Source: Candidatus Omnitrophota bacterium (GTDB lineage: Bacteria; Omnitrophota; Gorgyraeia; 2-01-FULL-45-10). From it: 64,000 bases of DNA. The stretch spans positions 3,748-67,747 of the forward strand of contig JAFGRN010000002.1 of assembly GCA_016935115.1 (NCBI GenBank). The letters run 5' to 3'. Positions 1 through 64,000 of the stretch are shown here, piece after piece. The notes beneath the pieces were generated by a model that had not been told where the DNA came from, did not search any database, and saw nothing but the letters and a program-made list of their open reading frames with translations. The translations under genes were made by a program, and so were the position numbers. Positions within the stretch are counted from its first letter, which is position 1. Each line of letters opens with the position of its first letter.

Positions 1-1128
1 CAGTGAGAGGGAGCGAAAAACGGGCTTGTGCGGTTCGTAGGCGAATTCGACATTTTCGAAGTTTATCTCACCGGAGAGCTTCCGGAAATCTCTGGCCCCC
101 GATATAACCGTCATCTTTCCCCGGGTATCGGACATATTTTCATAGTTATTAAGCGCCGCGACATCGGAAAGCGCGGTCGAACGCATGGCATTCAATTGAT
201 TCAACTGCGCGAGCATCTTGACAAGTATCAACATATACGCAGCTACGGACGGGAGCGATGCCGCCATGTCAATTCGAATGACATTCAGGAGGACCAGAAA
301 CGAAATCGTAATCAGGCCGAAGATCACGGTTTCGGATAATGGAACAAGCATGTTGATTTCATGGCTTAAGTCACACTGGCACCTGTACATATCATTCGCC
401 ACAGCGCGGAAGTTCCTGCGCTCTTCTTCCTCCGTCCCTCTCTCCTTGATAAGGCGTATGCCGTTCAATATCTCGAGCATCTTGAAGCTGAAATCTCTGA
501 TCACAGAGGAGCGCCTTTCACCGACACGGGCCAGGCGCTTCATCAGGATCTCGAGAGGCAGGAGAACAACCGCTATCATTATGGATAAAAAGACGCTTGC
601 CTTCCATGATATCAGGAAGAGCACCACAACAAAGGTCGCGACACGGGTAATGAGAAACCCAAGGCTGAGAACGCTCATGATAAAACTGCCGATACGGATA
701 GTCTCGGCATCTATATGCGCGGTCAGATAACCTGTTTTGGCCCGGTCAAAGTAAGCCATGTCATACCCTATCAGGCGATCCACCAGCGAAGCTGAAAGGT
801 CGCGCGTAACCGTCAACCGCAGACGCATGATAAGTGTCGTCGAGAAGTAGAGAAAGACGTTCTTCAGGCAGAGCGCCAGAAAGATGACTACAAACATTAT
901 GCTGATGGCCTTCTCCTGCGAAAGTATGGAGCCAACGGGCAGAAACTTTTGCATTAGGACGAGGATACGACTGCTTTCCGCGGAGTTTATCATGCTCTGG
1001 ATAAGCGGGACGAGCATGCCGAAGCTTATGCCTTCGAAGAGCGCGGTCCCCAGCATGGAAAAAAAGGCCATGCAGGTCATTGCGGGATATCGTTTCAGAT
1101 ATCGAAAAGCAGCCATTATTATCTTCAC
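1..1128 (-). CDS. ABC transporter, fused permease/ATP-binding type-I exporter (MsbA/PglK-like); partial, with the C-terminus beyond the window start
   Basis: Manual minus-strand translation from 1116/1128 downward is open to position 1. A hydrophobic multi-helix N-terminal region is followed by the start of a nucleotide-binding domain (…GEINFENVEFAYEPHKPVFRSLSL) at the window edge. GAGGGAGG lies upstream; the GTG at 1128 overlaps the TGA of the upstream gene (GTGA), with an alternative ATG at 1116. The track omits it because no stop falls inside the window. Confidence 0.6.
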   Translation of the reverse strand, partial: MKIIMAAFRYLKRYPAMTCMAFFSMLGTALFEGISFGMLVPLIQSMINSAESSRILVLMQKFLPVGSILSQEKAISIMFVVIFLALCLKNVFLYFSTTLIMRLRLTVTRDLSASLVDRLIGYDMAYFDRAKTGYLTAHIDAETIRIGSFIMSVLSLGFLITRVATFVVVLFLISWKASVFLSIMIAVVLLPLEILMKRLARVGERRSSVIRDFSFKMLEILNGIRLIKERGTEEEERRNFRAVANDMYRCQCDLSHEINMLVPLSETVIFGLITISFLVLLNVIRIDMAASLPSVAAYMLILVKMLAQLNQLNAMRSTALSDVAALNNYENMSDTRGKMTVISGARDFRKLSGEINFENVEFAYEPHKPVFRSLSL

Positions 1129-3059
1129 AACGCCTCCCTCATCACATTCGTATTCTCCATTTCCCATAGGCCATGAGGTGTGTAAAAATCTTCATCTATC
1201 CTGTTGTCGGCGCGGTATTTCTTTACGACTCTTTCGAGGGACGCGTCCGCGTCACCGCTAACGGACTCTTCACGCATGAAATCCTGTATAAATTGCCCTA
1301 TCCTGCCTACAGCTTTGTCGTCGTCGAAATGATTTAGTATACGCCTCCATGCGGAAAGATCTCCTATGGTGGTATCGCCCTGGCTCGCCTTCACAATAGC
1401 CTGTTCCAATTCTCCCATGTCCCTGAAGATGAACTTCTGCTCCCTATCCCTGTAGCACGGGTAATGTAAAAATCCGGCGCTATCCCAGTGCACGGCGCGT
1501 TGGCCATAGATACCGGCCCATATTCCCGCCGTGTTGATCGAATAGCATATCGAAAGGTCCACCGCCGATGATGCGGTAAGGGGTGAATTTGAGGCATCCA
1601 TATATACCAGCCGTTTTTGGACAATGAGAGATTTCATCTTTTTCAATATCTCTTCTCCCCGCGGTAACCTTTCGATATCGGCCATGGTCCTGGACTTGCT
1701 CTTTACGATGCCGCCCCATTCCGCGTTCTTTTCCATAAGCGTGAATATCCTGATGTAAAATTCCGCTAGGGAGTGCTCATCCTGGTAGATATTGTATGCC
1801 GCGGAAGAATCGAAGACGGCAATAATGAATTTCAGTCCTTCTTTCAATCCCGCGATCGCGGAGCCTTCCTTGTGCCTGACCACGCATAGGCCCGACGGTA
1901 GTACATAGCGGCATGTATCGCCCCTCTTCTTTATCCACTCGTAGTTCATCCTGCCCCAGACGAAATATACATGCTGGAAATGCGCCACAGGAGTGATCAT
2001 ATAGTAGACGGAATTAGATCTGTGAAATCCTATCGCTATGCCGCCGGCGTCCTCCAGGGCTTCCAGCTGAGGCGCCTGCGTCCACTGGGTAATCTGATGC
2101 TGCATCAAAACCTTCACCTTGAAACGGCTGAAGACGGGCCTATACAACAGGTACCACATTCTGTATTCGAATTTAAATAACCTGAACCATAATGGCGCGT
2201 TCGCCGGGGATGAAAAAAACGCTCCAATCATATCAGTCAGCTCCCTGATGCCGATCCGGCTGAGTTTTACGAGTTGACGGAAATGGAGGTCTATCCATTT
2301 TAATCCGTCCCCCTCTATGTCTCTGATCTGTCTCTCCAGCGGGATATTGTCATTTCTGTCGAGATAGCAGACTATGTCAAACATCTTCTCATCCAGATGC
2401 CCGCGCCAAAACATATGATCTTCCGCGCAGTTCTGGGCGTACTCGACCCATACGGATGGTTTTGGTTCCGCTATATTGGTGTCCACCTTGCCGGCCAAAA
2501 GCCGATACACTATTATCGACCATAGCCGGTGAAACGGTTTCATATATTGCCTGATGTGCTCAAGCGGTATGATCGACTCTATGAGGAGATATCCCTTCTC
2601 CCTGTAATAAGGCATGATGACGGCATTCATAGGATGCCGTTCCAGGTATATTACATTAACGGAGTCCGTGTCTTTAAAGTCTCGTTCATGCCTGACCATG
2701 GTAATAAACGTCACGCGGTAAGTCAGGTACGCCGTGATGTGTAATCGCACCGCGTTATTGAACCTGGGCGAGTCGCTGCCTGTATATTTGTCGCAAAAAC
2801 GGGTCCGGCATATGTCCGTATCGTTTTCCATTTCGTAATTTATGGCATACCCATCCTCATCCCTCTTATCGAGCGAAAGCCCGGCTTTATGCACATTCCT
2901 GCAGAGCCCCCATCTCTGCAGGACATCCACCAGGAGCGTGGCGCCATAGGAGGCTTTATTCTCATCATATCGTATAGAGGCTCCTGATATGGCGGACTCC
3001 GCGCAGAGCGCGAGCAGATCCGGTATCCCTAATTTTTCAACCCAGATATTCTTCTTCAT
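1125..3059 (-). CDS. large (644 aa) unassigned transferase-like protein; possible glycosyl/phosphoglycosyl transferase (TagF/KpsC-like or Maf-like is only a guess)
   Basis: Long ORF in the gene-array orientation whose ATG at 3059 sits 3 nt after the upstream stop. I recognise no diagnostic motif. Size and context (between the ABC exporter and the sugar-tailoring genes) suggest a transferase. Confidence 0.4.
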   Translation of the reverse strand: MKKNIWVEKLGIPDLLALCAESAISGASIRYDENKASYGATLLVDVLQRWGLCRNVHKAGLSLDKRDEDGYAINYEMENDTDICRTRFCDKYTGSDSPRFNNAVRLHITAYLTYRVTFITMVRHERDFKDTDSVNVIYLERHPMNAVIMPYYREKGYLLIESIIPLEHIRQYMKPFHRLWSIIVYRLLAGKVDTNIAEPKPSVWVEYAQNCAEDHMFWRGHLDEKMFDIVCYLDRNDNIPLERQIRDIEGDGLKWIDLHFRQLVKLSRIGIRELTDMIGAFFSSPANAPLWFRLFKFEYRMWYLLYRPVFSRFKVKVLMQHQITQWTQAPQLEALEDAGGIAIGFHRSNSVYYMITPVAHFQHVYFVWGRMNYEWIKKRGDTCRYVLPSGLCVVRHKEGSAIAGLKEGLKFIIAVFDSSAAYNIYQDEHSLAEFYIRIFTLMEKNAEWGGIVKSKSRTMADIERLPRGEEILKKMKSLIVQKRLVYMDASNSPLTASSAVDLSICYSINTAGIWAGIYGQRAVHWDSAGFLHYPCYRDREQKFIFRDMGELEQAIVKASQGDTTIGDLSAWRRILNHFDDDKAVGRIGQFIQDFMREESVSGDADASLERVVKKYRADNRIDEDFYTPHGLWEMENTNVMREAL

Positions 3060-3062
3060 ATG

Positions 3063-4451
3063 CTATGTCTGCCTAAATCCCCTGAAGGCTCTGTCCTTTT
3101 CGGAGTACAATTTATGGGCCTGCTTCAATACGATAGCCGTTTTGTTCTTAAAATAGTTTCTTATCAGCGTCGAATTCGCGTCAAACAAAGCTTTATGAAA
3201 CTCCTCATCGGTCATATCGGTAAAGTTTACCGAGAGGAGCTCCGAGTTCAGGTGCCTCTTCTCGTAAAAGTCCTCGCAATCTTTGAGCAGTCCTTTTTCG
3301 ATCGCATGGTAATAGAGAGGCGAGCCCGGATACGGCGTAACTGGCCGTATGGTGCGCATCTGCGCGCCGTCGTCGTACTTAAGCAGGAATTCGACTCCCT
3401 TATTCAGCGTCTCCTTCGTCTCCCCTATGTTGCCGAAGATGATATTAAATCCGGGGCTTATGCCTTCGGCAAGAGTGGCCTCTATACCTTTCTTTATCTG
3501 TTCAGTATTAAGGGCTTTATTCATGTTCCGCAGGATTCTGTCATCGAAGGCCTCTATGCCGTAGTTTATGAAAACGCATCCCGCGCGCTTCATCGTCTTG
3601 ATGATCCTGGATTCGGCGTAATTCAACCTTCCGTTGCATTCCCATTTTATATTCAAACCCTCGCGGATGAAATCCTCGCACAGGCTTATGGTCCTCTCGC
3701 GGGAGGACATAAGGAGATCGTCTATGAAGTCGATGTAATTAATGCCATAATCTTTCTTCAGAAGTTTTATCTCATCGATGATACTCTTGTTCGAACGGGG
3801 GCGGAAACCTTCCTCGATCCGGTAGCAGAAGTTACATTTAAACGGGCACCCGCGGCCGGATATCATCGCCATGACAAAATCGGTGCTTGTGGAATGAGGT
3901 ATACGTATCAGCCTGTAGTAGTCCATGGGAAAGAGCTTATACGCCGGCAGCGGCAGCGAATCTATATCCTTTATGACCGGCCTGCGCGGATTGACGGAGA
4001 CATTGGCTCCGTCTCTGAAAGCTATGCCTTTTACTCCGCCCAACCCCTTGTGATTCGAGACGGCATCAAGGAGCTCCACTATAGTATCCTCCCCCTCGCC
4101 GATAACGACAGCATCGGCCTGTGTCTTCTTCAGGAAAAACTCCGGTTCAGGGGATGGCCCGTGGCCGCCCAGAATATAGAAAGGCCTCTGTTTTGACCGG
4201 TTGATCGCCTCAGAGATCTTCAATAGCTTCCGGTACTGGTAATAATTCCCAACTATGCTCATGCCCACAACATCGAATTTATTCTTATCGAGATAAGCGG
4301 TCAGGTGGCTGTCCGGATAATGGAACTTATCCTGGCTGTAGACCACAACGTCATGGCCGGCCTTTTTAAGCATAGCGGCGATATACGCGGTTCCTATAGG
4401 AAAGTAATGCACAAATGACTCGTTATCGTACACCACCAATAAAATTCGCAC
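3063..4451 (-). CDS. cobalamin-binding (class B) radical SAM enzyme, about 460 aa
   Basis: N-terminal B12-binding-like Rossmann region (MRILLVVYD…ILGGHGPS…VVIGEGE) followed by CxxxCxxC (GCPFKCNFCY). GTG start at 4451 preceded by AAGAGGG. Paralogous to 15901..17355, with a shared TIRPVTPYPG motif. Confidence 0.8.
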   Translation of the reverse strand: MRILLVVYDNESFVHYFPIGTAYIAAMLKKAGHDVVVYSQDKFHYPDSHLTAYLDKNKFDVVGMSIVGNYYQYRKLLKISEAINRSKQRPFYILGGHGPSPEPEFFLKKTQADAVVIGEGEDTIVELLDAVSNHKGLGGVKGIAFRDGANVSVNPRRPVIKDIDSLPLPAYKLFPMDYYRLIRIPHSTSTDFVMAMISGRGCPFKCNFCYRIEEGFRPRSNKSIIDEIKLLKKDYGINYIDFIDDLLMSSRERTISLCEDFIREGLNIKWECNGRLNYAESRIIKTMKRAGCVFINYGIEAFDDRILRNMNKALNTEQIKKGIEATLAEGISPGFNIIFGNIGETKETLNKGVEFLLKYDDGAQMRTIRPVTPYPGSPLYYHAIEKGLLKDCEDFYEKRHLNSELLSVNFTDMTDEEFHKALFDANSTLIRNYFKNKTAIVLKQAHKLYSEKDRAFRGFRQT

Positions 4452-4506
4452 GATCTTCAGCCCTCTTTCTTTGTAAATCCATGCGCCCCGACGCCATCGA
4501 CAGGCA

Positions 4507-5325
4507 TCATCTGGCCCACGCTTTGCTTACGGGAAACACGCCGGTTCCCGATCCGACATTCCATTCCGCCATGGCTATGCCATGCTCTTTCAGTACAGCT
4601 CTGGTTTCAGTAAGGCCACCCGCCATAAAGTTGAATAGATTAGCCGTCGAAACTGCCTGAACAGAACCCTTATTGATCGCTTCTGCCATATGGTCAAACC
4701 TTCCCGCGCCGCCTGATGCTATTATAGGTACGGGCGATACGGCGGAAGCTTTTCTCAGGGTCTCGATATCATACCCCTGGCCGGTCCCATCCCTATTCAT
4801 GGACGTCAGATATATCTCGCCCGCGCCCAAATCGACAGCGCGCCTCACAGCCGCCTCCACCGAGAGGTCCGTGTCAAAAGACCCGTTGTCCGTAACCACA
4901 TGTTCCCGGCCGTCGATTATTTTGTAGTCAATTGACGCTATTATCGACTGGCCACCGAACGTCCTCACCAGTGACTTTACCAGTTCCGCGTCTTTTATGA
5001 TCGCGGTATTGACAACCAGCTTATCCGCACCGGCATCGAATAGCCTGAAAGCCACATCGACCGAATTCACGCCACCACCCGCCGCTAACGGCATGAAGCA
5101 ATTTTTCGTCAGCTCCGAAACATTCCTGGAGAACAACTCTGTATCTTTCCGGCCCCTCTCGACATTCAGCACGACCAGTTCGTCAATGGAAAAGGCTATA
5201 GAGTTAAAATCATAATGCTCTTTTATCCAGCTCAGGCCACCCACCTTCTGCAACCTGAAATTCCGGCTCAACATGAAGACGCCTCTATCCATCAGCAATG
5301 TAAATATCAATCTGTGTTTTAACAT
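4507..5325 (-). CDS. HisF-like cyclase subunit of the N-acetyl-sugar amidotransferase system (WbuZ-like)
   Basis: TIM-barrel HisF-like sequence (…VVLNVERG…DAGADKLVVNTA…) paired with the adjacent HisH-like and WbuX-like genes; overlaps the upstream gene by 7 nt. Confidence 0.7.
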   Translation of the reverse strand: MLKHRLIFTLLMDRGVFMLSRNFRLQKVGGLSWIKEHYDFNSIAFSIDELVVLNVERGRKDTELFSRNVSELTKNCFMPLAAGGGVNSVDVAFRLFDAGADKLVVNTAIIKDAELVKSLVRTFGGQSIIASIDYKIIDGREHVVTDNGSFDTDLSVEAAVRRAVDLGAGEIYLTSMNRDGTGQGYDIETLRKASAVSPVPIIASGGAGRFDHMAEAINKGSVQAVSTANLFNFMAGGLTETRAVLKEHGIAMAEWNVGSGTGVFPVSKAWAR

Positions 5326-5942
5326 ATTCTTTCGTAAGACGCGAAATTCTTAAGCACCCTCAGGCCGCTGTGCTGGCTCTTTTCGGGATGGAACTGGGTC
5401 CCGAATACGTTTTCGCGGCAAATGCTGCTGGCAAACCTCTCGCCATTATCGGTCCAGGAAGATATATCCGATTCGCAGCTGCAATTTAACACATAACTGT
5501 GCACAAAGTAGAAATCGGCGCGGGCTTCAAGACCTTCAAACAGGACATTGTCGCTCCGTGAAAAATACGCCGTATTAAATCCTATGTGGGGAACCTTGAA
5601 ACCTTCCTTCGGGCTGATCCTGCGTACGTGCCCGCGGATCCACCCGAAACCGTCTTTCGGGCCATCCTCATCCCCTGATTCGGCGAAGAGCTGCATGCCG
5701 AGACAGATGCCCAGTATCGGTACCTTTCTCATGAGCACGGCCGTATTGATCGGCTTTAGAAACCCAAGCCTCTCTATGTTCCCCATAGCCTTTGCGAAAG
5801 AACCGACGCCCGGTAATATCAACTTCTGGCTCCCGGCAACCTGTTCTGGAGAGCTGATCACCTCATTTTCAATTCCGAGATAAGCCAGGGCATTCTGAAT
5901 CGACTTTATATTACCCATGCCGTAATTAACGATCGAGATCAT
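5319..5942 (-). CDS. HisH-like glutamine amidotransferase subunit (WbuY-like)
   Basis: Class-I GATase motifs: MISIVNYGMGN start, catalytic GICLGMQ, and C-terminal FHPEKS. Confidence 0.75.
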   Translation of the reverse strand: MISIVNYGMGNIKSIQNALAYLGIENEVISSPEQVAGSQKLILPGVGSFAKAMGNIERLGFLKPINTAVLMRKVPILGICLGMQLFAESGDEDGPKDGFGWIRGHVRRISPKEGFKVPHIGFNTAYFSRSDNVLFEGLEARADFYFVHSYVLNCSCESDISSWTDNGERFASSICRENVFGTQFHPEKSQHSGLRVLKNFASYERIC

Positions 5943-5964
5943 GCCTGTGGCTTATCGGCCAAGT

Positions 5965-7077
5965 TTAATGGGGAGTAAATACCGGAACCCATCTGCCGTT
6001 TTCCTTCCTGAATATTTTTTTGTTCACGATACCATCAAGCGTGGCATCAAACTCTTCCTTTGTCATTCTGAAATACTTGAGATACTCCTCTATGTACGGT
6101 TCCGGATATTCGCCGTCATACCTCTTCACAAGCTCAACCGCCTGTTTGCGTGTTATGGAGCCGCGGCGTATATCTATCCCCACATCCTGGGAACACCTGC
6201 CGAACCCGTACTTCAGGTACATCAGGTACGTCTGAAGAACATAAAGACTTGTATCTGTCTGGGCAAAATTGCCATAGGTTCCAATACACCGTTCCGTTTC
6301 TTCCTGAAGACCATACTTCTCCTTCGCGAGTAAATAATGCTCATAGGGATCCCAATTTTCAAAATATGACCAGTGGGCAACTGCCGGCTTCAGCTTGTTA
6401 AGCTCCTCTCTGGACGGAAAGAGCCACCAATACAGCTCCTTCTCGGAAAATTTTCCTATCATCTCCTGCGGATTAAAACCACTCAGGTATATATCCATAC
6501 TATACTCCTGATCGTAACACGCTCCTTTCTCCTGTTTTAGCTTTGAAGTTCCCCCGTACTCAGTCTCCCCCTCCTCACCAAACATGACAAAAGGTATATC
6601 CAATAGAACGGCTATTTTAAATATCACGGTCTGCAGGGCAATCAGCCACTGAAAATACCCCTGGCCCCGTTTTATAAAATACTCCCTATCAATTACCCTG
6701 CCCACTTCAGGGTTAGGTGTTACGTGTATATGGTCGTACCCGCACTTGATAAAATTCTCCAGGTTCTTCTTCCCGATCTCAAACTCAAGCGGGGGCCTGA
6801 CGGTAACCCCCAATGTACGCATTCCCATTTTCTCCTTCATCATATATGCAACGTATGAACTGTCCTTGCCGCCGCTGACCGGAAGGATACAATCAAATTT
6901 TGAATTAGAACGATTTCTGTACTTATCGCATAACTCCTCTAAGTACTTCCAGCGCGTTTTCCAGTCTACCCCGGCCTTCTTCTCTTCCGCCCAGCAACAG
7001 GCATTACAGACCCCGTCTTTATTAAATGTTATCCTTGGCCTGGTTTCCGGCATCAAGCATCGAGTACAATACTTCAT
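5965..7077 (-). CDS. N-acetyl sugar amidotransferase (WbuX/PseA/WbpG family, PP-loop ATP pyrophosphatase)
   Basis: N-terminal Zn-ribbon (CTRC…CNAC) and PP-loop SGGKDSSY; the family is known to form acetamidino groups on amino sugars together with HisH/HisF-like partners. Confidence 0.75.
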   Translation of the reverse strand: MKYCTRCLMPETRPRITFNKDGVCNACCWAEEKKAGVDWKTRWKYLEELCDKYRNRSNSKFDCILPVSGGKDSSYVAYMMKEKMGMRTLGVTVRPPLEFEIGKKNLENFIKCGYDHIHVTPNPEVGRVIDREYFIKRGQGYFQWLIALQTVIFKIAVLLDIPFVMFGEEGETEYGGTSKLKQEKGACYDQEYSMDIYLSGFNPQEMIGKFSEKELYWWLFPSREELNKLKPAVAHWSYFENWDPYEHYLLAKEKYGLQEETERCIGTYGNFAQTDTSLYVLQTYLMYLKYGFGRCSQDVGIDIRRGSITRKQAVELVKRYDGEYPEPYIEEYLKYFRMTKEEFDATLDGIVNKKIFRKENGRWVPVFTPH

Positions 7078-7784
7078 CGGATCGATCCTCCTCTTTTCAT
7101 TAGTAACTCCGCAAGTTTCCAGTCCAACTTATCGTCTATATCTACCGACCGCTCCCTGGGCATCACGTACGCGTATGTATGATCGCCGAACCATCCTCTC
7201 CTCTTCCTGAGATAATCGGTATATGCGACGTAAACCGCTCCGTTCAGCCTGTAAAGAGACGGCAGTTCCTGCTTATTCTTGTTCTCGGACTCAAGCCTGA
7301 CAAAATCTTTCATGCATCTGTCTTTCGGCAGGGTATTCGTCCAGTACGGATGATGCTCCGTTTCACATACTGAAACGACCGCCCGGGCATTCTTCAGGAA
7401 TAATTCCCTGATGGCATTATCTATGTCCGACGGCAGTCTTAAAGGGGACGTCGGCTGTAATAGCACTACGACGTCATATTTTGCTCCTTCTTGGAAAACC
7501 CGGCCAAGCGCATGGTCGATAACATCTATTGTCTTCGCGCTGTCCGTCGCCAGCTTTCTCGGCCTCAAAAACGGAACACATGCCCCGTGCCTCTTTGACA
7601 TCCGCGCGATGAATCTGCTGTCTGTGCTCACCAGCACTTCATCCAGGTAACGGCTCTTCTTTGCCTGCTCTATGGCATGCACGGTCAACGGCTTACCGCA
7701 AAGATCGCGCGCATTCTTTCCGGGGAGCCTCCTGGATCCGCTCCTCGCCGGTATTACCCCTATTATCCTCTTGCCTTTGAACAT
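7074..7784 (-). CDS. CMP-nonulosonate synthetase (acylneuraminate cytidylyltransferase family, LegF/NeuA-like)
   Basis: N-terminal IGVIPARSGSRRLPGKN motif typical of CMP-sugar cytidylyltransferases; ATGA overlap with the upstream gene. Confidence 0.7.
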   Translation of the reverse strand: MFKGKRIIGVIPARSGSRRLPGKNARDLCGKPLTVHAIEQAKKSRYLDEVLVSTDSRFIARMSKRHGACVPFLRPRKLATDSAKTIDVIDHALGRVFQEGAKYDVVVLLQPTSPLRLPSDIDNAIRELFLKNARAVVSVCETEHHPYWTNTLPKDRCMKDFVRLESENKNKQELPSLYRLNGAVYVAYTDYLRKRRGWFGDHTYAYVMPRERSVDIDDKLDWKLAELLMKRGGSIR

Positions 7785-7789
7785 ATTGC

Positions 7790-8860
7790 CTATATCCCCA
7801 ATTGTTTCAGGCTGTCTTTATACTCCTCCCACTGGCCTATATCAAACCATCCGCTGAAGATTGTATATACGCTCACCTTGTCCTTCTTCGCCACCGTTTC
7901 TATCAGCTCGTTTATATCCATCTTTTTGTTATCCGGAATGTACGACAAAACCCTCGGCTCAATAACATAGACGCCCGTGTTGATGATAACATCGTGCACC
8001 GGCTTCTCTACCATCTTCTTAAGCTTTCCATCCGATACTTCCAGGACGCCGAACGGTATCTTCACTTCATTGTGGCAGCCGACTATTGTTATCGCGGCAT
8101 CGTACTGTGAATGCCACTTCAGGAGTTGCGCAAAGTCCGCGGCAAGCAGTGAATCGCAATTGGTGACGAAGAATGTTTCCTTCAATTTCTCTCTCAATAA
8201 TGAAAGGCTTCCTATGGTGCCAAGATAATTTTTCTCTTCGACCCAATTGAGTTTATAGGAAGAAAAATCGTTCTCCTGCAGAAATATCTTTATATACTCC
8301 TTTTTATAATTCAACGTATAGTTAAAGTTGTGAAAGCCGTGCTTATAAAACTTCTCCATTATAAGCTCAATGACGGTCTTATCTCCTATGGGAATCAGCG
8401 GCTTGGGGAGTATCTTGGTGAATGGGTCCAGCCGTAATCCCTTACCACCGGCCATTATCACTACGGGGTTCGATTTGAGCGCGGCCTGTAATGGAACGAC
8501 ATCTTTATCAAAAATATCGATCCATCGGATCATGTCTTCTATGACACCATCTCTATTGACAATGGGAATCTGCTCAAGCTTGTCGTTGAACATGATCTCT
8601 TTCACATGGTACATAAGATTATCCATGTCGCTATCCACCTTCACAAAATCCCTGCGCATCAATTTACTGATCCCGTCTTTAAAAGCGCACCCGTGAATGA
8701 TCCCGCGACGGATATCGCCATCGGTGACGGTTCCCACCAGTTTATTCCCTTCCTCGACAACGAAGAGTATCCGTTCCGCGGTATAATCAAGTTTTTGCAT
8801 AGCCTCTTTTATGCTCATATCAGCAGAAACCAGAATAGACTGCAATTTTACACTGTCCAT
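7790..8860 (-). CDS. CBS-domain-containing sugar-phosphate nucleotidyltransferase (PtmE-like)
   Basis: Tandem CBS region followed by the nucleotidyltransferase motif VVIMAGGKGLRLDPFTKILPKPLI. The track start at 8884 is a GTG inside the upstream gene; the ATG at 8860 has the Shine-Dalgarno sequence AAGGGGA 8 nt upstream. Confidence 0.65.
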   Translation of the reverse strand: MDSVKLQSILVSADMSIKEAMQKLDYTAERILFVVEEGNKLVGTVTDGDIRRGIIHGCAFKDGISKLMRRDFVKVDSDMDNLMYHVKEIMFNDKLEQIPIVNRDGVIEDMIRWIDIFDKDVVPLQAALKSNPVVIMAGGKGLRLDPFTKILPKPLIPIGDKTVIELIMEKFYKHGFHNFNYTLNYKKEYIKIFLQENDFSSYKLNWVEEKNYLGTIGSLSLLREKLKETFFVTNCDSLLAADFAQLLKWHSQYDAAITIVGCHNEVKIPFGVLEVSDGKLKKMVEKPVHDVIINTGVYVIEPRVLSYIPDNKKMDINELIETVAKKDKVSVYTIFSGWFDIGQWEEYKDSLKQLGI

Positions 8861-8873
8861 GGACTTTATCCCC

Positions 8874-10052
8874 TTATTTACCACTGATCCTTAACGGAAT
8901 ATCATAAAAACTTTTTTTGGTCCATTTTTCAAACTTATGTTTCTTAAGTATCGTCCATATTTTCAACGATGCGTTTCTCCCCTCATACGAATTTTTAACG
9001 TTCCTGAGACTATTCTGAAACTTCGCCGAATACAGCTCTTTCAGAGCCCTTACTATATCGGATCTCAAGGGACGGCAATCAATAACACTTCTTGACTTGA
9101 TCCTCCCTCTTTGACGGCTGCCTATATTGATAGTTCCCACTCTGAAGCTCGGCGCCTCCATTATACCGCTGGAGGAATTTCCCACAACGGCGTCCACAAT
9201 TCTCATCGCCGACAGATAATTAAGGCGCCCCATAGACGTAAACGCTTCGGCCCTGTCGGGTCTCATGGAAACATATTCATCTATCATACGATTAACTATT
9301 TTTCCGCCGCTGTCCGCATTTGCCTTGGTGAATATCAAATGCGTACTGTTAAGTCCGTCAAGTGCGCTGAGCAGGTTTTTAAATTGCCATCCCGCGCTTC
9401 CATCCTCCAGTGTAGCCGGATGAAAGGTAATCAACAGGTTACGCCTGTCAAAGTTTATCCTCAGTTTCTTTTTCAACTGATCTCTGGTCAGAAAGGGCAT
9501 GTCTTTTAGGCCATCCAGTCCCGGCGCGCCTACGTTAAATACGCATTCGGGCGACTCTCCAAGCTGTATCACTCTTCTTCTGTACTCCTCGGTAGCGGTG
9601 AAATGCAGCTGGCTCATCTTGGTTATGGAATGGCGAAATGCATCATCTATAACTCCTTCTGTCAACTCTCCCCCGTGTATATGCGCTACCGGTATGCAGG
9701 CAACATGAGCGGCGGCAACAGCACCGAATATTTCAAATCTGTCACCCAGGACAACCACTACATCCGGCTTCATCTCCTCATAAGCGGCGGCAAAACCGGA
9801 TATTGCCATAGCCATTGATCCGGAAATACCGACAGCAGTATCGGATATCAAATTAATATCTACCTTTCTATCAATGCAAAAACTATCTTTTTCGATCTCC
9901 TTATACGTAAACCCGAATTCTTTTTTGAGATGCGCCCCGGTAACTGCTAATTGCAGCTTTAGATCCCCGTCATTTTTTATCTTCTCAAGAAACGGCCTCA
10001 GCAACCCGTATTCAGCTCTTGATCCTGTAACAACGAAGATTTTTCTTTTCAT
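8874..10052 (-). CDS. UDP-N-acetylglucosamine 2-epimerase (hydrolysing), NeuC/LegG family
   Basis: MKRKIFVVTGSRAEYGLL… N-terminus and overall length are typical of NeuC-type hydrolysing 2-epimerases. Confidence 0.75.
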   Translation of the reverse strand: MKRKIFVVTGSRAEYGLLRPFLEKIKNDGDLKLQLAVTGAHLKKEFGFTYKEIEKDSFCIDRKVDINLISDTAVGISGSMAMAISGFAAAYEEMKPDVVVVLGDRFEIFGAVAAAHVACIPVAHIHGGELTEGVIDDAFRHSITKMSQLHFTATEEYRRRVIQLGESPECVFNVGAPGLDGLKDMPFLTRDQLKKKLRINFDRRNLLITFHPATLEDGSAGWQFKNLLSALDGLNSTHLIFTKANADSGGKIVNRMIDEYVSMRPDRAEAFTSMGRLNYLSAMRIVDAVVGNSSSGIMEAPSFRVGTINIGSRQRGRIKSRSVIDCRPLRSDIVRALKELYSAKFQNSLRNVKNSYEGRNASLKIWTILKKHKFEKWTKKSFYDIPLRISGK

Positions 10053-11056
10053 AGTATTATGAATTCATCTTTTTTGTAAGTTCTTTTTGCCCGCCTGCCT
10101 ATAACCGAATCCCATTTTATAGGGCTCATCCCATAGGCGGGACGTTTTGTGGTAATATTAGCCTCGAAAAATTCTTCGCCTTTCCCTATGTGGCGGGCAG
10201 CCACGATACTTTTTCGTACAATATCTCTATTTTTTAGCTCTGCAGCGAGGGGCCTTTTGATACCGTCTCCGAGGCCTTTTTCCACGTTGCGCACAGCGCT
10301 GACCATTTCATTAAACTCGCGTGGTTCCAGCGATGCCCGGTGATCCGGCCCCCTCATATTTTTATCAAGAGTAAAATGCTTTTCGATAACCGTCGCTCCG
10401 AGCGCCACGGCCGCTATTGCCATCTCCGTGCCGGGCGTATGATCAGAATACCCCACATTCACTCCCAGGACTTTTTTCATAGTCAGCATAGCATTTAGGT
10501 TTGCATTTTCAAAAGGCGCGGGATATGCCGTGGTGCATTGCATAATGGTAATATCATCTTTTCGGGTGCCGCAGGATACTAAAATCTTTATCGCCTCTCT
10601 GACTTCATCAAGATCCGACATGCCGGTAGACAACAGGATCTTCCTCTTCAAGGCTCCTGCTTTTCTAAGATACGGCACATTATCAATCTCGCCGGAAGGT
10701 ATCTTGAGGGTGCGAAGCCCGAGCCGCGATAAAAAATTCAGGCTTTCTATGTCAAAAGCGCTTGACATGAACTCAATGCGCATTTTTTTGCAGTGAGCTT
10801 GCAACTTAATAAAGGCGCCTTTATTAAGCTCCAATTTTTTCAGCATTTGAAATTGTGACCGAAAACCCTTGGCGGCTCTCTTCTGATATTCGGCTTGCGG
10901 CGCGCTTTTCGTGGCAATTGCCCCGGCGATAAATGTTTGAAATTTTATACCGTCCGCGCCGGATTTCGCTGCAGCATATACCATCTTCCTGGCAGCTCCC
11001 AAGCTACCGTTATGATTAACACCCGCCTCAGCTATGATAAAGGTCTTATTTGCCAT
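10049..11056 (-). CDS. N-acetylneuraminate-synthase-family nonulosonate synthase (NeuB/LegI-like)
   Basis: KTFIIAEAGVNHNGSLG…GADGIKFQTF motif. The track N-terminus (11155) runs into the upstream gene; the ATG at 11056 (MANKTF…) with GGAGG just upstream is the likely start. Confidence 0.75.
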   Translation of the reverse strand: MANKTFIIAEAGVNHNGSLGAARKMVYAAAKSGADGIKFQTFIAGAIATKSAPQAEYQKRAAKGFRSQFQMLKKLELNKGAFIKLQAHCKKMRIEFMSSAFDIESLNFLSRLGLRTLKIPSGEIDNVPYLRKAGALKRKILLSTGMSDLDEVREAIKILVSCGTRKDDITIMQCTTAYPAPFENANLNAMLTMKKVLGVNVGYSDHTPGTEMAIAAVALGATVIEKHFTLDKNMRGPDHRASLEPREFNEMVSAVRNVEKGLGDGIKRPLAAELKNRDIVRKSIVAARHIGKGEEFFEANITTKRPAYGMSPIKWDSVIGRRAKRTYKKDEFIIL

Positions 11057-11762
11057 GTGCCTCCGGCATATATACAAATCTGTAGCCATGCAGCTCCAGG
11101 CAGGCACCCTGCATAGCCGGGTAAGCGGTTGCCTTGATACGCCTTGCGATCTCATCTTTTTCCATATCAGGGCTCAACCGGCATAAATCATTGAGTTCTC
11201 TACGGGTGTAAAGCCTGTCGCTCCAGCGTTCTGTGGCAGAACAACAGGATAGCGCGCCTGTAGATACATATTTTTCGAAAACTCGATGGAATTGCCGGGC
11301 CAGGTGATCATAACATTTTTGGGTCAGAGAATAGACCGTATCCCCGGGTGATATCGCAAATCTTGCCACATCAACTATTCTGCCGGAATCTACATTCGCG
11401 GCCATAAGGTGCGCCGTAACCCCATATTTTGTCTCCCCGTTATATATGGCGAAATTGGTACATCCTATACCGCGATATTCAGGCGGCCCAGGATGGAAGT
11501 TGATGGAGAATTCTCTTATACTATCCAAAACCCCGGAGGGAACTATCCACGGCGACAGATACGATATGCATATATCGTACCCATGCCTTTCTACCCCCCG
11601 GGGAAAAGGGTCTCCTACTTTTCCGATAAAGCTGTCCACTATGCCGAAACATTTCCGTAAAATACCAAGCGCCTTTTTAAGCCCAGGTTTATCCTTGGCG
11701 AATAAAACCACCTTTTTGTCCTGCATCCTCTTTGTCACACAACCAGGCCCATTCCCTTTCAT
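11046..11762 (-). CDS. formyltransferase-domain protein (Fmt-like; candidate sugar N-formyltransferase)
   Basis: HPGPPEYRGIGCTNFAIYNGETKYGVTAH… resembles the HPSLLP…G core of N10-formyl-THF formyltransferases, and the gene sits inside the Leg-like module. Confidence 0.6.
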   Translation of the reverse strand: MKGNGPGCVTKRMQDKKVVLFAKDKPGLKKALGILRKCFGIVDSFIGKVGDPFPRGVERHGYDICISYLSPWIVPSGVLDSIREFSINFHPGPPEYRGIGCTNFAIYNGETKYGVTAHLMAANVDSGRIVDVARFAISPGDTVYSLTQKCYDHLARQFHRVFEKYVSTGALSCCSATERWSDRLYTRRELNDLCRLSPDMEKDEIARRIKATAYPAMQGACLELHGYRFVYMPEAHGK

Positions 11763-13813
11763 TTCAATACGCCCTCCGGCCGCACGAGTGGCTTCACCTT
11801 CCTGAAATAGTTATCGATATGAACCAGGGTTGTCGTCTTAAACAACCCGTAGGGATTATTTTCATCGACGTCGTACCTTTCGATCACGGTGCTTATAAGC
11901 TTGGCCTGATCATCCGATATCTCAAATGTTATGGCCACGGGATGTTCCAGCTTATAATCCGAGAGTTTCCCCCGGAATCCCGACTCGATCCATTTCAGTA
12001 TGTCATGCCGCACGGTGATCACTTTTTCTCTCACGATATTTTTGGATATGACGCCGGATAATTTTGCCAGGATATACTCGCGTATATCGGCCATCTCTTC
12101 ACGGATCCGGGCCGCCTCACCCTTTTTCCCGTCGGTTAAGTAACGCCCGGCCATCTCCGAAAAATATGCCGCGTACGTATCAAAATATACCGAGGACGCG
12201 AATATGCTGCACTTCTGCATGAGGTTATCCCCCTGCTCGCGCTCCACCAGCTTCCTGTAATTCTCTTCTTTCGAATAGAACCGGATCAGCTCCTCGGGCG
12301 AGTTCCAGAGCTCCGATCTTGCCTCAGCGGTAAATTTTCCGAAGCACCCGGCGGCCTTAGACCTGTTTTTCCTCAGGTCCTCAAAAACGTAGACCAGCCA
12401 GTCAAATATATCGACTCCATACTGTTTCATGTATTCGATGAGCTCGCGGTATATGCCGTTATTCACGAGAAGCCTTAACAGGCCGTGGAAACTCCGGAAG
12501 TATATGTAATCCTCAAAATTATACGAATTCGTGCCGACGACGACCTTCTCTATCTCGAAGCTGTACTTTCCATTCACCTTCCCGAAGTTTCTCGGTATGA
12601 GACGATAGCGTATGTCATATTTGAACTTTTCGTGCGCTTCTTCCGAATCCAGCTCTATCCCGTCGAGGAGCATAAATGTGAAGGGATCCACGAAATCGAA
12701 ATTATACTTCATCATATCCCGGAGGGTATTCATGTGAGACTGTCGGGTTTCGTGGGGAAGCCCCGTGATGATCTCGGTACTGACATTCTTATTCATACTG
12801 TGCACCAGATTTATGTATTCTACGATCTTATCCCCGCTGAGATTGCGCCTCTTTATGCCCTCCAGAACCTTCTGGTCTGTGGACTGCATAGCAAGCCCGT
12901 ACTTCATGCCCTTGAGCCTGGAGATGCGCTTTATATGCTCACTCGTGGCGGCTTTGCCATAGGGCGCAGTAAAGATCCTGGGATAGTCTAACTCCTGCTG
13001 TAACCTGTACACGACATCGACCGTATCATAATCCCTTTCATACAAGCCAAAATTGGAATCGCATACCATAAGATCATAAATATTATTAGCTATCGCCATT
13101 TTCGATATATACTCCAGTTCTTTTCTTATCCTGTCCATACTGAAATTACCTATGCGCCTGTTCTGTTCATTAGAAGCCCAGCAGTACGCGCATGTATGAG
13201 GACAGCCTCTTGTCGTCTGCATGGACGGAGTAAACCTCTTCTCATTAAAAAACTTGTCCATTAAACCGGTAAGGTGCGGCGACGGAAATATGTCAAGCTC
13301 TTTTGGGCGCGAAATATTCGCGCCAGCTACAAACTCTCCTTTTTTGTTAATACATAATACGCCTTCTATTGGTGTGCTCTTCATTTTTTCAATATCACAA
13401 CCTGTATCGAAATAGGCATTTAGAAGATTAGAAAAAGCTATCTCCCCATCATACGGAATCAAAAAATCGATATGGCTATTTTCCTGGAGAAATAATTTTT
13501 GCCTTTTCTTATCCAGCGGAAAGGCGAGCCCCCCGAAGACTATCATAGAATCGGGATTTTTCTGCTTTACATATTTACTTGCCATCAAAGCGACATTCTT
13601 ATTCCATACATAACATGAACCGGCAAATATATCCGGAGGGTTATTCTCGACCAATTTAAAAAATTCGTCCGCATATTTAAAGATGCCTGCACTACATCTG
13701 GATCCGAAATTAGCCAGCGCATATGCCGCAACATACGCGCTGCCAAGCGGCATTACATCACATGCCAGGATACCATCATTATAAGTAAGATCCGCAAAAT
13801 ATATTTTCCTCAT
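11759..13813 (-). CDS. large (684 aa) cobalamin-binding radical SAM enzyme with extended C-terminal domain
   Basis: B12-binding-like N-terminus, radical SAM motif TRGCPHTCAYC, and a C-terminal extension of about 250 aa. Paralogous to 22168..24195 and 47366..49381 (shared IPSPYLTG…TxRGCPxxCxYC). TAATG overlap with the upstream aminotransferase. Confidence 0.8.
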   Translation of the reverse strand: MRKIYFADLTYNDGILACDVMPLGSAYVAAYALANFGSRCSAGIFKYADEFFKLVENNPPDIFAGSCYVWNKNVALMASKYVKQKNPDSMIVFGGLAFPLDKKRQKLFLQENSHIDFLIPYDGEIAFSNLLNAYFDTGCDIEKMKSTPIEGVLCINKKGEFVAGANISRPKELDIFPSPHLTGLMDKFFNEKRFTPSMQTTRGCPHTCAYCWASNEQNRRIGNFSMDRIRKELEYISKMAIANNIYDLMVCDSNFGLYERDYDTVDVVYRLQQELDYPRIFTAPYGKAATSEHIKRISRLKGMKYGLAMQSTDQKVLEGIKRRNLSGDKIVEYINLVHSMNKNVSTEIITGLPHETRQSHMNTLRDMMKYNFDFVDPFTFMLLDGIELDSEEAHEKFKYDIRYRLIPRNFGKVNGKYSFEIEKVVVGTNSYNFEDYIYFRSFHGLLRLLVNNGIYRELIEYMKQYGVDIFDWLVYVFEDLRKNRSKAAGCFGKFTAEARSELWNSPEELIRFYSKEENYRKLVEREQGDNLMQKCSIFASSVYFDTYAAYFSEMAGRYLTDGKKGEAARIREEMADIREYILAKLSGVISKNIVREKVITVRHDILKWIESGFRGKLSDYKLEHPVAITFEISDDQAKLISTVIERYDVDENNPYGLFKTTTLVHIDNYFRKVKPLVRPEGVLK

Positions 13814-14922
13814 TAGGCAATCAGCTCCTTTAGCTTGGTCGTAACACGATATATATCATCCTTCGTATTCATTACGGAACTCGGAAGGCATAGGCCCCTG
13901 TCGTAAAGACCGCGCGACCGACTGTAATCACCCTTTCCGTACTTCCTATATGGCGGAAACCCGGTCGCAGGCATAAAGATCCGCCTGGTCGGAATATTAT
14001 GTTTCATGAGTTTCTTCTGCAGCCTGGCTATATTAATGCCATCGGCAAAAGATACACAGGTAAACCAATTTGAGCTCCGGCCTCCGTCGCATTCCTCCTG
14101 AAAACGTATAGTCTTGATACCACCGAGCTTCTCGCGGTATATAGAATTGATCCGGTTCTTGCTGGCCAGAAACCGGTTGATTTTTTTCAGCTGCGCGAGG
14201 CCGAGTGCTGCCTCTATATTGGTCATCCTGTAATTGAATCCCATCTCAGGGTGGTAGAGGGAATTTGCCTTATCCTTTGCCTGATTCACGAGAAACTTTA
14301 TATGCCCCGCCTTCCCCGCGTCCCGGCTGACGACCATGCCTCCGCCGCCGGTCGTTATGATCTTGTTGCCGTTAAAACTGAAGCAACCGAAATCGCCGAA
14401 TGTGCCGGTCTGCCTGCCCTTATATGTGGCACCAAGACTCTCCGTGGCATCCTCTATTACGGCCAGCCCGTGCTTCCTGGCTATTCTCATGATAGCGCCC
14501 ATATCGCAAGGATTTCCATACAGATGCACCGGCAGTATCGCCTTCGTTCTCCTGTTTATTAGGCGCTCTATGCGGCAGGGGTCTATATTCCACGTCCGGC
14601 TGTCGATATCCGCAAAGACCGGCCTTGCGCCGACATAAAGGACCGGATTTATTGACGCTATAAAAGTTAGCGCCGGCACTATGACCTCGTCTCCCCGCCC
14701 AATTTTCAATTCATGAAGCGCCATATGCAGCGCCGCCGTCCCGCTCTGAGTGGCGACAGCATTTCTCGACCCGACATAACGCGCGAAGGCTTCTTCAAAA
14801 TCGAAAACAAACCGCCCGGCGCTCGACACGTAGCCGGTATCCACGGCTCTGCTGAGATATCTCTTCTCCGCGGCCCCGATGCTCGGCGCATCGAGATATA
14901 TAGTCTTATATATTGTAGACAT
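13813..14922 (-). CDS. DegT/DnrJ/EryC1/StrS-family PLP aminotransferase (LegC/PseC-like)
   Basis: Aminotransferase fold sequences (…VATQSGTAALHMAL…EVIVPALTFIAS…) typical of sugar 4-aminotransferases. Confidence 0.8.
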   Translation of the reverse strand: MSTIYKTIYLDAPSIGAAEKRYLSRAVDTGYVSSAGRFVFDFEEAFARYVGSRNAVATQSGTAALHMALHELKIGRGDEVIVPALTFIASINPVLYVGARPVFADIDSRTWNIDPCRIERLINRRTKAILPVHLYGNPCDMGAIMRIARKHGLAVIEDATESLGATYKGRQTGTFGDFGCFSFNGNKIITTGGGGMVVSRDAGKAGHIKFLVNQAKDKANSLYHPEMGFNYRMTNIEAALGLAQLKKINRFLASKNRINSIYREKLGGIKTIRFQEECDGGRSSNWFTCVSFADGINIARLQKKLMKHNIPTRRIFMPATGFPPYRKYGKGDYSRSRGLYDRGLCLPSSVMNTKDDIYRVTTKLKELIA

Positions 14923-15904
14923 CGCTCCTGTAAAATTTCATATTGTCCTTACTGCGAAACCACTCTATCGTCTCTTTCAGGCCCTCTTCCAGCGAATACC
15001 CGGGACGCCATCCCGCCAGCTTCCTGATCCTGGCATTGCTTCCCACCAGCCTCTCAACCTCACTCTTTTTCGGCCTGAACCTTTTACCGTCGGATATTAT
15101 CCTGGCTCCGGGGTTGATCATCGAGATCAGCTTCCGGGCAAGATCCTTTATGGATATCTCGCTCCCCGTGGCGATGTTGATCTCCTTCCCTATGGTTTTT
15201 TCCGAACGCGCTATCGCGACAAAGCCATTGGCAACATCCTTCACGAAGACCAGATCCCTCGTCGGATAGACGTTTCCGAGCTCAATATCCCTCCTGCCGG
15301 ACAGGAGCTGTGTTATTATGGTAGGTATCACCGCCCTGGCCGACTGCCTTGGCCCGTACGTATTGAACGGCCTGACGATGGTTACAGGCAGCCCAAAACT
15401 CCTGTAAAAAGATTCTGCGATGGCATCGGCCGCGATCTTCGTAGCGGAGTATGGCGATTGACCCTGCCTGGGATGCTTCTCGTCCATCGGCGCATATCTG
15501 GCTGTGCCGTATGTTTCGGAAGTCGATGTAACCAATACATTCTTCACGCCTATATCCTTTGCCGCCTGGAGGACATTCAGAGTTCCTTTTATGTTGGTGT
15601 CTACATAGCTTTCCGGAGAGTGGTAGCTGAATGGGATGCCGATAAGGGCCGCGAGATGGAATATGATATCCGTACCCCTGGCCGCTACCCTGACGTTGTC
15701 GGAGTCCCTGACATCTCCGAGCGCAATATCGATCTTTTTCATCTTCTCCTTGGGAAATGAATCCAGCCAGCCCAGGCTGTTGAAGGAGTTATAGAGCACG
15801 AACGCCCTGACCTTGCACCCTTCTTCCAGTAACTTCTCGACAAGGTGGCTTCCTATGAAACCCTCGGCCCCCGTAACCAGGACTCTCTTCCCCTTAAGGA
15901 TCAT
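14906..15904 (-). CDS. NAD-dependent epimerase/dehydratase (SDR); candidate nucleotide-sugar 4,6-dehydratase (LegB-like)
   Basis: Gly-rich VLVTGAEGFIGSHL and catalytic YSATK. Positioned directly upstream of the aminotransferase, as in Leg/Pse pathways. Confidence 0.7.
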   Translation of the reverse strand: MILKGKRVLVTGAEGFIGSHLVEKLLEEGCKVRAFVLYNSFNSLGWLDSFPKEKMKKIDIALGDVRDSDNVRVAARGTDIIFHLAALIGIPFSYHSPESYVDTNIKGTLNVLQAAKDIGVKNVLVTSTSETYGTARYAPMDEKHPRQGQSPYSATKIAADAIAESFYRSFGLPVTIVRPFNTYGPRQSARAVIPTIITQLLSGRRDIELGNVYPTRDLVFVKDVANGFVAIARSEKTIGKEINIATGSEISIKDLARKLISMINPGARIISDGKRFRPKKSEVERLVGSNARIRKLAGWRPGYSLEEGLKETIEWFRSKDNMKFYRSDVYNI

Positions 15905-17355
15905 TTTCTACCCCCTACCTTCTCCTGTTTTCTATCGTAGTGTCTGGCTCCGCGAAACTTATATTCGCCCTTGAAGTAAAGGTTATAAAACTGTTCTATC
16001 AGATGATTCGCTTCCTTCATGTCCCCGGCCGTATGCTCATAATGGTCTATTATGAGCTCCTTATTCACATTGAAGAGGCTCTCATAAAATTGTTTTTCCG
16101 GAATATCCGTAAAGTTCACTGTCAACAGGTCTGAATTTTTGAAACGCTCGAAGAAATCTTCCGGGCCGCTCAGCAGTCCGCGCCTTATAGCCTCATAGTA
16201 GAGATCACACCCGGGGTATGGCGTCACGGGCCGTATTGTCCGCAGATGATAGTATGTATTTAGCTCCCGAATGAGGCGCACGTTCGATTTAAGCGACGCC
16301 TCGGTATCGCCTATATTCCCCCACAGGAAGTTCAGTCCTATGCCCACGCCCGTCTTCTTCGCTATCCTGACCGCTTTTATATTCTGCTCCACCGTGGTCC
16401 TCTTACCCATGGCGTTGAGCACATTCTGGTCCGACGACTCAAGCCCGAAATTCAGGAAGACGCACCCGCACTCGGCCAGCGTATGAGCTATCTCCTCATC
16501 GAATATATCCACCCTTGCATCACAGTTAAATGTTATTTTAAGGCCCGCCGATTTCAAGGCGTCCCTGAACTCGAGAAGCCTTCTCCTGGACGATATGAAG
16601 AGCTCGTCCTGCATATTGAAATGCCTTACGCCGTACTGTTGATAAAGGATCTTCATCTCCTCTATCACATTGTTTATGCTCCTTAAACGTATGCCCGATT
16701 CCATGCGGTAACAGAAGTTACAGCGATTGGTGCATCCGCGGCCCGTTATGACCGCCAGGACCTTCCCGCCCTCTTCCATGCCCTTCAATCCGACGCAATC
16801 GGCGTAATCCTTCATGGGAAAGATCTCCCACGCCGGGAATGGAAAACGGTCGAGCTGTCTCGACGGTTCCCGCCTCTTGTTCACTACGACGCCATCCCCC
16901 GACCTGAAGGCTATGCCGTCGACATTCGAAATGTCGTTACCGCCGGCAATCTTGCATTTCAGGAGGTCAACCATCGTCTCCTCCGCATCGCCTATGGCCA
17001 CAATATCCGCGCCCGTTGTCTTTATCATATATTCGGGTATCGATGACGGGCCATGCGCACCCAGCACGAGCCAGGCGCCCCCTTTATACTGATTAATGAC
17101 TTCACACAGGTCCAGGACGGTCTCCTTGAACCTGGCGGCCATAAATCCCACACCTATCAGGTCATAGGATCCGTTTTGCAGATACCGCCTGACCAGTTCT
17201 TCATTGGAATAATGAAATACGTCCTGGCACGCCACCGTAACCTCGGCCCCGGATGCTTTAAGAGCCGAAGCGATATACGCGGGCCCGAGCGGAAAGATAT
17301 TATCTTCCTGATAGACGTCGTGTATGATCAGCAGAACCCTGCCTCCGCGACTCAT
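15901..17355 (-). CDS. cobalamin-binding (class B) radical SAM enzyme, 484 aa
   Basis: B12-binding-like N-terminus, GCTNRCNFCYR, and the C-terminal TIRPVTPYPG motif shared with 3063..4451; ATGA overlap with the upstream gene. Confidence 0.8.
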   Translation of the reverse strand: MSRGGRVLLIIHDVYQEDNIFPLGPAYIASALKASGAEVTVACQDVFHYSNEELVRRYLQNGSYDLIGVGFMAARFKETVLDLCEVINQYKGGAWLVLGAHGPSSIPEYMIKTTGADIVAIGDAEETMVDLLKCKIAGGNDISNVDGIAFRSGDGVVVNKRREPSRQLDRFPFPAWEIFPMKDYADCVGLKGMEEGGKVLAVITGRGCTNRCNFCYRMESGIRLRSINNVIEEMKILYQQYGVRHFNMQDELFISSRRRLLEFRDALKSAGLKITFNCDARVDIFDEEIAHTLAECGCVFLNFGLESSDQNVLNAMGKRTTVEQNIKAVRIAKKTGVGIGLNFLWGNIGDTEASLKSNVRLIRELNTYYHLRTIRPVTPYPGCDLYYEAIRRGLLSGPEDFFERFKNSDLLTVNFTDIPEKQFYESLFNVNKELIIDHYEHTAGDMKEANHLIEQFYNLYFKGEYKFRGARHYDRKQEKVGGRK

Positions 17356-19220
17356 CTTAACACACCCTCTTCTTTTGCTATACAGGACGCGATCCTCGCC
17401 GCCGGTTCTTCCCCCCCGACCGGAAAGACATATTTATCTATCATATCCGGGGAATATTTTGAAGGCAGCGCCCCTTCCTTATATTGTTCAAGGCACCGCC
17501 TTAAGCCGTCCCGGTCGCTGACAAAATAGCATCTCGATTCGAGATCCGCTCTCGTCCTGGCATTCAATATGGAGCAGTCCTTAAAGTAAAGGATTATCGG
17601 GATGGGATACAGAAACGCTATCTGGATCAGCATTGTATCGATATTATCTATGATGAGCATGCCATAATCTCCGAAGATTTCCTCAGCCGGGATCTTCCGC
17701 ACAATACGCGCGTCTTTGCCGTACCGTTTTATCAGCCTATTGAAGTGGGCATTCTGGTAATCATCCTGCCCCGGGTGCACCTTCACATCCAGGCGAAGGG
17801 ATAATTCGGCGGTTACGCCCAGGATATCCTTGTGCACAATATACATTTCACCATCCGGCACGTTATATAGTAGCTTCTTCCATGCGTTGAAATTAAATAC
17901 TGTGGGGCCGAACAGGATGGTCCTGCTCTTCAAGGGCGCGATCTTCGCCTTTTTATAGATATCAAAAAATTTCATGGATCCGCATGTGACACCCCCGGGG
18001 AGACCAAGTTCATCGGCACATATTGCATGCTCGATCTTTGAGTGGTATATCTGTATCTTCCTGATATGTTCATTATGCTCGCAATATTTCTGATGGGGGC
18101 ACTTATGAAACGCCTGAACCGACCCGCCATGCTGAAAATAGAATACCGGGATATTATTCTCCGACGCCACATGGGCATAGAGATCCTCGTATGCCCTGCT
18201 TGAGCCGATGGAATAAAGAAAAGCCGATGGCTTGTATTTCTCTATCATGGCCCTTATGGAAAAATCGAAATGGCTTATACGCTCCACGATGTCACGCCGG
18301 TAAATATCGAAGAGCTCCGCCACATACTGCTCAAATACCGGAAAAAACCTCTTAGAGAATGCCGCCAGCTTGTGCCCGTCCCCCATCGCTTTAACGCCCG
18401 CGCCGGAACTTTTCCCTGCATCAGCCGCCAGTTCCCGAGACACTGAGATGAACTTATGGCCGCGCAGGTGCCTCTTCAAACTGGCCACCTCATAGCCATC
18501 CTGAATCACAAATAATGTTCTGGCGCGACCATTCCGGGCAGAGAAGCCGGCGGACATAATCGAAACTGCCTTTTTCCGGATTTGCTTTAACCTGTAGCAA
18601 AATAATCTCCAGCTGATATATCCCGCGGAAAGCTCTCCCCGCGCGCCGTCGATCCACCTGTATCGTCCTGAAAGACATTGAGACAACATGCGAACTTTAT
18701 TTTCGAGCCCAACGAAACGCGGCATAAAGCCATTCGGCGAGACCAGGATGTTCATTTTGAGCGGCCCGTCCCACTCCTTCCTTCCTACGATAATAAAATC
18801 GCCGTACAACTGTTTCATATTTTCGGATACTTTGGAAACATACAACATATCTATGAAGAGTATCAGAAACCAGTAGATATTAGCCGTATAAGCCCTGGGA
18901 AAGCGCGAGTAATGCCCGTACTGCTTATCGAGATCCGCAAAGAGTCCCTCTGTGGCGGCCTGCAGGGTGCCGGCATCAGAATGAAACTGACTACAGGCAT
19001 AAAAGTCCTCGTTTGTTATGCAGGGAATGCCGTTTTCTTCACAGCTGAACATCGCTCCGGGCGTCATGGCATAAATATCGGCGTCTTTCAGGAGCTCTTC
19101 CCCGAGAAGATCCCGCCTGACATAATCGGTCAATATTACCAGTTTCCTATTACCTCGCGTATCTTTCACCGAATACAGCCTCTCTGCATATCCTGCATTC
19201 CCTGGGTGTCTTATTGTCAT
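17352..19220 (-). CDS. large (622 aa) unassigned transferase-like protein; C-terminal region loosely reminiscent of TagF-type glycerophosphotransferases (uncertain)
   Basis: Long ORF in the array orientation. The C-terminal …KVHPGQ…YGMLIIDNIDTMLIQIAFLYPIPIILYF loosely resembles the KxHP…LITDYSS…PVIFF pattern. The annotated ATG at 19220 overlaps the upstream gene by about 70 nt, so the true start may be an internal GTG (about 19169). Confidence 0.4.
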   Translation of the reverse strand: MTIRHPGNAGYAERLYSVKDTRGNRKLVILTDYVRRDLLGEELLKDADIYAMTPGAMFSCEENGIPCITNEDFYACSQFHSDAGTLQAATEGLFADLDKQYGHYSRFPRAYTANIYWFLILFIDMLYVSKVSENMKQLYGDFIIVGRKEWDGPLKMNILVSPNGFMPRFVGLENKVRMLSQCLSGRYRWIDGARGELSAGYISWRLFCYRLKQIRKKAVSIMSAGFSARNGRARTLFVIQDGYEVASLKRHLRGHKFISVSRELAADAGKSSGAGVKAMGDGHKLAAFSKRFFPVFEQYVAELFDIYRRDIVERISHFDFSIRAMIEKYKPSAFLYSIGSSRAYEDLYAHVASENNIPVFYFQHGGSVQAFHKCPHQKYCEHNEHIRKIQIYHSKIEHAICADELGLPGGVTCGSMKFFDIYKKAKIAPLKSRTILFGPTVFNFNAWKKLLYNVPDGEMYIVHKDILGVTAELSLRLDVKVHPGQDDYQNAHFNRLIKRYGKDARIVRKIPAEEIFGDYGMLIIDNIDTMLIQIAFLYPIPIILYFKDCSILNARTRADLESRCYFVSDRDGLRRCLEQYKEGALPSKYSPDMIDKYVFPVGGEEPAARIASCIAKEEGVLR

Positions 19221-20211
19221 TCGAGTTGACAGATCTTCTTATTTCCCGCATGCGCATAGAATTCCATATATCGTAAACACTCTCTAAAAATATGTTTCCC
19301 ACTATCAGTGTGGCGCCATACCAATGGCAGCACGGATGGACCGTACCGTCGTGATATATGGTGAGTCTTTGATATGGTTGAGGGCACGGGCCCGGATTTT
19401 TCAGGTCCTTGCTCTCTATATAGAACATCTCCTGCTGGGCATCTCTGCTTGGATAGCCCTGAGCGGGATTTATATAAGCCTGTATGGATACAAAGTCCAC
19501 TTTATCCTTCCAGCTCCGCACAAATTCGTCCAGCTCACGTTCATTTATTTTACTCTTCACGAAAGATACCCTCGTTACCGGAAGCATGCTCTTCAGCTTG
19601 CGCTTCATGGCCAGCAGGGACCTGATATTGGATACCACCCGCTGCAGGTCTCCTCCCTTACGGACAATGCGATATGTAGATTCTGTCGCGGCATCGATCG
19701 AAAAATAGAGCTTTGTAAGTCCGGCGGCTATCAGCTCTGCCGAGAGCTTCCCGGTAAGCAATGTGCCGTTGGTAATCAATATGACGTCCAGGACACCCGC
19801 AGACCGAGCATATGCCACATAGCGGGCTATGTCAGGAATGAGAAGCGATTCGTTGTTCACGCCGAATGTCACCGACCGGAGCCCGCGGCGGATCCCATCA
19901 TCTATTATCTCTTTATATTTGGCGAAGTCGATACGCTTGCCCCTGTTATCCGGATGATAAGGATTGGACGGCTCAAGTTCGCCTGGATCCACCTGCAGGA
20001 TGCACTGCGGACATTGCAGGTTGCATGCCGCGGAGAGCTCAAAGTCGAGATGAATCGGATAATCCTGCACAAGCTCGCAATTGGCGGCCTTTTCCCAGCA
20101 GGCGCGATATTCGCGGTATGGCGCACCCAGAACCTGAGCGACCATGGCATCAGGGTCTTTTGTATACTCAAACTGTTTCCAGCGCTTGACCGTTTTCATA
20201 ATCTCTCTCAA
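19150..20211 (-). CDS. radical SAM enzyme with C-terminal SPASM/twitch-type Cys-rich domain
   Basis: CNLQCPQC radical SAM motif plus a C-terminal …GPCPQPY…HPCCHWYG auxiliary-cluster region. Confidence 0.7.
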   Translation of the reverse strand: MREIMKTVKRWKQFEYTKDPDAMVAQVLGAPYREYRACWEKAANCELVQDYPIHLDFELSAACNLQCPQCILQVDPGELEPSNPYHPDNRGKRIDFAKYKEIIDDGIRRGLRSVTFGVNNESLLIPDIARYVAYARSAGVLDVILITNGTLLTGKLSAELIAAGLTKLYFSIDAATESTYRIVRKGGDLQRVVSNIRSLLAMKRKLKSMLPVTRVSFVKSKINERELDEFVRSWKDKVDFVSIQAYINPAQGYPSRDAQQEMFYIESKDLKNPGPCPQPYQRLTIYHDGTVHPCCHWYGATLIVGNIFLESVYDIWNSMRMREIRRSVNSNDNKTPRECRICREAVFGERYAR

Positions 20212-21377
20212 TCCCAGATATTATCTTTGGCCCAATTACCGTTTACATCTTTCCACCATACCCGCGGATCCCTGAAGGTATCGGCTATTCTGTCAAACTC
20301 GCTTTCTGACATGCCCACATACGGAAGCCACCGGCGCAGGTCCTTTGACTTGACATGGTCCATACGGCGCACGATCTCGATGGCCTCGGGGCGGGAGATT
20401 CTTCCGGCCCTTATGTCTTTACAGCAATGGTCTGTGGCCCGGCCATACCCGAACTTTATGAACTTCATATAGTCGTGGATACCGTTCTCATGCATATCAT
20501 CCAGATTGGAGAGCGTCCGGTAAGTGCGTTCGAACGGCTCATCAGCGCCTTTGAATCCGTACTTATCCACCATGAGATTGCCATGCTCATTGGCCTCCCA
20601 CTTGAAAAAATTGGATACATATATTCCCCTGACGCCCACTCTCTTGATCTCTTCATCCGAAGGATACATCCACGGTATGAGATCTGCGGGTTTGAGCCCC
20701 TCGGCCAGCTCGGGCCTGCCCAATTTCCGCAGGCCGTCATCGGTCATGTCGTACCACTCGTATCCCCGCAGGCAATGTTCATGACGATAACGATATGTAA
20801 ACTCGACCATGTCCCTGTAGGAGTGCATCCCTCCCAGATCCATGAACCCGTGCTCACCCCATATCATGAGCGGTATATTCATCTGTACAGCAACACGGAT
20901 CGGGTACGTGAATATGCCGGCATGCGCATGCCAGTTCATGTCGCCCATGAGCCTGAACCCTATCCTGTTCAGCTTTATCAGAACATCTATGCTCGGAGTG
21001 AAGAATATGTGATCCACGCCGAATACCTTCCGCATATTGACCAGATTCTCCATGCCCGCGGGGGTATAGTTATTCCCATGATATGTAACAAGCAGGGGGT
21101 TCAGGCCGTAAATCTTCTTTATTATGTGAATCTGATAATAACTGTCCTTTCCGCCGCTCACGGGGATTATGCAGTCGTAATTTCTCCCGTCCTTTGAACG
21201 ATACTCCTCTATCATCTCTTCAAACATTGCCTTGCGCCTGTCCCAATCCACGTGAACCCTTTCAAGCGCCGTACGGCAACCGCTGCAGGTCCCGTTGTCG
21301 TCGAACGCAAGCGGGACCGCCGATGATGCCGGATACACGCATTTTCTGCACCAACGCATCTTTGGGGGCCTGTTCAT
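20208..21377 (-). CDS. N-acetyl sugar amidotransferase (WbuX/PseA family), second copy
   Basis: N-terminal Zn-ribbon CRKC…CSGC and PP-loop SGGKDSYY; paralogous to 5965..7077. Confidence 0.75.
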   Translation of the reverse strand: MNRPPKMRWCRKCVYPASSAVPLAFDDNGTCSGCRTALERVHVDWDRRKAMFEEMIEEYRSKDGRNYDCIIPVSGGKDSYYQIHIIKKIYGLNPLLVTYHGNNYTPAGMENLVNMRKVFGVDHIFFTPSIDVLIKLNRIGFRLMGDMNWHAHAGIFTYPIRVAVQMNIPLMIWGEHGFMDLGGMHSYRDMVEFTYRYRHEHCLRGYEWYDMTDDGLRKLGRPELAEGLKPADLIPWMYPSDEEIKRVGVRGIYVSNFFKWEANEHGNLMVDKYGFKGADEPFERTYRTLSNLDDMHENGIHDYMKFIKFGYGRATDHCCKDIRAGRISRPEAIEIVRRMDHVKSKDLRRWLPYVGMSESEFDRIADTFRDPRVWWKDVNGNWAKDNIWD

Positions 21378-21378
21378 G

Positions 21379-22167
21379 TCAATTCGTCCTCACGCCTATG
21401 CCGTTCCTGATCATATTATCTTTGGCCCTCGGATATGCCATTTCGGTAAAATGAAATATATTGCCGGCCGCGACCGCCGATACCGTGGTATTGCGCGCGA
21501 CATCGATCAGATCGCGGAATGTCCCCGCGCCCCCGCACGCTATCACCGGTATCGTCACGCTCTTCGCCGCTTTTCCGATCATACCGACATCGTAACCGTT
21601 CGCCATCCCGTCCCGGTCGATCGCATTTAAGAATATCTCGCCCGCGCCGCGTTTCTCCGCCTCGACAGCCCAGGCTACAGGATCGAGATCCGTCTCTTCC
21701 GCGCCGCCCTTATAGACCTTCGGAGCGCCGTTCATATACCTGTAATCTATCGAGACGACTATGCATTGCGAACCAAACTCTCTGGCGCTTCTCGTAATGA
21801 ACGACGGGTCCTCGATCGCCGCAGTATTTATCGTGACTTTGTCGGCGCCGCGCCTGATCCTCTCGCGAATGTCCTCGAGTGTCCTGATGCCCCCTCCGAA
21901 TGTGAGCGGCGCGAAGCAGACCTTCGATATTTCACGTATGATATCCAGGATGTTATTCTTTCCCGTCACCCTGAGATCGTCCCGGCGCAGGTCATAATAT
22001 TTCTCCCTGCTGATATCGACATATATGAGCTCGTCGACATTCCAGTCGTTGTAGCGCTTAACCTCGTCGAGCGGGTTGCCCAGGTTCTGATGGTAGCTGA
22101 ACGTCTCGCTCCTGACGATAAGGCCATTCTTCAAAAATAGCACGGGAATGAGCCTGCGTTTCAACAT
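21379..22167 (-). CDS. HisF-like cyclase subunit (WbuZ-like), second copy
   Basis: HisF-like TIM-barrel sequence (…GADKVTINTAAIEDP…IPVIACGGAG…). Confidence 0.7.
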   Translation of the reverse strand: MLKRRLIPVLFLKNGLIVRSETFSYHQNLGNPLDEVKRYNDWNVDELIYVDISREKYYDLRRDDLRVTGKNNILDIIREISKVCFAPLTFGGGIRTLEDIRERIRRGADKVTINTAAIEDPSFITRSAREFGSQCIVVSIDYRYMNGAPKVYKGGAEETDLDPVAWAVEAEKRGAGEIFLNAIDRDGMANGYDVGMIGKAAKSVTIPVIACGGAGTFRDLIDVARNTTVSAVAAGNIFHFTEMAYPRAKDNMIRNGIGVRTN

Positions 22168-24195
22168 CTATGCCTCTTCCGCATAACTCATCCGCCTTCT
22201 CATGCCGGGAGTATTGGTATGCCTGAAAAAAGACTGTTTCCATTCCGACGAATTACGAAGCTTCCTGCCTCTTTCATGAATATCGTTAAAGTGCGCTATA
22301 TTGGGAACCGACAATTTCAATCTTACGGGAGCGCATTTGTATCTGCCCAGCCTGTCCCTGTAAGACCCTCTCGCCCAGCTCAAGACATCGTGATTGAGTT
22401 TTATATAGATATTTTCCTCTTCCTTCTTCTCGGGGTTCAGGACCATATTCATGGCCAGCTTCTTCAGATCACGGGCCGCCGAACTGAAATCTCGCGCCTT
22501 GATATCGTCCTTATCGTCCAGCAGGACAGTCATAGCATCTATATATTCGTCGATACCCTTATCAAATTTATCGCCGAATACGAACTCTCCTATAAGCACA
22601 TGCCTGAACCTCGTGGGAGGGAAAGGCTTTTTTGAATCGATGATGGACTTTACATGCCTGTAGACCCCTTCCGTCGATTCGAAATAGACACCCTTCACCT
22701 TTCCGGCATACTCGGAGAAGAGGCCATTGAGTATCGGGTACTTATCAGACGAGCCGATTATTTCATCGAATATCCTTATCGGCTTTATCCCGTAGGTAAA
22801 GCCGTGATAAGCAAGCTCCCTCATATAACCGTAAAATAGCGTGATGGTGACGTAAAAATCGACCGCGTAAAGTTTATAGTGCTCCTCGGCCGTCATATAC
22901 TTCGAGCTCTTGACATGTTCCTCGCATTCACAGATCAGTTCTTCGTCAATAATGGATAGCGCATCCGCGCCCAGGGTGAAGTGTGATTCAAAACCATGTT
23001 TAGCCCTGCTATCCTTCGAAGCAAGCTCCGTGTTAGGCAAAAGCCACACTTCATGGCAGCCTACGCCATCGACCCGCAGTTCATATACATCGTTCACGCA
23101 CCTGGTAAAAGTTTCGTATGTCTCTCCGGGAAATCCGTGCAGGATCTCGGTTCCGGTAACCATATTATTCTCTTTAGCCCAACGGAACGCTTCGGACATC
23201 TCCTTCATCGAACAGTTTCTTCTGTTGATGTTTTTAAGAACCTCGGGAGTGGTCGACTGCAGGCTGATATTGTACGGTATGTGCTCCTTAAGCGCCAGGG
23301 CTACCCTCCTTACGCGGTCGTTCGTCGCTTTGTCCGTGTAGACCTTCAATGCTTCCGGATACCCTTCCTTTGAATATAGCCTTCCTATGAATTCGGCCAA
23401 TTCCACATCCCGGTCCAGGATGCCCAGATTATCGTCGGTGATGCGAAAGCTGCGGTTCTTTGCATGCTTCTTGATATAGAGGATCTCGTCCTTCGCCCTC
23501 TCCAGCGAAAAAGGACGGATCTTCGAATAAACTTTCTCTCCGGAAACACAGTAGGAACAGCGGTACGGGCATCCCCGCATCGTCTGAATAACCGGCATGA
23601 GCATTGGATCGCCTAAAAATTCATCCGTAGCTCCCGTCAAATAAGGTGAGGGTATCTCGTTGACATCCCCGAGAAGCGGCAGCAACAGGCCAGACGATAA
23701 CCGGCCCCTATCGTATGTAAAACAACCCTGAATCGGATCTGAAAATATGTTCTGTCTCGAAAGCGCGCCCATCACACGCTCCAGAAGACGAACCATCGGC
23801 AGCTCGCCTTCATACGGAATGTACACGTCAAACAAGCCGCCGTATCTATCGGCATAACGCTCTCTTATATTACCCTCGTTCGCCGGGATATTTAACCCCC
23901 CTGCCACAAGAATGGCATCCGGATGCATTCTTCGGACAGCCCTTGCGAACCATATGCTGAGATTTTCATTCCACGCGTATATACCGAACCCCGCTACATC
24001 GGGTTTCTCTATCTTTATCCTCTCGAGCAGCGCGTCGGGATAACGAAATGTGCGGATCTCCACGCCACCCTTAAAGTGCTTTTGAAGCATCGCCTTGACG
24101 TAAGAGATACCTATGGGAACCGTCGACGGGCTGATGTTGAAATAGGTATGCCCCAGGTCTGCTAAAAATATTTTCAAACGCGCTTTCGTATCCAC
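22168..24195 (-). CDS. large (675 aa) cobalamin-binding radical SAM enzyme, inserted between the HisH-like and HisF-like genes
   Basis: MRGCPYRCSYC with a B12-binding-like N-terminus; a member of the three-gene 675-aa paralogue group. Confidence 0.8.
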   Translation of the reverse strand: MDTKARLKIFLADLGHTYFNISPSTVPIGISYVKAMLQKHFKGGVEIRTFRYPDALLERIKIEKPDVAGFGIYAWNENLSIWFARAVRRMHPDAILVAGGLNIPANEGNIRERYADRYGGLFDVYIPYEGELPMVRLLERVMGALSRQNIFSDPIQGCFTYDRGRLSSGLLLPLLGDVNEIPSPYLTGATDEFLGDPMLMPVIQTMRGCPYRCSYCVSGEKVYSKIRPFSLERAKDEILYIKKHAKNRSFRITDDNLGILDRDVELAEFIGRLYSKEGYPEALKVYTDKATNDRVRRVALALKEHIPYNISLQSTTPEVLKNINRRNCSMKEMSEAFRWAKENNMVTGTEILHGFPGETYETFTRCVNDVYELRVDGVGCHEVWLLPNTELASKDSRAKHGFESHFTLGADALSIIDEELICECEEHVKSSKYMTAEEHYKLYAVDFYVTITLFYGYMRELAYHGFTYGIKPIRIFDEIIGSSDKYPILNGLFSEYAGKVKGVYFESTEGVYRHVKSIIDSKKPFPPTRFRHVLIGEFVFGDKFDKGIDEYIDAMTVLLDDKDDIKARDFSSAARDLKKLAMNMVLNPEKKEEENIYIKLNHDVLSWARGSYRDRLGRYKCAPVRLKLSVPNIAHFNDIHERGRKLRNSSEWKQSFFRHTNTPGMRRRMSYAEEA

Positions 24196-24208
24196 ACTCG
24201 CTCCGACG

Positions 24209-24832
24209 TTAACAGCAGACGGCCTCTTTTACCTCCGCGAACCGCCTGAGAATACCCAACCCCGCAGCCTGACTCTTCTCGGGATGAAACTGCACCGCAT
24301 AGATATTGCCTTTTTCAATCATGGCCGTAAACTCCAATCCGTAACGGCACGTTGCTGTAATTATCCGGCTATCCGCGGTATCGACATAATAGCTGTGGAC
24401 AAAGTACATGTCCGGGCTGCCGGAGGCATCGAGGAGGCGGTTACCGCGCCTGACTGTTATATCATCCCATCCCATATGGGGTATGCAGACACCCGTATTA
24501 TCCGGGATGCGCCTTACAACAGCGTCTATCCATCCGAGCCCATCATGGCGCCCGAACTCGAAACTCTCCCTGCATATGAGCTGCATGCCGAGGCATATGC
24601 CTAAAAACGGCTTATTCTGTTCTATAACCTCTTCCCGGAGCGCTTCAATGAATCCTCTTTTTCGGAGCGCTTCCATGCCGACACCGAATGCCCCTACTCC
24701 TGGGAGGACTATCCTGGAACAGGCGGAGAGATCATCCCTCTTTTCAATTACCTGGGCGGCGGCGCCGACATATTCGAAACCGTTAAGCACCGACTGGACA
24801 TTGCCCATACCATAATCAATAATACCTATCAT
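24209..24832 (-). CDS. HisH-like glutamine amidotransferase subunit (WbuY-like), second copy
   Basis: MIGIIDYGMGN start, catalytic GICLGMQ, and FHPEKS. Confidence 0.75.
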   Translation of the reverse strand: MIGIIDYGMGNVQSVLNGFEYVGAAAQVIEKRDDLSACSRIVLPGVGAFGVGMEALRKRGFIEALREEVIEQNKPFLGICLGMQLICRESFEFGRHDGLGWIDAVVRRIPDNTGVCIPHMGWDDITVRRGNRLLDASGSPDMYFVHSYYVDTADSRIITATCRYGLEFTAMIEKGNIYAVQFHPEKSQAAGLGILRRFAEVKEAVCC

Positions 24833-24834
24833 TG

Positions 24835-25881
24835 TTATCCTTTACCGGATCTGCCGGAATAAAAATGAGAGAGCTTCAGCGGTGTCCCGCGGCGAAGCGC
24901 CCTGCCGGCACGTTTTCCTATAACCGTCTTGATATGCACCGGAGCGATGCCATTAGCCGGGCGTATCGAACGGATATTGCCGGCCGTCAGGAGAGCTCCC
25001 TTCTTTATATCCTCTACGATAAAGAGCGACCTGCGGAATATGCGATTCTTCTTCTCCCCGGCGGTGAGCTTATAGGACACATCCCCCGACGCCTTCTCGG
25101 CTGTACGCACATCCTGCACCAGCTGCTTCATCTCATCCGGCTCAAGCGAGAAAAAACTGTCGGGTGTCTTCATCGCCCTGGATAGCGTGAAATGCTTCTC
25201 TATGACCGATGCGCCGAGCGCTACCGCTACAACCGGCACTACAGCGCTCAGGCTGTGATCGGAAAGGCCGATGGGGCATCCGAAGCGGGAGCGCATGTCC
25301 GGTATGGTCCTCAGGTTCATCTCTTCGGGAACGGCCGGATAACTGCTGACGCATTTCAGGAGTGTGATGGACCCCGCGCCATGCGAACGCGCAGCCGTAA
25401 CCGCCGCGCGAACCTCTTTCCTGCTGGCCATTCCAGTAGACATAATCAGCGGCTTCTTCGTTCCGGATACGTACTCGATCAATGGTATGTCGATGAGCTC
25501 AAAAGACGCTATCTTGTGCGTCGAAACGCCGAGCTCCTCCAGAAAATCCACGGAAGTAGGGTCAAAAGCGGTCGACAGAAATCCCAGCCCTTGGTCGTCC
25601 GCCTCTTTCTTCAGCTTTTTGAACCACTTCCATGGCGTATACGCCTTGCGGTACAACTCATACAACGTCTGGCCTCCCCATCTGGGATGGTCTATCCTGA
25701 AGTGCCCGAGCGCGCTGTCTATCGTAAGCGTATCTGGCGTATAGGTCTGAAATTTCACCGCATCTACACCGCACGCCCTGGAAGCGCGTATGAGCTTAAT
25801 AGCAGTCCCTATGTTCTGGCCGTGATTGGCGGAAATTTCGGCTATGATAAATGTTTTCTTATCTCTGGATACATTCTTCAT
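24835..25881 (-). CDS. NeuB-family nonulosonate synthase (PseI-like) with C-terminal SAF domain
   Basis: KTFIIAEISANHGQN…VDAVKFQTY motif and a C-terminal antifreeze-like domain. Confidence 0.75.
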   Translation of the reverse strand: MKNVSRDKKTFIIAEISANHGQNIGTAIKLIRASRACGVDAVKFQTYTPDTLTIDSALGHFRIDHPRWGGQTLYELYRKAYTPWKWFKKLKKEADDQGLGFLSTAFDPTSVDFLEELGVSTHKIASFELIDIPLIEYVSGTKKPLIMSTGMASRKEVRAAVTAARSHGAGSITLLKCVSSYPAVPEEMNLRTIPDMRSRFGCPIGLSDHSLSAVVPVVAVALGASVIEKHFTLSRAMKTPDSFFSLEPDEMKQLVQDVRTAEKASGDVSYKLTAGEKKNRIFRRSLFIVEDIKKGALLTAGNIRSIRPANGIAPVHIKTVIGKRAGRALRRGTPLKLSHFYSGRSGKG

Positions 25882-25884
25882 CGA

Positions 25885-27117
25885 TCAGGCAGCCTGTTGT
25901 TTAATGTCTTCTTTTGTCGGTTTATATGCCATAAAATACATCATCCCGAGTCCGTTCGTACCTTTGAATATATGCCTTGATCCCAATATCCTCTTTTTAA
26001 TAGCAACCTTATCTTTACGTTTCAGGGGCCTGATGATAGCGCAAAGCTCCCTGAAGAATGGATCCTGTTTTTTGCCAATACGCCTCATTAAATCGACCTT
26101 GCCGACCGCCGAACGATACCTGCGTATCATGTCAAGAAAACTATCACAATTAAATGGTGAATTAGGAGAAAAATCATTAACATAGTCTATGAGATCGTAC
26201 TGTGTTTCGGCCAGTTTCCGGAATGAATCCAGAAGCCATGGGACCTCTTTAATATCGTCCCTCTTATGAGTCATCCAGAGCGCTTCCGCCAGGACGCCTA
26301 TGTCCGGATACCTCTGTGCCATGGTCGTCGGGCGCATGCCGGAATCTCCGAACACGGGTAACAGGATGGGTGGATACGACGAATAGTACCTGAGACCCTT
26401 ATCCGACATCCATTTGAGCACTTCCGACACGGCAGGATAATCGGTCTTGGGATTTACAAATTCGTCATAGATAATCGCCCGGCGCGTCCTCTTGCCGAAT
26501 TTCTGGGCCCTGGAGATATCTTCACGGAACAATTCCTCGGCTACGTCAACTATATCTTCCTCTGTCCTGGCAAAACGGAATATTATCGCCCTCTGGAGCA
26601 TCCTCTGGAAACAACCAGCTTTGGAGTTTATTCCGAGGAAAAGATATCCTCCTTCTTTCAGGTGATCATTCATTATCGAAAAAGCGCCTTCTTTGTCGGA
26701 GGTGTGATGAATCGCTCCGTTGGACACGACGATATCGTACTTTTTCCTATCACTGAAGTCGAAGATGGATGAATTGATAATCTTATGTTTTTTCGGATGC
26801 GGCGCGAACTTATCGAAGATCATCCTTGCCCGGGCGCATGCCAGGTCATTCATCTCTACGAGCGTGCAGGTAGCCCCCCACCTTGCGTACTGGACGGTGT
26901 TCTCCCCAGTCCCCGCGCCGAGGTCTATGAGCGTCTTGCCAAGGAACATATCGATGGGAAAATGCAGGAGATCCCTGAATAGCCTGACTCGCTTGCTTTC
27001 CCAGCTGTGAAAATCTTTCTGCGACCTGTCGATGAAATAAGTTGAAGGATTCTCCTTCCTGTATACCTTAAGCACTCTCTTCTCCATCGACCTGGTCTTT
27101 TTTGCTGTCATACGCAT
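25885..27117 (-). CDS. class I SAM-dependent methyltransferase with C-terminal extension (410 aa)
   Basis: SAM-binding motif I LIDLGAGTGENT and an acidic loop VEMND. Confidence 0.6.
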   Translation of the reverse strand: MRMTAKKTRSMEKRVLKVYRKENPSTYFIDRSQKDFHSWESKRVRLFRDLLHFPIDMFLGKTLIDLGAGTGENTVQYARWGATCTLVEMNDLACARARMIFDKFAPHPKKHKIINSSIFDFSDRKKYDIVVSNGAIHHTSDKEGAFSIMNDHLKEGGYLFLGINSKAGCFQRMLQRAIIFRFARTEEDIVDVAEELFREDISRAQKFGKRTRRAIIYDEFVNPKTDYPAVSEVLKWMSDKGLRYYSSYPPILLPVFGDSGMRPTTMAQRYPDIGVLAEALWMTHKRDDIKEVPWLLDSFRKLAETQYDLIDYVNDFSPNSPFNCDSFLDMIRRYRSAVGKVDLMRRIGKKQDPFFRELCAIIRPLKRKDKVAIKKRILGSRHIFKGTNGLGMMYFMAYKPTKEDIKQQAA

Positions 27118-27118
27118 C

Positions 27119-28867
27119 CTATGTGTTTAAGACATCATCCTTGTCATTAACAACAAGATAATTCTCCATCGCCAGATATTTCAATCCACTGTCCCGGAAT
27201 GCCCTGAGAGCGTCGTTCGGCGTGCAAACTATAGGCTCCTCATGCATGTTGAAGCTGGTATTAATGAGGCTCGGGTTCCCGGTGAGCCTGTAATATTGAG
27301 TGAGGATCTTATGGAACGACGGGTTTGAATTGCGGGATACTAATTGCGGCCTGGCTGTCCCGTCGACATGCACCACACCGGGCGAGTGCTTCTTCATCCA
27401 TGGCGTGCAATCAAATGTGGTGGTCATATGCAGGGCCCGTTCCTTATAATTCGCGATCCTCCTATAGCATTTTTCGGCCGCTTCCCACAGGGTCGCCGGA
27501 GCAAAGGGCATAAACTCGCTTCTCCTGAGGGCTTTATTGAGCCAATCATTGACGGTTCTGTCCATAGTTCCGTACAGTATAGTGCGGTTGCCGAGAGCCC
27601 GTGGGCCATATTCCATTCTTCCCGCAAAACGCATTATGCAATTATTATCCTTCAAAAGCTCCGCTATCCTGACTTCAATATCCGAATGATAGGAAGACGA
27701 ATATCCGAACCTCCTGATCTCTGAAAGAACTTCCCTGTCGCCGAACTTCGGCCCCCTGTAAAGAGATCCTATCTTTACGGGCTTAAGCCTCTTCTGAAGG
27801 GCATAATAGTAGAGGGCGCTGCCGGCCGACATCCCGCCGTCTCCCATCTGCGGATAGACAAACAGGTCTTTTATCCCGGCCTTCTCCCTTATCTTCTGAT
27901 TCAATAATACGTTGGCAAATATACCGCCCGCAACCGTGACCTTCGAACCTTTTGGAATCAGGTCATTCACATACTCGAGGACAACCCTTTCCAGGACACG
28001 CTGGGCCGCCGCGGCGACATCTTCGCGCTTATATTTTTTCACGATCTCCTCAAGACGGGTATTTTCAAACTTTGCCGCGTACAGGCCGGCCTCAAAACCC
28101 CCTTCAAAAGCTTTTCTGACCCCGTTATAAGAGATCATCTTTCTCATCCACGGCATGGCCCTGTCGGCATCTCCGAGGGCGGCAAGCCCCAGCACCTTAC
28201 CCTCGTGGCGATGAGGGATGAATCCGAGGGCCTTTGTAACACTGCCATAAAAATACCCGAGCGAATCGAAAGAGTTCGACAAAGCTATCTTTTCTATGCG
28301 TCCCTTGCTTCCGCGGCACAGGATGTTGGACTCCATCTCACCCCAGCCATCCGCGGTCATTACATAGCAATCGTCCCAACCGCTGGCATAGTAGGCGGAG
28401 GCAGCATGGGACATATGATGCTCCACCACCTTTATCGGTTTCTTGAATTTTTTGAATTGCCGGATAAGGCTTATATTTCGCTCGAAAACTACGTGTTTCT
28501 CGTGCTCATAGCGCTCGCGGATCTCCTTCAGTTTATACGCCTTGAGATCCTTTGAAAGACACGATTTGCTTATCTTATCCTCAACGTACGAGAACTTATC
28601 GCGCATAAGCCCGACTTCGGCATCCAGGCCGTGATTGATAAATTCTATCCCATCCTCGCTGGAACAGTATCCCTGCGTCGCGATAACATCGACATCCTTC
28701 ATGGATATTCCCGCGTCACGAAGCACCCACTCTATCGAGCGCCGGGGAATCCCGTAGAAGAGCTTAACCCTGTTAAGCCGTTCCTCGTTTATCACACTGA
28801 CGAGCTTCCCGTTCTTTACGATGCATGCTCCCGCATCAGACAGATAGCTTATACCAAGTATGATCAA
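27119..28867 (-). CDS. carbamoyltransferase, NodU/CmcH family
   Basis: MIILGISYLSDAGACIVKNGKLV…EERLNRVK and EHHMSHAASAYYASGWDD…ADGWGE are hallmarks of NodU-type O-carbamoyltransferases. Confidence 0.8.
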   Translation of the reverse strand: MIILGISYLSDAGACIVKNGKLVSVINEERLNRVKLFYGIPRRSIEWVLRDAGISMKDVDVIATQGYCSSEDGIEFINHGLDAEVGLMRDKFSYVEDKISKSCLSKDLKAYKLKEIRERYEHEKHVVFERNISLIRQFKKFKKPIKVVEHHMSHAASAYYASGWDDCYVMTADGWGEMESNILCRGSKGRIEKIALSNSFDSLGYFYGSVTKALGFIPHRHEGKVLGLAALGDADRAMPWMRKMISYNGVRKAFEGGFEAGLYAAKFENTRLEEIVKKYKREDVAAAAQRVLERVVLEYVNDLIPKGSKVTVAGGIFANVLLNQKIREKAGIKDLFVYPQMGDGGMSAGSALYYYALQKRLKPVKIGSLYRGPKFGDREVLSEIRRFGYSSSYHSDIEVRIAELLKDNNCIMRFAGRMEYGPRALGNRTILYGTMDRTVNDWLNKALRRSEFMPFAPATLWEAAEKCYRRIANYKERALHMTTTFDCTPWMKKHSPGVVHVDGTARPQLVSRNSNPSFHKILTQYYRLTGNPSLINTSFNMHEEPIVCTPNDALRAFRDSGLKYLAMENYLVVNDKDDVLNT

Positions 28868-29913
28868 TTTGGCCCATCTCCTCTTTCAAGCAGAATCTTA
28901 TTGAGAGCGGAATATGCGCGATCGGGGCTCTTGCCGTCTATGATGCGCTGGCCTATCTCAGAACACCTGCGGCGTTCCTGCCTGGGCATCAGGCCCATGA
29001 CGCATCTGCGCACATTTTCAATTATCTCGGGATCGTCATGCCATCCGGCAAATGTCATAAATCCGGCGGCTTCCCAGCCGGAAAGGTTCACTTTCTGATT
29101 ATCGGCGACGCCGATACCCACCGTAGGGACACCCATAGACGCCAGTTCATAGAGCGTCTGCCCGCCGGCCGATATGGAGATGTCCGCCTTTCCCATGGCA
29201 TCTCTCATGGCCCGGGCATCAGGATGATAGATCAGCTCCACGCCATTTCCGGTCAGCTGTTCTATCCTCCCGACCTCTTTAAAACCTTTTCCCACAATTA
29301 CCAGCACCGACAGTTCCGGAAATCCGGAGCGGAACATCTCCAGAACGCGCGGCGTCATCCGCCGCATATCCTCCCCACCGAATGTAATGAGCGCGGTTTC
29401 AGGCAGAGCCGGTATGTCCTTTTTGGGAGCTTTCCGGAATTCGCTTCGCAGGAAGGCGTACTGCGCGCCGAGAATGTAACTCATCTCCTCTCTTTTGGGA
29501 TAACCCAGTTTCTCCGAGGATATGGCGCCGTTAAGTACCACTCCTTTCGGATAATCCATCCTTTTGAAATCGTCAATATATACGGCGCATCCGGCCTCAT
29601 CGGAAACCCTTTTGTAAAAACTTCTTCCGGCCAGGTAAGAATCCAATATCACCATATCGGAATCTCGCACGTATCCGAAGAATCTATCAGCCTCATTGAT
29701 CCAGTCAAATACATGCAGGCGCTTTCCGCTTACCAGATCCGCCACTGCTTCGTCTCCGTTTATGATGAAGAACGGCTCGTCCCCATTATCCTCAAATACC
29801 TCGTACAGGGATATACACCTGGTTATATGCCCGAAGCCTATACTCGCGCTTCCTTCGGTAATGATACCGACTTTCATCCCACGGCGATCCATATTTTGTC
29901 CTCTTTGCACCAC
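28864..29913 (-). CDS. PseG-like UDP-sugar hydrolase (MurG-like GT-B fold)
   Basis: N-terminus KVGIITEGSASIGFGHITRC resembles the PseG (UDP-2,4-diacetamido-2,4,6-trideoxy-hexose hydrolase) N-terminal G-loop. Confidence 0.6.
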   Translation of the reverse strand: MVQRGQNMDRRGMKVGIITEGSASIGFGHITRCISLYEVFEDNGDEPFFIINGDEAVADLVSGKRLHVFDWINEADRFFGYVRDSDMVILDSYLAGRSFYKRVSDEAGCAVYIDDFKRMDYPKGVVLNGAISSEKLGYPKREEMSYILGAQYAFLRSEFRKAPKKDIPALPETALITFGGEDMRRMTPRVLEMFRSGFPELSVLVIVGKGFKEVGRIEQLTGNGVELIYHPDARAMRDAMGKADISISAGGQTLYELASMGVPTVGIGVADNQKVNLSGWEAAGFMTFAGWHDDPEIIENVRRCVMGLMPRQERRRCSEIGQRIIDGKSPDRAYSALNKILLERGDGPN

Positions 29914-30794
29914 TTATCCAGCTCTTCATCTATGTAGGGCATGGGCCCGAGCATCTTCTCCGCTCTAGAAACATCCAGGGTCGTATTTTTAGGGCGCCGC
30001 GCGGTAAAACGCTCTTCATCTATGCTCTTCGGCGTTATTAGGGCCGGATCGAGCCCTAACCTTCTTGCGATACGGCATCCCAGGTCGTACTTGCTCACTC
30101 CGTCGCGGGCACCGAGATGCAGGCATCCTGTAAGTCCCGATCGGATCAGCCTCATGATAAATCCCGCATATGTCATTATATCGAGCGGCGCAAATATTAC
30201 ATCCGTAAACATGTTTATAGGAATCCCCGACCGTAAACTCCGCGCAACCCATTCCGCCAGCGAGTCTTCGCGCGTATGGCGGTGACCGATGATATTCGAC
30301 CGTAATATGAGATAATCTCCGGCGCTTTTCCTGACCTGCCGCTCACCCTCGAGCTTTGACATGGCATAATTATTTATCGGATTCGGCTTATCATCTTCAC
30401 TGTACATGCCCATGGCCCCGTCAAATACGGAGTCAGTCGATATATAGACAAACTTTATGTCCGGCGCTGCCGATTCGGCAAGGTACGCCGCCGAATCGGC
30501 ATTCACGGAGAGCGCCATTTCGTAGTTCTTTTCGCATATGTCAACATTCGTAAGGGCCGCGCAATGCACTATGACGTCCGGTTTAGTCCTGGTAACCATA
30601 TCCCGCACCGCTGATCTGTCGCAGATATCCACATTGAATGATTCCGCGGCATCCGTACTTTTAAGCGTTCTGGAGACGCTCATCGTATGATATTCTGTAT
30701 TCAGCATTCTGATCAGGGCGGCCCCCAGCATACCGGTACCTCCGACGATAAGCGCTCGGCCGCCCACTCTACGCAACCGCCTTCTGCTCGACAT
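29874..30794 (-). CDS. NAD(P)-dependent sugar reductase/epimerase (SDR, RmlD/FnlB-like)
   Basis: ALIVGGTGMLGAAL Rossmann motif at SDR size; overlaps neighbours on both sides. Confidence 0.55.
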   Translation of the reverse strand: MSSRRRLRRVGGRALIVGGTGMLGAALIRMLNTEYHTMSVSRTLKSTDAAESFNVDICDRSAVRDMVTRTKPDVIVHCAALTNVDICEKNYEMALSVNADSAAYLAESAAPDIKFVYISTDSVFDGAMGMYSEDDKPNPINNYAMSKLEGERQVRKSAGDYLILRSNIIGHRHTREDSLAEWVARSLRSGIPINMFTDVIFAPLDIMTYAGFIMRLIRSGLTGCLHLGARDGVSKYDLGCRIARRLGLDPALITPKSIDEERFTARRPKNTTLDVSRAEKMLGPMPYIDEELDKWCKEDKIWIAVG

Positions 30795-31494
30795 GCCGGT
30801 TTATCGCCACGAGATCGGGCCTATTCCTGAGCAGGGCAACGACGTCGCGCGATCGGATAAACTTAAGATGCCCCAGCGCCTTAAATATTTCGGACACGTG
30901 ACGAAGATCGTCGGCGGTATCGACGGTCACCCTGAAAGATGATGCATCGTCATCGCCGGCATATGCCTTTACAGGAAGGTTTTCGTATATGTACGGGGTT
31001 ACATGCTCCCGTTCACGCTTCTCTCCTGCTTTGTCATATGCCTCTTTGAGCGAATCCATACTGAAAACTTCAGCGTCAAACCCGCGGGGGTATGTCCTTG
31101 TAATGGTATTGGACATGTACGCTACATCATCAGCTGACAAAAAGGAGCGCACCATGTCATCGATCATATATGGATCCGATAGCGGACAGTCGGAAGTTAC
31201 CCGCACCACGGTATCCAACCTGTATTCTTTCGCCGCTTCGTAATATCGTGCCAGCACGTCGTCCTCATCGCCGCGATATACTGAAACGTCCTCATCCCGG
31301 GCGCATTTGACTATAACGTCATCGCGCCCGTTCCTGGTGGTAGCCACGATTATCACGTCCGCGGTCTCGCAGGCTTTCAATCGCCCGAGCAGAATGGCAA
31401 GCATGGGCTTATCCGCTATCTCCATCATCACCTTGCCGGGAAGCCTGCTCGAACCCATCCGCGCCTGCACAATGATACCGGTCCTTCCAGCCAT
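30769..31494 (-). CDS. CMP-nonulosonate cytidylyltransferase (PseF/SpsF-like)
   Basis: TGIIVQARMGSSRLPGKV N-terminus typical of the PseF/SpsF cytidylyltransferase family. Confidence 0.65.
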   Translation of the reverse strand: MAGRTGIIVQARMGSSRLPGKVMMEIADKPMLAILLGRLKACETADVIIVATTRNGRDDVIVKCARDEDVSVYRGDEDDVLARYYEAAKEYRLDTVVRVTSDCPLSDPYMIDDMVRSFLSADDVAYMSNTITRTYPRGFDAEVFSMDSLKEAYDKAGEKREREHVTPYIYENLPVKAYAGDDDASSFRVTVDTADDLRHVSEIFKALGHLKFIRSRDVVALLRNRPDLVAINRHVEQKAVA

Positions 31495-32472
31495 TTATCC
31501 GCCTCCGACAAGAGACTTAAGTTCGCTCACGGAAAGCCATTCACCGTTCGAATCGCTGGAATACCTGAACCCGTCGGGCACGCTCCTGCCGCGCTTGTAC
31601 TTCTTATCCGGATGGTAAAACGCGGGCCGGATTACATAATACCTCCCGAACTCCGTGGTATTACGGGAGTCGTCTTCGGAGATCATCACCTCGTGAAGCT
31701 TCTCGCCCGGCCGGATACCTATAGTCTTCAGGCGGCATCCGGGCGCGATAGCCCTGGCAAGATCCGTTATTGACATGCTAGGAATCTTCGGAACAAATAT
31801 CTCGCCGCCTTCCATGATCTTGAATTTATCGATAACAAACTTCACCGCCTCGTCAAGCGTGATCCAGAAACGTGTCATACGCGGATCCGTTATCGGCAGG
31901 ATGGCGGTCTTCTTCCTGGCAAGAAAGAACTCCACGACTCCGCCGCGGCTTCCCAGCACATTTCCGTACCGGACCACCGAGAACCGCACGCCGCCCTTTC
32001 TGGAATAGAAATTGCCGTCGACAAACAATTTATCTGAACAGAGCTTGGTCGCGCCGTACAGGTTAACGGGATTGCACGCCTTATCACTGCTTAAGGCTAT
32101 AACCTTCTTGACGCCGCATTCGATCGAGGTCTCGATAAGATTCATCGCGCCGATTATATTCGTCTTTATGGCCTCACCGGGGTTGTACTCCATTAGCGGC
32201 ACCTGTTTGAGCGCCGCAGCGTGAACCACATAGTCGACGCCACGGAGCGCCATCCGCAGGCGTTCGCGGTCCCTGACATCTCCTATAAAATACCGCATCA
32301 CTTCTTTATGCGCGGCGAATTGCTCCTGCATCTTGAACTGCTTAAATTCGTCGCGGCTATACACTATCAGTCGCTTCGGCATATGTTGCCGCAGAACAGC
32401 CTGTATAAAACATTTCCCGAATGACCCCGTACCGCCGGTAACCAGTATTACCTTTCCCCTGAATATGCCCAT
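31495..32472 (-). CDS. pseB: UDP-N-acetylglucosamine 4,6-dehydratase (inverting), PseB/FlaA1/CapD family
   Basis: KVILVTGGTGSFGK…FIGDVRD…LYGATK match PseB-type short CapD dehydratases; GGAGA lies upstream of the ATG. Confidence 0.7.
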   Translation of the reverse strand: MGIFRGKVILVTGGTGSFGKCFIQAVLRQHMPKRLIVYSRDEFKQFKMQEQFAAHKEVMRYFIGDVRDRERLRMALRGVDYVVHAAALKQVPLMEYNPGEAIKTNIIGAMNLIETSIECGVKKVIALSSDKACNPVNLYGATKLCSDKLFVDGNFYSRKGGVRFSVVRYGNVLGSRGGVVEFFLARKKTAILPITDPRMTRFWITLDEAVKFVIDKFKIMEGGEIFVPKIPSMSITDLARAIAPGCRLKTIGIRPGEKLHEVMISEDDSRNTTEFGRYYVIRPAFYHPDKKYKRGRSVPDGFRYSSDSNGEWLSVSELKSLVGGG

Positions 32473-32489
32473 TTTCTCCTCACAAGATT

Positions 32490-32984
32490 TTAAACGAATT
32501 TATCGACTAAAGTAAGCGCTGTTGTCGCAAACGACTTGAGCTCTTCTATCTTTTTAAGCCTGTCCTCAAATATCGTCTTGACCCTCTTCTCCTCTTCGGT
32601 TTCATTTGCGCCCTGGGCGCGGATCATGTCCTTGAACCCATCGACGATGTCGGAAGTTTCATCCAGCCTTCTCTTCATTACCTCTTTTATCTTCCTGAGC
32701 ATAAAACTCTTCACGTCCAGGTTGGCTTCGTAATAGTCCTTGCGCGAACCCTTGACCCAGACGCTGTTCACCGCTCCCCAATTTTCAAGCACACGTATGT
32801 TGACGCTTACATTGCCTTTGCTGACCTTAAGTTTTTCGACAATCTCATCGAGGGATAAGGGCTTATCGCTCAAGTACAGCACGGCATACAGCTGGGCAAT
32901 GAATCTGTTAAATCCGAAATTATCACACAATTTGCCTATTCTCTCTATGAATTTGTCCTGCGCAAGTTCAAGCTTACTATCCAT
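32490..32984 (-). CDS. GbsR/MarR-family winged-helix transcriptional regulator
   Basis: Small protein (164 aa) with an N-terminal wHTH-like region (…FIAQLYAVLYLSDKPLSLDEIVEKLKVSKGNVSVNIRVLENWGAV…). First gene downstream of a promoter/operator region, with GGAGA 6 nt before the ATG. Confidence 0.65.
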   Translation of the reverse strand: MDSKLELAQDKFIERIGKLCDNFGFNRFIAQLYAVLYLSDKPLSLDEIVEKLKVSKGNVSVNIRVLENWGAVNSVWVKGSRKDYYEANLDVKSFMLRKIKEVMKRRLDETSDIVDGFKDMIRAQGANETEEEKRVKTIFEDRLKKIEELKSFATTALTLVDKFV

Positions 32985-33007
32985 TTTTAATCTCCTATTT
33001 AGGAATG

Positions 33008-33055
33008 TTTAAAACGTTCTAAATGAACTTTACCATACCGGATAATATATGTCAA
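33008..33055 (-). promoter_or_regulatory. sigma70-like promoter (TTGACA, 17-nt spacer, TGGTAAAGT extended -10) with a 16-bp imperfect palindromic operator TTTAAAACGTTCTAAA immediately downstream
   Basis: On the minus strand, TTGACA corresponds to 33055-33050 and the 17-nt spacer to 33049-33033. The -10 TAAAGT (33032-33027) is preceded by TG. The palindrome TTTAnAACGTTnTAAA at 33023-33008 overlaps the probable +1 region. An identical 16-mer with the same architecture recurs at 47260-47275. Confidence 0.6.
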
Positions 33056-33108
33056 GCAGATTATTTTACTATCATAACACTATACCTATCAATCACTTAG
33101 TTATAAAA

Positions 33109-34479
33109 TTAGTATAATGAGCTCAGCTTTTCAAGATACGTATCAGACTTCGGATATGTTACCGGTCTTTGTATAAGAGCTGTTATCTCATTGAAGTAAT
33201 GGTCCAATACCTCATCCGGAAGCTTTGTGAAATTGATCGTTCGCTCAAAGAACAGGTTACCCAGGCTCTTGATAAATTCCCATTCATCCTTGATCTGGCC
33301 GTTATTTACACATTCCCTCCACAGACGGGTGCCCGGTGACGGCGTCAGGTATGACAACTTTCCCTTCTTCTCAAGGCCGTTTCTCTTTATGAAATCGATC
33401 ATGTCAATATAATCCTTCTCTGTATCCCATGGAAAGCCTACGATGAAATTTGCGGAAACGCCGATACCATATTTTCGCAGCAGCGCAAGCTTTCCCTCGA
33501 CATCCCTGATCCTTATACCCTTACTTACGCGATTCAAGGTCTCCTGGTTTACGGACTCGATGCCGGTTGCCACAACCGCAAGGCCGTTATCTCTGCCTAG
33601 CGAGCATATCTCCTCGTCTATGGCATCTATACGACATTGTCCTCTATATGTAAAGTTCATGCCCAACCGTTGTTTTTTCACTATAAAGTCCTTGTAAAGC
33701 GCTTTTATCTCCAGAAAATTCTCGTCGACAAAGTAGAATCTGTCGAGATCATGATTATTTATGATCCCTGCCATCTCATCCAGAATCATATCAGGGCTCT
33801 TTACGCCTATTCCCTGGACCAGCTTGTGACAGAACGAACAATTCCCTTTACAGCCACGGGATCCCATAATATCGAACGACTGATTAGTTTCTTTAAGGTA
33901 TTTTATATAAAATTCCATATCAAGCGACTCGTAGTTTGAGGCGGAAAGAGCTGTCAATTGATACATATTGTTGACACGCGCTCCGACGATCATCTTATCG
34001 GGTTTTATTCCGAAGATACTGCCATTGAGCCTGTAGAATATGCCCGGTATATTATCCGGACGGAAGTTTCCGGCCCAAATAGATCGTATGAACGCTGGAA
34101 AGGCCTTCTCTCCTTCGCCTACAAGGATATACGCGCACTTACAGTTATTGAGCAATAGTTCCGGCATCGAGGAAGGCAAAGCTCCGCCATAGATGATGAT
34201 ATGTTCCGGATTTATATCAAGCGCGATCCCGGCAAATTTTTCAACCTGGTTTATCTGGTCGTTCCCGGCCATTATATTAAAACCTATTATGGCCGGCTTC
34301 GACGGGATCCTTTCCCGGAAGACCCTTTCACGATCTGCCGTATCCACGGGAACGAGATCGATGGCGTCAAAGTCGATATTATGCAGTCTGAGGGTATTGG
34401 CGAGCACGGTCAGCCATATGGGCAGCTGTACCTGCACGCTCTTTCTCGATACGTTTACAATAAATACGTCGTATGGCAT
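33109..34479 (-). CDS. cobalamin-binding (class B) radical SAM enzyme
   Basis: SRGCKGNCSFCHK with a B12-binding-like N-terminus. The track start (34629) lies inside the upstream gene; the ATG at 34479 (MPYDVFIVNV…) sits 16 nt after the upstream stop. Confidence 0.75.
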   Translation of the reverse strand: MPYDVFIVNVSRKSVQVQLPIWLTVLANTLRLHNIDFDAIDLVPVDTADRERVFRERIPSKPAIIGFNIMAGNDQINQVEKFAGIALDINPEHIIIYGGALPSSMPELLLNNCKCAYILVGEGEKAFPAFIRSIWAGNFRPDNIPGIFYRLNGSIFGIKPDKMIVGARVNNMYQLTALSASNYESLDMEFYIKYLKETNQSFDIMGSRGCKGNCSFCHKLVQGIGVKSPDMILDEMAGIINNHDLDRFYFVDENFLEIKALYKDFIVKKQRLGMNFTYRGQCRIDAIDEEICSLGRDNGLAVVATGIESVNQETLNRVSKGIRIRDVEGKLALLRKYGIGVSANFIVGFPWDTEKDYIDMIDFIKRNGLEKKGKLSYLTPSPGTRLWRECVNNGQIKDEWEFIKSLGNLFFERTINFTKLPDEVLDHYFNEITALIQRPVTYPKSDTYLEKLSSLY

Positions 34480-34495
34480 AGTGTTGTCCCGTATA

Positions 34496-35983
34496 TTAAC
34501 AGCATGACGCGCTCCGCGAGGACAGGCCTGTAAGCCTTTCCTGAAACTGTTTTCTCGCGTCTTCCGCGCATATATCGTTACCCTCGGCAATCTGTATCTG
34601 CGGCCAGATGTCTTCCGGCAGGCGGACATAGAACTCGAACGTCCGGAGCAGCCCGTCTATCTCTCCGGATGTCATCTTAGACATACCGAAAGACGATGCC
34701 CTTGAGACCGGCGTGATCATGCCGCTTTCATCCCTCAGGCGCGGATGGAACCGGTTATATATTTCGGTCCCGGGATAAGGATATATGGCGTAAACGTTGA
34801 CGGCGGGAATATCTAGAGATTTATTCAACTCTATCGTCTCAAAAACATTCTCCCGGGTCTCGCCCGGCAGCCCTATCATATTGAAAGTAGTGACCCGTAT
34901 GTTCGCGCCCTTTAAAATATCCACGGCATGCCGGATCTGGTCATTCGACATCCTGCGATTTAGGATCTCGGCGCGGATACGCTCATTCCCCGATTCGAGC
35001 CCGATATTAGCCGCCACGCAACCCATGGAGACCAGCAGGTCGACCTTGCGCTTGCTTATCGTCTCGGGGCGTAATGAACAGGCAAATTTAATGCCGAGCG
35101 GCTTCAGTTCGCCCACAAGCGACGTCAGGAATTTTTCATCGAATAATGCCAGCGACTCGTCGTAAAAACGGAAGAAGTCCGCATTATATCGCTCCTTCAG
35201 GAAGCGGATCTGCCGGCCCGTAGTCTGCGGGGATTGGAACCGGAAATACCGGCCGCAGCCCCTGAACTTATCCCTGAAGGCCCAATTCAGGCAATATGTG
35301 CATCTCTCCGGACAGCCGCGCGACATAAGAAAACATCCCCCGGAATATACGGTGCCCTGGAACGGGCGGAAGAGATGGCGCTTGTCGAAGATGCCCCAGT
35401 CCATATCGGGCAGATTGTCGAGATTGACGAACGGGCGCAATTCATTGAAACGCGTACCGCGTTCCGTCTTATACCCCAGATTCCGGATACCGGTGATATC
35501 CTTTCCTTTTTCCATCGCTTCGCATAATTCGACCATGAACTCTTCCCCCTCACCGACGCAGATCATATCGATCTCCCTGAAGGACAGGGCATCTTCGGGG
35601 CAAATGGTCGGATGGATCCCCCCGGCAACCACGCGGCAGGACGGCTTCACTTTTTTGAGAAGATCAATTACAGCGTCAAAATAGCCGGTCAATACGGATA
35701 CCGCCACCAGGTCGGGCCGGAACCGCTGCAGTTTTTCCGCAAACGCATCCTCCAGCGAAAATACCGGATCATCGGCAGTCAGGTCCTCCAGTGTGTAGCG
35801 GGTCGGAAGCAATATTCTTGTGCCATAGGTCGGCGTGGTATCACGGACAGCCGTCTTTATGAACGTCCAGTCGAAAACGTCCACTTCGTGTCCGCGCTCT
35901 TTCAACAATGAGGACAAAGTGGCTATCCCCGTCGGAACTCCGTTCGAAAGATAGGCATTGGGATACATGAAAAGTATCTTCAT
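34496..35983 (-). CDS. cobalamin-binding (class B) radical SAM enzyme, 495 aa
   Basis: MKILFMYPNAY… B12-binding-like N-terminus and SRGCPERCTYC. Confidence 0.8.
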   Translation of the reverse strand: MKILFMYPNAYLSNGVPTGIATLSSLLKERGHEVDVFDWTFIKTAVRDTTPTYGTRILLPTRYTLEDLTADDPVFSLEDAFAEKLQRFRPDLVAVSVLTGYFDAVIDLLKKVKPSCRVVAGGIHPTICPEDALSFREIDMICVGEGEEFMVELCEAMEKGKDITGIRNLGYKTERGTRFNELRPFVNLDNLPDMDWGIFDKRHLFRPFQGTVYSGGCFLMSRGCPERCTYCLNWAFRDKFRGCGRYFRFQSPQTTGRQIRFLKERYNADFFRFYDESLALFDEKFLTSLVGELKPLGIKFACSLRPETISKRKVDLLVSMGCVAANIGLESGNERIRAEILNRRMSNDQIRHAVDILKGANIRVTTFNMIGLPGETRENVFETIELNKSLDIPAVNVYAIYPYPGTEIYNRFHPRLRDESGMITPVSRASSFGMSKMTSGEIDGLLRTFEFYVRLPEDIWPQIQIAEGNDICAEDARKQFQERLTGLSSRSASCC

Positions 35984-37176
35984 CTTAAGGCGCCTTTTTT
36001 ATCGGCTGCCATACCAGAATAGCAGTTCGTCTTCGGGTCGGTTATCGAGCGATATATCGGCATGAAATCGTCATGGTATGGGGACTGTGGATCGAGAAAG
36101 GCATGCAGTCCGATGCTGTCCCTGGAATATATCTTCGACTTCAAAAAACGGTGAAGCGGCATTATCGTCCGGCCGGTGATGCCATTGTTCCTTATAAAAT
36201 CTTTCGCCCGCTTCTTCATTGCCGGAATGCCGCCATTACGCCTATTCCGCGTCGAGATAAAAGCCGTGTTAATATAATCCTTAACGGCATCTCTGGCTAT
36301 CTCTCCGGCCCTCTCCTGTGAAATATTTTCTCTTCCGGCGATCTCTTGCGCAAAACAATCGGCCAGTTTCGTATACTTCTCGGTGGCCATTATCTCCTCG
36401 CTCGATTCATGCTTCGGGACTTCCTCTCCGGTTCCGTAAAGGAGCGCGGATCCCTGGTTATCATGGGCCTCCCGCGCCAGATATAGTTTATTGAGCATGC
36501 CCGACTTACCCTGGATGACAGACAGTCCGCTCAGGGCCAGCTCTCCCACATTAAGGTGAAGATTACGGGAACAACACCACATCAGGTTCCGCTTATATTC
36601 GTCCGTGCGGTGAATTGAGTAGGCGGTTGGCATGCAGTTTCTAAGATGATTTCGCAGCCTTTCGGATGGCTTGCTATCCTGAATAGACCTTTGCCCGTAA
36701 TAACTTATCCACCTGACTGCCGGGCCGTCCGGTGTCATGCCGGCGTTGAAGAGGCACGTCATTCCATGGACAACACTGTAGTCCCTATGCGCATCGAGGA
36801 ATTCGATGCCCTCATTCAGCGTGGACAGGACCATGAAATCATCGTCCGCCCAGAAGACGGTGTATGGCGTCGAGACCTTCTCCAGTCCGGACAATATCCT
36901 GTCCTGGAGAGTTGTTTTCGTATCGAACAGGGTGCGGATCGAGTGGTTTCTCTGCAGCATCGACAGCGGGATGTTCATATCATCCGGGGTGTCGCTGGAA
37001 TCCAGGATATGGACCCTAAAAGGAAACCCTACTGAATCCATGTATGAGATCACCCGCCTCAGCCTGGAATACCTGTTGCGTGTGGGCATCAGCACCGTCA
37101 GCTTATCGGACAATCCGCCGCCGGGGCTATGCATACACATCCTGTGCGGCTTCGCTGTAGAGGATCGTACAGTCAC
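35980..37176 (-). CDS. GT-A-fold (family-2-like) glycosyltransferase, putative
   Basis: LTVLMPTRNRYSRL resembles the GT2 N-terminal strand; a DxD-like ADDD is present. Confidence 0.5.
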   Translation of the reverse strand: MTVRSSTAKPHRMCMHSPGGGLSDKLTVLMPTRNRYSRLRRVISYMDSVGFPFRVHILDSSDTPDDMNIPLSMLQRNHSIRTLFDTKTTLQDRILSGLEKVSTPYTVFWADDDFMVLSTLNEGIEFLDAHRDYSVVHGMTCLFNAGMTPDGPAVRWISYYGQRSIQDSKPSERLRNHLRNCMPTAYSIHRTDEYKRNLMWCCSRNLHLNVGELALSGLSVIQGKSGMLNKLYLAREAHDNQGSALLYGTGEEVPKHESSEEIMATEKYTKLADCFAQEIAGRENISQERAGEIARDAVKDYINTAFISTRNRRNGGIPAMKKRAKDFIRNNGITGRTIMPLHRFLKSKIYSRDSIGLHAFLDPQSPYHDDFMPIYRSITDPKTNCYSGMAADKKGALR

Positions 37177-38092
37177 TGCAGATCTTCATCGACGTCTTCT
37201 TCCCCTTCTCATTTATCGCCCTGATCGCTGTTATCTTTTCGTTATTGAATATCTCTATCGGCGACGCGTCCCTGACATTACCGAGCGAATAGTTCGCATG
37301 GTGCAGGTCCGAACAGCACAACGGCACGGTGCCATCCCAGAGGATCATAAGCCGGTCGTAAACATGATGGCACGGCTTCGCGTCAATGGCCTGGTCTCTC
37401 GCGGCGATCCTATCCTGCGGATCACCGAGCTCGCCTCCCCACGTATGCGCCCCGTAACCGATTATAAGATCCTTCTTCTCCGAGGAGATCCGCGCCTTCC
37501 AGTACGCCCTGAAATCGTCCCACTCGGCCTTGTTGGATTCCTGCCGGATAAAGCGGAATACAAAACGGGTCTTATAATTTCCGGCATCCCTCTTCCTGAT
37601 GATACTTTCGGCATTGGCGACAATGGAGTCAAAATTGACGCCCTTGCGGATATTCTCATGCGTGCTCTTCCTGTAACCGTCGATGCTGAAGATGATCGTA
37701 TCTATGCCGCTCGACAGGAGAGCGTCCTGATGTTTTTCGTTCATAAGGTCCCCATTCGTCGCAATTGCGATACTCTGAAATCCCTCGCGCTTGGCGTACC
37801 TGATCTTTTCGAACAGGGTCTTGTCCAGCAATGGCTCTCCCAGGCCCCAGAGGTCGACCTTTTCGATCTGCGCGGCAAACGGCTTCAGATCGTCAATGAT
37901 TTTCCTGAATAGTTCCATGGACATCACGCCTTTTTTGCGTTTCGTAGGCATGTCGACGGGGCACATCACGCATTTCGCGTTACATCCGAAGACCACCTCT
38001 AATTGTATCCTCTTAGGAATTAAAATATTATTCCGCATCTTGGCCTCTATCTTTACAGGTAAAGCCGGCATTAAGCCTTTTACGTAATTCAT
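37127..38092 (-). CDS. radical SAM enzyme with SPASM/twitch domain
   Basis: GCNAKCVMCPV radical SAM motif and a C-terminal KPCHHV…VPLCCSDLHH region. Confidence 0.7.
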   Translation of the reverse strand: MNYVKGLMPALPVKIEAKMRNNILIPKRIQLEVVFGCNAKCVMCPVDMPTKRKKGVMSMELFRKIIDDLKPFAAQIEKVDLWGLGEPLLDKTLFEKIRYAKREGFQSIAIATNGDLMNEKHQDALLSSGIDTIIFSIDGYRKSTHENIRKGVNFDSIVANAESIIRKRDAGNYKTRFVFRFIRQESNKAEWDDFRAYWKARISSEKKDLIIGYGAHTWGGELGDPQDRIAARDQAIDAKPCHHVYDRLMILWDGTVPLCCSDLHHANYSLGNVRDASPIEIFNNEKITAIRAINEKGKKTSMKICSDCTILYSEAAQDVYA

Positions 38093-39230
38093 TCTTGGGT
38101 TTCTCTATCGCTTCCAGCGTCCTGATCACCTGTCCTCCCCTGTGCGCCAGTATATGGGGAAACCGGCGCAGATAGCCCATCACTTTTTCCACACGTTCGT
38201 CGATCTGCGCGGCGGAATAAAACGGCAGGCCCATCTTCTCTATCCTTGCGTGCTTCACCCGCTCGAAACCGTGCACCGCGACTTCGTCGAAGATCTCCGC
38301 GACGAATTCTACGGAACTTAAGTCTTCCTGCTCGGTTGCGGTCGGATACCCGATGATCAGATCCGTCCGCAGGATCAGGTCCCTGCGCGACACTCGCAGC
38401 TTCTTGAAGTACGGCTTTAATCCGGTGACCACCGGTTTTCTGTCCATCAGGGCAAGCACACGATTACTCGTCGATTGAATAAGGACCTGAAATTCCCTCA
38501 CCTTCTTATCCATAAGCAGCGGCCATAATTCATCACGATAGACGTGGACCCAGTCCGCATTTATCTGGGACAGGTGAATTTGAAAATCAAATTCGCCGAT
38601 TATCTTCTTCAGTAATTCGGGATAAGTCGTCCCGATATCGGTGCCATACGAGCCAGTATCGTTTCCGGCAAGGCATATGGTATGGACCTTCTTCTCGAGG
38701 TTCCTGATCTGGTAAAAGATGCTCTCGGGAGGAACGCTCTTTAGGTTTCCTATGCCCAGCTTATGCGGGCAGAACGGACAGTCGGACGAGCAACCCGTCT
38801 GCAGAAGGATGAACTGTTTCCCGGGATCGTAGAGCCTATGGTCCTCTTTGCCGCGAAACCCCGTAGCTTCTGGGATATCTTTAAGCGGCACCGCAGGATC
38901 CTCTATAAGGGCCTTTACATCCGTCCAGTTGAACGAAGGGATGACGCGGTTCGGAGAGAAGGGCCTGATACGTTTCATATTGATTCCCGGCAGGCATCCA
39001 AAAACCACCAGCTCGGCACCGGACTTCATCCCCGTCCTGGCGGCCTCGATAAAGCCGACAGCCTCGTCTTCAAGGCTTTTGAACGCTCCGCATGTGCCTA
39101 TGATCACGACATCCGCCTCACTCTGGTTCGTCGTGGGAACCATATCATTGGCCATCAGGTAATTGTTTATCCTGTTCAGGATAAGCTTGTACGGAGTGCA
39201 GACATTGTCTTTTATGTAGAACGATCTCAT
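38028..39230 (-). CDS. MiaB/RimO-family methylthiotransferase-like radical SAM enzyme lacking a TRAM domain
   Basis: The N-terminal MTTase domain has three Cys at the spacing seen in MiaB (NVCTPY / IGTCGAF / FGCLPG, about 36 and 32 residues apart), followed by the radical SAM motif GCSSDCPFC. I see no C-terminal TRAM-like segment. The start is set to the second ATG (39230), which removes overlap with the upstream gene. Confidence 0.65.
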   Translation of the reverse strand: MRSFYIKDNVCTPYKLILNRINNYLMANDMVPTTNQSEADVVIIGTCGAFKSLEDEAVGFIEAARTGMKSGAELVVFGCLPGINMKRIRPFSPNRVIPSFNWTDVKALIEDPAVPLKDIPEATGFRGKEDHRLYDPGKQFILLQTGCSSDCPFCPHKLGIGNLKSVPPESIFYQIRNLEKKVHTICLAGNDTGSYGTDIGTTYPELLKKIIGEFDFQIHLSQINADWVHVYRDELWPLLMDKKVREFQVLIQSTSNRVLALMDRKPVVTGLKPYFKKLRVSRRDLILRTDLIIGYPTATEQEDLSSVEFVAEIFDEVAVHGFERVKHARIEKMGLPFYSAAQIDERVEKVMGYLRRFPHILAHRGGQVIRTLEAIEKPKNELRKRLNAGFTCKDRGQDAE

Positions 39231-39246
39231 CTTCCCTTTCTCACTG

Positions 39247-40389
39247 TTAAAGAATATGCGCTTTCGCATTTATGCCCATTCCGCTGAGCGCGCCCTCGAT
39301 CTCTTTTTTATATACGCTGTTCATGACCAGGACGTCAATCTTTCCCGTTGCCTTCCTGAGTACGGCCGGAGGCTCGATGCGCTTCGCGCTTACCGGCAGG
39401 AACCTCCCCTGCTTCTTCTCATTTATATCCACGACGTATTTCACGCGTTTCAGCAACTCGTCATTAAGGGCGCTCAGAAATAACACTCCCTTGCCCGAAG
39501 CGCCCCAGACGCATAGATTCTCCGCAGAGCGGATAAAATCGTCCCGCTCTCTTTTTATGCCCTTAAGGACGTTGCCCAAGTCAATTCCGGAAGCTTCCGG
39601 ACGGCCGCTCATCGCATCTTTGCAAGCCGTCGGGTCGTATACGGCCTCCAGCAGTATATATTCCCCTCCGAAAACATTGCTGATCCGGATATCGCGGAAC
39701 CCCGCCGAAGAGATCAGCGCCGCCAGGCTCTTCCTGCAAAAATAGTTACAGTGCTCATAAGTGATGTCATAAAAGGCCTCTTTCCTGACTATCCATTCGA
39801 GATCCGGCACTTCGACGCAGATCTTCGCTCCCTTTGCCAGAACACTGGGCCTGCATATCTGCTTCAGGAAGAGATACGGCTTATGAAGATGCTCGAGAAC
39901 ATGCCTCAGTATAAGTACATCATATCCGGAATCCGCGGCGGAAGGGCTGAAATATTCCTTCCGGAAAATTACCGATCCCTGAACGCCGTCACCGGTATAT
40001 GCCCTGTCGTAACCGAAACCCCTTGCGTGCGTCCTGTCACATAATTTCTTTAAAAAATCGCCGTTGCCGCATCCGACCTCCAATATTCTCGCGTCCTTCC
40101 GGATGTCTTTGCCGACTTTGGAGGCAAGTTCATCCAGATAATCGCGATAGGCAGGCGAGCTATCCCTGCTATTGTCATAATGCCGGTCATATTCCAGGAT
40201 ATCCGGGTCGAAAGCGCTATTAAAGACCGCGGCGCACTTATCGCAGGCTACCAGCTCGACCTCTCCCACGGGAGCCTTGACAGCCTCGGCCGCCGTCCGA
40301 TAGGTGACGTTGTTCATCGCGGGACAACGTTCCTTTCGGTAGACGACTCTGCGCTCGATCCGTTCACGGCAACATGGGCATTCGATCAT
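39247..40389 (-). CDS. sugar C-methyltransferase-like protein (Zn-ribbon plus class I MTase plus C-terminal domain)
   Basis: N-terminal CPCC…C Zn-ribbon and SAM motif LEVGCGNGDF, with a domain order like TylC3-type C-methyltransferases. Confidence 0.55.
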   Translation of the reverse strand: MIECPCCRERIERRVVYRKERCPAMNNVTYRTAAEAVKAPVGEVELVACDKCAAVFNSAFDPDILEYDRHYDNSRDSSPAYRDYLDELASKVGKDIRKDARILEVGCGNGDFLKKLCDRTHARGFGYDRAYTGDGVQGSVIFRKEYFSPSAADSGYDVLILRHVLEHLHKPYLFLKQICRPSVLAKGAKICVEVPDLEWIVRKEAFYDITYEHCNYFCRKSLAALISSAGFRDIRISNVFGGEYILLEAVYDPTACKDAMSGRPEASGIDLGNVLKGIKRERDDFIRSAENLCVWGASGKGVLFLSALNDELLKRVKYVVDINEKKQGRFLPVSAKRIEPPAVLRKATGKIDVLVMNSVYKKEIEGALSGMGINAKAHIL

Positions 40390-40408
40390 CTGTCCTGAAC
40401 CTCTATAA

Positions 40409-41125
40409 CTATAGTTTTTTTAAAAATCCGTCGGGACAATATGTCGTCTTAAGGCGGTTATAGGTCCTGTCGACTTCCCAGCCGGATCGCCCCCGTAAAA
40501 AGTCCCTTATCGCCCTCATCGGATTATCGTCCTTCCATTCCTTCTTCCCGGTCGGATTGCTTGTCAGCATCTCCTGGATTCCATCCATGACCACCATGTA
40601 ACTGCCCCTGGATACAAAGCGGGAATAGATCTCCAGCTCTTTCAGGACGTGGCCGTACGAATGATTGGAATCCAGTATTACTAGAACTTTATCGCTCTTT
40701 TTTACGCCGTTCTGAACGACCCTGACCGTATCCTCGCTCGTGGAACTGCCCTGGATGAGCTCTATCCTTTTGGATAACGGGTGTTTCCTTATAGCGGCTT
40801 CATTGGGCTTTCGTATATCTATGTCGACCCCGATCACTTTGCCATTGCCCAATAATTCTAGAATCGAGGCGCTAAGCATGAGGGACCCGCCATGGGCCAC
40901 TCCGGTCTCGATAACGACGTCAGGGCGCACTTTCCACAACAGCTCCTGCATCATCACGATATCCGAAGAGAGCTGTATGATCGGGATACCCAGCCATGTC
41001 GGCTCGTAAACGAGCCTGTTATGAAATGACACCCGCTCCCATAACCGGGCCACCAGCGACAGGCCTTCTTCGCTGTATATATCCACCTCTTTCGATTCAT
41101 CCCCGTCAAGAACCCTGATCTTCAT
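40409..41125 (-). CDS. CmcI-family (cephalosporin-hydroxylase-like) methyltransferase
   Basis: …VIETGVAHGGSLMLSA…VIGVDIDIR… is typical of the CmcI/class-I MTase family frequent in heptose-modification loci. Confidence 0.6.
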   Translation of the reverse strand: MKIRVLDGDESKEVDIYSEEGLSLVARLWERVSFHNRLVYEPTWLGIPIIQLSSDIVMMQELLWKVRPDVVIETGVAHGGSLMLSASILELLGNGKVIGVDIDIRKPNEAAIRKHPLSKRIELIQGSSTSEDTVRVVQNGVKKSDKVLVILDSNHSYGHVLKELEIYSRFVSRGSYMVVMDGIQEMLTSNPTGKKEWKDDNPMRAIRDFLRGRSGWEVDRTYNRLKTTYCPDGFLKKL

Positions 41126-42144
41126 TGCTCACTCCCTTGCCTTGGCACGGAACACGACCTGTCACAATCGCTCACATAAATGATCTTGCTCCCCTGCGAC
41201 TCAAAACTGAACGGCGTCTCCCTGAGCCCGGAAAGAGCCCTGCGCACGCCGTCCTGTTTATCCTTTTCACAATAAAACAGGAGGAAGCCGCCTCCTCCAG
41301 CGCCCAGCACCTTGCCCCCCACAGCGCCAGCCTTCAATGCCTTCTCGTAGCTTTCGTCAATCCTGTTATTCGTAATACCGTTGGCGAGCTTCTTTTTGAG
41401 CAGCCACCCTTCGTGTAATATCTCGCCAAAACCGTGCAGGTCGTTCCCCTGAAGCTTCTTCAGCAACTTCTGAGACAACGCCACTATGTCGTTCAGGTGC
41501 GCCATGTTCTGCTTTGTCTTCTCGCCCTGCTCTTTCAATATCGATGACGACACACGCGTGACCCCTGTGTAGAAGAGCATCAATTTGTCGTTAAGAATCT
41601 TTTTCGTCTCCCCCGGAAATATGACCGGGTCGACGAAGACGCTATCGTCACTGTTAAACCTGATATACTGGATCCCCCCGTATGCGGCTATATACTGATC
41701 CTGTTTACCTATGGGGTTCTTCAGTACGTTTATCTCGATCTCGCACGCCTCCCTGGCCAGGCGTTCACCGGAAACATGCTGGCCCTTGAATGCGTATAAA
41801 GCGTTCAGTACGCCTACGGCCAGGCTGCTCGAGGATCCGAGGCCTATGCCCGCGGTTCCCAGAGGGACGTCACCCATGTAGACGACCTCGATACCCCTCT
41901 TGATGCCGGCCAATCGCAACGCCTCGCGGATTATATTGTGCTCCACCTGGTCGACGGTCTCGACAAGCTCAGTCTTCGAATAACTTACCCGGACCAGATC
42001 ATCGAACTTCTGGTTCACCGTTATGTAGATGTATTTATTGATCGCGGCGGAGACAACCGAACCAGGCCTGTTTCTGTAATATTCTGGCAGATCGGAGCCG
42101 CCGCCCGCAAAACTCACTCTCAGTGGTGTCCGTGAAATGATCAT
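41122..42144 (-). CDS. GHMP kinase, D-glycero-D-manno-heptose 7-phosphate kinase-like (HddA-like)
   Basis: PLRVSFAGGGSDLPEYY N-terminus and GHMP motif PLGTAGIGLGSSSSLAV. Confidence 0.7.
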   Translation of the reverse strand: MIISRTPLRVSFAGGGSDLPEYYRNRPGSVVSAAINKYIYITVNQKFDDLVRVSYSKTELVETVDQVEHNIIREALRLAGIKRGIEVVYMGDVPLGTAGIGLGSSSSLAVGVLNALYAFKGQHVSGERLAREACEIEINVLKNPIGKQDQYIAAYGGIQYIRFNSDDSVFVDPVIFPGETKKILNDKLMLFYTGVTRVSSSILKEQGEKTKQNMAHLNDIVALSQKLLKKLQGNDLHGFGEILHEGWLLKKKLANGITNNRIDESYEKALKAGAVGGKVLGAGGGGFLLFYCEKDKQDGVRRALSGLRETPFSFESQGSKIIYVSDCDRSCSVPRQGSEQ

Positions 42145-43034
42145 ACCTTCACCTCCAGGCTCTTAAGATATTGCCTTATTCCCGACTCAATGCCGGTCCT
42201 GGCCCGCCATCCGAAAATTGTGCGCGCCCTGGATGTATCCGCCCAGAAGTCCGCCGTCGCCTTCGTCCTGGCGGCTTCCAGCGCAGCGGCTTGCACCGGC
42301 CGCCTTCCCATGGCTTTCTCCAGTTCCATACAGACTTTCCAGACATTCACCGCGGCGCCGGTCCCGAGATTATACGCGCCCGAAGGTATCTCCTCTTTTA
42401 CGGCCCGCACTATCGCCTCCGATACATCATCCACGTAAATAAAATCGTTCGCGTTCCACGGCGTGCGGATCACGGGTGTTTCGCCTCTCAATAACGCAGA
42501 GGCCATAACCGGAATCAGCGAAGTCTCCTTCTGGCCGGGGCCATAGATGAAAAAACCGCGCAGCCAGATAAACGACGTGCCGTTCTTCGCGGCGAGCGTC
42601 ATACCAAAATCGCACAGAGATCTCTTCGCCCATGCAAAATAGGAATTAACGGGCGCCAGGACATCTTCCCTGCAGGCGCCGTAAGACTGGCCATATTCCC
42701 AGCAGCTTCCCATCGATACGATCTTCCGGCATCCGCACTCCTCGGTCAACAGGCGAAATAGCGCTGTTCCCTGGCCCAGGTTCCTGCGGGACATCTCAAA
42801 ACCGTAATCCGGGATTCCTTCCCACGCAAGGTGAACACAGGCATCCGGACGGAAAGCTTTTAACGCGCCTTCCAGCGAATCCGGCTCATTAAGATCTCCT
42901 TCGATAACGCGGAGCTTTCCGGCGAGTCCGGCCGGCGCCTTACGACAGACGACGGCGATTTCATCCGCGCCGGACAAAGAACGCTGCAGCCTTCTGCCTA
43001 TAAATCCTGTCGCTCCCGTTATAACGATCTTCAT
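42141..43034 (-). CDS. NAD(P)-dependent sugar reductase/epimerase (SDR)
   Basis: MKIVITGATGFIGRRL Rossmann motif; placed after the RmlC-like epimerase, as a 4-reductase would be. Confidence 0.65.
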   Translation of the reverse strand: MKIVITGATGFIGRRLQRSLSGADEIAVVCRKAPAGLAGKLRVIEGDLNEPDSLEGALKAFRPDACVHLAWEGIPDYGFEMSRRNLGQGTALFRLLTEECGCRKIVSMGSCWEYGQSYGACREDVLAPVNSYFAWAKRSLCDFGMTLAAKNGTSFIWLRGFFIYGPGQKETSLIPVMASALLRGETPVIRTPWNANDFIYVDDVSEAIVRAVKEEIPSGAYNLGTGAAVNVWKVCMELEKAMGRRPVQAAALEAARTKATADFWADTSRARTIFGWRARTGIESGIRQYLKSLEVKV

Positions 43035-43050
43035 GATATCCTCGCCGGAG

Positions 43051-43614
43051 TCAAACGGTCACCGCGCCTTCTTTTGCCAGATAATCCTTAAATGACGGCG
43101 CGGCCAGGTCCTTATCCGAAATGATAAGCGGCCCATTGATCGGCCATGAAATATTCAGGTCCGGATCCTTCCAGTGTATCGTCCGGGAACTCTCCCGGTG
43201 GTACGGCGTATCCATCTTATACAGAAGGGAGCAATCGTCCGTCAAGGTATACATTCCCATGGCCATCCCCTTGGGCGCGTACAGAAGTTCCGGGGCCTCT
43301 ATCGAAAGCTCGACGCTATCCCATAGGCCGAACGTCGGCGAACCCGCGCGCATATCTACAAGAACCATAAAGGCCCTGCCCTGCGCCACCCGAACAAGTT
43401 TCGTTTCAGTATAAGGTGAGCATTGAAAATGCAGCCCCCTCAAAGTACCTCTCTTCTTTGAAAAAGAGTGAGTTTCCTGGATCCACCGCGTCACAAGGCC
43501 ATATCCGGCAAGAATATCCCGGTCATAGGTGCGGGCCAGGAACCCCCTGTCGTCTCGGTGCGGGGCGAGCGTGATCCGGAACGCGCCATCTATCTTTAAA
43601 GGAATAAGTTCCAT
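43051..43614 (-). CDS. cupin sugar-nucleotide 3,5-epimerase (RmlC-like)
   Basis: 187 aa; …RDDRGFLARTY…GTLRGLHFQ… matches the RmlC fold motifs. Confidence 0.7.
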   Translation of the reverse strand: MELIPLKIDGAFRITLAPHRDDRGFLARTYDRDILAGYGLVTRWIQETHSFSKKRGTLRGLHFQCSPYTETKLVRVAQGRAFMVLVDMRAGSPTFGLWDSVELSIEAPELLYAPKGMAMGMYTLTDDCSLLYKMDTPYHRESSRTIHWKDPDLNISWPINGPLIISDKDLAAPSFKDYLAKEGAVTV

Positions 43615-43618
43615 AGCT

Positions 43619-44884
43619 TCATAGCTCCCGCGCCATCAACTGCGGAGCCGAAATTACCCGCGGCGCTTTCGGAAACGGCACTATATATTGCCCCCTGAAT
43701 CCGCGCCTGGCGCATTCGTCCATGATCTCCCCGGCAAAATTCCACGCCAGTATAAAGATCACATCCGGCCTGAATGCCAGGCCTTCTTCAAACGACACAA
43801 TCGGCAGATCGCCGGCAGGAGTCATGCATCCCTGCTTGAGAGGATTATTGTCGATGATGGCTCTGAGATAGTTGGGCCCGATGCCGCAAAAATTGATAAA
43901 CGTGGCACTGCGCGCCGAAGCGCCAAAACCCACGATCACCTTCCCGCTCAGGGACTTGAGCAGATCCAGCATCTTTTCGCGATGGTCTATGGCATAGCCG
44001 GCAAATTTTTCCCAGGCCGCGAACTTATTGATCCCGGACCTTTTTTCAGCGCATAAGAGCTCTCCGTATTCCGGTTGCTGCGGACGTTTTGTCTTGGAAA
44101 AGTACAACACGATCGACCCGCCGCTAATGGGACTCTCATCTACGGCAAAGGGGTACAGCCCGTAACGTTCAAGAAGGTTTCCGAGGGAATGCGCCGTAAA
44201 ATAGCACAGGTGCTCATGATAGATGGAATCGTAATGAAGATCCCTCGCTATGACGGCTCCGCTGTGAAATTCGATCACGCCGGTACCGTCATCGGAGAGA
44301 GCGCTGGCGATACCTTCGGTCACGCCGTGAAGGTCGCTCACATGCGGAATGACATTCCGCGCTATTATCGTTTTCGGCCTGCCGTACCGGGCGACCGCCG
44401 TTTTCGCCGAAGAGGCATCCCAATACGAACAGTCCGTGGGAACTCCGTTGCGAACGGCCATCTCGGCTATATTTCTCGCCGGCTCTATTCCGAGGACTTT
44501 CATCCCGCGGGCCGCGAACTGCCTGAGGACCGTGCCGTCGTTCGAGGCTATCTCAAAGACCATATCCCCGCGGCGCAGGCCGGAGCGATCGATGACCCGG
44601 CCTGAAAATATGCCCGCATATTCCTGCGCGCATTTTGAAGTACCGGTGACCCACACGTACCGATCGAAAAGGACCTCTTTACGCAGTGTTTCTCTGAGCT
44701 GGAAAAGAGAGCATTCCGGGCAGAAGGCCGTAGAGAGAGGAAATTTTTCAATTCTGCCGGCGGCGGGGCGCACCAACGCGTTGGCAAGCGGCTGTTCACC
44801 CAGATTAAGGACATCTTTCAGCCCCTTATATCCGCAAATCCGGCAGGCTGTAATCGTTTCAAATATTTTTGACATTGGAGCCAT
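43619..44884 (-). CDS. sugar C-methyltransferase (TylC3/NovU-like family)
   Basis: N-terminal Zn-ribbon CRICGYK…CPEC, a class I MTase core and a C-terminal dinucleotide-binding-like domain; 421 aa is typical of the family. Confidence 0.6.
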   Translation of the reverse strand: MAPMSKIFETITACRICGYKGLKDVLNLGEQPLANALVRPAAGRIEKFPLSTAFCPECSLFQLRETLRKEVLFDRYVWVTGTSKCAQEYAGIFSGRVIDRSGLRRGDMVFEIASNDGTVLRQFAARGMKVLGIEPARNIAEMAVRNGVPTDCSYWDASSAKTAVARYGRPKTIIARNVIPHVSDLHGVTEGIASALSDDGTGVIEFHSGAVIARDLHYDSIYHEHLCYFTAHSLGNLLERYGLYPFAVDESPISGGSIVLYFSKTKRPQQPEYGELLCAEKRSGINKFAAWEKFAGYAIDHREKMLDLLKSLSGKVIVGFGASARSATFINFCGIGPNYLRAIIDNNPLKQGCMTPAGDLPIVSFEEGLAFRPDVIFILAWNFAGEIMDECARRGFRGQYIVPFPKAPRVISAPQLMAREL

Positions 44885-44891
44885 AATTGTC

Positions 44892-45926
44892 CTATCGGAA
44901 CAGGCGAAGGTCCCCTGAAACCTTTTTATTGTCCTGCAGATACCTGATCTGCTTTAGCCTGGCGCAGGTACGCCCGCGAAAATGATCCTCATTGAACCCC
45001 GTCTTCCTGAAAAACCCGATGAGTTCTTTCCCTCCGCTATCGAGGTCCCATTCGGGCCTGAAATAGTCTTTAAGCACGGAGAGGATCTTTTTAAAACTGA
45101 CCTGATATGTGCGGGAATCATTTCCGTGCTCGCCGGTGAAGACTAGGGAGCTTCCGGAAACCGAACGCTGCGCAGCTTCGGCGAGTTCACGCACCGTAAA
45201 GTTGCCTCCCGGGATACCGACATTGAACGCCTGGCCGGAGACGAGTGACAGCGGCGCTTCGAGCCCGGCTATATAGGCGCTCGAGACATCACGCACATGG
45301 ACCACCGGCCGCCATGGCGACCCGTCGCTCTTTATCTCGATCCTGCCCGTAGCGTAAGCGCATCCGACCAGATTATTGTAAACGATATCGCACCTGAGGC
45401 GGGGGCTCGCGCCGAATACCGTCGACGGGCGGAAGGAGACGACATGAAAATTCTTATCGGCCAATTTCTTAAGGGCGCATTCCGCTTCCCATTTTGTGCG
45501 GGCATAGGCCGTCAGCGGATGCTTCTTGCTGTTGTCCTCATCGAGCTCGCAATCGACGGCCGAAACTCCGTACATGCTCTGCGATGAGGAATAGATAAAC
45601 CTTTTCACTCCCGCGCTCTTCGCGGCCAGCGCGGCCTTCACGGTCCCGCCCAGGTTGATCTCTTCCGTCAATCCTGGGGCAAACTCGCCAAGCGGATCGT
45701 TGGATAGCGCGGCCAGATGAATCACCGCGTCGACCCCCTCCATATCCTCCGTCGTGATGTCGCGGATATCTTTCCTTATCTGCCGTATGGCCGGATTGTA
45801 CGGATGCAGAAGGCAATCCGCATAGTACCCGATATCATACCCGACCACTTCATATTTCCTGTCGAGCAGCATATCGACCAGGACGCTGCCGATATACCCC
45901 TGATTGCCCGTAACCAGTACTTTCAT
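44892..45926 (-). CDS. NAD-dependent nucleotide-sugar dehydratase/epimerase (SDR)
   Basis: MKVLVTGNQGYIGSVL and YARTK catalytic motif. Confidence 0.65.
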   Translation of the reverse strand: MKVLVTGNQGYIGSVLVDMLLDRKYEVVGYDIGYYADCLLHPYNPAIRQIRKDIRDITTEDMEGVDAVIHLAALSNDPLGEFAPGLTEEINLGGTVKAALAAKSAGVKRFIYSSSQSMYGVSAVDCELDEDNSKKHPLTAYARTKWEAECALKKLADKNFHVVSFRPSTVFGASPRLRCDIVYNNLVGCAYATGRIEIKSDGSPWRPVVHVRDVSSAYIAGLEAPLSLVSGQAFNVGIPGGNFTVRELAEAAQRSVSGSSLVFTGEHGNDSRTYQVSFKKILSVLKDYFRPEWDLDSGGKELIGFFRKTGFNEDHFRGRTCARLKQIRYLQDNKKVSGDLRLFR

Positions 45927-45927
45927 A

Positions 45928-46476
45928 TCACGCCTTTACTTTCTCCAGCTCATACGCAAGGCTATCGACTACCGACGACAGCCAGGATTGATGGACGGCT
46001 TCTATGATATTGTACTCGTCACTGTCGGTCCACAAATTGAGGTCTCCGAGCCGCCTCAATGGATTATCCGGCCTGAACCCCGAGAGAGTGATCACCTTAA
46101 GGCCCATCGATCTGGCCTGCCGGGCGGCATTCACGATGTTGGGCGACTTACCGCTGCTGCTGATCAGGATCACCAGGTCCCCGGCGCAGGCATAGGCTTT
46201 CAGCGCCTCTTCGACCCAATGCTCATAACCGTAGTCGTTGGAAAAACATGTGATCAGGTCCGCGTCGTTAAAACTGATCGCGCGGACACCCGCCGTCTTT
46301 GTAAGGTCCACCGATACATGGCTCGCGATCGCAGCGCTGGCGCCATTGCCTGCGATCATGACCTTGCCGCCGAGTGATGACGCCTCTCGCACAAGCGCCG
46401 CGCCCTTCTCTATGGCGTCGTCATCGACATCGAGAATTGCCCGGCATATCCTCTGCAGATAATCTCTGATCTTCAT
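45928..46476 (-). CDS. gmhA: SIS-domain sedoheptulose-7-phosphate isomerase (GmhA-like)
   Basis: SIS motifs (…GGKVMIAGNGASAAIASH…DLVILISSSGKSPN…). The ATG at 46476 (MKIRD…) forms an ATGA overlap with the upstream stop and is preceded by GGGAGG; the track's longer N-terminus is rejected. Confidence 0.7.
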   Translation of the reverse strand: MKIRDYLQRICRAILDVDDDAIEKGAALVREASSLGGKVMIAGNGASAAIASHVSVDLTKTAGVRAISFNDADLITCFSNDYGYEHWVEEALKAYACAGDLVILISSSGKSPNIVNAARQARSMGLKVITLSGFRPDNPLRRLGDLNLWTDSDEYNIIEAVHQSWLSSVVDSLAYELEKVKA

Positions 46477-47231
46477 TCTCCGCCCTCCCGTCTTAAGCAC
46501 GCGAATCCCTTCTCCCGGGACGCCTTTTCGAACCGGATAAGATCCCCGGGGGATGTGATGAAGTAATATTGTTCGTCAGAAACGAACGCTCCCAGCCGCC
46601 CGTCTGCGGCCAGGCGCGCCAGTATCTTCTCCTCAAAAGAGATATTGCCCTCCTCCGCCCTGTCGAGAACCTTCCTGTCTACCAGGAAAAATCCGATATC
46701 GATCCCGTTCAACCCTTCCATGCGCCGGTTCTTATCGTATGCCACGACCTTTCCGCGGTGATCCACGGCAACATTATTCCCGGAGCCATACTCGCCCGTA
46801 CCCTGTTTATTGCTGAACACCGTTGTCGTCACGGGAACCCCGATCCGCTCATAATTGAAGATCATCTTGTCCAGCGGAATCGTCCAATAATTGTCGCCAT
46901 AGAGTAACAGAAACCGGTCTTCGAGCTTTTCGTAAGCGTCCAGAAGCCGCCTGCCGGTCAGGTCATCTTCTGTCCCGACCGAATAGTCTATCCGCAGCCC
47001 GAATTCTCTGCCGTCACCATAGTAGCCCATGATCGCGTCTGCGCGATAACCTACCAGAAAGAGAATCCTACGGATGCCGGAGTTGACGAGCGACCGCATC
47101 AGATAGTCCGTAAACGGCCTCCCATTCACCGGCACCATCGGCTTCGGAATGCCATCCGTGATGGGCCTGAGGCGTTCACCGCGGCCACCCGCGAATATGA
47201 CTGCCTGCTGGATTGTCATTTGTTTATGCAT
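46473..47231 (-). CDS. sugar-1-phosphate nucleotidyltransferase (HddC/GMP-like)
   Basis: AVIFAGGRGERLRPITDGIPKPMVPV nucleotidyltransferase signature; first gene after a promoter/operator. Confidence 0.65.
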   Translation of the reverse strand: MHKQMTIQQAVIFAGGRGERLRPITDGIPKPMVPVNGRPFTDYLMRSLVNSGIRRILFLVGYRADAIMGYYGDGREFGLRIDYSVGTEDDLTGRRLLDAYEKLEDRFLLLYGDNYWTIPLDKMIFNYERIGVPVTTTVFSNKQGTGEYGSGNNVAVDHRGKVVAYDKNRRMEGLNGIDIGFFLVDRKVLDRAEEGNISFEEKILARLAADGRLGAFVSDEQYYFITSPGDLIRFEKASREKGFACLRREGGE

Positions 47232-47259
47232 ATTGTTCAGATGGCTCTATTTATGAGTG

Positions 47260-47307
47260 TTTAAAACGTTCTAAACGAATATTATCATACTACCCTATCT
47301 GTGTCAA
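47260..47307 (-). promoter_or_regulatory. second copy of the promoter/operator module: TTGACA, 17-nt spacer, TAATAT -10, then the same 16-bp palindrome TTTAAAACGTTCTAAA
   Basis: On the minus strand, TTGACA corresponds to 47307-47302, the 17-nt spacer to 47301-47285, TAATAT to 47284-47279 and the operator to 47275-47260. The 16-mer is identical to that at 33008-33023. Confidence 0.6.
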
Positions 47308-47365
47308 TATAATTGTATGTTTAGTGGTAAGGCGGGTAGATCGTGAGGAAACTGAAGAATAAGGA

Positions 47366-49381
47366 TTAAATAGCCACCCATTTCGGCCAAAAGTCTCTGA
47401 TACTGCCATCCCTGTACAACATCTGGAGCGAAAGTATGGCATCCTTATTAGCGTACATAAATTCTTTTGCCTTTTTCTTTATGTCACGCTCAAAAATAAC
47501 CCTGTATGAAGACACCCTATAAAAATCTTTCAATAGCAGTGAAGTGTTGAGATTTGCCAGCCATACAGGTATATCGTAATTGAGGCATATTTCTCTTTCG
47601 CTCAAGAGGTTTCCACCGGCAAAGACGGCCTTTACATCCCTTGTCAATAAATACTGTTTCATGTCCGCGAGAATCAGATCTACCCCCTCTTTCATATCAA
47701 TCGCGTTCAATAGCTTTTTGGCCTCGGACAATGCCAGATCAAGCACCGACCTGTAGCTATGGAATAGGACGAGTTGTTTATACTTTCTCAGCAGATTATC
47801 GCCATATTTACCTTCGCAAAGCGCCTTCCAGTTTTCGGGTTCGTCAAAAAATTCCAGGAGCGCCTCTCTCGTAGGAAATAACTCCGCTTTTGTCTCCCGG
47901 ACGAATTCCTGATAGTAAATGTTTATGTCGGAAAATTCGGACAATCTGCGATGAATATCGAAGACCCAGTCCGCCATATCGATGCCATTTTCAATCAAAA
48001 GCCTTTTGAGAGGAATCAGTTCTATTGAAGAGCAGAAAACGGATATTGTAAAGCATAGGCGGCGAAGCTCGATATAATCATCGAATGACATCGTATTGGT
48101 CCCGATGATAACTTCCTCTGTATCAAGTATCTTCTTCCCGTCGATGACACTGAACTGCCGCGGCACCACCCTGTGGCGGATCACATAGCCGTACTTGCGG
48201 GCATTCTCCTCAGACGAAAGCGGCGTCCCCTTAAGCGCCATCAGAGTGTATATGCAAATGTTTTGCACGCCCGATCTTATGACCTTTCTTATTGTTTCGA
48301 GAAAGCTATCCTTGGTCTCCCCCGGAAGGCACAGGATCAATTCGGTTTCGGATGCTTCGCCGGTTTTCCTCAAAATCTCATGCTGAAACGAGATGAAATC
48401 CTCGAACGGGATATTTGTCCTGTTAATATTTTTTAATACTTCCGGCGTCAGTGTCTGTAACGCGATACCCGGATTAAATCGGATGATCGAGGACATCTCC
48501 ACCAGCTTCTTCGGATCCTTTCCGGAATTGAAGTTCATATTCCTGGGCCAGTCGTATTTTTTCTGTGTATCGCGGATTATCCCGGCGATCACGAAGTCCT
48601 CTTTGAAGAGGCTCATGTTAGTATTGGCCAGGTATAACATCACTTCATGTTTCCCGGAGAAGCGCCTGCCGAGATATTCCATATCCCGCCTGAAAATATC
48701 CGGGGAGAGAAAGAGCATGCGCGAGTAATATCTGTCGCTCGTATGGCAAAAGGCGCATGTGAAGGGACAGCCGCGATGGGTCTGTAAAAAAGGATGGGAT
48801 CCGCTGTCGAGAAATTCATCAAAAATCCCATCGGCATAAAGAGATCCCAGGGCATCCAGGGAATTAAGGCGCGGAGGCGGCTCCGGTGAGTCCACTATGT
48901 CGCCGCGGGAAGCATCGTAAGAATACGTACCGGGCCCCGGTTTCCTGCGGATATCGCCGGGCTTCTCCCCTTTCAAAAGGCGCTTCACGGTCTCGGTGAA
49001 TGGAATCTCGCCATCATATGAAACACAAAGATCAATAAAGGCATATTTTTTGAAAAAATTTCTGCGGCCGGATTTAAGCAGGTCGAGATTAGGCCCCCCG
49101 GCTATGACAAGACACCCCGGATCGGCGTCTTTAATCCGCGCGGCTACATGCAGGTTAAGCTCACTGTTCCATGAGTATTGGGCTATACCCAGCACATCGG
49201 GACGCCAGGACTTAAAAGCCTTCAGGGCCTTATCAGTATCTTTGAAAAGCCTGGTATTTACGCTATTCCCCACTGCTTTGTCCAGATATCGCGCGATCGC
49301 CCCCAACCCCAACGGCACTGTGTTGGTGTGTATGCCCCGCGTCGTATGGTTTAAGTCCAACAAAGCTATTTTCATTCCCAT
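47366..49381 (-). CDS. large (671 aa) cobalamin-binding radical SAM enzyme
   Basis: THRGCPFTCAFC and a B12-binding-like N-terminus; third member of the 675-aa paralogue group. Confidence 0.8.
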   Translation of the reverse strand: MGMKIALLDLNHTTRGIHTNTVPLGLGAIARYLDKAVGNSVNTRLFKDTDKALKAFKSWRPDVLGIAQYSWNSELNLHVAARIKDADPGCLVIAGGPNLDLLKSGRRNFFKKYAFIDLCVSYDGEIPFTETVKRLLKGEKPGDIRRKPGPGTYSYDASRGDIVDSPEPPPRLNSLDALGSLYADGIFDEFLDSGSHPFLQTHRGCPFTCAFCHTSDRYYSRMLFLSPDIFRRDMEYLGRRFSGKHEVMLYLANTNMSLFKEDFVIAGIIRDTQKKYDWPRNMNFNSGKDPKKLVEMSSIIRFNPGIALQTLTPEVLKNINRTNIPFEDFISFQHEILRKTGEASETELILCLPGETKDSFLETIRKVIRSGVQNICIYTLMALKGTPLSSEENARKYGYVIRHRVVPRQFSVIDGKKILDTEEVIIGTNTMSFDDYIELRRLCFTISVFCSSIELIPLKRLLIENGIDMADWVFDIHRRLSEFSDINIYYQEFVRETKAELFPTREALLEFFDEPENWKALCEGKYGDNLLRKYKQLVLFHSYRSVLDLALSEAKKLLNAIDMKEGVDLILADMKQYLLTRDVKAVFAGGNLLSEREICLNYDIPVWLANLNTSLLLKDFYRVSSYRVIFERDIKKKAKEFMYANKDAILSLQMLYRDGSIRDFWPKWVAI

Positions 49382-50916
49382 TAGTCCGCCTTAGCGTAAT
49401 CCAGCCGCGGCATTAATTCCACCGCGAGATTCTTTAATATCTTAACGTCGTATATCTGCGTCCAGTGGCGACGATCTTCGGGCAATGACCAGATGTAGCC
49501 ATTTATATCCTCCGCCCGGAGCCTGAACAACCTGCCCTTTTCCGAATCGTATACGTTTATATATGCGTCTACCTTCTCTCCGATGCGGTACTTCCTGTCG
49601 GTCAGGTGACCGCCGGCATATTCAAAGCGCTTATTGAGGGCGCTCGTCACTATCGGCCGATGGAAGAGCAGTCTGTATACACACATCGGAACCCATCCTT
49701 CGGATAAGAACTCTATATTACTCACAGGCCCGTACTTACTGTATTGATTACCGGAGAAATATAAGGTCCTATCCTCTTTATACTCCCGCAGGGCATCATT
49801 ATCCTTCATCGTCAGGATCACTTTTTGCTGATGCAAGCTCCAGCGCTTCCAATGGTCGGAGATCCCGAAGATGGCAAAGATAAGAATAATGCATACCGCG
49901 GCCTTGAGCTTCTTCGGCAGAGGAATTGATATTAAGAGATATGTAACCAATAATGATCCGAAGATCGTCACCCTGTTACCCAGGCCGAAACAGACCTGCG
50001 GATACCGGCCGGTGAACGCGTACATGAGAAAAGATAGAGCCGTCAACATAACCAGGCAGGCGCCCAGCCGCGAATTATAAACGACATTACAGCGCGTTAT
50101 CACCCTATAGCAGACAACCGAAATTATTAAACATAATATGACCGACTGCGCGGACAGCTGGGAAAAAGCGTAGTATACCTTGAGCCACATCGACGGGCCC
50201 AGCGCGGCGTCGGTGAACGTCAATACTTGCAGCGCGTACTGTTTGATGATGCCGGAAACGCTGACCGCCTCAAGAATCCTGGGATGCCCCGCGCTCCGTA
50301 TGGCCGTTAAATAGATGAAGTAAGAGGCATATATTATGTTGGGGACTATGATAACCGCGGCTTTCTTAAAATTTTTGCCGAGGCAGAAGAGCGCAAAGAG
50401 CGCTACAGCTATGGGCGTACTGCCGTATGATATAAATGAGGCCGCAAGCGCCGACAGGAACGCGAAGAAAAGCTTATCGCGATGCGCCAGATAGAAGGCG
50501 TAGAGATACAGGGCAAATGACAGGGTGAGATACTGGTTCATGAACATATACACAGTGGAATCGTGCGAAGGGAAGAATACAAATATGAAAGATGCCAGGA
50601 CGGCGAGCGATTCGTCCATATAGATCCTAAGGAACTGCGCTATCATGTACAGCGCCAGGATGATATAGGCGATCTTTACCGCGTTCACGGCGGCCGCATT
50701 ATCAAAGCTGAAGAAGTAATACGGGAGGTAGTGGCTGTAATACATCACCGGCGTGTCCGCGTAATAGGGACTGTTTACGGGTATCAGTATATTTTTGAGG
50801 CCCGTGATCTTCGAGCTTGTGACGGCATCGAAGTCGTCGGAGAATAGCCCCGTGTTTATGACAAGATAGGCCGTCAATATGAAGAACAACAGATACATCA
50901 GCTGTATTTTTTTCAT
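49381..50916 (-). CDS. polytopic membrane protein, putative GT-C-fold glycosyltransferase or polymerase
   Basis: About 10-12 predicted hydrophobic helices, an acidic SDDFD motif after the first helix (resembling the GT-C first-loop motif), and a soluble C-terminal domain of about 130 aa. Confidence 0.45.
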   Translation of the reverse strand: MKKIQLMYLLFFILTAYLVINTGLFSDDFDAVTSSKITGLKNILIPVNSPYYADTPVMYYSHYLPYYFFSFDNAAAVNAVKIAYIILALYMIAQFLRIYMDESLAVLASFIFVFFPSHDSTVYMFMNQYLTLSFALYLYAFYLAHRDKLFFAFLSALAASFISYGSTPIAVALFALFCLGKNFKKAAVIIVPNIIYASYFIYLTAIRSAGHPRILEAVSVSGIIKQYALQVLTFTDAALGPSMWLKVYYAFSQLSAQSVILCLIISVVCYRVITRCNVVYNSRLGACLVMLTALSFLMYAFTGRYPQVCFGLGNRVTIFGSLLVTYLLISIPLPKKLKAAVCIILIFAIFGISDHWKRWSLHQQKVILTMKDNDALREYKEDRTLYFSGNQYSKYGPVSNIEFLSEGWVPMCVYRLLFHRPIVTSALNKRFEYAGGHLTDRKYRIGEKVDAYINVYDSEKGRLFRLRAEDINGYIWSLPEDRRHWTQIYDVKILKNLAVELMPRLDYAKAD

Positions 50917-50933
50917 ATTTTAAAACCCTGCCG

Positions 50934-52505
50934 TCAATCCTGCCTGCCGCGGGTGATCAGGTTCCTCAAAAAAGGAAATGCGTGACAGATACTGGTCACG
51001 GGATCCGCGGTAAGATACAGGAATTTCATGATCCTGACCGGATTATAACCATGGCTCCTGACGATCATGAACAGAAAGTTCTTTGCGTTCATGATGGATC
51101 CGTAAAATGTCAACAAAGGCATCGCGCACCTGACCGGCAGGCTATTCTCGCGCCTGACAAGAAATCGCACGAACGCCGCGGGAATGTGCGGGGTTATGAA
51201 TATGATATTGTTAAGAAATTTCTTATCGCCGCGCGACTCGATGGTCGCCTGCGTCTTGTAAAGATCGCACTCCGTTATCACGCCCTCTTTAAGGGCCCGC
51301 GCCGTGATCTCGGTGCCGGGATAAAACCTGAAGCCGTATAATTCGAGAAGAAACGGTTTCGGCAGGGATGCGAGCGTTTCGACGGTCTCAACTATGTCGT
51401 TCCGGAATTCATACGGATTATCGAGCATGACATCGATGATCGGCATCATGCGAAGGCCGCTGAGCCTGCGCGAGGTCTCGACGAACGTCGATATCTTCAC
51501 GGGCCTTTTATAGACTTCGCTCAGGACGCGATAGCTTCCCGACTGCAAGCCTATGCCGGCCGCTATGACGGATAGCTGGGACAGAAGCCGGTACTTGTCA
51601 TCATTGGCGCTGCCCGGTATCATGCGAAACATTAGCGGCAGTTTGATATCACGAAGGTAACGCGGCACGAAATCCTGGAACCACGACAGCGGGCGCGATG
51701 TGAAGCTGTCGTCGTGAAAATTGATAAAACGGATGGTCGGGCGCGAGGAGACGGCTGCAATCAGCTCCTTCATGACATGATCTACGCTGCGCAGGCGCAC
51801 TCTCTTCCACTCATTGCCATAAAGGTTCTTATTGATGTTGTCAGCGCAATAAGTGCATTCCAGGGGACAGCCGCGGGAAGTCGTTATGTCGTACCCGTTA
51901 CCGTTATAACGCTGAAACCTGCCGACATCGGCCGCGCGTATCGGGGCAAACCGCCCTGCGCCGTAAAAGAACGCGGATTCATCCATAACCGGCAGGACGG
52001 CGAGAGAGTCCATGTCGCGGAATAATGGAGCCGCGGCACGGGGCCGGGCGGAACCGGCTGCGGTTACGATGCCCGGCACGTCCATGTTTTCGAGCGAGCC
52101 CTTCTGCTCATAGCATTTCAGGAACTCTGCAAATGATATCTCCCCCTCGCCCAGGCAGACCGCGTCAAAAAATTCCAGGGAGCTTTCGGGAAATGCCGTA
52201 ACGTGGATGCCGCCGCCGGCCAGTACAACACGGGGATCGATTCTTTTAATATCGCCGCATATGCGCCTTACCAGAGCCGACTGGTAGGACATGAAGCTGA
52301 TCCCCACCACATCCGGGTTATTCTTCCTCAGGAACGATGGGAGAGCCTCCGCGAACTTCAGATATCGCGACTCTTCCGTAATCTCGCTTCGGAGATTCGG
52401 ATATACCAGAATTGCGCGATGGCCCGCTTTCAATGTTTCGTAGAAAACGTATCGTATCCCGAAGGTGCACAGGTTTTCCTGCATTGATATGAGTATAACG
52501 TTCAT
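50934..52505 (-). CDS. cobalamin-binding (class B) radical SAM enzyme, 523 aa
   Basis: MNVILISMQE… B12-binding-like N-terminus and SRGCPLECTYC. Confidence 0.8.
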   Translation of the reverse strand: MNVILISMQENLCTFGIRYVFYETLKAGHRAILVYPNLRSEITEESRYLKFAEALPSFLRKNNPDVVGISFMSYQSALVRRICGDIKRIDPRVVLAGGGIHVTAFPESSLEFFDAVCLGEGEISFAEFLKCYEQKGSLENMDVPGIVTAAGSARPRAAAPLFRDMDSLAVLPVMDESAFFYGAGRFAPIRAADVGRFQRYNGNGYDITTSRGCPLECTYCADNINKNLYGNEWKRVRLRSVDHVMKELIAAVSSRPTIRFINFHDDSFTSRPLSWFQDFVPRYLRDIKLPLMFRMIPGSANDDKYRLLSQLSVIAAGIGLQSGSYRVLSEVYKRPVKISTFVETSRRLSGLRMMPIIDVMLDNPYEFRNDIVETVETLASLPKPFLLELYGFRFYPGTEITARALKEGVITECDLYKTQATIESRGDKKFLNNIIFITPHIPAAFVRFLVRRENSLPVRCAMPLLTFYGSIMNAKNFLFMIVRSHGYNPVRIMKFLYLTADPVTSICHAFPFLRNLITRGRQD

Positions 52506-52527
52506 CTCTGTGGCATTCTCGCTTTCA

Positions 52528-53295
52528 TTACGGCCTTATATCTTTTCTCCCCACGGCGAGTATCGAAACACCGAAAGGAAAGCCGCCGAAGATCTTTATC
52601 GCCGCCAGCTCGCATGACATGGCGAATTTAAGGAGTCCGTTAACGACAGGAGGCGGAGCGCCCAGTTCATCCGACGCTTTCTTCGACCGGAAGAGACCGG
52701 CGCGCTGAAGCATTGACGATAATAATAACGGCAGAAAACTTATGCTGTTAAAATATGTGATCCTCGCGACATTGAACCCCGCGGCCTTCATAATATCGCG
52801 GATCTCCGGTACCGTATACCTGCGCTTGCCCATACAGATCCTGTCATTGTCGCGATACAGGAACTTGTAAGCAGGTTCATTTATTACTACAAACCCTCCG
52901 GGCCTGACCAGGCTAAACGCTTCTTTCAAAACCCGCGTATCGTCCAGGATCCATTCGTGGTACAGGACGTTGAAGAACGTCACTATATCGAATTGCTCGC
53001 CGGCAAATGTCTTATCGAGATCATTTGCCGAGCCTATCCTGATCCTGGCGGAGGGATGTTTCCTGAGGCAGATGCCGGCCGCGTGAGCCGAGATCTCAAG
53101 CCCGGTTACGGCGCCATATTTTCTAAGGGTCTCCAGCATTCCGCCCGTACCGCATCCGACATCCAGGATGCCGGCCTGATGGCAGGGTCCGCGCCTTATG
53201 CTGTCCATATAATACTCTACGAGTTTTCTGCGGCCGGTGTGATACCAGTGGGTATCCTCTACGCGAGCCAGATCATCATACGCCTGATTATCCAA
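52528..53295 (-). CDS. class I SAM-dependent methyltransferase
   Basis: Motif I ILDVGCGTGGM, 255 aa. Confidence 0.65.
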   Translation of the reverse strand: MDNQAYDDLARVEDTHWYHTGRRKLVEYYMDSIRRGPCHQAGILDVGCGTGGMLETLRKYGAVTGLEISAHAAGICLRKHPSARIRIGSANDLDKTFAGEQFDIVTFFNVLYHEWILDDTRVLKEAFSLVRPGGFVVINEPAYKFLYRDNDRICMGKRRYTVPEIRDIMKAAGFNVARITYFNSISFLPLLLSSMLQRAGLFRSKKASDELGAPPPVVNGLLKFAMSCELAAIKIFGGFPFGVSILAVGRKDIRP

Positions 53296-53297
53296 TA

Positions 53298-55898
53298 TTA
53301 AACCCTCTGAGCGGCATAATGTTTCGCCGCGTCCCTCGGAAGCATCGATATCATCTCCCTGTCCGCCGCCAGGCCCTTCAACAGCTCTTTATACATCCTC
53401 ACCATAAGATCGTTTCCGCCATAGTATGGATCGGGATGCGTGACCACGGTAACACATCCCATGTCGTCTTTGATGCGCGATATTTTAGACTTCCAGAAAG
53501 CGTTGAGATCCTCCGGTTTCACCCCGCATTGGACCGGAAATTCGTAAGGCAACGTCGTCGGCAGCTCCACAAGGGAGCCTATCATGTAGGGAAATACTGA
53601 ACAGCATCCTCCGACGCCGGCGGGCGATATGTAATCCACATCCAGGACGCTGCAATCGTAAGAAAAATAATCCTGCAATACTCTGAAGAGGCATCCGCTC
53701 CGCAGCCAGGATGGCGACCTGAAACCCGCCATCTTATAAGCCCCGATGATATCCTTGCACGCGTCCATTCTTCTTCTTATATGCGCTTCGCTTAAAAACG
53801 CCAATTTGTTATCGTGATTATACCCGTGGAGGCCTATCTCGAATCCGTTCCGCGCCAGCCAATCCAGCACGGAATAGTCTATCCTGTAAAGCCTGGGGAC
53901 GACATTCCACGACGACCTGAAACCATACTCCATCTCCGCTTCGGCGATCGCCTTCACCCACTTCCAGTTGTTGCCATTTTCTATGTCGTGGGTAAGTATG
54001 AGGGCGCACTTTTTATCTCCCGGCCATGATACTCTCCCCGTATACCTGAGGCAATCTTCCGGAAGGCTCTTAGAGGACGCTCTACGCAACCGTTCCAGGG
54101 AGCCTTCGTAGGGCCACAACGGAAATGACGAGGATGGCGGAGAACCGCGCCTGAAGAGTTTCTGCCCATAGTACCTCACGGGAGCCGGGATCTTCTGGTA
54201 GTTAAAAGGGACGGATGTGTATAAAGGCCTTTTGAGATCCGCGTACTTTTCATATATAACATTCTCAAAAATCTTTCCGGCATACAAATTGTAAAGGGAG
54301 TCGACAGGGCCGGACCCGGAAGCTTCCCCGCGAAGATCGTAATAACCGGATAGTTTGTCCAGATCATCCTTAACGGCATCGTATCCGGGCGAACTACCCT
54401 TCCTGACCCTGCCTATGGCCACTTTCAACGCCACGTAGAAGAACCTCATATTCAGGAAGAAAACAAGCCGCGCCATATTCCACATCTTCGCGGGCGAAAG
54501 ATACCACTTCCCGGACATCTTTATAACATTGCCTCCGGCGAATGAGGATTTAAGAATCCGCTTTATGCCCTTCACGCTGAGATAGAACGACAGATTAGCG
54601 TACATAGTGTCAAACATAAGCCCATACCGGTCATTGCCCTTCGGGACATACGGCAGGTCATCGCCTTCCCACATATACTGGACCGCAAAATTTTCCCAAT
54701 CCTTCTTAATGACCACTTCACCCCGGCTCTTCAGCATCTCGTAGACTGGCGTGCCGGGATAAGGCGTGAGAGTATTGAATCTCGTGCTTGCAAGCGGCAT
54801 ATCGTTTGCCAGTTTTATGGCGTCCCGGCGGTCCCTGGCGGTCTCTCCCGGAAGGCCGAAGATGATGGTAGTGGCGGCGGCTATGCCCTTATCGTTCGTC
54901 ATCCTCACCGCGTCCACGACCTGCTTTACCGTCTCGCCTTTCCCTATCAGGCTCATGAGAGACTCCGAGCCGGTCTCCATCCCAAAGGCTATCATCCTGA
55001 AATTCGCCGCTTTCGCTTTATCGAGGATGGCTTCGCTGATATTATCCGCCCTCATGGAACCGTGAAAAGAGACATCTCCGGGAAAGCCCGCGGCTATTAT
55101 TGAATCCAGGATCTCCATAAAGCGCCGGCTATGGCCCGCGATGTTGTCGTCCATCAGCCATATGGTCTTCTGTCCGTACTTTTCTACGAGCGCCTTTATC
55201 TCGGAGACGACCCTCCCGACGCTGAAATACCTGTACCTCTTGCCCGATATGCTGCGGGATGAGCAGAATATGCAGTTATAAGGACAGCCCCTCGAAGTGA
55301 ATATGCCGCCGAATGAGGGGTATCGGTCCTTATCCTTCTCAAAAAGATGATATGGAAACGGCGGTATGTCGTCGAGATTTTCTATGACAGGCCTGTCGGG
55401 ATTATGGACAAACCCGTTCTTGCCTTTGAAGGATATGCCGGGAATATTTTTTGGATCATCGCCGCTCATAACCAGCCGCGACAGCTCCTCGAACGTCTTC
55501 TCCCCCTCACCCCTCACGACCATATCTATTCCGGGGCTGCTGAGAGCCTCTTCGGGAAGCACTGTGGGATGTATCCCCCCAGCCACCACCAGGCATTCCG
55601 GATCCACGCCCTTTATCTTCTCGCCGAGCTCGTAGGCTCTCTTGGAATTTATGGTCAATACGCTAAGCCCGACAATACGCGGCTTCTCCAGGGAGAGGAT
55701 AATGCCGGGCAGGCCCCTATCCTTAATGAAATCCAGCTGTTCATCTATTATGCGGACCGGGCCTATGCCGCGCGCGCCCAGAAATCCCGCGAGGGCGCCG
55801 AGGCTTGTGGGGAACGTGGTATTTATGACCGCATTTACGATCTTGTTCTGCGACGAGGAATTGATGGCCGGGTTAATCAGCAGGATATTTTTGCCCAT
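53298..55898 (-). CDS. fusion protein of a cobalamin-binding radical SAM enzyme and a polysaccharide deacetylase (CE4/NodB-like) domain, 866 aa
   Basis: B12-binding-like N-terminus, SRGCPYNCIFC, then a C-terminal region of about 240 aa with deacetylase-like motifs (LTHDIEN…GLHGYNHD). Confidence 0.7.
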   Translation of the reverse strand: MGKNILLINPAINSSSQNKIVNAVINTTFPTSLGALAGFLGARGIGPVRIIDEQLDFIKDRGLPGIILSLEKPRIVGLSVLTINSKRAYELGEKIKGVDPECLVVAGGIHPTVLPEEALSSPGIDMVVRGEGEKTFEELSRLVMSGDDPKNIPGISFKGKNGFVHNPDRPVIENLDDIPPFPYHLFEKDKDRYPSFGGIFTSRGCPYNCIFCSSRSISGKRYRYFSVGRVVSEIKALVEKYGQKTIWLMDDNIAGHSRRFMEILDSIIAAGFPGDVSFHGSMRADNISEAILDKAKAANFRMIAFGMETGSESLMSLIGKGETVKQVVDAVRMTNDKGIAAATTIIFGLPGETARDRRDAIKLANDMPLASTRFNTLTPYPGTPVYEMLKSRGEVVIKKDWENFAVQYMWEGDDLPYVPKGNDRYGLMFDTMYANLSFYLSVKGIKRILKSSFAGGNVIKMSGKWYLSPAKMWNMARLVFFLNMRFFYVALKVAIGRVRKGSSPGYDAVKDDLDKLSGYYDLRGEASGSGPVDSLYNLYAGKIFENVIYEKYADLKRPLYTSVPFNYQKIPAPVRYYGQKLFRRGSPPSSSFPLWPYEGSLERLRRASSKSLPEDCLRYTGRVSWPGDKKCALILTHDIENGNNWKWVKAIAEAEMEYGFRSSWNVVPRLYRIDYSVLDWLARNGFEIGLHGYNHDNKLAFLSEAHIRRRMDACKDIIGAYKMAGFRSPSWLRSGCLFRVLQDYFSYDCSVLDVDYISPAGVGGCCSVFPYMIGSLVELPTTLPYEFPVQCGVKPEDLNAFWKSKISRIKDDMGCVTVVTHPDPYYGGNDLMVRMYKELLKGLAADREMISMLPRDAAKHYAAQRV

Positions 55899-55918
55899 AT
55901 GTTTGCCGAAGCATCACC

Positions 55919-56863
55919 TCAATCGGTTTCAGCGTTCGTCGTGGAAGCCTCGATAAAATAAAGCGGGCGTTTTCTGGATTCATCCAGATTGCGCCACAGG
56001 TATTCGCCTATTATGCCGAGCATCATCATCTGGACTCCGCCCAGTATAAATATAGCGACCATGATGGAGGACCATCCCGGGCTCGGACTGCCGACCATAT
56101 AGTTTATTACAAGGTACAGGCCGTATATGAAACCGAATACCGCAATGAACATGCCTATCGCCGACATAATCTTCAGGGGAAGCCCCGAGAACGCTATTAT
56201 CCAGTCCTTGGCCAGGCGGACGCGCCGCCTGAAGCTCCACTTTGTCTTTCCCGCTGCGCGCGGCCTCCTGTCGTATTCGACGAAATCGCTTCCGAAGCCG
56301 AGCCAGCCGATAAGCCCGAAGAGGGATGTATTCTTTTCAGAACACGCGTTTATGGATTTAACCACCCTGCTATCCAGAAGGAAAAAGTCGGCACGGGAGA
56401 AGTCTATCCCCCTCTCCTGGCTCTCCCCCAGGAAGGAGAGCGCATAGTAAAATAATTGCGCAAATTTACGGATATGCCAGTTCTCGGATCTCCTGTCTCT
56501 TCTGAGGGCCCAGACTATCTTTGCCCCGGCCTTCCACTTCCCCGCCATCTCCGCCAGCACGCCGGGATCCTCCTGCCCGTCGGCCGATATGCACAGAGTG
56601 GCGTCCCCGCGCGAGTGCCTCAGCCCCGCGCGTATGGCGGTATGGCTGCCGCCGCGCCTGCTAAGCCGGATGCTGTTTATATTCTTTTCTCCCATGCCCT
56701 TCACCAATTCGAAAGTGCTGTCCTCCGAGTGGTCATCGACCACGATGAACTCACACTCCTTTACGCCGGACCGGGAAACCGCTTCCCTTATATCACGGAT
56801 GGTCCTCTCTATGCTATTCGCTTCATTGTAAGCCGGAATCACTATCGATAGTTTCATATTCAC
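55919..56863 (-). CDS. polyprenyl-phosphate glycosyltransferase, GT2 (ArnC/GtrB/DPM1-like) with C-terminal TM helices
   Basis: LSIVIPAYNEANSI…VVDDHSEDST…SADGQED, with C-terminal hydrophobic helices and a GEYLWRN…RPLY tail. Confidence 0.7.
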   Translation of the reverse strand: MNMKLSIVIPAYNEANSIERTIRDIREAVSRSGVKECEFIVVDDHSEDSTFELVKGMGEKNINSIRLSRRGGSHTAIRAGLRHSRGDATLCISADGQEDPGVLAEMAGKWKAGAKIVWALRRDRRSENWHIRKFAQLFYYALSFLGESQERGIDFSRADFFLLDSRVVKSINACSEKNTSLFGLIGWLGFGSDFVEYDRRPRAAGKTKWSFRRRVRLAKDWIIAFSGLPLKIMSAIGMFIAVFGFIYGLYLVINYMVGSPSPGWSSIMVAIFILGGVQMMMLGIIGEYLWRNLDESRKRPLYFIEASTTNAETD

Positions 56864-57513
56864 TCCGCCTTCCTTATGACACGGGCAGGATTGCCCACCG
56901 CCACGACGCCCCCGTCAATATCGGATATGACATTGGCACCCAATCCTATCAGGGCCCCTTCTTTAACGGATACGGATTCCTTTATGCGCGAGCCGGACCC
57001 TATGTAGCAGCCTGCGCCCACCCTCACGCCTCCCGATATCGAAACATTGGAGCCGACACAGGTATAATCACCTATAACGGTATCGTGCAGTATGGAGGTA
57101 TTCGGCAGGACGATGCAGTGGTCCCCTATGGTAACCCCGCAGCTTACAACCACATTGGCCATCAACAGCACATTGCGCCCTATCCGGGCATCCGGAGATA
57201 CGACGACCGACGGGTCTATGATGGTCGCGAAACGCTTATCATCGAGCCCCAGGCTCTCTATGATCTCCCTGCGCCTTGAGAAACTCTTAGGATTTCCCGG
57301 CACCGCAAGCACCGACACGCCGGGAAAACCGCCCAGGACCTCTCTGCCGCCCAGGACCTTCACTCCGAGACAATCTTTGCCATGAACCTTCGGATCATCG
57401 TCTATAAAACCCAGGACATCCCATTCTTTCTTCTTCGCGTTTGCCGCCAGAATCGGCAGGAGCGCTTCTCTGGCATTACCGCCGAACGGAAAGAGCGCGA
57501 TCTTTTTAGGCAT
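56860..57513 (-). CDS. PglD/NeuD-family sugar N-acetyltransferase (left-handed beta-helix)
   Basis: N-terminal Rossmann-like IALFPFGGNAREALL followed by hexapeptide repeats. Confidence 0.7.
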   Translation of the reverse strand: MPKKIALFPFGGNAREALLPILAANAKKKEWDVLGFIDDDPKVHGKDCLGVKVLGGREVLGGFPGVSVLAVPGNPKSFSRRREIIESLGLDDKRFATIIDPSVVVSPDARIGRNVLLMANVVVSCGVTIGDHCIVLPNTSILHDTVIGDYTCVGSNVSISGGVRVGAGCYIGSGSRIKESVSVKEGALIGLGANVISDIDGGVVAVGNPARVIRKAE

Positions 57514-58690
57514 CTTTTATAATCTCCGCTATCTTTCTTATCTCAACTTCCTTCAATCCATGGAAGACCGGCAGCAGGATCACCGAATCACGGGCCCTTT
57601 CGGACATCTTCAGGTCTTCCCTGTGCGCCCTGTACGGCGCTTCCTGATGCGCATTCATGATGCCGCGGCGCGTCGAAACGCCCCTGTCCAGAAGACGCTG
57701 CATGAGGCTGTCCCGGCTGCGGGGGGCGCCTTTCAGGACCGTCACCGGATAACTCTGATAGTTCGTCCTGCAATAAGCCGGCTCCGTCGGAAGCCTGAGC
57801 CATGGCACATCCGAAAGTTCCTTTTCGTACACCGAGGCAAGCCGCCTCCTCCCGGCAATCATCACATCTATACGTTTCAACTGCTCGATTCCCACGGCGG
57901 CCTGTATATCCGTCATCCTGTAATTGTATCCCGTCATCAGATACGACTCGAAAGATACCTTCGCGGCAATATGCCTCTTCCTGTCCGAGACGCTCATGCC
58001 ATGCTGCCTCAAGAGCCGGAACAGCCTGTCGTGTTTTGCCGAACATGTCGTCAGCATACCGCCGTCGCCGGTAGTCAATATCTTCCTTGGATGAAAACTG
58101 AAACATGCCACATCTCCATGAGGCCTGCCGATCCTCTCCCTCGCGGATCCTCCCTTAATCGCTATCTCGCTGCCTATGGCGCAAGCGGCGTCCTCAACCA
58201 CAGGAATGCCGTATCTGCGAGCGATTGCCAGTATGCTCCTCATGTCGGCGGGCATGCCCATCTGATGCACCGGCATTATTGCCGCGACCTTCGAAACTTT
58301 CTTGTAATATAAACTGCCTCCGCGCGGGATACAATCCCTTCTCAGGCACCTCTCGAGGGACTCGGGCGACATGTTAAAGGTGCATGAGTCGATGTCAACA
58401 AATACCGGCTCGGCCATGCAGTAACGCACGCTGTTCGCGGTAGCTATGAAGGAATGGCTGACCGTTATCACAACGTCGCCCGGTTTTACCCCGACTGCGA
58501 TGAGCGCCAGATGCAGGGCGGTGGTACAGCTCGAAACCGCGCAGGCATGTTCGGCGCCGGCGTAAGAAGCGAAATCTTTTTCAAATTGCTCAACCCTAGG
58601 CCCCTGCGTAACCCAGCCCGAGAGCACCGCCTCCGCCGCCGCGGCCGCTTCCGGCTTACCGAGAGAGGGCCTGGCTATCGGTATCTTCAT
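57506..58690 (-). CDS. DegT/DnrJ/EryC1/StrS-family aminotransferase (PglE/WbpE-like)
   Basis: Sequence typical of PLP sugar aminotransferases (…SSCTTALHLALIA…DVVITVSHSFIATAN…). Confidence 0.8.
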   Translation of the reverse strand: MKIPIARPSLGKPEAAAAAEAVLSGWVTQGPRVEQFEKDFASYAGAEHACAVSSCTTALHLALIAVGVKPGDVVITVSHSFIATANSVRYCMAEPVFVDIDSCTFNMSPESLERCLRRDCIPRGGSLYYKKVSKVAAIMPVHQMGMPADMRSILAIARRYGIPVVEDAACAIGSEIAIKGGSARERIGRPHGDVACFSFHPRKILTTGDGGMLTTCSAKHDRLFRLLRQHGMSVSDRKRHIAAKVSFESYLMTGYNYRMTDIQAAVGIEQLKRIDVMIAGRRRLASVYEKELSDVPWLRLPTEPAYCRTNYQSYPVTVLKGAPRSRDSLMQRLLDRGVSTRRGIMNAHQEAPYRAHREDLKMSERARDSVILLPVFHGLKEVEIRKIAEIIKDA

Positions 58691-59670
58691 GACCGGACCT
58701 CCGCTCTCTGCTCATCAAGCCAGGCTACGAGAGCGCCAAGCCCTTCCTTAAGCGAAACTTTCGACCGGAACCCTATCTTCTCCCCGGCCTTCCCCGTGTG
58801 GGCGAGCCGCCGGCTCACTTCAACCTTCCTCCTGTCGTCGGAGATCGGGATATATCTGGGCCTCAATTTTGCATTCATCACCTCAAGGAGCAGGAAGCAT
58901 AAATCTTCCAGCGATGTCTCGGTGCCGCTGGCTATATTGAACACTTCGTCCTTCACGTCTGCCTTCATCGCAAGTATGTTGGAGCGCGCTACATCGGCCA
59001 CATAGACAAAGTCCATCGTCTGTTTCCCGTCGCCGTAGATGAGAGGCTCCTTTCCCGCCCTGATCATATCGTACCACCTTATGAGCACCTCCGTGTATTT
59101 GCCGTGTATGTCCATGCGCGGGCCATAGACGTTAAAGTAGCGGAGCATATCGTATGCCAGGCCGTACATCGAGCAGAAGGAGCGGAATATCAGTTCATTT
59201 GCCATCTTGGCGGCGCCGTAGAGCGTCCGGTTATTATACGGGTGGTGGTCCTCTTTCGTGGGAAATGTATCCGCATTCCCGTAGATGGACGCCGAGGAGG
59301 CGGCCACGATCTTCCTGACCTTATGTTTAACGCATGCCTCCGCTATATTGAACGTTCCGTCTATCATTACCTCCACCGCTTCCCTGGGACTCTCCGCGCA
59401 ATGCGTTATGCGCAGGGCGGCCATGTGAAAGCAGTAGTCGACGCCTTTTAACAATCCGTCTACCAGGTCTTTATCCCTTATGTCGCCCTCGATGAACCTG
59501 GCCTTTCCGGAGCCTGTGATGCCGGCTATATTATTCCTCGAGCCGCGTATGAGATTATCCAGAATTATTACCTCTTTCACGCCTTCCGGAATGAGCTGCT
59601 CCGCGGTAAACGAACCCACGAATCCCGCGCCGCCCGTGATCAGTACCTTCGATCCCTTTAAGTCGTTCAT
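58687..59670 (-). CDS. NAD-dependent nucleotide-sugar epimerase/dehydratase (SDR)
   Basis: VLITGGAGFVGSF and YGAAK. Confidence 0.7.
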   Translation of the reverse strand: MNDLKGSKVLITGGAGFVGSFTAEQLIPEGVKEVIILDNLIRGSRNNIAGITGSGKARFIEGDIRDKDLVDGLLKGVDYCFHMAALRITHCAESPREAVEVMIDGTFNIAEACVKHKVRKIVAASSASIYGNADTFPTKEDHHPYNNRTLYGAAKMANELIFRSFCSMYGLAYDMLRYFNVYGPRMDIHGKYTEVLIRWYDMIRAGKEPLIYGDGKQTMDFVYVADVARSNILAMKADVKDEVFNIASGTETSLEDLCFLLLEVMNAKLRPRYIPISDDRRKVEVSRRLAHTGKAGEKIGFRSKVSLKEGLGALVAWLDEQRAEVRS

Positions 59671-59683
59671 CTTATATGCAGCC

Positions 59684-60163
59684 CTATGCCTTCCTCATGA
59701 ACCTGGCGGGATTTCCCGCCCATATCTCGCCGCCGGGGATATCTTTCGTCACCACACTGCCCGCGCCGACGGTAGAACCGATACCTATTGTCACGCTTCC
59801 GAGGATGGTGGCATTACTGCCTATCGAGGCGCCTTTACCGACGCGCGTCTTCTTAAACCTCGGCGCCCAGTCTTTTTCCGACTCCACCAGCCCCATCTTG
59901 TTTACGGCCCTGGGATAATTATCGTTGATGAATACCACTCCATGGCCTATAAAACAGCCGTCTTCCACCGTCACGCCTTCGCATATGAACGTGTGGGAAG
60001 ATATCTTGCAATTTTTGCCGACGCTGGAATTCTTCTGAACCTCCACGAACGCCCCTACTTTTGTGTTATCGCCTATTCTGCACCCGTAGAGATTGATAAA
60101 CTTCGACAATTTCACATTCCTGCCCAGCTTAACGTCTTCGGATATGCACCTGTAGTCGTTCAT
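59684..60163 (-). CDS. hexapeptide-repeat N-acetyltransferase (WbpD/WlbB-like)
   Basis: 159 aa left-handed beta-helix repeats, adjacent to a Gfo/Idh/MocA dehydrogenase as in the WbpB-WbpE-WbpD pathway. Confidence 0.65.
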   Translation of the reverse strand: MNDYRCISEDVKLGRNVKLSKFINLYGCRIGDNTKVGAFVEVQKNSSVGKNCKISSHTFICEGVTVEDGCFIGHGVVFINDNYPRAVNKMGLVESEKDWAPRFKKTRVGKGASIGSNATILGSVTIGIGSTVGAGSVVTKDIPGGEIWAGNPARFMRKA

Positions 60164-61164
60164 ATCTTTATCAACTTGCCTTTCGCCTTCAGGGACGAGT
60201 CGGAAGCCTCAAGCATTCTCACTATCCGGAGGCCTGCATTGCCGTCGTTGATCGGCTCCTTATCCCTCTTTATGCAATCCACAAAATATTCCAACTCAAG
60301 CTTCAGGGCCTCTGCGTGGTCCACGCGCGGCGCCCACATGTCCCCGGAACGGTACTCCACCAGAAGGTTATATACGCTCTCCGCGCTCTTCACCGTCACT
60401 CCCTTGTCATAAACCTTTATCTTCTCGTCGGTGGCCATATCGTTCCAGACCAGCATCTTCTTCTCCCCTCCGATCAGGGTCATCCTCACCTTGACCGGAG
60501 ACATCCAGTTCAGGTTGAAATGAGCTATAAGGTTGCTCTTGAAATATACCGTGATGTAGGCTATGTTTGCCAGGTTCCTGCCGAAATGGTCTATCCCGGT
60601 AGCCGTTATCGCAACCGGCTTCTCCTTTATGACATAGTCCATCACCGAGAGGTCATGAGGGGCGAGATCCCAGATGACATTGACATCGTGCTGGAACAGC
60701 CCCAGGTTGACTCTCGTGGAGTCGTAGTAGTAGAGCCCGCCCAACTTGCGGCTGTCAACCATCTCCTTTATCTTCTTGACGGCTCCGGTGAAGAGGAATG
60801 TATGGTCGACCGCGATCTTCAGGCCTTTTCTATCGGCCAACTCTATCAATCTTTCGGCATCGCGGGTGTTGGCCGTAAACGGTTTCTCGACGAATACATG
60901 CTTGCCGTTACTCAGGGCGTCTTTAGCCAGCTTAAAATGGGTGGAGACCGGCGTAATTATAGCCACCGCGTCGATGTCCCCGGCGGCGGTGATATCGCGA
61001 TGATCGGCGGTAATCCTCGCGTGCGGATACGCTTTTCCGGCGCGGCCCAACGATTCCTGTCTCCTGTCGCAGATCGCGACGACTTTCACTCCGTCGATGG
61101 AGCTGAGGTTACGGACAATATTCGGTCCCCAGTATCCGTAACCTATGATACCCACATTAAGCAT
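60160..61164 (-). CDS. Gfo/Idh/MocA-family oxidoreductase (WbpB/WlbA-like UDP-sugar 3-dehydrogenase candidate)
   Basis: MLNVGIIGYGYWGPNIV…FVEKP N-terminal Rossmann motif. Confidence 0.7.
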   Translation of the reverse strand: MLNVGIIGYGYWGPNIVRNLSSIDGVKVVAICDRRQESLGRAGKAYPHARITADHRDITAAGDIDAVAIITPVSTHFKLAKDALSNGKHVFVEKPFTANTRDAERLIELADRKGLKIAVDHTFLFTGAVKKIKEMVDSRKLGGLYYYDSTRVNLGLFQHDVNVIWDLAPHDLSVMDYVIKEKPVAITATGIDHFGRNLANIAYITVYFKSNLIAHFNLNWMSPVKVRMTLIGGEKKMLVWNDMATDEKIKVYDKGVTVKSAESVYNLLVEYRSGDMWAPRVDHAEALKLELEYFVDCIKRDKEPINDGNAGLRIVRMLEASDSSLKAKGKLIKI

Positions 61165-61199
61165 AAAACACCCCCATGACTACATTATCACACGCGCCG

Positions 61200-62345
61200 T
61201 CAGAACAGGTCAAGGTCGGAATCGCCGCGCGTCAGGCACCAGCCGCGTTTGAAAAAATCCGCGCCTTTGGCCCTGAGTTCCCCGCTGAGCGGAGCCGCGT
61301 AGAACCTGTTGCGCGACGCCATATCGATAAATCCCGCCAGCCTGAACGCTGACCTGAGCCGCGGGCCCAGAAAATCGGATCTTATGATGTCCACCCGGCC
61401 CTTAAAGTACCCTATCGCCGCTCCGAGAAGCGCCTGTGCCGTACGCCTGTCCTCCGGATCGCACAGGATATCGGATATTATTCCCGCTTTCAGCCCGTTC
61501 AGCCTGCCTCTGGAGACCTCTTCTTCTCTGAGCGCCAGATAACCCCTTACACCCTCCTTCGATCTGCCTACAAATATTTTATATCCGCCGCGCGGTTCGT
61601 CAACGAATCTCCATGATATGAAATCCCCGCTCCTCCTGATGCTCAAAGGCAGGTCTCTCGACACTTCCGAGCAGAGGGCATCGAGCTCGCCGGGCGTTCC
61701 TGAATACTGCGCTACCTCGACATCTCCACGCGCGAGCAGGGATCCGGCGATGCCCGATACGCCGAATACCGCCCCGGCGGCGAGACGCAAAGGGATCCTC
61801 AGCGCGGCATTGCCGGTAACCGCTCCGGAAAAATTCCCAGGATTCGATATGATCACGGCCCTGTCCATAAAACCCGCGTCTATGTAAGAGGCCTTGCTGA
61901 ATATCCTGTACGAAGCCTCGCTGGCGACTATCGCAAGCAGCATCTCCACATATTTCCCGGACTGCTCCGTGACCTGCTTTACTATGGAATAGCCCATACC
62001 CTTCTTCCTGTGCCCGGGCAGCACTATGAAATCCTGGCACCAGCCAGCTTTATACGGCCTGCCGAAAATATTCAGAGTTACCGGCATTACGCACATCTGT
62101 CCCGCTATCTTTCCGCCGATCCTGAGTATCCATATGAGCGGTTTGCCGTCCGCGGGGGCCGGGTTCTGCACATACTCCCACAGCCACCTATCCTTCACCT
62201 TCTTCCTGTCCCTGAACATGCCGGCGTGGAACTGGTCTTTGTATGCCTCTATCAGAAAGTCCGTGTACTCTTCTCCGTCCACAATGGAAAGCTTTTCCAT
62301 CATGACTTCGCCGGCCATCATCTCGGCCCTGCCATCATCTGCCAC
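61200..62345 (-). CDS. GNAT-fold acetyltransferase-like protein (tentative)
   Basis: …QDFIVLPGHRKKGMGYSIVKQ… resembles the GNAT acetyl-CoA motif; the start is uncertain because several in-frame Met codons lie near the N-terminus. Confidence 0.4.
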   Translation of the reverse strand: MADDGRAEMMAGEVMMEKLSIVDGEEYTDFLIEAYKDQFHAGMFRDRKKVKDRWLWEYVQNPAPADGKPLIWILRIGGKIAGQMCVMPVTLNIFGRPYKAGWCQDFIVLPGHRKKGMGYSIVKQVTEQSGKYVEMLLAIVASEASYRIFSKASYIDAGFMDRAVIISNPGNFSGAVTGNAALRIPLRLAAGAVFGVSGIAGSLLARGDVEVAQYSGTPGELDALCSEVSRDLPLSIRRSGDFISWRFVDEPRGGYKIFVGRSKEGVRGYLALREEEVSRGRLNGLKAGIISDILCDPEDRRTAQALLGAAIGYFKGRVDIIRSDFLGPRLRSAFRLAGFIDMASRNRFYAAPLSGELRAKGADFFKRGWCLTRGDSDLDLF

Positions 62346-63181
62346 ATGCGATACCAGTCATAATCGCCGGATAGCTCCTTCGCAAATTCAGTTTTATCAT
62401 CGTACCAGGATATGCGGGTCCTTCTTAACCTGAACGGATCCGTATTCAGAGTATTGAATCCGGCTATCGTGGTAAAGGCCGCCCTGTACCCGCACGACCT
62501 CAGGAACTCCTCTGTCTTCGAATCGAAAGATCCGTATGAGCCGAACGGATAAGCAAAGAGGTCAACCGCGGCCGCAAGCCTGTCTTCAAGTATATGTTTT
62601 GATGTCACCAGCTCCTTTTCCAGGTCCGCCGTGCCCAGAAGGCTCAATTTCCTGTGGCTCATCGAGTGGGAGCCGAAGGATATCAATCCTGACCCGGACA
62701 GCGTTTTTATATCATCCCAATTGAGGTATTCCCCGCCCCTGCCTATATAATCCACCGTAAGAAAGATCGTCGCCTTGAGACCGTATCTCTCCAGCGCCGG
62801 CAGGCCATTGACCAGGTTATCCTTAAAACCATCATCTAATGTTATGCAGACGGACTTCGGCGGCATGGCGGCGCTACCGCCCATCATATTCACCGCTTCA
62901 CTGCATGACAACACGCTGTACCCGCGCTCCTTAAGAAATCTCATCTGATCCTCGAATAACCCCCTGGGCGTCGTCATCTGTGCGCAGATGTCCCTATCCG
63001 AAAACTTGTCGGATATCGAATGATAGTTGAGAGCTCTGAAGCCATTGCCGGGGTATTTGCGCCCTGAAAGCGATCTTACCCCGGCAAAGAGCCCGGATAC
63101 AGCCTTTTTAAATATCAACTTTCCGGGAAGCAACCCGGCAGGACTAGTCGGCTCCACCGGCATCCCTCTCTTCCCTTTCAA
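62318..63181 (-). CDS. polysaccharide deacetylase (NodB/CE4 domain)
   Basis: ITLDDGF…GSHSMSHRKL motifs. Confidence 0.7.
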   Translation of the reverse strand: MKGKRGMPVEPTSPAGLLPGKLIFKKAVSGLFAGVRSLSGRKYPGNGFRALNYHSISDKFSDRDICAQMTTPRGLFEDQMRFLKERGYSVLSCSEAVNMMGGSAAMPPKSVCITLDDGFKDNLVNGLPALERYGLKATIFLTVDYIGRGGEYLNWDDIKTLSGSGLISFGSHSMSHRKLSLLGTADLEKELVTSKHILEDRLAAAVDLFAYPFGSYGSFDSKTEEFLRSCGYRAAFTTIAGFNTLNTDPFRLRRTRISWYDDKTEFAKELSGDYDWYRMWQMMAGPR

Positions 63182-63905
63182 TTCCGACAGCTTGCTTTAT
63201 CTCAAATACGATACGCGGAAGCGGCATCTGTTTCCTCGGCCTTATGGTCTGCGGTTCCGACACGCCGGAGAGATCATGGAAGAACTCCTTATAGGGCGCT
63301 CCGTTAACCAGGACCGTGCCTGTGTCTTTGCTATCCACAATAGACCTGTCCCTTACGATGTCGTCTGTTGCCGCTATCTCCCTGGAACCGGTCCTGAAAT
63401 ATATGCCTCTGTAAGCATCAAATACGCGCAATTTTCCGGACAGCCTGACAAAGGAAAGGATATACCTGTTTTCGTGGCTCTCGTCGTAAACCCTGTCGAA
63501 AAAAGCCGGGATCCCCGCATATGCGCACAATGTGGTAAAGACATCCTGGAACTGTCCCGGAGTGGCATAACCCCTTATGATTATGTAAAGCACGTGGTCA
63601 TCGCAGACGGGCATGCCGGCGGGGACGTCTTTCAGGTGAGCCCTGACCCATTTAAATATGGCCAGCACTTTTTCTTCGTCGGTCCTGCAGCCGGCCGTGA
63701 TCTCCCTCGATAATCTTCCGTATTCATAATGGCGCGCGAGAAACTGGGTCCATTTCGCGTAAAACGGCATCCTGATGATTCTATACTGTCCGCTCACGCC
63801 GACCTGGATATGCGTGGGAATATTGACCGCCAAAATCACCGCCGACAACAGGATCAGCGCCAGTATAATCCGTTTTACATTGCGCTTCATATCTTTATCC
63901 GCCAT
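63144..63905 (-). CDS. membrane-anchored protein, possibly transglutaminase-like cysteine protease fold (tentative)
   Basis: N-terminal hydrophobic helix and a Cys/His/Asp-containing core (PVCDDHVLY…TLCAYAGIP). The start is uncertain, because the second ATG at 63890 has GGCGGA upstream. Confidence 0.3.
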   Translation of the reverse strand: MADKDMKRNVKRIILALILLSAVILAVNIPTHIQVGVSGQYRIIRMPFYAKWTQFLARHYEYGRLSREITAGCRTDEEKVLAIFKWVRAHLKDVPAGMPVCDDHVLYIIIRGYATPGQFQDVFTTLCAYAGIPAFFDRVYDESHENRYILSFVRLSGKLRVFDAYRGIYFRTGSREIAATDDIVRDRSIVDSKDTGTVLVNGAPYKEFFHDLSGVSEPQTIRPRKQMPLPRIVFEIKQAVGIEREERDAGGAD

Positions 63906-63912
63906 CCAAACA

Positions 63913-64000
63913 TTAAAAGTTTATCCGCTCCTTCTCGATAACCAGCGGCCTCTGTTTCACCTGGGTCAGGATCGCGCCCACATACTCCCCTATCAGCCCT
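63913..64000 (-). CDS. C-terminal end of another polyprenyl-phosphate GT2 (ArnC/GtrB-like); partial, with the N-terminus beyond the window end
   Basis: Manual translation of the last 88 nt of the minus strand gives …GEYVGAILTQVKQRPLVIEKERINF*. This matches the C-terminal GEYxxRxxxxxKxRPLY tail seen in 55919..56863. Confidence 0.5.
   Translation of the reverse strand, partial: GLIGEYVGAILTQVKQRPLVIEKERINF

Follow-up and report, generated by a model that had tools for sequence, protein, structure and literature searches.

A pseudaminic acid-type operon of Candidatus Omnitrophota in which a ketoreductase and a carbamoyltransferase may stand in for PseC and PseH

The window, by which we mean the whole 64-kb stretch of DNA analysed here, covers part of a 126.9-kb contig from a Candidatus Omnitrophota MAG. 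An earlier note on this DNA had described a seven-gene pseudaminic acid-like module. All seven open reading frames are present on the minus strand exactly where the note had placed them, their gene identities are upheld by profile scores, and the E-values of the family matches (1e-30 to 1e-148) rule out chance. Rather than forming a seven-gene island, however, the module opens a densely packed operon of 16 genes that continues into a legionaminic acid module, with gaps of ≤17 nt that leave no space for a further gene. The features are listed below from high to low coordinates.

32490..32984, minus strand: HTH regulator (ArsR/MarR/TrmB-like; Pfam HTH_5/MarR_2), 17 nt upstream of PseB
31495..32472, minus strand: PseB, inverting UDP-GlcNAc 4,6-dehydratase (TIGR03589, 493.8 bits; cut-off 407.75)
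30769..31494, minus strand: CMP-nonulosonate cytidylyltransferase (CTP_transf_3, PF02348, 107.6 bits)
29874..30794, minus strand: putative RmlD-like NAD(P)H-dependent sugar-nucleotide 4-ketoreductase (RmlD_sub_bind, 184.6 bits)
28864..29913, minus strand: divergent PseG-like UDP-sugar hydrolase (TIGR03590, 142 bits; slightly below the cut-off of 153.55)
27119..28867, minus strand: TobZ/NodU-family carbamoyltransferase (Carbam_trans_N 156.7 bits, Carbam_trans_C 179.2 bits)
25885..27117, minus strand: class I SAM methyltransferase of 410 aa (Pfam domain at residues 46-175, about 230 further residues unassigned)
24835..25881, minus strand: PseI, pseudaminic acid-type synthase, PEP condensation (TIGR03586, 439.8 bits; cut-off 340.25)
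24209..24832, minus strand: HisH-type glutaminase subunit of an amidotransferase set (TIGR01855, 220 bits)
22168..24195, minus strand: B12-binding radical SAM protein, KedN5-like C-methyltransferase (NF033712, 161 bits; Radical_SAM and B12-binding domains)
21379..22167, minus strand: HisF-type cyclase subunit of the amidotransferase set (His_biosynth, 196.5 bits)
20208..21377, minus strand: WbuX/PseA-type N-acetyl-sugar amidotransferase, N-acetyl to acetamidino (TIGR03573, 319.7 bits; cut-off 203.2)
19150..20211, minus strand: radical SAM/SPASM protein (Pfam)
17352..19220, minus strand: 622-aa protein conserved after the module, at a guess a candidate transferase

The dehydratase is PseB by its equivalog score, as are its orthologs in related loci (502–514 bits), and an FnlA identity was rejected (225 versus the 730 required); the reaction that follows from the equivalog would yield a UDP-4-keto-6-deoxy-L-sugar. 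The synthase scores as PseI and falls below the cut-off for NeuB sensu stricto (310.6 bits versus 399.65). For the PseG-like protein, a MurG identity was likewise rejected: its Glyco_tran_28_C score is just 20 bits, and the sole significant match of its profile to solved structures is Campylobacter jejuni PseG (3HBM, 1.2e-8). The GFGH catalytic-histidine motif is invariant in PseG-like proteins. A better fit to MurG or NeuB would, according to the earlier note, have undone its assignments, and in both comparisons the Pse enzyme wins. Its PseF-like label holds in part, as the gene encodes a CMP-sugar cytidylyltransferase kept in all related clusters, but a profile search gave no match to the PseF equivalog TIGR03584. 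The PseG-like gene probably starts at 29877, with an ATG that shares the sequence ATGA with the stop codon of the reductase.

The reductase carries GGTGMLG, STD and YAMSK motifs, and its best solved match is 2GGS. Its score against the rmlD equivalog (173.3 bits) is below the cut-off of 224. The 306-aa reading is the right one, because a shorter 285-aa gene call made elsewhere starts within the GxxGxxG motif. An enzyme class for reducing the PseB-type product is established (NCBIfam NF047837, UDP-2-acetamido-2,6-beta-L-arabino-hexul-4-ose reductase), and WbvR is an RmlD-like reductase that acts on this product. We surveyed 84 loci that carry RmlD-like relatives. The next gene after the reductase is of the NeuB family in 43 of 53 loci, a NeuB-family gene occurs no further than 3.5 kb away in 51 of 53, and 27 of 29 have PseB upstream. 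An aminotransferase is absent between PseB and NeuB in 11 of the 26 complete spans, and some loci are bare PseB-RmlD-like-NeuB cassettes. At one locus (L016) an intact PseB adjoins what is left of a PseC, which has lost ~220 central residues, and the reductase of this locus groups with that of the window in a neighbour-joining (NJ) tree without support values.

The carbamoyltransferase gene overlaps the PseG-like gene by 4 nt, which couples their translation. The nearest solved relatives of the enzyme (7XB6, TobZ, NovN and GdmN) are all O-carbamoyltransferases, and it aligns with them at the metal and adenylation motifs. The contrast that had been drawn between NodU/CmcH-type and HypF/TobZ-type enzymes is a false dichotomy, as NodU/CmcH and TobZ belong to one family and HypF is distant (26 bits). 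As an identity within that family, the NodU equivalog was rejected (135 versus a cut-off of 1000). The clade was found only in metagenomes (orthologs of 60–79% identity in shared context), and the best matches in species-representative genomes reach 39–47%. No paper connecting carbamoylation with nonulosonic acids was found in the literature searched.

PseC and PseH, which the earlier note had reported as not adjacent, are absent from the entire window in a six-frame scan. Only two DegT genes were found, each sitting in another module (legionaminic acid and 4-amino-sugar) beside a dehydratase and an N-acyltransferase of that module, which makes it unlikely that either distal aminotransferase/acetyltransferase pair completes the pathway, a possibility that the note had raised. 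The aminotransferase at 13813-14922 partners a true LegB. The one at 57506-58690 is perosamine-synthase/ArnB-like, with Helicobacter pylori PseC far lower among its matches, and an SDR, a NeuD/PglB-type acetyltransferase and an ArnC-like GT2 belong to its module.

Six of the genes (PseB, the cytidylyltransferase, the RmlD-like reductase, the PseG-like hydrolase, the carbamoyltransferase and PseI) co-occur in five further metagenomic lineages (L002, L004, L005, L013 and L015), where the carbamoyltransferase is 51–79% identical to that of the window and the 4-nt overlap with the PseG-like gene is kept in four of the five. This comparative genomics supports the note's proposal of a variant route through a non-canonical reductase. 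A prediction that synthases of carbamoyltransferase-bearing clusters are PseI equivalogs held in five of five (444–466 bits versus 340), whereas the synthases of five of five reductase-only clusters fail the PseI and NeuB cut-offs alike; PseG-like genes are nearly restricted to loci of the carbamoyltransferase type. The lineages differ in their additional genes. L005 and L015 also have a class III aminotransferase in the module, accompanied in L005 by a GNAT. L004 has a hexapeptide acetyltransferase gene separating those for the carbamoyltransferase and PseI; two genes upstream of its PseB is a DegT gene that is just 31–34% identical to true PseC. L002 has a MarR-type gene in the position of the window's regulator. 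Separately, L005 and L015 have an EpaA-like pair of an aldo-keto reductase and a cytidylyltransferase.

The 410-aa methyltransferase, which had been counted as part of the module, is present in the operon but lies outside this conserved core. It is absent from L002, L005 and L013, has homologs in other nonulosonic acid (NulO) clusters, and from this distribution would be an accessory decoration enzyme. It belongs to a ~400-aa full-length family with a helical C-terminal domain, and its AF2 model (pLDDT 91.9) matches only generic methyltransferase folds. The B12-radical SAM gene is specific to the window; the equivalent position in L002 lacks it. The HisH-type gene follows PseI in L002 and L013 as well, and the same two lineages keep the WbuX/PseA-type amidotransferase (84% and 75% identity) and the radical SAM/SPASM protein (76% and 55%). 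The 622-aa protein has no Pfam or NCBIfam match; its counterparts in L002 and L005 share 40% and 36% identity with it, and the one in L004 has weak DUF354/Glyphos_transf matches.

The above analyses suggest, with about even chances of being right, that the reductase and the carbamoyltransferase take the places of PseC and PseH, leading to a 7-O-carbamoyl analogue of Pse5Ac7Ac. The module would then run in six steps alongside the canonical route to CMP-pseudaminic acid (PseB, C, H, G, I, F) and depart from it at two of them. PseB would convert UDP-GlcNAc to UDP-2-acetamido-2,6-dideoxy-beta-L-arabino-hex-4-ulose, the 4-keto group of which, instead of being transaminated by PseC, may be reduced by the RmlD-like enzyme at the expense of NAD(P)H, yielding a UDP-6-deoxy-L-HexNAc with a 4-hydroxyl. 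The TobZ-type enzyme could form carbamoyl-AMP from carbamoyl phosphate and ATP and transfer the carbamoyl group to that hydroxyl, bypassing N-acetylation by PseH; we can only infer the acceptor, either the UDP-sugar or the free sugar, and the timing, and the position of the PseG-like gene ahead of the carbamoyltransferase gene counts against the timing proposed. The PseG-like hydrolase would release the sugar, PseI would condense it with PEP, and the cytidylyltransferase would activate the product. Both the PseG-like enzyme and PseI could accept such a sugar because O-carbamoyl (O-CO-NH2) is near-identical in shape to N-acetyl (NH-CO-CH3). The predicted product is 5-acetamido-7-O-carbamoyl-3,5,9-trideoxy-non-2-ulosonic acid (C12H20N2O9, 336.117 Da). 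The shift of +43 Da expected in the earlier note presumes a carbamoyl group on top of Pse5Ac7Ac, whereas replacement would give 336.117 Da versus 334.138 Da. Conversion of the 5-N-acetyl to acetamidino is probably the task of the WbuX/HisH/HisF set, and the 410-aa methyltransferase and B12-radical SAM enzyme might add lineage-specific methyl groups. If correct, the operon would make a sialic acid-like surface sugar of a type not yet described, in an uncultivated bacterium.

Several observations would also fit an ordinary Pse5Ac7Ac (or Pse5Ac7Am), in which case PseC and PseH would be encoded beyond the window, a free hydroxyl (O4 or O8) would be decorated by the carbamoyltransferase and the methyltransferase, and the RmlD-like enzyme would do other work such as making a second 6-deoxy-L-HexNAc or epimerisation. 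Retention of PseI at equivalog level and of a PseG-like gene is equally expected for that sugar, and PseC and PseH could lie elsewhere since the window covers half of its contig. The WbuX-family enzyme PseA of C. jejuni targets the 7-N-acetyl of pseudaminic acid, and a window enzyme acting likewise would need a 7-N-acetyl group, which counts against 7-O-carbamoyl. Soil-type clusters (L035, L073 and L078) have the reductase alongside true PseC (474–498 bits versus 423.5), so the reductase family is not always a PseC replacement, although these reductases form a distant clade in the same unsupported NJ tree. We nevertheless consider this explanation unlikely. The neighbourhood is devoid of PseC-like genes over about 25 kb in the window and over 10 kb in L002, the reductase belongs to the conserved core and is ATGA-coupled to the PseG-like gene, and in L016 a decayed PseC adjoins PseB, reductase and NeuB genes that are intact. 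It also leaves the reductase without a role, as the known epimerisation partner EpaB is of another family (adh_short_C2).

Quite unlikely, too, is that the reductase route ends in a 7-hydroxy, mono-amino nonulosonic acid carbamoylated elsewhere or later (on O4 or O8, the CMP-sugar or the finished glycan). Widespread reductase-only cassettes imply that a 7-hydroxyl route is possible without a carbamoyltransferase, and carbamoyltransferases of 28–30% identity in Leg-type clusters lacking the reductase imply that O7 is not an obligatory target. Yet the reductase-only cassettes carry another synthase clade, and neither the retention of PseI and PseG-like genes in carbamoyltransferase clusters nor their conserved PseG/carbamoyltransferase coupling would be explained. 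N-carbamoylation of an amino group to a ureido sugar, the amine arising through an unrecognised aminotransferase or deacetylation, seems very improbable: it could draw on the N- and S-carbamoyl chemistry of the wider Kae1/YrdC superfamily, on the aminotransferases of L005 and L015, and on a carbamoyltransferase-polysaccharide deacetylase fusion in the NulO cluster L097, but that fusion is of a different clade (29% identical), the close solved relatives all act on oxygen, and the window module has neither an aminotransferase nor a deacetylase (the nearest deacetylase is 34 kb off). Least probable is a stand-alone UDP-6-deoxy-L-HexNAc (L-QuiNAc, L-RhaNAc or L-PneNAc type) made by PseB and the reductase for a glycan. 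Its chemistry is that of the WbvB/WbvR/WbvD and WbjB/WbjC/WbjD routes and has the NCBIfam reductase equivalog in its favour; against this, the dehydratase scores as PseB and not as FnlA, it has no accompanying 2-epimerase of the FnlC/WbvD type, the PseG-like enzyme and PseI would have no substrate source, and the near-universal adjacency of reductase and NeuB argues for a shared pathway.

Compared with the canonical CMP-pseudaminic acid pathway of H. pylori and C. jejuni, the module shares PseB and PseI at equivalog level, a PseG-family hydrolase with its catalytic histidine, a CMP-activating cytidylyltransferase, an associated WbuX/PseA-type amidotransferase and an equal number of steps. It differs in having a ketoreductase and a carbamoyltransferase instead of PseC and PseH, a hydrolase below the equivalog cut-off that matches C. 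jejuni PseG at profile level only, and a cytidylyltransferase that misses the PseF model. With TobZ, NodU, CmcH, NovN and GdmN the carbamoyltransferase shares two domains (Kae1-like and YrdC-like), motifs for metal binding and adenylation and, presumably, hydroxyl acceptors on sugars or sugar-like groups; its setting in a nonulosonic acid operon is not described in the literature searched. EpaA/EpaB and AciE, which serve 8-epimerisation of nonulosonic acids, are likewise additional oxidoreductases in or beside NulO pathways, but EpaB and AciE are classical adh_short_C2 SDRs whereas the window reductase is RmlD-like, and the module has no aldo-keto reductase or GFO partner. The WbjB/WbjC/WbjD and WbvB/WbvR/WbvD routes lead to L-FucNAc and L-QuiNAc, respectively, and include EC 1.1.1.367. 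As proposed for the window, they use an SDR to reduce C4 of a PseB-type 4-keto-6-deoxy-L intermediate. The window has PseB instead of FnlA and no 2-epimerase, and its reduced sugar apparently passes to a hydrolase and a PEP-condensing synthase rather than to a glycosyltransferase.

All seven ORFs that the earlier note had proposed as a pseudaminic-acid-like module were recovered on the minus strand with exact coordinates, and their family scores were as follows:

Genes of the module, with window coordinates, strand and family scores
31495-32472, minus: PseB, inverting 4,6-dehydratase (TIGR03589 equivalog 493.8 bits versus a cut-off of 407.75; FnlA 225.4 versus 730)
30769-31494, minus: cytidylyltransferase (CTP_transf_3 107.6 bits; PseF model TIGR03584 unmatched)
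29874-30794, minus: RmlD-like reductase (RmlD_sub_bind 184.6 bits; rmlD equivalog TIGR01214 173.3, below 224)
28864-29913, minus: PseG-like protein (TIGR03590 142 bits versus 153.55; Glyco_tran_28_C only 20 bits)
27119-28867, minus: two-domain carbamoyltransferase (Carbam_trans_N, Kae1-like, 156.7 bits; Carbam_trans_C, YrdC-like, 179.2 bits)
25885-27117, minus: class I methyltransferase, 410 aa (N-terminal domain plus ~230 residues without family assignment)
24835-25881, minus: PseI synthase (TIGR03586 equivalog 439.8 versus 340.25; NeuB 310.6, below 399.65)

The synthase passes the PseI cut-off and fails that of NeuB, which bears out its earlier reading as PseI. The PseG-like protein gave no match to solved structures as a single sequence; the profile of its clade, in which the GFGH catalytic-histidine motif is invariant, had C. 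jejuni PseG (3HBM, 1.2e-8, full length) as its sole match. No MurG was matched, and together with the low Glyco_tran_28_C score this rules out MurG and is compatible with the earlier reading as PseG-like, the score lying just below the PseG cut-off. The reductase has the RmlD-like structure 2GGS as its best solved match (5e-38) and keeps, aligned with it, the motifs GGTGMLG, ISTDSVFDG and YAMSK, which cover the nucleotide-binding and Ser/Thr-Tyr-Lys motifs of the SDR reductase fold; it falls below the rmlD equivalog cut-off and its neighbors are Pse genes, not rml. It is not a stray rhamnose gene, since the RmlC gene of the window (43051-43614) has its own SDR (42141-43034) 12 kb away, and a role as EpaB/AciE-type epimerisation partner was ruled out, the family being different. 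The nearest solved relatives of the carbamoyltransferase (7XB6, TobZ, NovN and GdmN) are all O-carbamoyltransferases, and its metal-binding and adenylation motifs HHMSH, DG, GDGG, GRMEYGPRALGNR and NTSFN align with 7XB6; HypF was ruled out at 26 bits. Judging from these sequence features, the reductase, carbamoyltransferase and PseG-like protein look functional.

Canonical PseC and PseH had been reported as not adjacent to the module, and neither was found anywhere in the window (PseC by six-frame scan, PseH among ORFs of at least 150 aa). A profile built from three true PseCs recovered only the two known DegT genes, which score 255.9 and 287 against the PseC cut-off of 423.5 and are 33-37% identical to true PseCs. 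Each of these aminotransferases has its own dehydratase and acyltransferase, because the one at 13813-14922 adjoins LegB and the one at 57506-58690 has its own SDR and NeuD/PglB/VioB-type acetyltransferase (169.7 versus 160.8), along with an ArnC/PgfS-like GT2. The latter has GDP-perosamine synthase (205 bits) and ArnB as its closest matches, with H. pylori PseC far lower at 86 bits. The suggestion that the genes at 56860-58690 or 13813-14922 supply the missing steps was thus rejected, as both are tied to other modules by family and neighbors. The module itself holds no GNAT and no space for one (gaps of at most 17 nt); among ORFs of at least 150 aa outside it, the sole GNAT is a 381-aa Acetyltransf_9 protein (61200-62345) without an NCBIfam match. 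Within the window, the RmlD-like enzyme is the only keto-processing partner of PseB.

Our tentative proposal, which we hold with a little less than even confidence, is that the ketoreductase and carbamoyltransferase replace PseC and PseH, yielding a 7-O-carbamoyl, mono-amino isostere of canonical pseudaminic acid (Pse5Ac7Ac) that would form a new class of nonulosonic acid (NulO), and that this is one branch of a wider, undescribed reductase-dependent NulO family with more than 80 metagenomic loci and its own synthase clade. For the six-step mechanism itself, our confidence is evenly balanced. PseB would supply a UDP-4-keto-6-deoxy-L-sugar, the RmlD-like enzyme would reduce it at C4, and the TobZ-type enzyme would O-carbamoylate the resulting C4 hydroxyl via carbamoyl-AMP, a putative acceptor; the PseG-like hydrolase would then remove UDP, PseI would condense the sugar with PEP, and the cytidylyltransferase would activate the product. 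The predicted acid is C12H20N2O9, of 336.117 Da versus 334.138 Da for Pse5Ac7Ac, or 335.133 Da should the 5-acetamido group be turned into acetamidino, with +14.016 Da for each methyl group.

If the reductase and the carbamoyltransferase jointly restore an acetamido-like group at hexose C4, canonical late enzymes are to be expected only alongside the carbamoyltransferase. The prediction held: in each of the five clusters with a carbamoyltransferase the NeuB-family protein is a PseI equivalog (444-466 bits), and the synthases of five reductase-only clusters fail both the PseI (232-331) and the NeuB (252-356) models. PseG-like genes occur in loci of the carbamoyltransferase type; outside these they were seen only in L018 and L020, the two short contigs whose reductases are the closest, and in three further loci. 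With C. jejuni PseG as the query, no match was found in the soil-type loci, reductase-bearing clusters of which some also carry a true PseC. In L016, a metagenomic locus whose reductase groups with that of the window (neighbor-joining tree without support values), an intact PseB is directly followed by a PseC pseudogene (L016:6255-6747), and the cluster holds intact RmlD-like and NeuB genes. Of the remnant, residues 23-76 (60-69% identity) and 299-400 (41-43%) survive, and a central deletion has removed ~220 residues.

PseI retention would be equally expected if ordinary Pse5Ac7Ac were made, as in a canonical pathway with an extra O-decoration and PseC and PseH encoded elsewhere; with the reductase as the lone keto-processing partner of PseB in the window and a decayed PseC in L016, we consider this unlikely. 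A 7-OH acid carrying the carbamoyl group elsewhere would share the reduction step, and is about as unlikely, given that canonical synthases were found with the carbamoyltransferase and not in the reductase-only clusters. N-carbamoylation would use the same enzyme on an amino group and is very unlikely beside nearest solved relatives that are all O-carbamoyltransferases. Least probable is a stand-alone 6-deoxy-L-HexNAc, which PseB and the reductase could make; PseI stands in the same module. Replacement of PseC and PseH is our preferred reading.

The carbamoyltransferase has ~20 metagenomic orthologs at 60-79% identity; a contig scan of species-representative genomes gave relatives only 39-47% identical, none in a Pse context. 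All genes of the module except the methyltransferase occur together in L002/L003, L004, L005/L006, L013 and L015, metagenomic loci whose carbamoyltransferases are 79%, 67%, 66%, 64% and 51% identical to that of the window, respectively; L004 comes from a closed 1.43-Mb Omnitrophota genome (CP070780.1, GCA_020346285.1) and L015 has a shuffled gene order. The 4-nt PseG/carbamoyltransferase overlap is kept in four lineages with this six-gene core. The 410-aa methyltransferase and the B12-radical SAM gene between HisH and HisF are not conserved with it (L002 has no such gene at that position). Counting against the proposal, a class III aminotransferase is present in L005 and L015, along with a GNAT in L005, and a hexapeptide acetyltransferase adjoins PseI in L004.

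With an alignment of RmlD-like relatives as the query, 80 loci were obtained, and 84 non-redundant loci were scored with locally built HMMs. Downstream sequence is sufficient in 53 loci: in 43 of them the RmlD-like gene is directly followed by a NeuB-family gene, and in 51 such a gene lies within 3.5 kb. PseB lies at most 6 kb upstream in 27/29 loci; sampled PseBs pass the equivalog cut-off (502-514 bits). PseB directly adjoins the reductase in 11/50 loci, giving bare PseB-reductase-NeuB cassettes, and aminotransferases of both classes are missing from the PseB-NeuB interval in 11 of 26 complete spans. In the soil-type loci L035, L073 and L078, PseC has not been replaced by the reductase: the DegT beside PseB there is a true PseC (474-498 versus 423.5), and in many cases the Pse-associated methylase TIGR03587 comes after it. 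The reductases of these loci fall in a distant clade (neighbor-joining tree without support values). One gene arrangement is widespread in soil and peat metagenomes (L077:5528-12012, L026:3315-9600, L078:4571-12000 and some 40 further loci). It opens with PseB, in some cases followed by a true PseC, and continues with a 1028-aa protein in which a GFO/IDH/MocA oxidoreductase, a cytidylyltransferase and a class III aminotransferase are fused; RmlD-like, NeuB, GT4 and flippase genes come after it. Its NeuB matches the equivalog of neither PseI nor NeuB, PseG is not detectable, and the cluster appears to encode an undescribed NulO pathway.

The methyltransferase is a member of a conserved family of ~400 aa, in which identities to it are 38-52% across 97% of its length. 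Its predicted model, a confident one (pLDDT 91.9), matched only generic class I methyltransferases in a fold search, with no specific match for the helical C-terminal domain; O-methylation, or N-methylation of the acetamidino group, are two candidate activities. Homologs with 45% identity occur in two Leg-type (legionaminic acid) clusters with distant-clade carbamoyltransferases (28-30% identity). This second clade (L097:8001-12475; L098:8001-9260 and 13381-15009; L005:18767-20962) adjoins the methyltransferase homologs, and in its L097 member (1088 aa) the carbamoyltransferase is fused to a polysaccharide deacetylase domain. Because it recurs in Leg-type clusters, carbamoyltransferases seem to have been recruited to NulO pathways more than once.

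Nearly the whole window is a single minus-strand sugar island, with empty tRNA and Rfam scans. NCBI protein JXB40_00145, which lies on a 126.9-kb contig, is a 100% match and places the window in a Candidatus Omnitrophota MAG; look-ups with proteins near the window edges gave no matches. Sixteen consecutive genes run from PseB (32472) down to LegB (14906) with gaps of at most 17 nt, and ATGA-type overlaps join the RmlD-like gene to the PseG-like gene and the latter to the carbamoyltransferase gene. Downstream of PseI lie HisH, a B12-radical SAM enzyme, HisF, a WbuX/PseA-type N-acetyl-sugar amidotransferase (319.7 versus a cut-off of 203.2), a radical SAM/SPASM protein and a 622-aa protein, after which comes a complete Leg-type module (4507-15904) with the following genes:

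Scored genes of the Leg-type module
LegB equivalog: 484.4 bits versus 475
13813-14922, LegC-like aminotransferase: 405.7 versus 420
NeuB: 467.7 versus 399.65
NeuC equivalog: 460.7; sole Epimerase_2 gene of the window
7074-7784, second cytidylyltransferase of the window: PseF model match of 163 bits

It also holds B12-radical SAM, formyltransferase-like and CBS-nucleotidyltransferase genes and a second WbuX/HisH/HisF set. The formyltransferase-like (11046-11762) and B12-radical SAM genes stand in place of the expected LegH acetyltransferase, pointing to a 7-substituent that is N-formyl or unusual in some other way. Each NulO module ends in a large protein, of 622 aa (17352-19220, no family match) and 644 aa (1125-3059, weak PFTS motif); the two showed no similarity on comparison, and both may be sugar transferases. 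A PFTS domain is fused to a cytidylyltransferase in L013:5611-8112.

The island carries nine B12-binding radical SAM genes (3063-4451, 11759-13813, 15901-17355, 22168-24195, 33109-34629, 34496-35983, 47366-49381, 50934-52505 and 53298-55898), one KedN5-like (C-methyltransferase type) and one fused to DUF2334, with two radical SAM/SPASM genes and one MiaB-like gene (19150-20211, 37127-38092, 38028-39269). C-methylation of sugars is one possible role for these genes, and might be connected with the 'higher-carbon ulosonic acids' detected by mass spectrometry (PMC8157484; preprint 10.64898/2026.04.20.719630). A separate module (40409-47231) with a CmcI-type O-methyltransferase, GHMP kinase, SDR, RmlC-type epimerase, TylC3-like C-methyltransferase, SDR, SIS isomerase and nucleotidyltransferase resembles a route to a heptose or a branched 6-deoxy sugar. 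An amino-sugar module (55919-61164) holds an ArnC/PgfS-like GT2, NeuD/PglB-type acetyltransferase, perosamine-synthase/ArnB-like aminotransferase, SDR, second hexapeptide acetyltransferase and GFO-type UDP-GlcNAc 3-dehydrogenase-like protein.

Nonulosonic acids cap bacterial surfaces and flagella, shape phage and host recognition, and are hard to synthesise. If our reading is true, the exchange of acetamide for carbamate would extend the short list of natural backbones by a new member, reveal a pathway that keeps its late enzymes by copying the shape of the original substituent, and offer enzymes for producing Pse analogs. The finding points to a large, uncharacterised reductase-linked NulO branch in uncultivated bacteria and to repeated carbamoyltransferase recruitment into NulO clusters, and the claim for the module is simple enough to be tested with six purified enzymes.

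L-FucNAc and L-QuiNAc synthesis already include reduction of a PseB-type product, a reaction for which there is a model in NCBIfam (NF047837, in the profile search of the window), and sugars are known to be O-carbamoylated. Full-text searching turned up no paper that ties carbamoyl groups to nonulosonic acids, the pseudaminic and legionaminic ones included, and no account of a reductase route to nonulosonic acids; the combination of both reactions inside a NulO pathway is new. The module shares PseB and PseI, both above equivalog cut-offs, with the canonical Pse pathway, and differs from it in PseC, PseH and the PseF-type cytidylyltransferase (CTP_transf_3 only here). It differs from the UDP-L-FucNAc/L-QuiNAc pathway, whose FnlA/WbvB-type dehydratase and FnlC/WbvD 2-epimerase were not found in the window. 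Its reductase is like RmlD in SDR fold and motifs and unlike it in equivalog score and gene context, and its carbamoyltransferase has the two-domain architecture and the metal-binding and adenylation motifs of TobZ, NodU and CmcH.

Follow-up and report, generated by a model that had tools for sequence, protein, structure and literature searches.

A palindromic element at two promoters of an Omnitrophota glycan cluster as the candidate operator of a GbsR-type regulator

Genes, promoters and palindromes in the glycan cluster

The minus strand of the Omnitrophota DNA analyzed here (64,000 nucleotides, referred to as the window) carries between positions 20208 and 63905 a very large same-strand glycan cluster. 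At least eight of its genes encode B12-binding radical-SAM proteins, among them 22168-24195, 33109-34629, 34496-35983, 47366-49381, 50934-52505 and 53298-55898, and the cluster also contains SPASM and MiaB-like radical-SAM genes. Two of the B12 radical-SAM reading frames, 33109-34629 and 34496-35983, overlap by 134 nt when counted from the first possible start, and the true start of the downstream one is probably located later. Only two gaps of more than 100 bp interrupt the minus-strand gene run of about 60 kb, one at 32985-33108 and the other at 47232-47365. Each of them contains a promoter-like sequence (P1 and P2) followed by a copy of the same palindrome (O1 and O2).

The first gap comprises 124 bp and separates the stop codon of the B12/radical-SAM gene at 33109-34629 (minus strand) from the ATG at 32984 of a gene for a 164-amino acid winged-helix regulator of the MJ223/GbsR type (32490..32984, minus strand). 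About 50 nt of unremarkable AT-rich sequence precede the exact -35 hexamer TTGACA of P1 (33050..33055, minus strand). A 17-nt spacer ending with TGg leads to the extended -10 element at 33027..33035 of the minus strand (TG at 33035-33034, one nucleotide, TAAAGT at 33032-33027), and 10 of the 12 hexamer positions agree with the consensus. Two nucleotides (tc) after the -10 element begins O1, the 18-bp palindrome ATTTAGAACGTTTTAAAC (33007..33024, minus strand), which is followed in minus-strand order by aTTCCTAAATa and the Shine-Dalgarno sequence GGAGA (32991..32995, minus strand), 6 nt ahead of the ATG. A degenerate third 9-bp unit, TTCCTAAAT, lies at 32997..33005 (minus strand), shifted by 1 nt compared to its position in relatives. 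The hexamers, the 17-nt spacer, the TG motif and the GGAGA box had been described in an initial annotation of this DNA and were all found in place on the minus strand. The 16-bp imperfect palindrome of that annotation is present as well (33008-33023, TTTAAAACGTTCTAAA on the plus strand, with one mismatched pair), but the unit conserved in relatives is 18 bp long (33024-33007).

Judged by its sequence, P1 is best explained as a sigma-70-type promoter with a predicted transcription start at about 33019-33021, inside the left arm of O1. A scan of 19 kb for consensus promoters returned 31 matches compared to 20.3 +/- 4.5 expected, which is barely above chance, so that such matches alone are weak evidence. 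P1 belongs to only three matches with 10 of 12 consensus positions, and it is its conservation across genomes that raises it above the chance level. Another promoter-like match with 10 of 12 positions, TTGATA-18-TAAAAT (33063-33092, minus strand), lies upstream of P1 and was excluded from the element because it is not conserved in L133, the closest non-identical relative (78% identity of the regulator).

The annotation had also proposed a search for further copies of the 16-mer. With up to three mismatches allowed on both strands, two sites were found in the 64-kb window compared to 0.42 expected, and the second one is an exact copy at 47260-47275, located behind P2. This promoter consists of a -35 hexamer TTGACA (47302..47307, minus strand), a 17-nt spacer ending with TGa and an extended -10 element at 47279..47287 of the minus strand (TG at 47287-47286, one nucleotide, TAATAT at 47284-47279). 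The operator O2, GTTTAGAACGTTTTAAAC (47259..47276, minus strand), starts 2 nt (tc) after the -10 element, as at P1. It is followed by aCTCATAAATa, and its degenerate third unit CTCATAAAT (47249..47257, minus strand) has the same offset and form as the one at O1. The two regions resemble each other from the -35 hexamer to about 12 nt beyond the palindrome and differ elsewhere. O2 lies about 14.3 kb upstream of O1. A site matrix of 28.9 bits, derived from 22 distinct sites of other genomes with the window left out, scored O1 with 28.9 bits and O2, the best site of the window, with 30.5 bits. The third-best site (15.7 bits, 13418-13435) is below the shuffle maximum of 18.2, so that the window holds exactly two sites and all weaker candidates were dismissed as being within the shuffle range.

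The regulator heads the pseudaminic-acid-like operon, as annotated, which occupies 20208..32472 on the minus strand and is part of a same-strand run that goes on below 20208. PseB starts 17 nt after the regulator stop codon, and this short gap contains GAGGAG. PseB is followed by a CTP_transf_3 cytidylyltransferase, an RmlD-like reductase, a PseG-like protein, a NodU-like carbamoyltransferase and a methyltransferase, and then by PseI, HisH, a B12 radical-SAM methyltransferase, a 262-aa reading frame (21379-22167) and WbuX, an N-acetyl sugar amidotransferase encoded together with HisH in this operon. PseB and PseI score above their NCBIfam equivalog cut-offs (493.8 bits vs 407.75 and 439.8 bits vs 340.25, respectively), and the PseG-like protein is just under its own (142 bits vs 153.55). 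A candidate aminotransferase (57506-58690) and a candidate acetyltransferase (56860-57513) are encoded elsewhere in the cluster. From these assignments, the operon behind P1 is predicted to specify a pseudaminic-acid-like sugar pathway. The operon behind P2 (33109..47231, minus strand) encodes an NTP transferase, an SIS isomerase, epimerase/dehydratases, an RmlC-like epimerase and a GHMP kinase, accompanied by C- and O-methyltransferases, radical-SAM proteins and a GT2 glycosyltransferase, and its predicted product is a modified heptose or deoxy-sugar. No terminator was predicted between the P2 operon and P1.

The regulator and its relatives

Pfam assigns the regulator to generic wHTH models only, and weakly. 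A match to MJ223 (PDB 1KU9) extends over residues 6-148 with 35% identity (E=2.6e-24). An AlphaFold monomer model, computed with 37 homologues (pLDDT 82), has an N-terminal winged helix followed by two long C-terminal helices (helices 3-22, 27-38, 45-52, 56-69, 91-123 and 130-163; wing strands 72-75 and 84-87). When this model was compared to the PDB with Foldseek, 1KU9 was again the top match (TM 0.61-0.65), and the classical MarR-family structures were distant (TM about 0.4, E about 1e-3). Both the sequence and the predicted fold thus bear out the earlier description of a GbsR/MarR-type regulator gene behind the promoter, and homologues carry the JGI label 'GbsR (MarR family)'. A palindromic site is consistent with binding of a regulator dimer.

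Among NCBIfam models, CudC is the best match of the regulator (E=2.5e-19), with a score of 69.7 bits that does not reach the equivalog cut-off of 218. In GbsR proteins, choline and betaine are proposed to bind to a stretch rich in aromatic residues that follows the wing (PMC6207618). In an alignment with Bacillales GbsR-type proteins, this aromatic cage is absent after the wing of the regulator: the segment DWYxxFxxxFxxKW is replaced by LD-VKSF---MLRKIK, which contains one Phe and a 4-residue deletion. A choline/betaine-sensing GbsR equivalog was rejected on these two grounds, and the missing cage argues against choline or betaine as the effector. Neither glycine betaine synthesis genes nor Opu transporter genes were found beside the regulator; in the window and in most relatives, its neighbors are nucleotide-sugar and glycan genes.

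The regulator is 100% identical to a protein from a Candidatus Omnitrophica MAG and has more than 500 homologues, mostly of 164 aa and mostly from Omnitrophota, with 53-78% identity among the best 120. One genome per species was scanned, yielding 70 loci. The promoter and palindrome precede the regulator gene in 34 of 50 related loci, in which the regulators are 38-78% identical. A site within 200 nt upstream of the start codon was detected in 18 of 22 loci with at least 49% identity, in 16 of 28 loci with 38-48% identity and in none of 23 loci with more distant or partial GbsR relatives, including Bacillales GbsR proteins. In four loci (L001, L023, L024 and L029), the proximal site is missing and a site instead stands in front of an operon that contains the regulator further down; in L001 it is located 6.9 kb upstream.

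The layout found in the 130 nt upstream of orthologues consists of TTGACA, 17 nt, TATAAT or TATTAT, 1-2 bases and then the abutting halves (G)TTTAGAAC and GTTCTAAA(C). The consensus is a perfect 18-bp palindrome of 28.9 bits, built from the 9-bp half-sites GTTTAGAAC and GTTCTAAAC without any space between them. Of the 49 non-redundant promoter-linked sites, 45 have a perfect TTGACA hexamer 29-35 nt ahead of the first 18-mer position, and in 27 of them the hexamer starts 30 nt ahead. In an alignment of 20 genomes, the -35 hexamer and 12 positions of the 18-mer are invariant, and the spacer and the flanks are not conserved; the sequence of the gap around promoter and palindrome likewise differs among related loci. 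Purine-rich boxes are found in relatives at the Shine-Dalgarno position of GGAGA. L133 illustrates this pattern: it retains the promoter, the 18-mer, a third unit GTTCTAAAA, the Shine-Dalgarno sequence and the gene order regulator-PseB-cytidylyltransferase, and the rest of its gap is different. Such a fixed distance within unconserved surroundings is the footprint expected of an autoregulatory operator that overlaps +1. In 1.04 Mb of sequence, 53 sites were counted compared to 5.8 in shuffled sequence, and 43 of the 53 fall within the 1.4% that lies directly upstream of the regulator. The autorepression layout proposed for the window, with an operator over the predicted +1, thus appears to recur at a fixed distance before orthologous regulator genes.

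Some relatives contain arrays of 9-bp GTTnnnAAC units. In relatives, the third unit takes the form G.T..AAA immediately after the 18-mer and is a clean GTTCTAAAC in L025; clean third units occur in L025 (9929-9955), L027 (225-251) and L133 (1569-1595), and also in L033, L034, L039 and L130. Five units in a row, two copies of GTTTATAAC, two of GTTTAGAAC and one of GTTCTAAAC, are found in L079 at about 1285-1347. These arrays suggest that more than one dimer binds. GC-rich arrays of GTTCGG repeats followed by CCGAAC repeats lie upstream of 33%-identical homologues in Verrucomicrobiota and Kiritimatiellia bins (L044, about 3310-3438, and L049, about 3670-3796); they retain the GTTC/GAAC core, but a hairpin or a REP-like element is just as conceivable. 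In four loci of distant homologues from non-Omnitrophota bins (L042 at 10619, L043 at 10611, L046 at 4599 and L053 at 10613), the palindrome is located about 120 nt after the regulator gene, in front of a gene for a 650-aa radical-SAM protein with an HMPTM-type zinc ribbon, and no obvious TTGACA-17-TATAAT accompanies it.

The regulator of the relatives resides within large same-strand glycan clusters. Directly behind it are genes for NeuB-type synthases, PseB-like and other epimerase/dehydratases, DegT aminotransferases, CMP-sugar synthetases, UDP-GlcNAc 2-epimerases and NTP transferases, and ahead of it often those for glycosyltransferases and a transglutaminase-like protein. The most frequent neighbor is the B12-binding radical-SAM family with 46 members in the loci analyzed. 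L004 (10505-13075) and L005, which bear Omnitrophota or Planctomycetia labels, are the only loci in which an NMT1-type ABC transporter (substrate-binding protein, ATPase and permease) is encoded behind the regulator in place of sugar genes. No second P2-type target turned up in relatives within loci with 10-kb flanks, and this flank limit may be the sole cause.

An exact 18-mer scan of metagenomes that was blind to the regulator served solely as a control. Of the 62 contigs it retrieved, 18 encode the regulator immediately next to the 18-mer; in 13 of these, a promoter close to the consensus, with 10 or more of the 12 hexamer positions matched, immediately precedes the site. Three more contigs were grouped with them, namely L109, which has the same promoter, and L111, both cut at the contig end, and one with a truncated regulator gene. 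The remaining matches, about 41 of the 62, have neither promoter nor regulator and look like chance or coding matches.

Proposed operator function and competing explanations

Considering sequence, geometry and conservation, the palindrome is very probably the regulator's own operator, by which two sugar-biosynthesis operons would be controlled. It is likely that the regulator acts as autorepressor and jointly represses the two nucleotide-sugar operons behind P1 and P2. A regulator dimer would bind the 18-bp palindrome O1, which spans about -6 to +13 of P1 and thereby the discriminator, the start and the first 13 or so transcribed bases, and would block RNA polymerase at or just after initiation, leading to repression of its own gene and of the co-transcribed pseudaminic-acid-like operon. 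Binding of the same regulator to O2 at P2 would repress the modified heptose or deoxy-sugar operon, and this second operator-bearing promoter implies that the regulon includes at least one further operon. As transcripts from P2 can read into P1, occupied O1 may also serve as a roadblock to them. A small-molecule effector, presumably other than choline or betaine, would release the repressor.

It is hardly conceivable that the palindrome and the promoter match arose by chance in an AT-rich gap. Promoter-like matches are indeed common in the region (31 compared to 20 expected), and in metagenomes roughly two thirds of the perfect 18-mer copies (about 41 of 62) resemble chance or coding matches, but the exact duplicate with identical geometry within the window, the results of the matrix scan, the concentration of the 53 sites (5.8 expected) upstream of orthologues and the invariance of the -35 hexamer and 12 positions of the 18-mer, in contrast to the spacers, refute a chance occurrence. 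It is rather improbable that the operator belongs to a different, unlinked transcription factor, such as a global regulator, for which the adjacent wHTH gene is merely a target. The GAAC/GTTC core occurs in other operators too, for example in the LexA (Cheo) box of Gram-positive bacteria, which reads GAAC-N4-GTTC. However, GAAC and GTTC abut at O1 and O2, i.e. their spacing is 0 instead of 4, and the site follows the wHTH gene rather than the SOS gene set, so that a LexA box was discarded. Moreover, the site tracks the regulator clade: it is present at identities of 38% and above in several phylum-level bins and absent in 23 of 23 distant GbsR relatives, and the promoter-linked copies of metagenomes adjoin the regulator gene unless the contig ends before it could appear.

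That the palindrome acts at the RNA level is very improbable. It would then form a stem-loop in the 5'-leader, with the arms GUUUAGA and UCUAAAC and the loop ACGU, and function in mRNA stabilization or as target of an RNA-binding protein in place of a DNA operator. The palindrome can form a 7-bp hairpin, and positions 6 and 13 are occupied by G..T, which is compatible with a G-U pair, in 18 of 49 sites and by A..C in 3; such A..C combinations nevertheless do exist. The P2 leader (47232-47276, minus strand) folds unusually well (-9.3 kcal/mol, z=-4.1) only as a transcript that begins with the very first base of the 18-mer. This fold is lost (-3.1 kcal/mol) when transcription is taken to start inside the palindrome, as expected: a distance of 1-2 nt from the -10 element would place the start at positions 4-7 of the 18-mer and yield a transcript devoid of most of the left arm. 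The palindrome hairpin is missing from the minimum-energy folds of the leaders (z=-0.85 for the P1 leader), 5 of 7 arm pairs are invariant with no pair changed on both sides, the covariation score of the arms does not exceed that of shuffles (94/500), and Rfam gave no match at E<=1 in 32800-47500. The extra 9-bp units are arranged as direct repeats, up to five in L079, which fits protein binding. A DNA operator is therefore preferred to an RNA hairpin, given the conservation of the arms in sequence, the lack of compensatory changes and of an Rfam match, and the predicted start inside the left arm. A hairpin UUCCU/AGGAG that would sequester the Shine-Dalgarno sequence in the P1 leader was likewise considered and is not significant (-4 kcal/mol, z=-0.85). 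The G at left-arm position 6 is kept more often than the C in the right arm. This asymmetry would not be expected if protein and DNA were perfectly symmetric in their contacts; a bias towards G around +1 and/or common descent of the sites may account for it.

It is also unlikely that the regulator binds O1 but activates or has a dual role, or that O1 mainly insulates against read-through from P2 as a roadblock instead of mediating autorepression of P1. Some MarR-family proteins are activators, GbsR itself forms a roadblock when bound downstream of the start (PMC7396694), and the lack of a predicted terminator from the P2 operon to P1 would allow a roadblock or insulator function. On the other hand, a site at about -6 to +13 of promoters with an exact -35 hexamer, a 17-nt spacer and TGn is typical of repression, and promoters that are already consensus-like have little need of activation.

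On a larger scale, the pair of regulator and operator might be a phylum-wide, dedicated switch for surface glycans (nonulosonic acids or modified sugars) in Omnitrophota and some neighboring lineages, a tentative reading that is somewhat doubtful. The regulator is unusually conserved, with 55-78% identity across many MAGs. As part of such a switch, it would recognize arrays made up of two to five 9-bp GTTnnnAAC units at promoters close to the consensus, and its signal could come from an intermediate of nucleotide-sugar synthesis or from contact with a host, to name two examples. To our knowledge, the Omnitrophota have no cultured, genetically tractable members, so that gene regulation in this phylum is essentially unknown. 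If the reading is true, it would describe a type of glycan-cluster regulator new to the GbsR family and open gene regulation in an uncultivated phylum to experiments, which is rarely possible. The finding itself provides a precise cis-element, GTTTAGAAC abutting GTTCTAAAC and covering about -6 to +13 of promoters of the form TTGACA-17-TATAAT, paired with a small assayable protein, and the 18-bp matrix can be used to predict regulons in any Omnitrophota genome. The GbsR family, so far associated with the control of osmoprotectant genes and cytochrome bd, is thereby linked to large surface-glycan clusters rich in B12 radical-SAM enzymes.

Relation to known regulatory systems

In the literature searched, no paper was found that connects regulators of the GbsR type with nonulosonic-acid clusters or with Omnitrophota, and the regulator clade, the operator with abutting half-sites, its fixed position at the promoter and the association with Omnitrophota glycan genes are not described. 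No paper containing the 16-mer was found either, and the 12-mer core TAGAACGTTCTA matches only eukaryotic heat-shock elements. This core is identical to a perfect heat-shock element, nGAAnnTTCn, whose cognate factor HSF is a winged-helix protein, too; the likeness is probably a coincidence.

A close comparison partner is GbsR of Bacillus subtilis, which controls gbsAB and opuB and shares with the regulator described here the MJ223-like winged helix and the long C-terminal helices. Its operators resemble O1 and O2 in being A/T-rich inverted repeats at or after the start, and it controls more than one operon, as is predicted here (PMC7396694, PMC6207618). GbsR represses by blocking the polymerase from operators downstream of the start (PMC7396694). 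Its half-sites are 4 bp apart and downstream of +1, whereas the half-sites described here abut (9+9 bp) and overlap the predicted +1. GbsR targets osmoprotectant genes and possesses the choline-binding aromatic cage; the predicted targets here are nucleotide-sugar operons and the cage is absent. Unlike for GbsR, an operator at the regulator's own promoter appears to be the rule in the clade studied here.

OpcR of B. subtilis and CydE of Alishewanella belong to the same family; both repress operons next to their own genes and have roles unrelated to choline. OpcR has an inverted-repeat operator over the core promoter, which overlaps the -35 region and differs from the GbsR operator in sequence and spacer length. 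CydE controls cytochrome bd and responds to sulfate, and neither of the two proteins is associated with glycan clusters. MJ223 of Methanocaldococcus jannaschii (1KU9) is the closest solved structure by both sequence and predicted fold. It has no known operator or function, whereas the regulator described here comes with a defined candidate operator. The MJ223 dimer in the crystal was reported to require rearrangement before it could fit B-DNA (PMC6207618), which counts against the proposed model.

The layout and the protein fold are of an already known kind and do not alter the knowledge of the mechanism of MarR-type repressors. In MarR-family autorepression, as represented by MarR and MepR, a dimeric wHTH protein binds a palindrome of 16-20 bp over its own promoter and is released by a ligand. 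The layout at P1 is alike, and the C-terminal architecture of the regulator is of the MJ223 type.

What the first reader, a model, noticed from the sequence alone, without database searches (positions are those of the whole stretch)
38028..39230. TRAM-less MiaB-like methylthiotransferase in a heptose-modification block
The protein has the three-Cys MTTase N-terminal domain at the spacing seen in MiaB and a radical SAM CxxxCxxC core. It appears to lack the C-terminal TRAM domain that MiaB, RimO and MtaB use to bind their RNA or protein substrates. It is flanked by an SPASM radical SAM gene, two C-methyltransferase-like genes, a CmcI-like MTase and GDP-heptose genes. A methylthiotransferase scaffold retargeted to a sugar or small-molecule substrate would be unusual; it could perform methylthiolation or another two-cluster radical chemistry on a glycan precursor.
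Basis: partly seen in the sequence, partly recalled or inferred. Interest (0 to 1): 0.65.

Follow-up and report, generated by a model that had tools for sequence, protein, structure and literature searches.

The report
TRAM-less methylthiotransferase-like enzyme in sugar cluster
This gene encodes a two-iron-sulfur-cluster radical SAM enzyme built like the tRNA and ribosomal-protein methylthiotransferases but without their substrate-gripping TRAM domain, and it belongs to an uncharacterised family that travels with nucleotide-sugar tailoring genes in many phyla, so it probably modifies a sugar, which no enzyme of this type is known to do.

Summary
Window 38028-39230 (-) encodes a 400-aa protein with a UPF0004/MTTase N-domain and a radical SAM core. 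Its Cys11, Cys48 and Cys80 align with the auxiliary-cluster ligands of MiaB, and the CxxxCxxC motif is intact. Sequence searches and a pLDDT 93.9 model find no TRAM. A conserved helix / short strand / long basic helix tail with an HxGxQ motif takes its place.

The protein is not a truncated MiaB. It belongs to a coherent family found in at least 10 phyla. In about 20 of 22 loci the gene sits among nucleotide-sugar genes: NTP transferase, 4,6-dehydratase-like SDR, Zn C-methyltransferase, RmlC-like epimerase and CmcI-like methyltransferase. The heptose genes, the SPASM partner and the second methyltransferase occur only in the subclade that includes this window.

The best reading is a methylthiotransferase scaffold retargeted to an NDP-sugar, here a GDP-6-deoxyheptose derivative. 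Methylthiolation is the default chemistry but is unproven. No curated family covers the protein, and I found no paper on it. Novelty: new variant of a known kind. Interest about 0.66.

The parts
38028..39230 (-). TRAM-less MTTase-like radical SAM gene (400 aa). N-domain Cys11/48/80, radical SAM C148xxxC152xxC155, and a family-specific C-terminal tail (residues ~335-400) with the HRGGQ motif.
37127..38092 (-). Radical SAM-SPASM gene. It overlaps the 3' end of the MTTase-like gene and is a syntenic partner in the close subclade.
39247..40389 (-). Class I methyltransferase (Methyltransf_23 plus a weak C-methyltransferase C-domain, no Zn domain). It lies immediately upstream and is a constant neighbour in the close subclade.
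40409..41125 (-). CmcI / rhamnosyl O-methyltransferase-like methyltransferase (PF04989, E 2.7e-69). It is a neighbour of the family in 16 of 22 loci and is often adjacent.
41122..42144 (-). GHMP kinase. The best match is heptose-7-phosphate kinase HddA (E 1.1e-41, below cut-off).
42141..43034 (-). SDR, the putative 4-ketoreductase of the NDP-sugar pathway.
43051..43614 (-). RmlC-like 3,5-epimerase (TIGR01221, 151.9 bits against a cut-off of 155.75).
43619..44884 (-). Zn-domain sugar C-methyltransferase (PF08421 + PF13489 + PF08484). It is the most constant partner of the family, present in 18 of 22 loci.
44892..45926 (-). SDR, the putative NDP-sugar 4,6-dehydratase or C4 oxidase. It is a constant partner of the family.
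45928..46500 (-). SIS-domain isomerase. The best match is GmhA (sedoheptulose-7-P isomerase), below cut-off.
46473..47231 (-). Sugar-1-phosphate nucleotidyltransferase, similar to HddC and to mannose-1-P guanylyltransferase.
35980..37176 (-). GT2-like glycosyltransferase (weak match) downstream of the SPASM gene. It is the probable transferase for the modified sugar.
   Evidence: homologues in L006, L007

Best explanation
The gene encodes a member of a distinct, uncharacterised branch of the MiaB/RimO/MtaB methylthiotransferase lineage.

What it keeps and what it has lost: the protein keeps the N-terminal three-Cys domain, which in all characterised relatives holds the auxiliary [4Fe-4S] cluster. 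It also keeps the radical SAM core. The TRAM domain is replaced by a short conserved helical tail.

Where it acts: it works inside a nucleotide-sugar tailoring pathway rather than on tRNA or ribosomal protein S12.

Inferred pathway in this window:
1. GmhA-, HddA- and HddC-like enzymes make a GDP-heptose.
2. An SDR makes the 4-keto-6-deoxy intermediate.
3. The Zn C-methyltransferase, the RmlC-like epimerase and a reductase make a C-methyl-branched 6-deoxyheptose.
4. The CmcI-like and second methyltransferases add methyl groups.
5. The MTTase-like enzyme then functionalises an unactivated C-H of the sugar.

Inferred mechanism, taken from MiaB and RimO:
1. One SAM methylates a sulfide on the auxiliary cluster.
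2. A second SAM is cleaved reductively at the radical SAM cluster.
3. The 5'-deoxyadenosyl radical abstracts a sugar hydrogen.
4. The sugar radical captures the cluster-bound SCH3, giving a methylthio-sugar.
5. The GT2-like enzyme transfers that sugar into a surface glycan.

Shown here: the domain architecture, the conservation of the cluster ligands, the absence of TRAM, the coherence of the family, and the conserved sugar-gene neighbourhood.

Inferred: that an NDP-sugar is the substrate, the position attacked, the order of steps, and that the group installed is SCH3.
For: Architecture and homology: searches give MTTase HMMs at E 1e-41, RimO at E 2e-49, Foldseek top hits of MtaB, MiaB and RimO, and a Cys triad aligned to MiaB's ligands.

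Absence of TRAM: matches end before the TRAM part; pLDDT 93.9, helical tail; an ad hoc TRAM HMM finds canonical hits only.

Not a degenerate copy: there are 74 clusters at 90% identity, all 385-410 aa. All six Cys and the tail motif HxGxQ...E..K/R...(M/L)R are conserved in 21 loci. The family forms a separate group in an NJ tree.

Context: the gene sits with an NTP transferase, a 4,6-dehydratase-like SDR, a Zn C-methyltransferase, an RmlC-like epimerase and a CmcI-like methyltransferase in about 20 of 22 loci across distant phyla, including cultured Pseudodesulfovibrio piezophilus, Bowmanella denitrificans, Fluctibacter corallii and Azospirillum griseum.

Gene spacing: in the close subclade the genes are tightly packed with the methyltransferase upstream and the SPASM gene downstream, with overlaps of 4-65 nt.

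Background: every characterised UPF0004 + radical SAM enzyme is a methylthiotransferase (PMC10702137, PMC2952846).
Against: - No product is known. No methylthio-sugar has been reported from any organism carrying the cassette, and literature searches found none.
- Identity to characterised MTTases is only 18-23%, and scores are far below the curated family cut-offs, so the chemistry may have diverged.
- Auxiliary clusters with a free site can bind substrate rather than donate sulfur (PMC5352715).
- Two loci lack the sugar cassette: L008 entirely, and L019 has only an NTP transferase plus PseB/PseC.
- The lysine- and arginine-rich C-terminal helix could in principle contact a polyanion other than an NDP-sugar.
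- No GmhB phosphatase gene was found in the window.
Confidence: 0.5

Rival explanations
1. Same scaffold and same NDP-sugar substrate, but different chemistry. The three-Cys auxiliary cluster may anchor the substrate or relay electrons, as in MoaA, TYW1 and BtrN-type enzymes. The enzyme would then carry out a radical epimerisation, dehydrogenation, dehydration or rearrangement. Alternatively it may install only a heteroatom (SH or OH), which the nearly always adjacent CmcI-like methyltransferase then methylates. That would be an anaerobic counterpart of the CmcJ/CmcI hydroxylate-then-methylate pair.
For: - Identity to real MTTases is low and scores are below cut-off.
- The CmcI-like gene is adjacent or near in 16 of 22 loci. 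In the distant subclade the CmcI-like gene is often the gene immediately adjacent to it.
- Auxiliary clusters with an open site serve as substrate binders in some radical SAM enzymes (PMC5352715).
- A radical SAM enzyme using its own cluster sulfur on a sugar without methyl transfer has a precedent in AbmM (PMC12691670).
Against: - The UPF0004 domain is so far known only from methylthiotransferases (PMC10702137, PMC2952846).
- The MTTase core motifs, QS.S..L..M.R and GYP..TEE, are retained.
- P. piezophilus has the MTTase-like gene but no CmcI-like gene in the 21-kb locus, so the two are not obligately coupled.
Confidence: 0.3
2. The enzyme acts on a macromolecule associated with the glycan pathway rather than on a nucleotide sugar. 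The target could be the glycosylated acceptor protein, the lipid carrier or the finished polysaccharide. The basic C-terminal helix would serve as the docking element in place of TRAM.
For: - The conserved C-terminal helix is rich in Lys and Arg.
- RimO shows that the scaffold can act on a protein (PMC2952846).
- The locus also carries glycosyltransferases.
Against: - The invariant neighbours are soluble NDP-sugar tailoring enzymes, not a conserved acceptor protein or a particular glycosyltransferase.
- No conserved small ORF or carrier gene travels with the family.
Confidence: 0.1
3. It is an ordinary tRNA or S12 methylthiotransferase that has been truncated or mis-called, and it lies in the sugar island by chance.
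For: Some sources label family members 'tRNA A37 methylthiotransferase MiaB'.
Against: - The ORF is intact and full length, with a conserved, confidently folded non-TRAM tail.
- There are 74 clusters of the same length.
- Synteny is conserved across phyla.
- The family is a group separate from canonical MTTases, and scores are far below the equivalog cut-offs.
Confidence: 0.03

Closest known systems
MtaB / e-MtaB (TIGR01579 / TIGR01578; model 9a6d) tRNA t6A37 methylthiotransferases
   Same: They are the best HMM match (141 bits, E 3.4e-41) and the best Foldseek match (E 1.3e-22, TMq 0.74). They share the UPF0004 three-Cys domain, the radical SAM CxxxCxxC core and the QS.S..L..M.R and G(F/Y)P..TEE motifs.
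   Different: The window protein has no TRAM domain and scores less than half the curated cut-off (141 against 315). Its linker motif (YRLYDPGK), post-cluster motif (CPHKxGxG) and C-terminal tail (HxGxQ) are specific to its own family. Its genomic context is sugar biosynthesis, not translation.
RimO (PDB 4jc0), ribosomal protein S12 Asp88 methylthiotransferase
   Same: It is the best solved-structure match by sequence profile (E 2.3e-49 over residues 25-352) and has the same two-cluster architecture. It shows that the scaffold can be retargeted away from RNA.
   Different: RimO keeps a TRAM domain adapted to bind its protein substrate (PMC2952846). The window protein's alignment ends at RimO residue 356, before the TRAM domain.
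MiaB (PDB 7mjv-7mjz), tRNA i6A37 methylthiotransferase
   Same: All three auxiliary-cluster cysteines and the radical SAM cysteines align. Foldseek gives E 6e-20.
   Different: Identity is 18%. All three MiaB domains, including TRAM, contact tRNA (PMC10702137). The window protein lacks that domain.
Other TRAM-less MTTase-like proteins (uncharacterised; e.g. P0103-P0235)
   Same: They have UPF0004 + Radical_SAM, are 360-430 aa long and have no TRAM. They are found with glycosyltransferase, ABC-2 transporter or sulfatase genes or fused to MurB-like or histidine-phosphatase domains.
   Different: They lack the HxGxQ tail: their matches stop at profile position ~355. They form a separate group in the NJ tree, and their gene contexts differ.
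Sulfur-inserting radical SAM enzymes acting on small molecules (BioB, LipA; AbmM on a sugar)
   Same: Functional analogy: a radical SAM cluster plus a second Fe-S cluster that supplies sulfur to an unactivated carbon. AbmM shows that cluster-derived sulfur can enter a sugar (PMC12691670, PMC5352715).
   Different: They have different folds and domains for the auxiliary cluster, perform no methyl transfer, and show only distant homology (LipA Foldseek E ~1e-5).

Membership tests
MiaB/RimO/MtaB radical SAM methylthiotransferase family (TIGR00089; Pfam UPF0004 + Radical_SAM + TRAM) | N-terminal UPF0004 domain with three conserved Cys that ligate the auxiliary [4Fe-4S] cluster | tested here: met
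   PF00919 scores 31 bits against a cut-off of 27. Cys11, Cys48 and Cys80 align to the MiaB cysteines and are conserved in 45 + 21 family members. Cluster binding itself was not tested.
MiaB/RimO/MtaB radical SAM methylthiotransferase family (TIGR00089; Pfam UPF0004 + Radical_SAM + TRAM) | Radical SAM core with a CxxxCxxC motif | tested here: met
   PF04055 has E 1.7e-9. C148xxxC152xxC155 is invariant.
MiaB/RimO/MtaB radical SAM methylthiotransferase family (TIGR00089; Pfam UPF0004 + Radical_SAM + TRAM) | C-terminal TRAM domain | tested here: not met
   No PF01938 or PF18693 hit at E<=1. HMM matches end at model position ~328 of 429. The AF2 tail is helix-strand-helix at pLDDT ~90. An ad hoc TRAM HMM gives no hit.
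MiaB/RimO/MtaB radical SAM methylthiotransferase family (TIGR00089; Pfam UPF0004 + Radical_SAM + TRAM) | Score above the curated family cut-off | tested here: not met
   TIGR00089 scores 130.9 bits against a cut-off of 251, and TIGR01578 scores 141.4 against 314.7.
MiaB/RimO/MtaB radical SAM methylthiotransferase family (TIGR00089; Pfam UPF0004 + Radical_SAM + TRAM) | Catalyses methylthiolation (two SAM per turnover, SCH3 transferred from the auxiliary cluster) | not testable with these tools
   This needs enzymology or glycan mass spectrometry.
B12-binding (class B) radical SAM methyltransferases | Cobalamin-binding N-terminal domain (PF02310) rather than a Cys-triad domain | tested here: not met
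   There is no PF02310 hit. TIGR04013 scores only 22 bits. The Cys triad is conserved instead. The nine true B12-rSAM genes in the window do hit PF02310.
GDP-D-glycero-D-manno-heptose pathway (GmhA, HddA, GmhB, HddC), as context for the neighbours | All four enzymes present and matching the equivalog models | tested here: inconclusive
   GmhA-, HddA- and HddC-like genes are the best hits but fall below cut-off (82/209, 143/600 and 88/300 bits). No GmhB-like HAD phosphatase was found in the window. In P. piezophilus the phosphatase is fused to the NTP transferase.

The most novel reading that the evidence does not exclude
This family could be the first carbohydrate-directed methylthiotransferase. 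It would install an SCH3 group on an unactivated carbon of a C-methyl-branched 6-deoxy-heptose or -hexose nucleotide. Methylthio-sugars made this way would then be an unrecognised component of surface glycans in at least ten bacterial and archaeal phyla. The much larger set of TRAM-less MTTase-like proteins would be a reservoir of small-molecule C-H thiomethylating enzymes.
Probability: 0.4. Interest if true: 0.85.

Novelty: new variant of a known kind. Interest (0 to 1): 0.66.

Why it matters
According to a 2023 study of the family (PMC10702137), methylthiotransferases are known to act on only two kinds of substrate: A37 of tRNA and Asp88 of ribosomal protein S12. A branch that has shed the TRAM domain and is genetically tied to nucleotide-sugar tailoring would extend this difficult chemistry, C-H to C-SCH3 at unactivated carbon, to small molecules and glycans. 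It would also predict a glycan modification that has not been described. It gives radical SAM enzymologists a soluble, small-substrate system for studying auxiliary-cluster sulfur donation.

Testing is practical because family members occur in cultured organisms: Pseudodesulfovibrio piezophilus, Bowmanella denitrificans, Fluctibacter corallii and Azospirillum spp. The finding also shows that automated 'MiaB' labels on these proteins are wrong.

Tried and rejected
- Truncated or degenerate MiaB: rejected. The length, the folded tail and the synteny are all conserved.
- B12-dependent class B radical SAM enzyme: rejected. There is no PF02310 hit, and the Cys triad is conserved.
- Hidden TRAM: nothing was found in Pfam at E<=1, in the NCBIfam alignment ends, in the AF2 secondary structure, or with an ad hoc TRAM HMM built from canonical hits.
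- Heptose as the family's defining context: rejected at family level. The distant subclade (30-36% identity) usually lacks GHMP kinase and GmhA within 10 kb.
- Plasmid-borne copies in well-studied strains, to link the gene to a known O-antigen structure: none. Only RimO and MiaB were hit.
- Literature on sugar or small-molecule MTTases, TRAM-less MTTases and methylthio-sugars in LPS: six full-text searches found nothing relevant. The library lacks most subscription-journal papers.
- Foldseek against AFDB50: the library was not available.
- The model coordinates could not be read in the sandbox, so cluster-to-cluster distance and pocket residues were not measured.
- A GmhB phosphatase in the window: not found.
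- A second MTTase-like gene in the window: none.
Full report
**1. What is at the coordinates**

The minus strand carries an ORF at 38028..39269 (413 aa). It is preceded by GAGAAAGGGAAG and matches the N-termini of 44 homologues, so it is the likelier start. The public annotation of the identical protein (P0001, a Candidatus Omnitrophica MAG) uses the longer form.

- Pfam finds UPF0004 at residues 20-89 (31 bits, gathering cut-off 27) and Radical_SAM at 142-303. It finds nothing else at E<=1.
- NCBIfam finds the MTTase models MiaB-like-B (E 3.4e-41), TIGR00089 (E 5.3e-38), MtaB, RimO and MiaB. All are far below their curated cut-offs. All alignments stop at model position ~320-337 of 416-437, which is before the TRAM part.
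- These E-values rule out a chance arrangement of cysteines.

**2. Cluster ligands**

A profile of 45 family members matches RimO 4jc0 (E 2.3e-49) and MiaB 7mjz (E 8e-38). In the MiaB alignment the family's NVC-TPYK, GTC-GAF and FGC-L align with MiaB's GC-QMN, NTC-S and LGC-M, which are the three N-domain cysteines. In the 45-sequence alignment Cys47/48, Cys79/80 and the CxxxCxxC motif are invariant, and Cys11 is present in at least 90% of sequences. In 21 independently fetched loci all six cysteines are present.

**3. No TRAM**

The AlphaFold2 model built on the family alignment is confident (mean pLDDT 93.9, pTM 0.90). After the radical SAM barrel it has helix 340-354, a four-residue strand at 361-364 (the HRGG motif) and a long helix at 369-398. 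There is no beta-barrel. Foldseek ranks MtaB (9a6d), MiaB (7mjv-z) and RimO (4jc0) first, with E 1e-22 to 1e-18 and query TM-score 0.70-0.74. The B12 enzyme MgmA and other class B enzymes come next. An ad hoc TRAM HMM built from the canonical hits recovers only canonical proteins. It recovers none of P0001-P0074 or P0087-P0235.

**4. A family, not a relic**

The word-indexed search found 74 clusters (at 90% identity) of 382-430 aa with 29-73% identity. Scores then drop sharply, from 139 to 83 bits, to canonical MTTases that carry TRAM_2.

Family-specific features are conserved even at 30% identity:
- a linker motif, EFR.KE.YRLYDPGK;
- C(P/T/H)H(K/R)xGxG directly after the radical SAM motif;
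- the tail, FDE(V/I)AV(H/Y)..E ... HxGxQ ... E..(K/R)...(M/L)R.

The exhaustive search of 1.84 billion representatives gave about 16 representatives (at 50% identity) that match through the tail. Below them lie more than 130 further proteins of 360-430 aa that match only to profile position ~355 and also lack TRAM. A rough NJ tree separates canonical MTTases, these 'other TRAM-less' proteins and the family proper.

**5. Context**

In the window the gene is the tenth of a co-directional run, listed here from upstream to downstream:

| Coordinates | Gene |
|---|---|
| 46473-47231 | NTP transferase (HddC / Man-1-P guanylyltransferase-like) |
| 45928-46500 | GmhA-like isomerase |
| 44892-45926 | SDR dehydratase |
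| 43619-44884 | Zn C-methyltransferase |
| 43051-43614 | RmlC-like epimerase |
| 42141-43034 | SDR reductase |
| 41122-42144 | HddA-like kinase |
| 40409-41125 | CmcI-like methyltransferase |
| 39247-40389 | second methyltransferase |
| 38028-39230 | MTTase-like (this finding) |
| 37127-38092 | rSAM-SPASM |
| 35980-37176 | GT2-like glycosyltransferase |
| 34496-35983, 33109-34629 | two B12-rSAM genes |

I fetched 22 loci carrying relatives and scored them with tblastn using the window's proteins.

- Partners of the family: Zn C-methyltransferase in 18 of 22 loci, CmcI-like methyltransferase in 16 of 22 (often adjacent), and dehydratase-like SDR, RmlC-like epimerase and NTP transferase in most loci.
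- Two of the loci that lack these partners are contigs of 1.5 and 4.9 kb.
- GHMP kinase, GmhA, the SPASM gene and the second methyltransferase are essentially confined to the subclade with >=45% identity (Omnitrophota, P. piezophilus, Xenobiia and metagenomes).
- In Bowmanella denitrificans the MTTase-like gene is the only radical SAM gene in a cassette of NTP transferase, CmcI-like methyltransferase, dehydratase, Zn C-methyltransferase, three more methyltransferases, RmlC-like epimerase, a TylF-like methyltransferase and a PhyH dioxygenase.
- Exceptions: a Planctomycetota contig (L008) with a GH95 neighbour, and Azospirillum cavernae (L019), which has only an NTP transferase and PseB/PseC nearby.

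The family-level association is therefore with a C-methyl-branched 6-deoxy NDP-sugar pathway. Heptose is the version found in this window.

**6. Mechanism**

Shown:
- a two-domain MTTase core with all cluster ligands;
- loss of TRAM and its replacement by a conserved tail;
- conserved linkage to NDP-sugar tailoring genes.

Inferred from the characterised relatives (PMC2952846, PMC10702137):
- the N-domain cluster accepts a methyl group from SAM on a sulfide;
- a second SAM gives the 5'-deoxyadenosyl radical;
- the resulting substrate radical captures SCH3.

The substrate would be an NDP-sugar intermediate or product of the cassette. I give this about 0.5.

The main rival (about 0.3) keeps the sugar substrate but changes the chemistry. 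In one version the auxiliary cluster acts as a substrate anchor or electron relay (PMC5352715). In another the enzyme inserts only a heteroatom, and the CmcI-like methyltransferase methylates it afterwards. The frequent adjacency of the CmcI-like gene fits the second version, but P. piezophilus lacks that gene. A macromolecular substrate (about 0.1) and a mis-called tRNA enzyme (about 0.03) are less likely.

**7. Comparison with what is known**

The protein works like an MTTase as far as sequence and fold can show. It fails two membership criteria of the curated family: the TRAM domain and the score cut-offs. It should therefore not be labelled MiaB, MtaB or RimO, although some sources do label relatives that way.

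No NCBIfam model covers it. In six full-text searches I found no paper describing a TRAM-less or sugar-directed MTTase or a methylthio-sugar made this way. A 2023 paper states that tRNA and S12 are the only known MTTase substrates (PMC10702137). AbmM gives a precedent for cluster-derived sulfur entering a sugar, on an unrelated scaffold (PMC12691670). The searched library omits most subscription-journal papers, so the absence of a report is not proof that none exists.

**8. Verdict**

The chemistry is unproven. I rate the finding a new variant of a known kind, with interest 0.66.

Noticed in passing
window 3063-55898 (minus strand): The whole window is one co-directional glycan island with 12 radical SAM genes. 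Nine are B12-binding rSAM genes: 3063-4451, 11759-13813, 15901-17355, 22168-24195, 33109-34629, 34496-35983, 47366-49381, 50934-52505 and 53298-55898. Two are rSAM-SPASM genes (19150-20211, 37127-38092), and one is the MTTase-like gene. This is an unusually dense set of radical tailoring enzymes for a sugar locus.
   Followed up: partly
window 53298-55898 (-): An 866-aa B12-binding radical SAM protein is fused at its C-terminus to a DUF2334 domain.
   Followed up: no
window 4507-11155 and 21379-25881 (-): There are two nonulosonic-acid gene sets. They include two NeuB genes (10049-11155, 24835-25881), a NeuC-like 2-epimerase (8874-10052), a CBS-NTP transferase like the legionaminic-acid enzyme PtmE (7790-8884), and CMP-sugar synthetases (7074-7784, 30769-31494). 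Each set has a HisH/HisF-like amidotransferase pair (5319-5942 with 4507-5325, and 24209-24832 with 21379-22167), which suggests acetamidino-type modification.
   Followed up: no
P0103-P0235; loci L024, L025: A large further group of UPF0004 + radical SAM proteins also lacks TRAM but does not have this family's tail. Examples sit with GT2, ABC-2 transporter, SDR and rSAM genes (L024), or with sulfatase, arylsulfotransferase and GT4 genes (L025). Others are fused to a MurB-like domain (P0102, 1245 aa, two MTTase-like modules) or to a histidine phosphatase (P0196). TRAM-less MTTase-like enzymes appear to be widespread and unstudied.
   Followed up: partly
window 39231-39269: The public gene call for this protein (P0001, 413 aa) starts 13 codons upstream of the start supported by homologues and the ribosome-binding site. 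That longer start overlaps the end of the upstream methyltransferase gene.
   Followed up: yes
window 49381-50916, 17352-19220, 20208-21377, 5965-7077, 1125-3059 (-): Five long ORFs inside the island (511, 622, 389, 370 and 644 aa) have no Pfam match at E<=1e-5.
   Followed up: no
L004 582-3290: In one distant-subclade locus the cassette is preceded by an SIS isomerase, an SDR, a DHQ-synthase-like (sugar phosphate cyclase-type) gene and a 2-hydroxyacid dehydrogenase. This hints at a different seven-carbon precursor route.
   Followed up: no
L008 7196-8956: In a Planctomycetota MAG the family member may carry an N-terminal extension of about 190 aa (ORF of 586 aa). It lies next to a GH95 glycosidase rather than sugar-biosynthesis genes, which makes it an exception to the conserved context.
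   Followed up: partly
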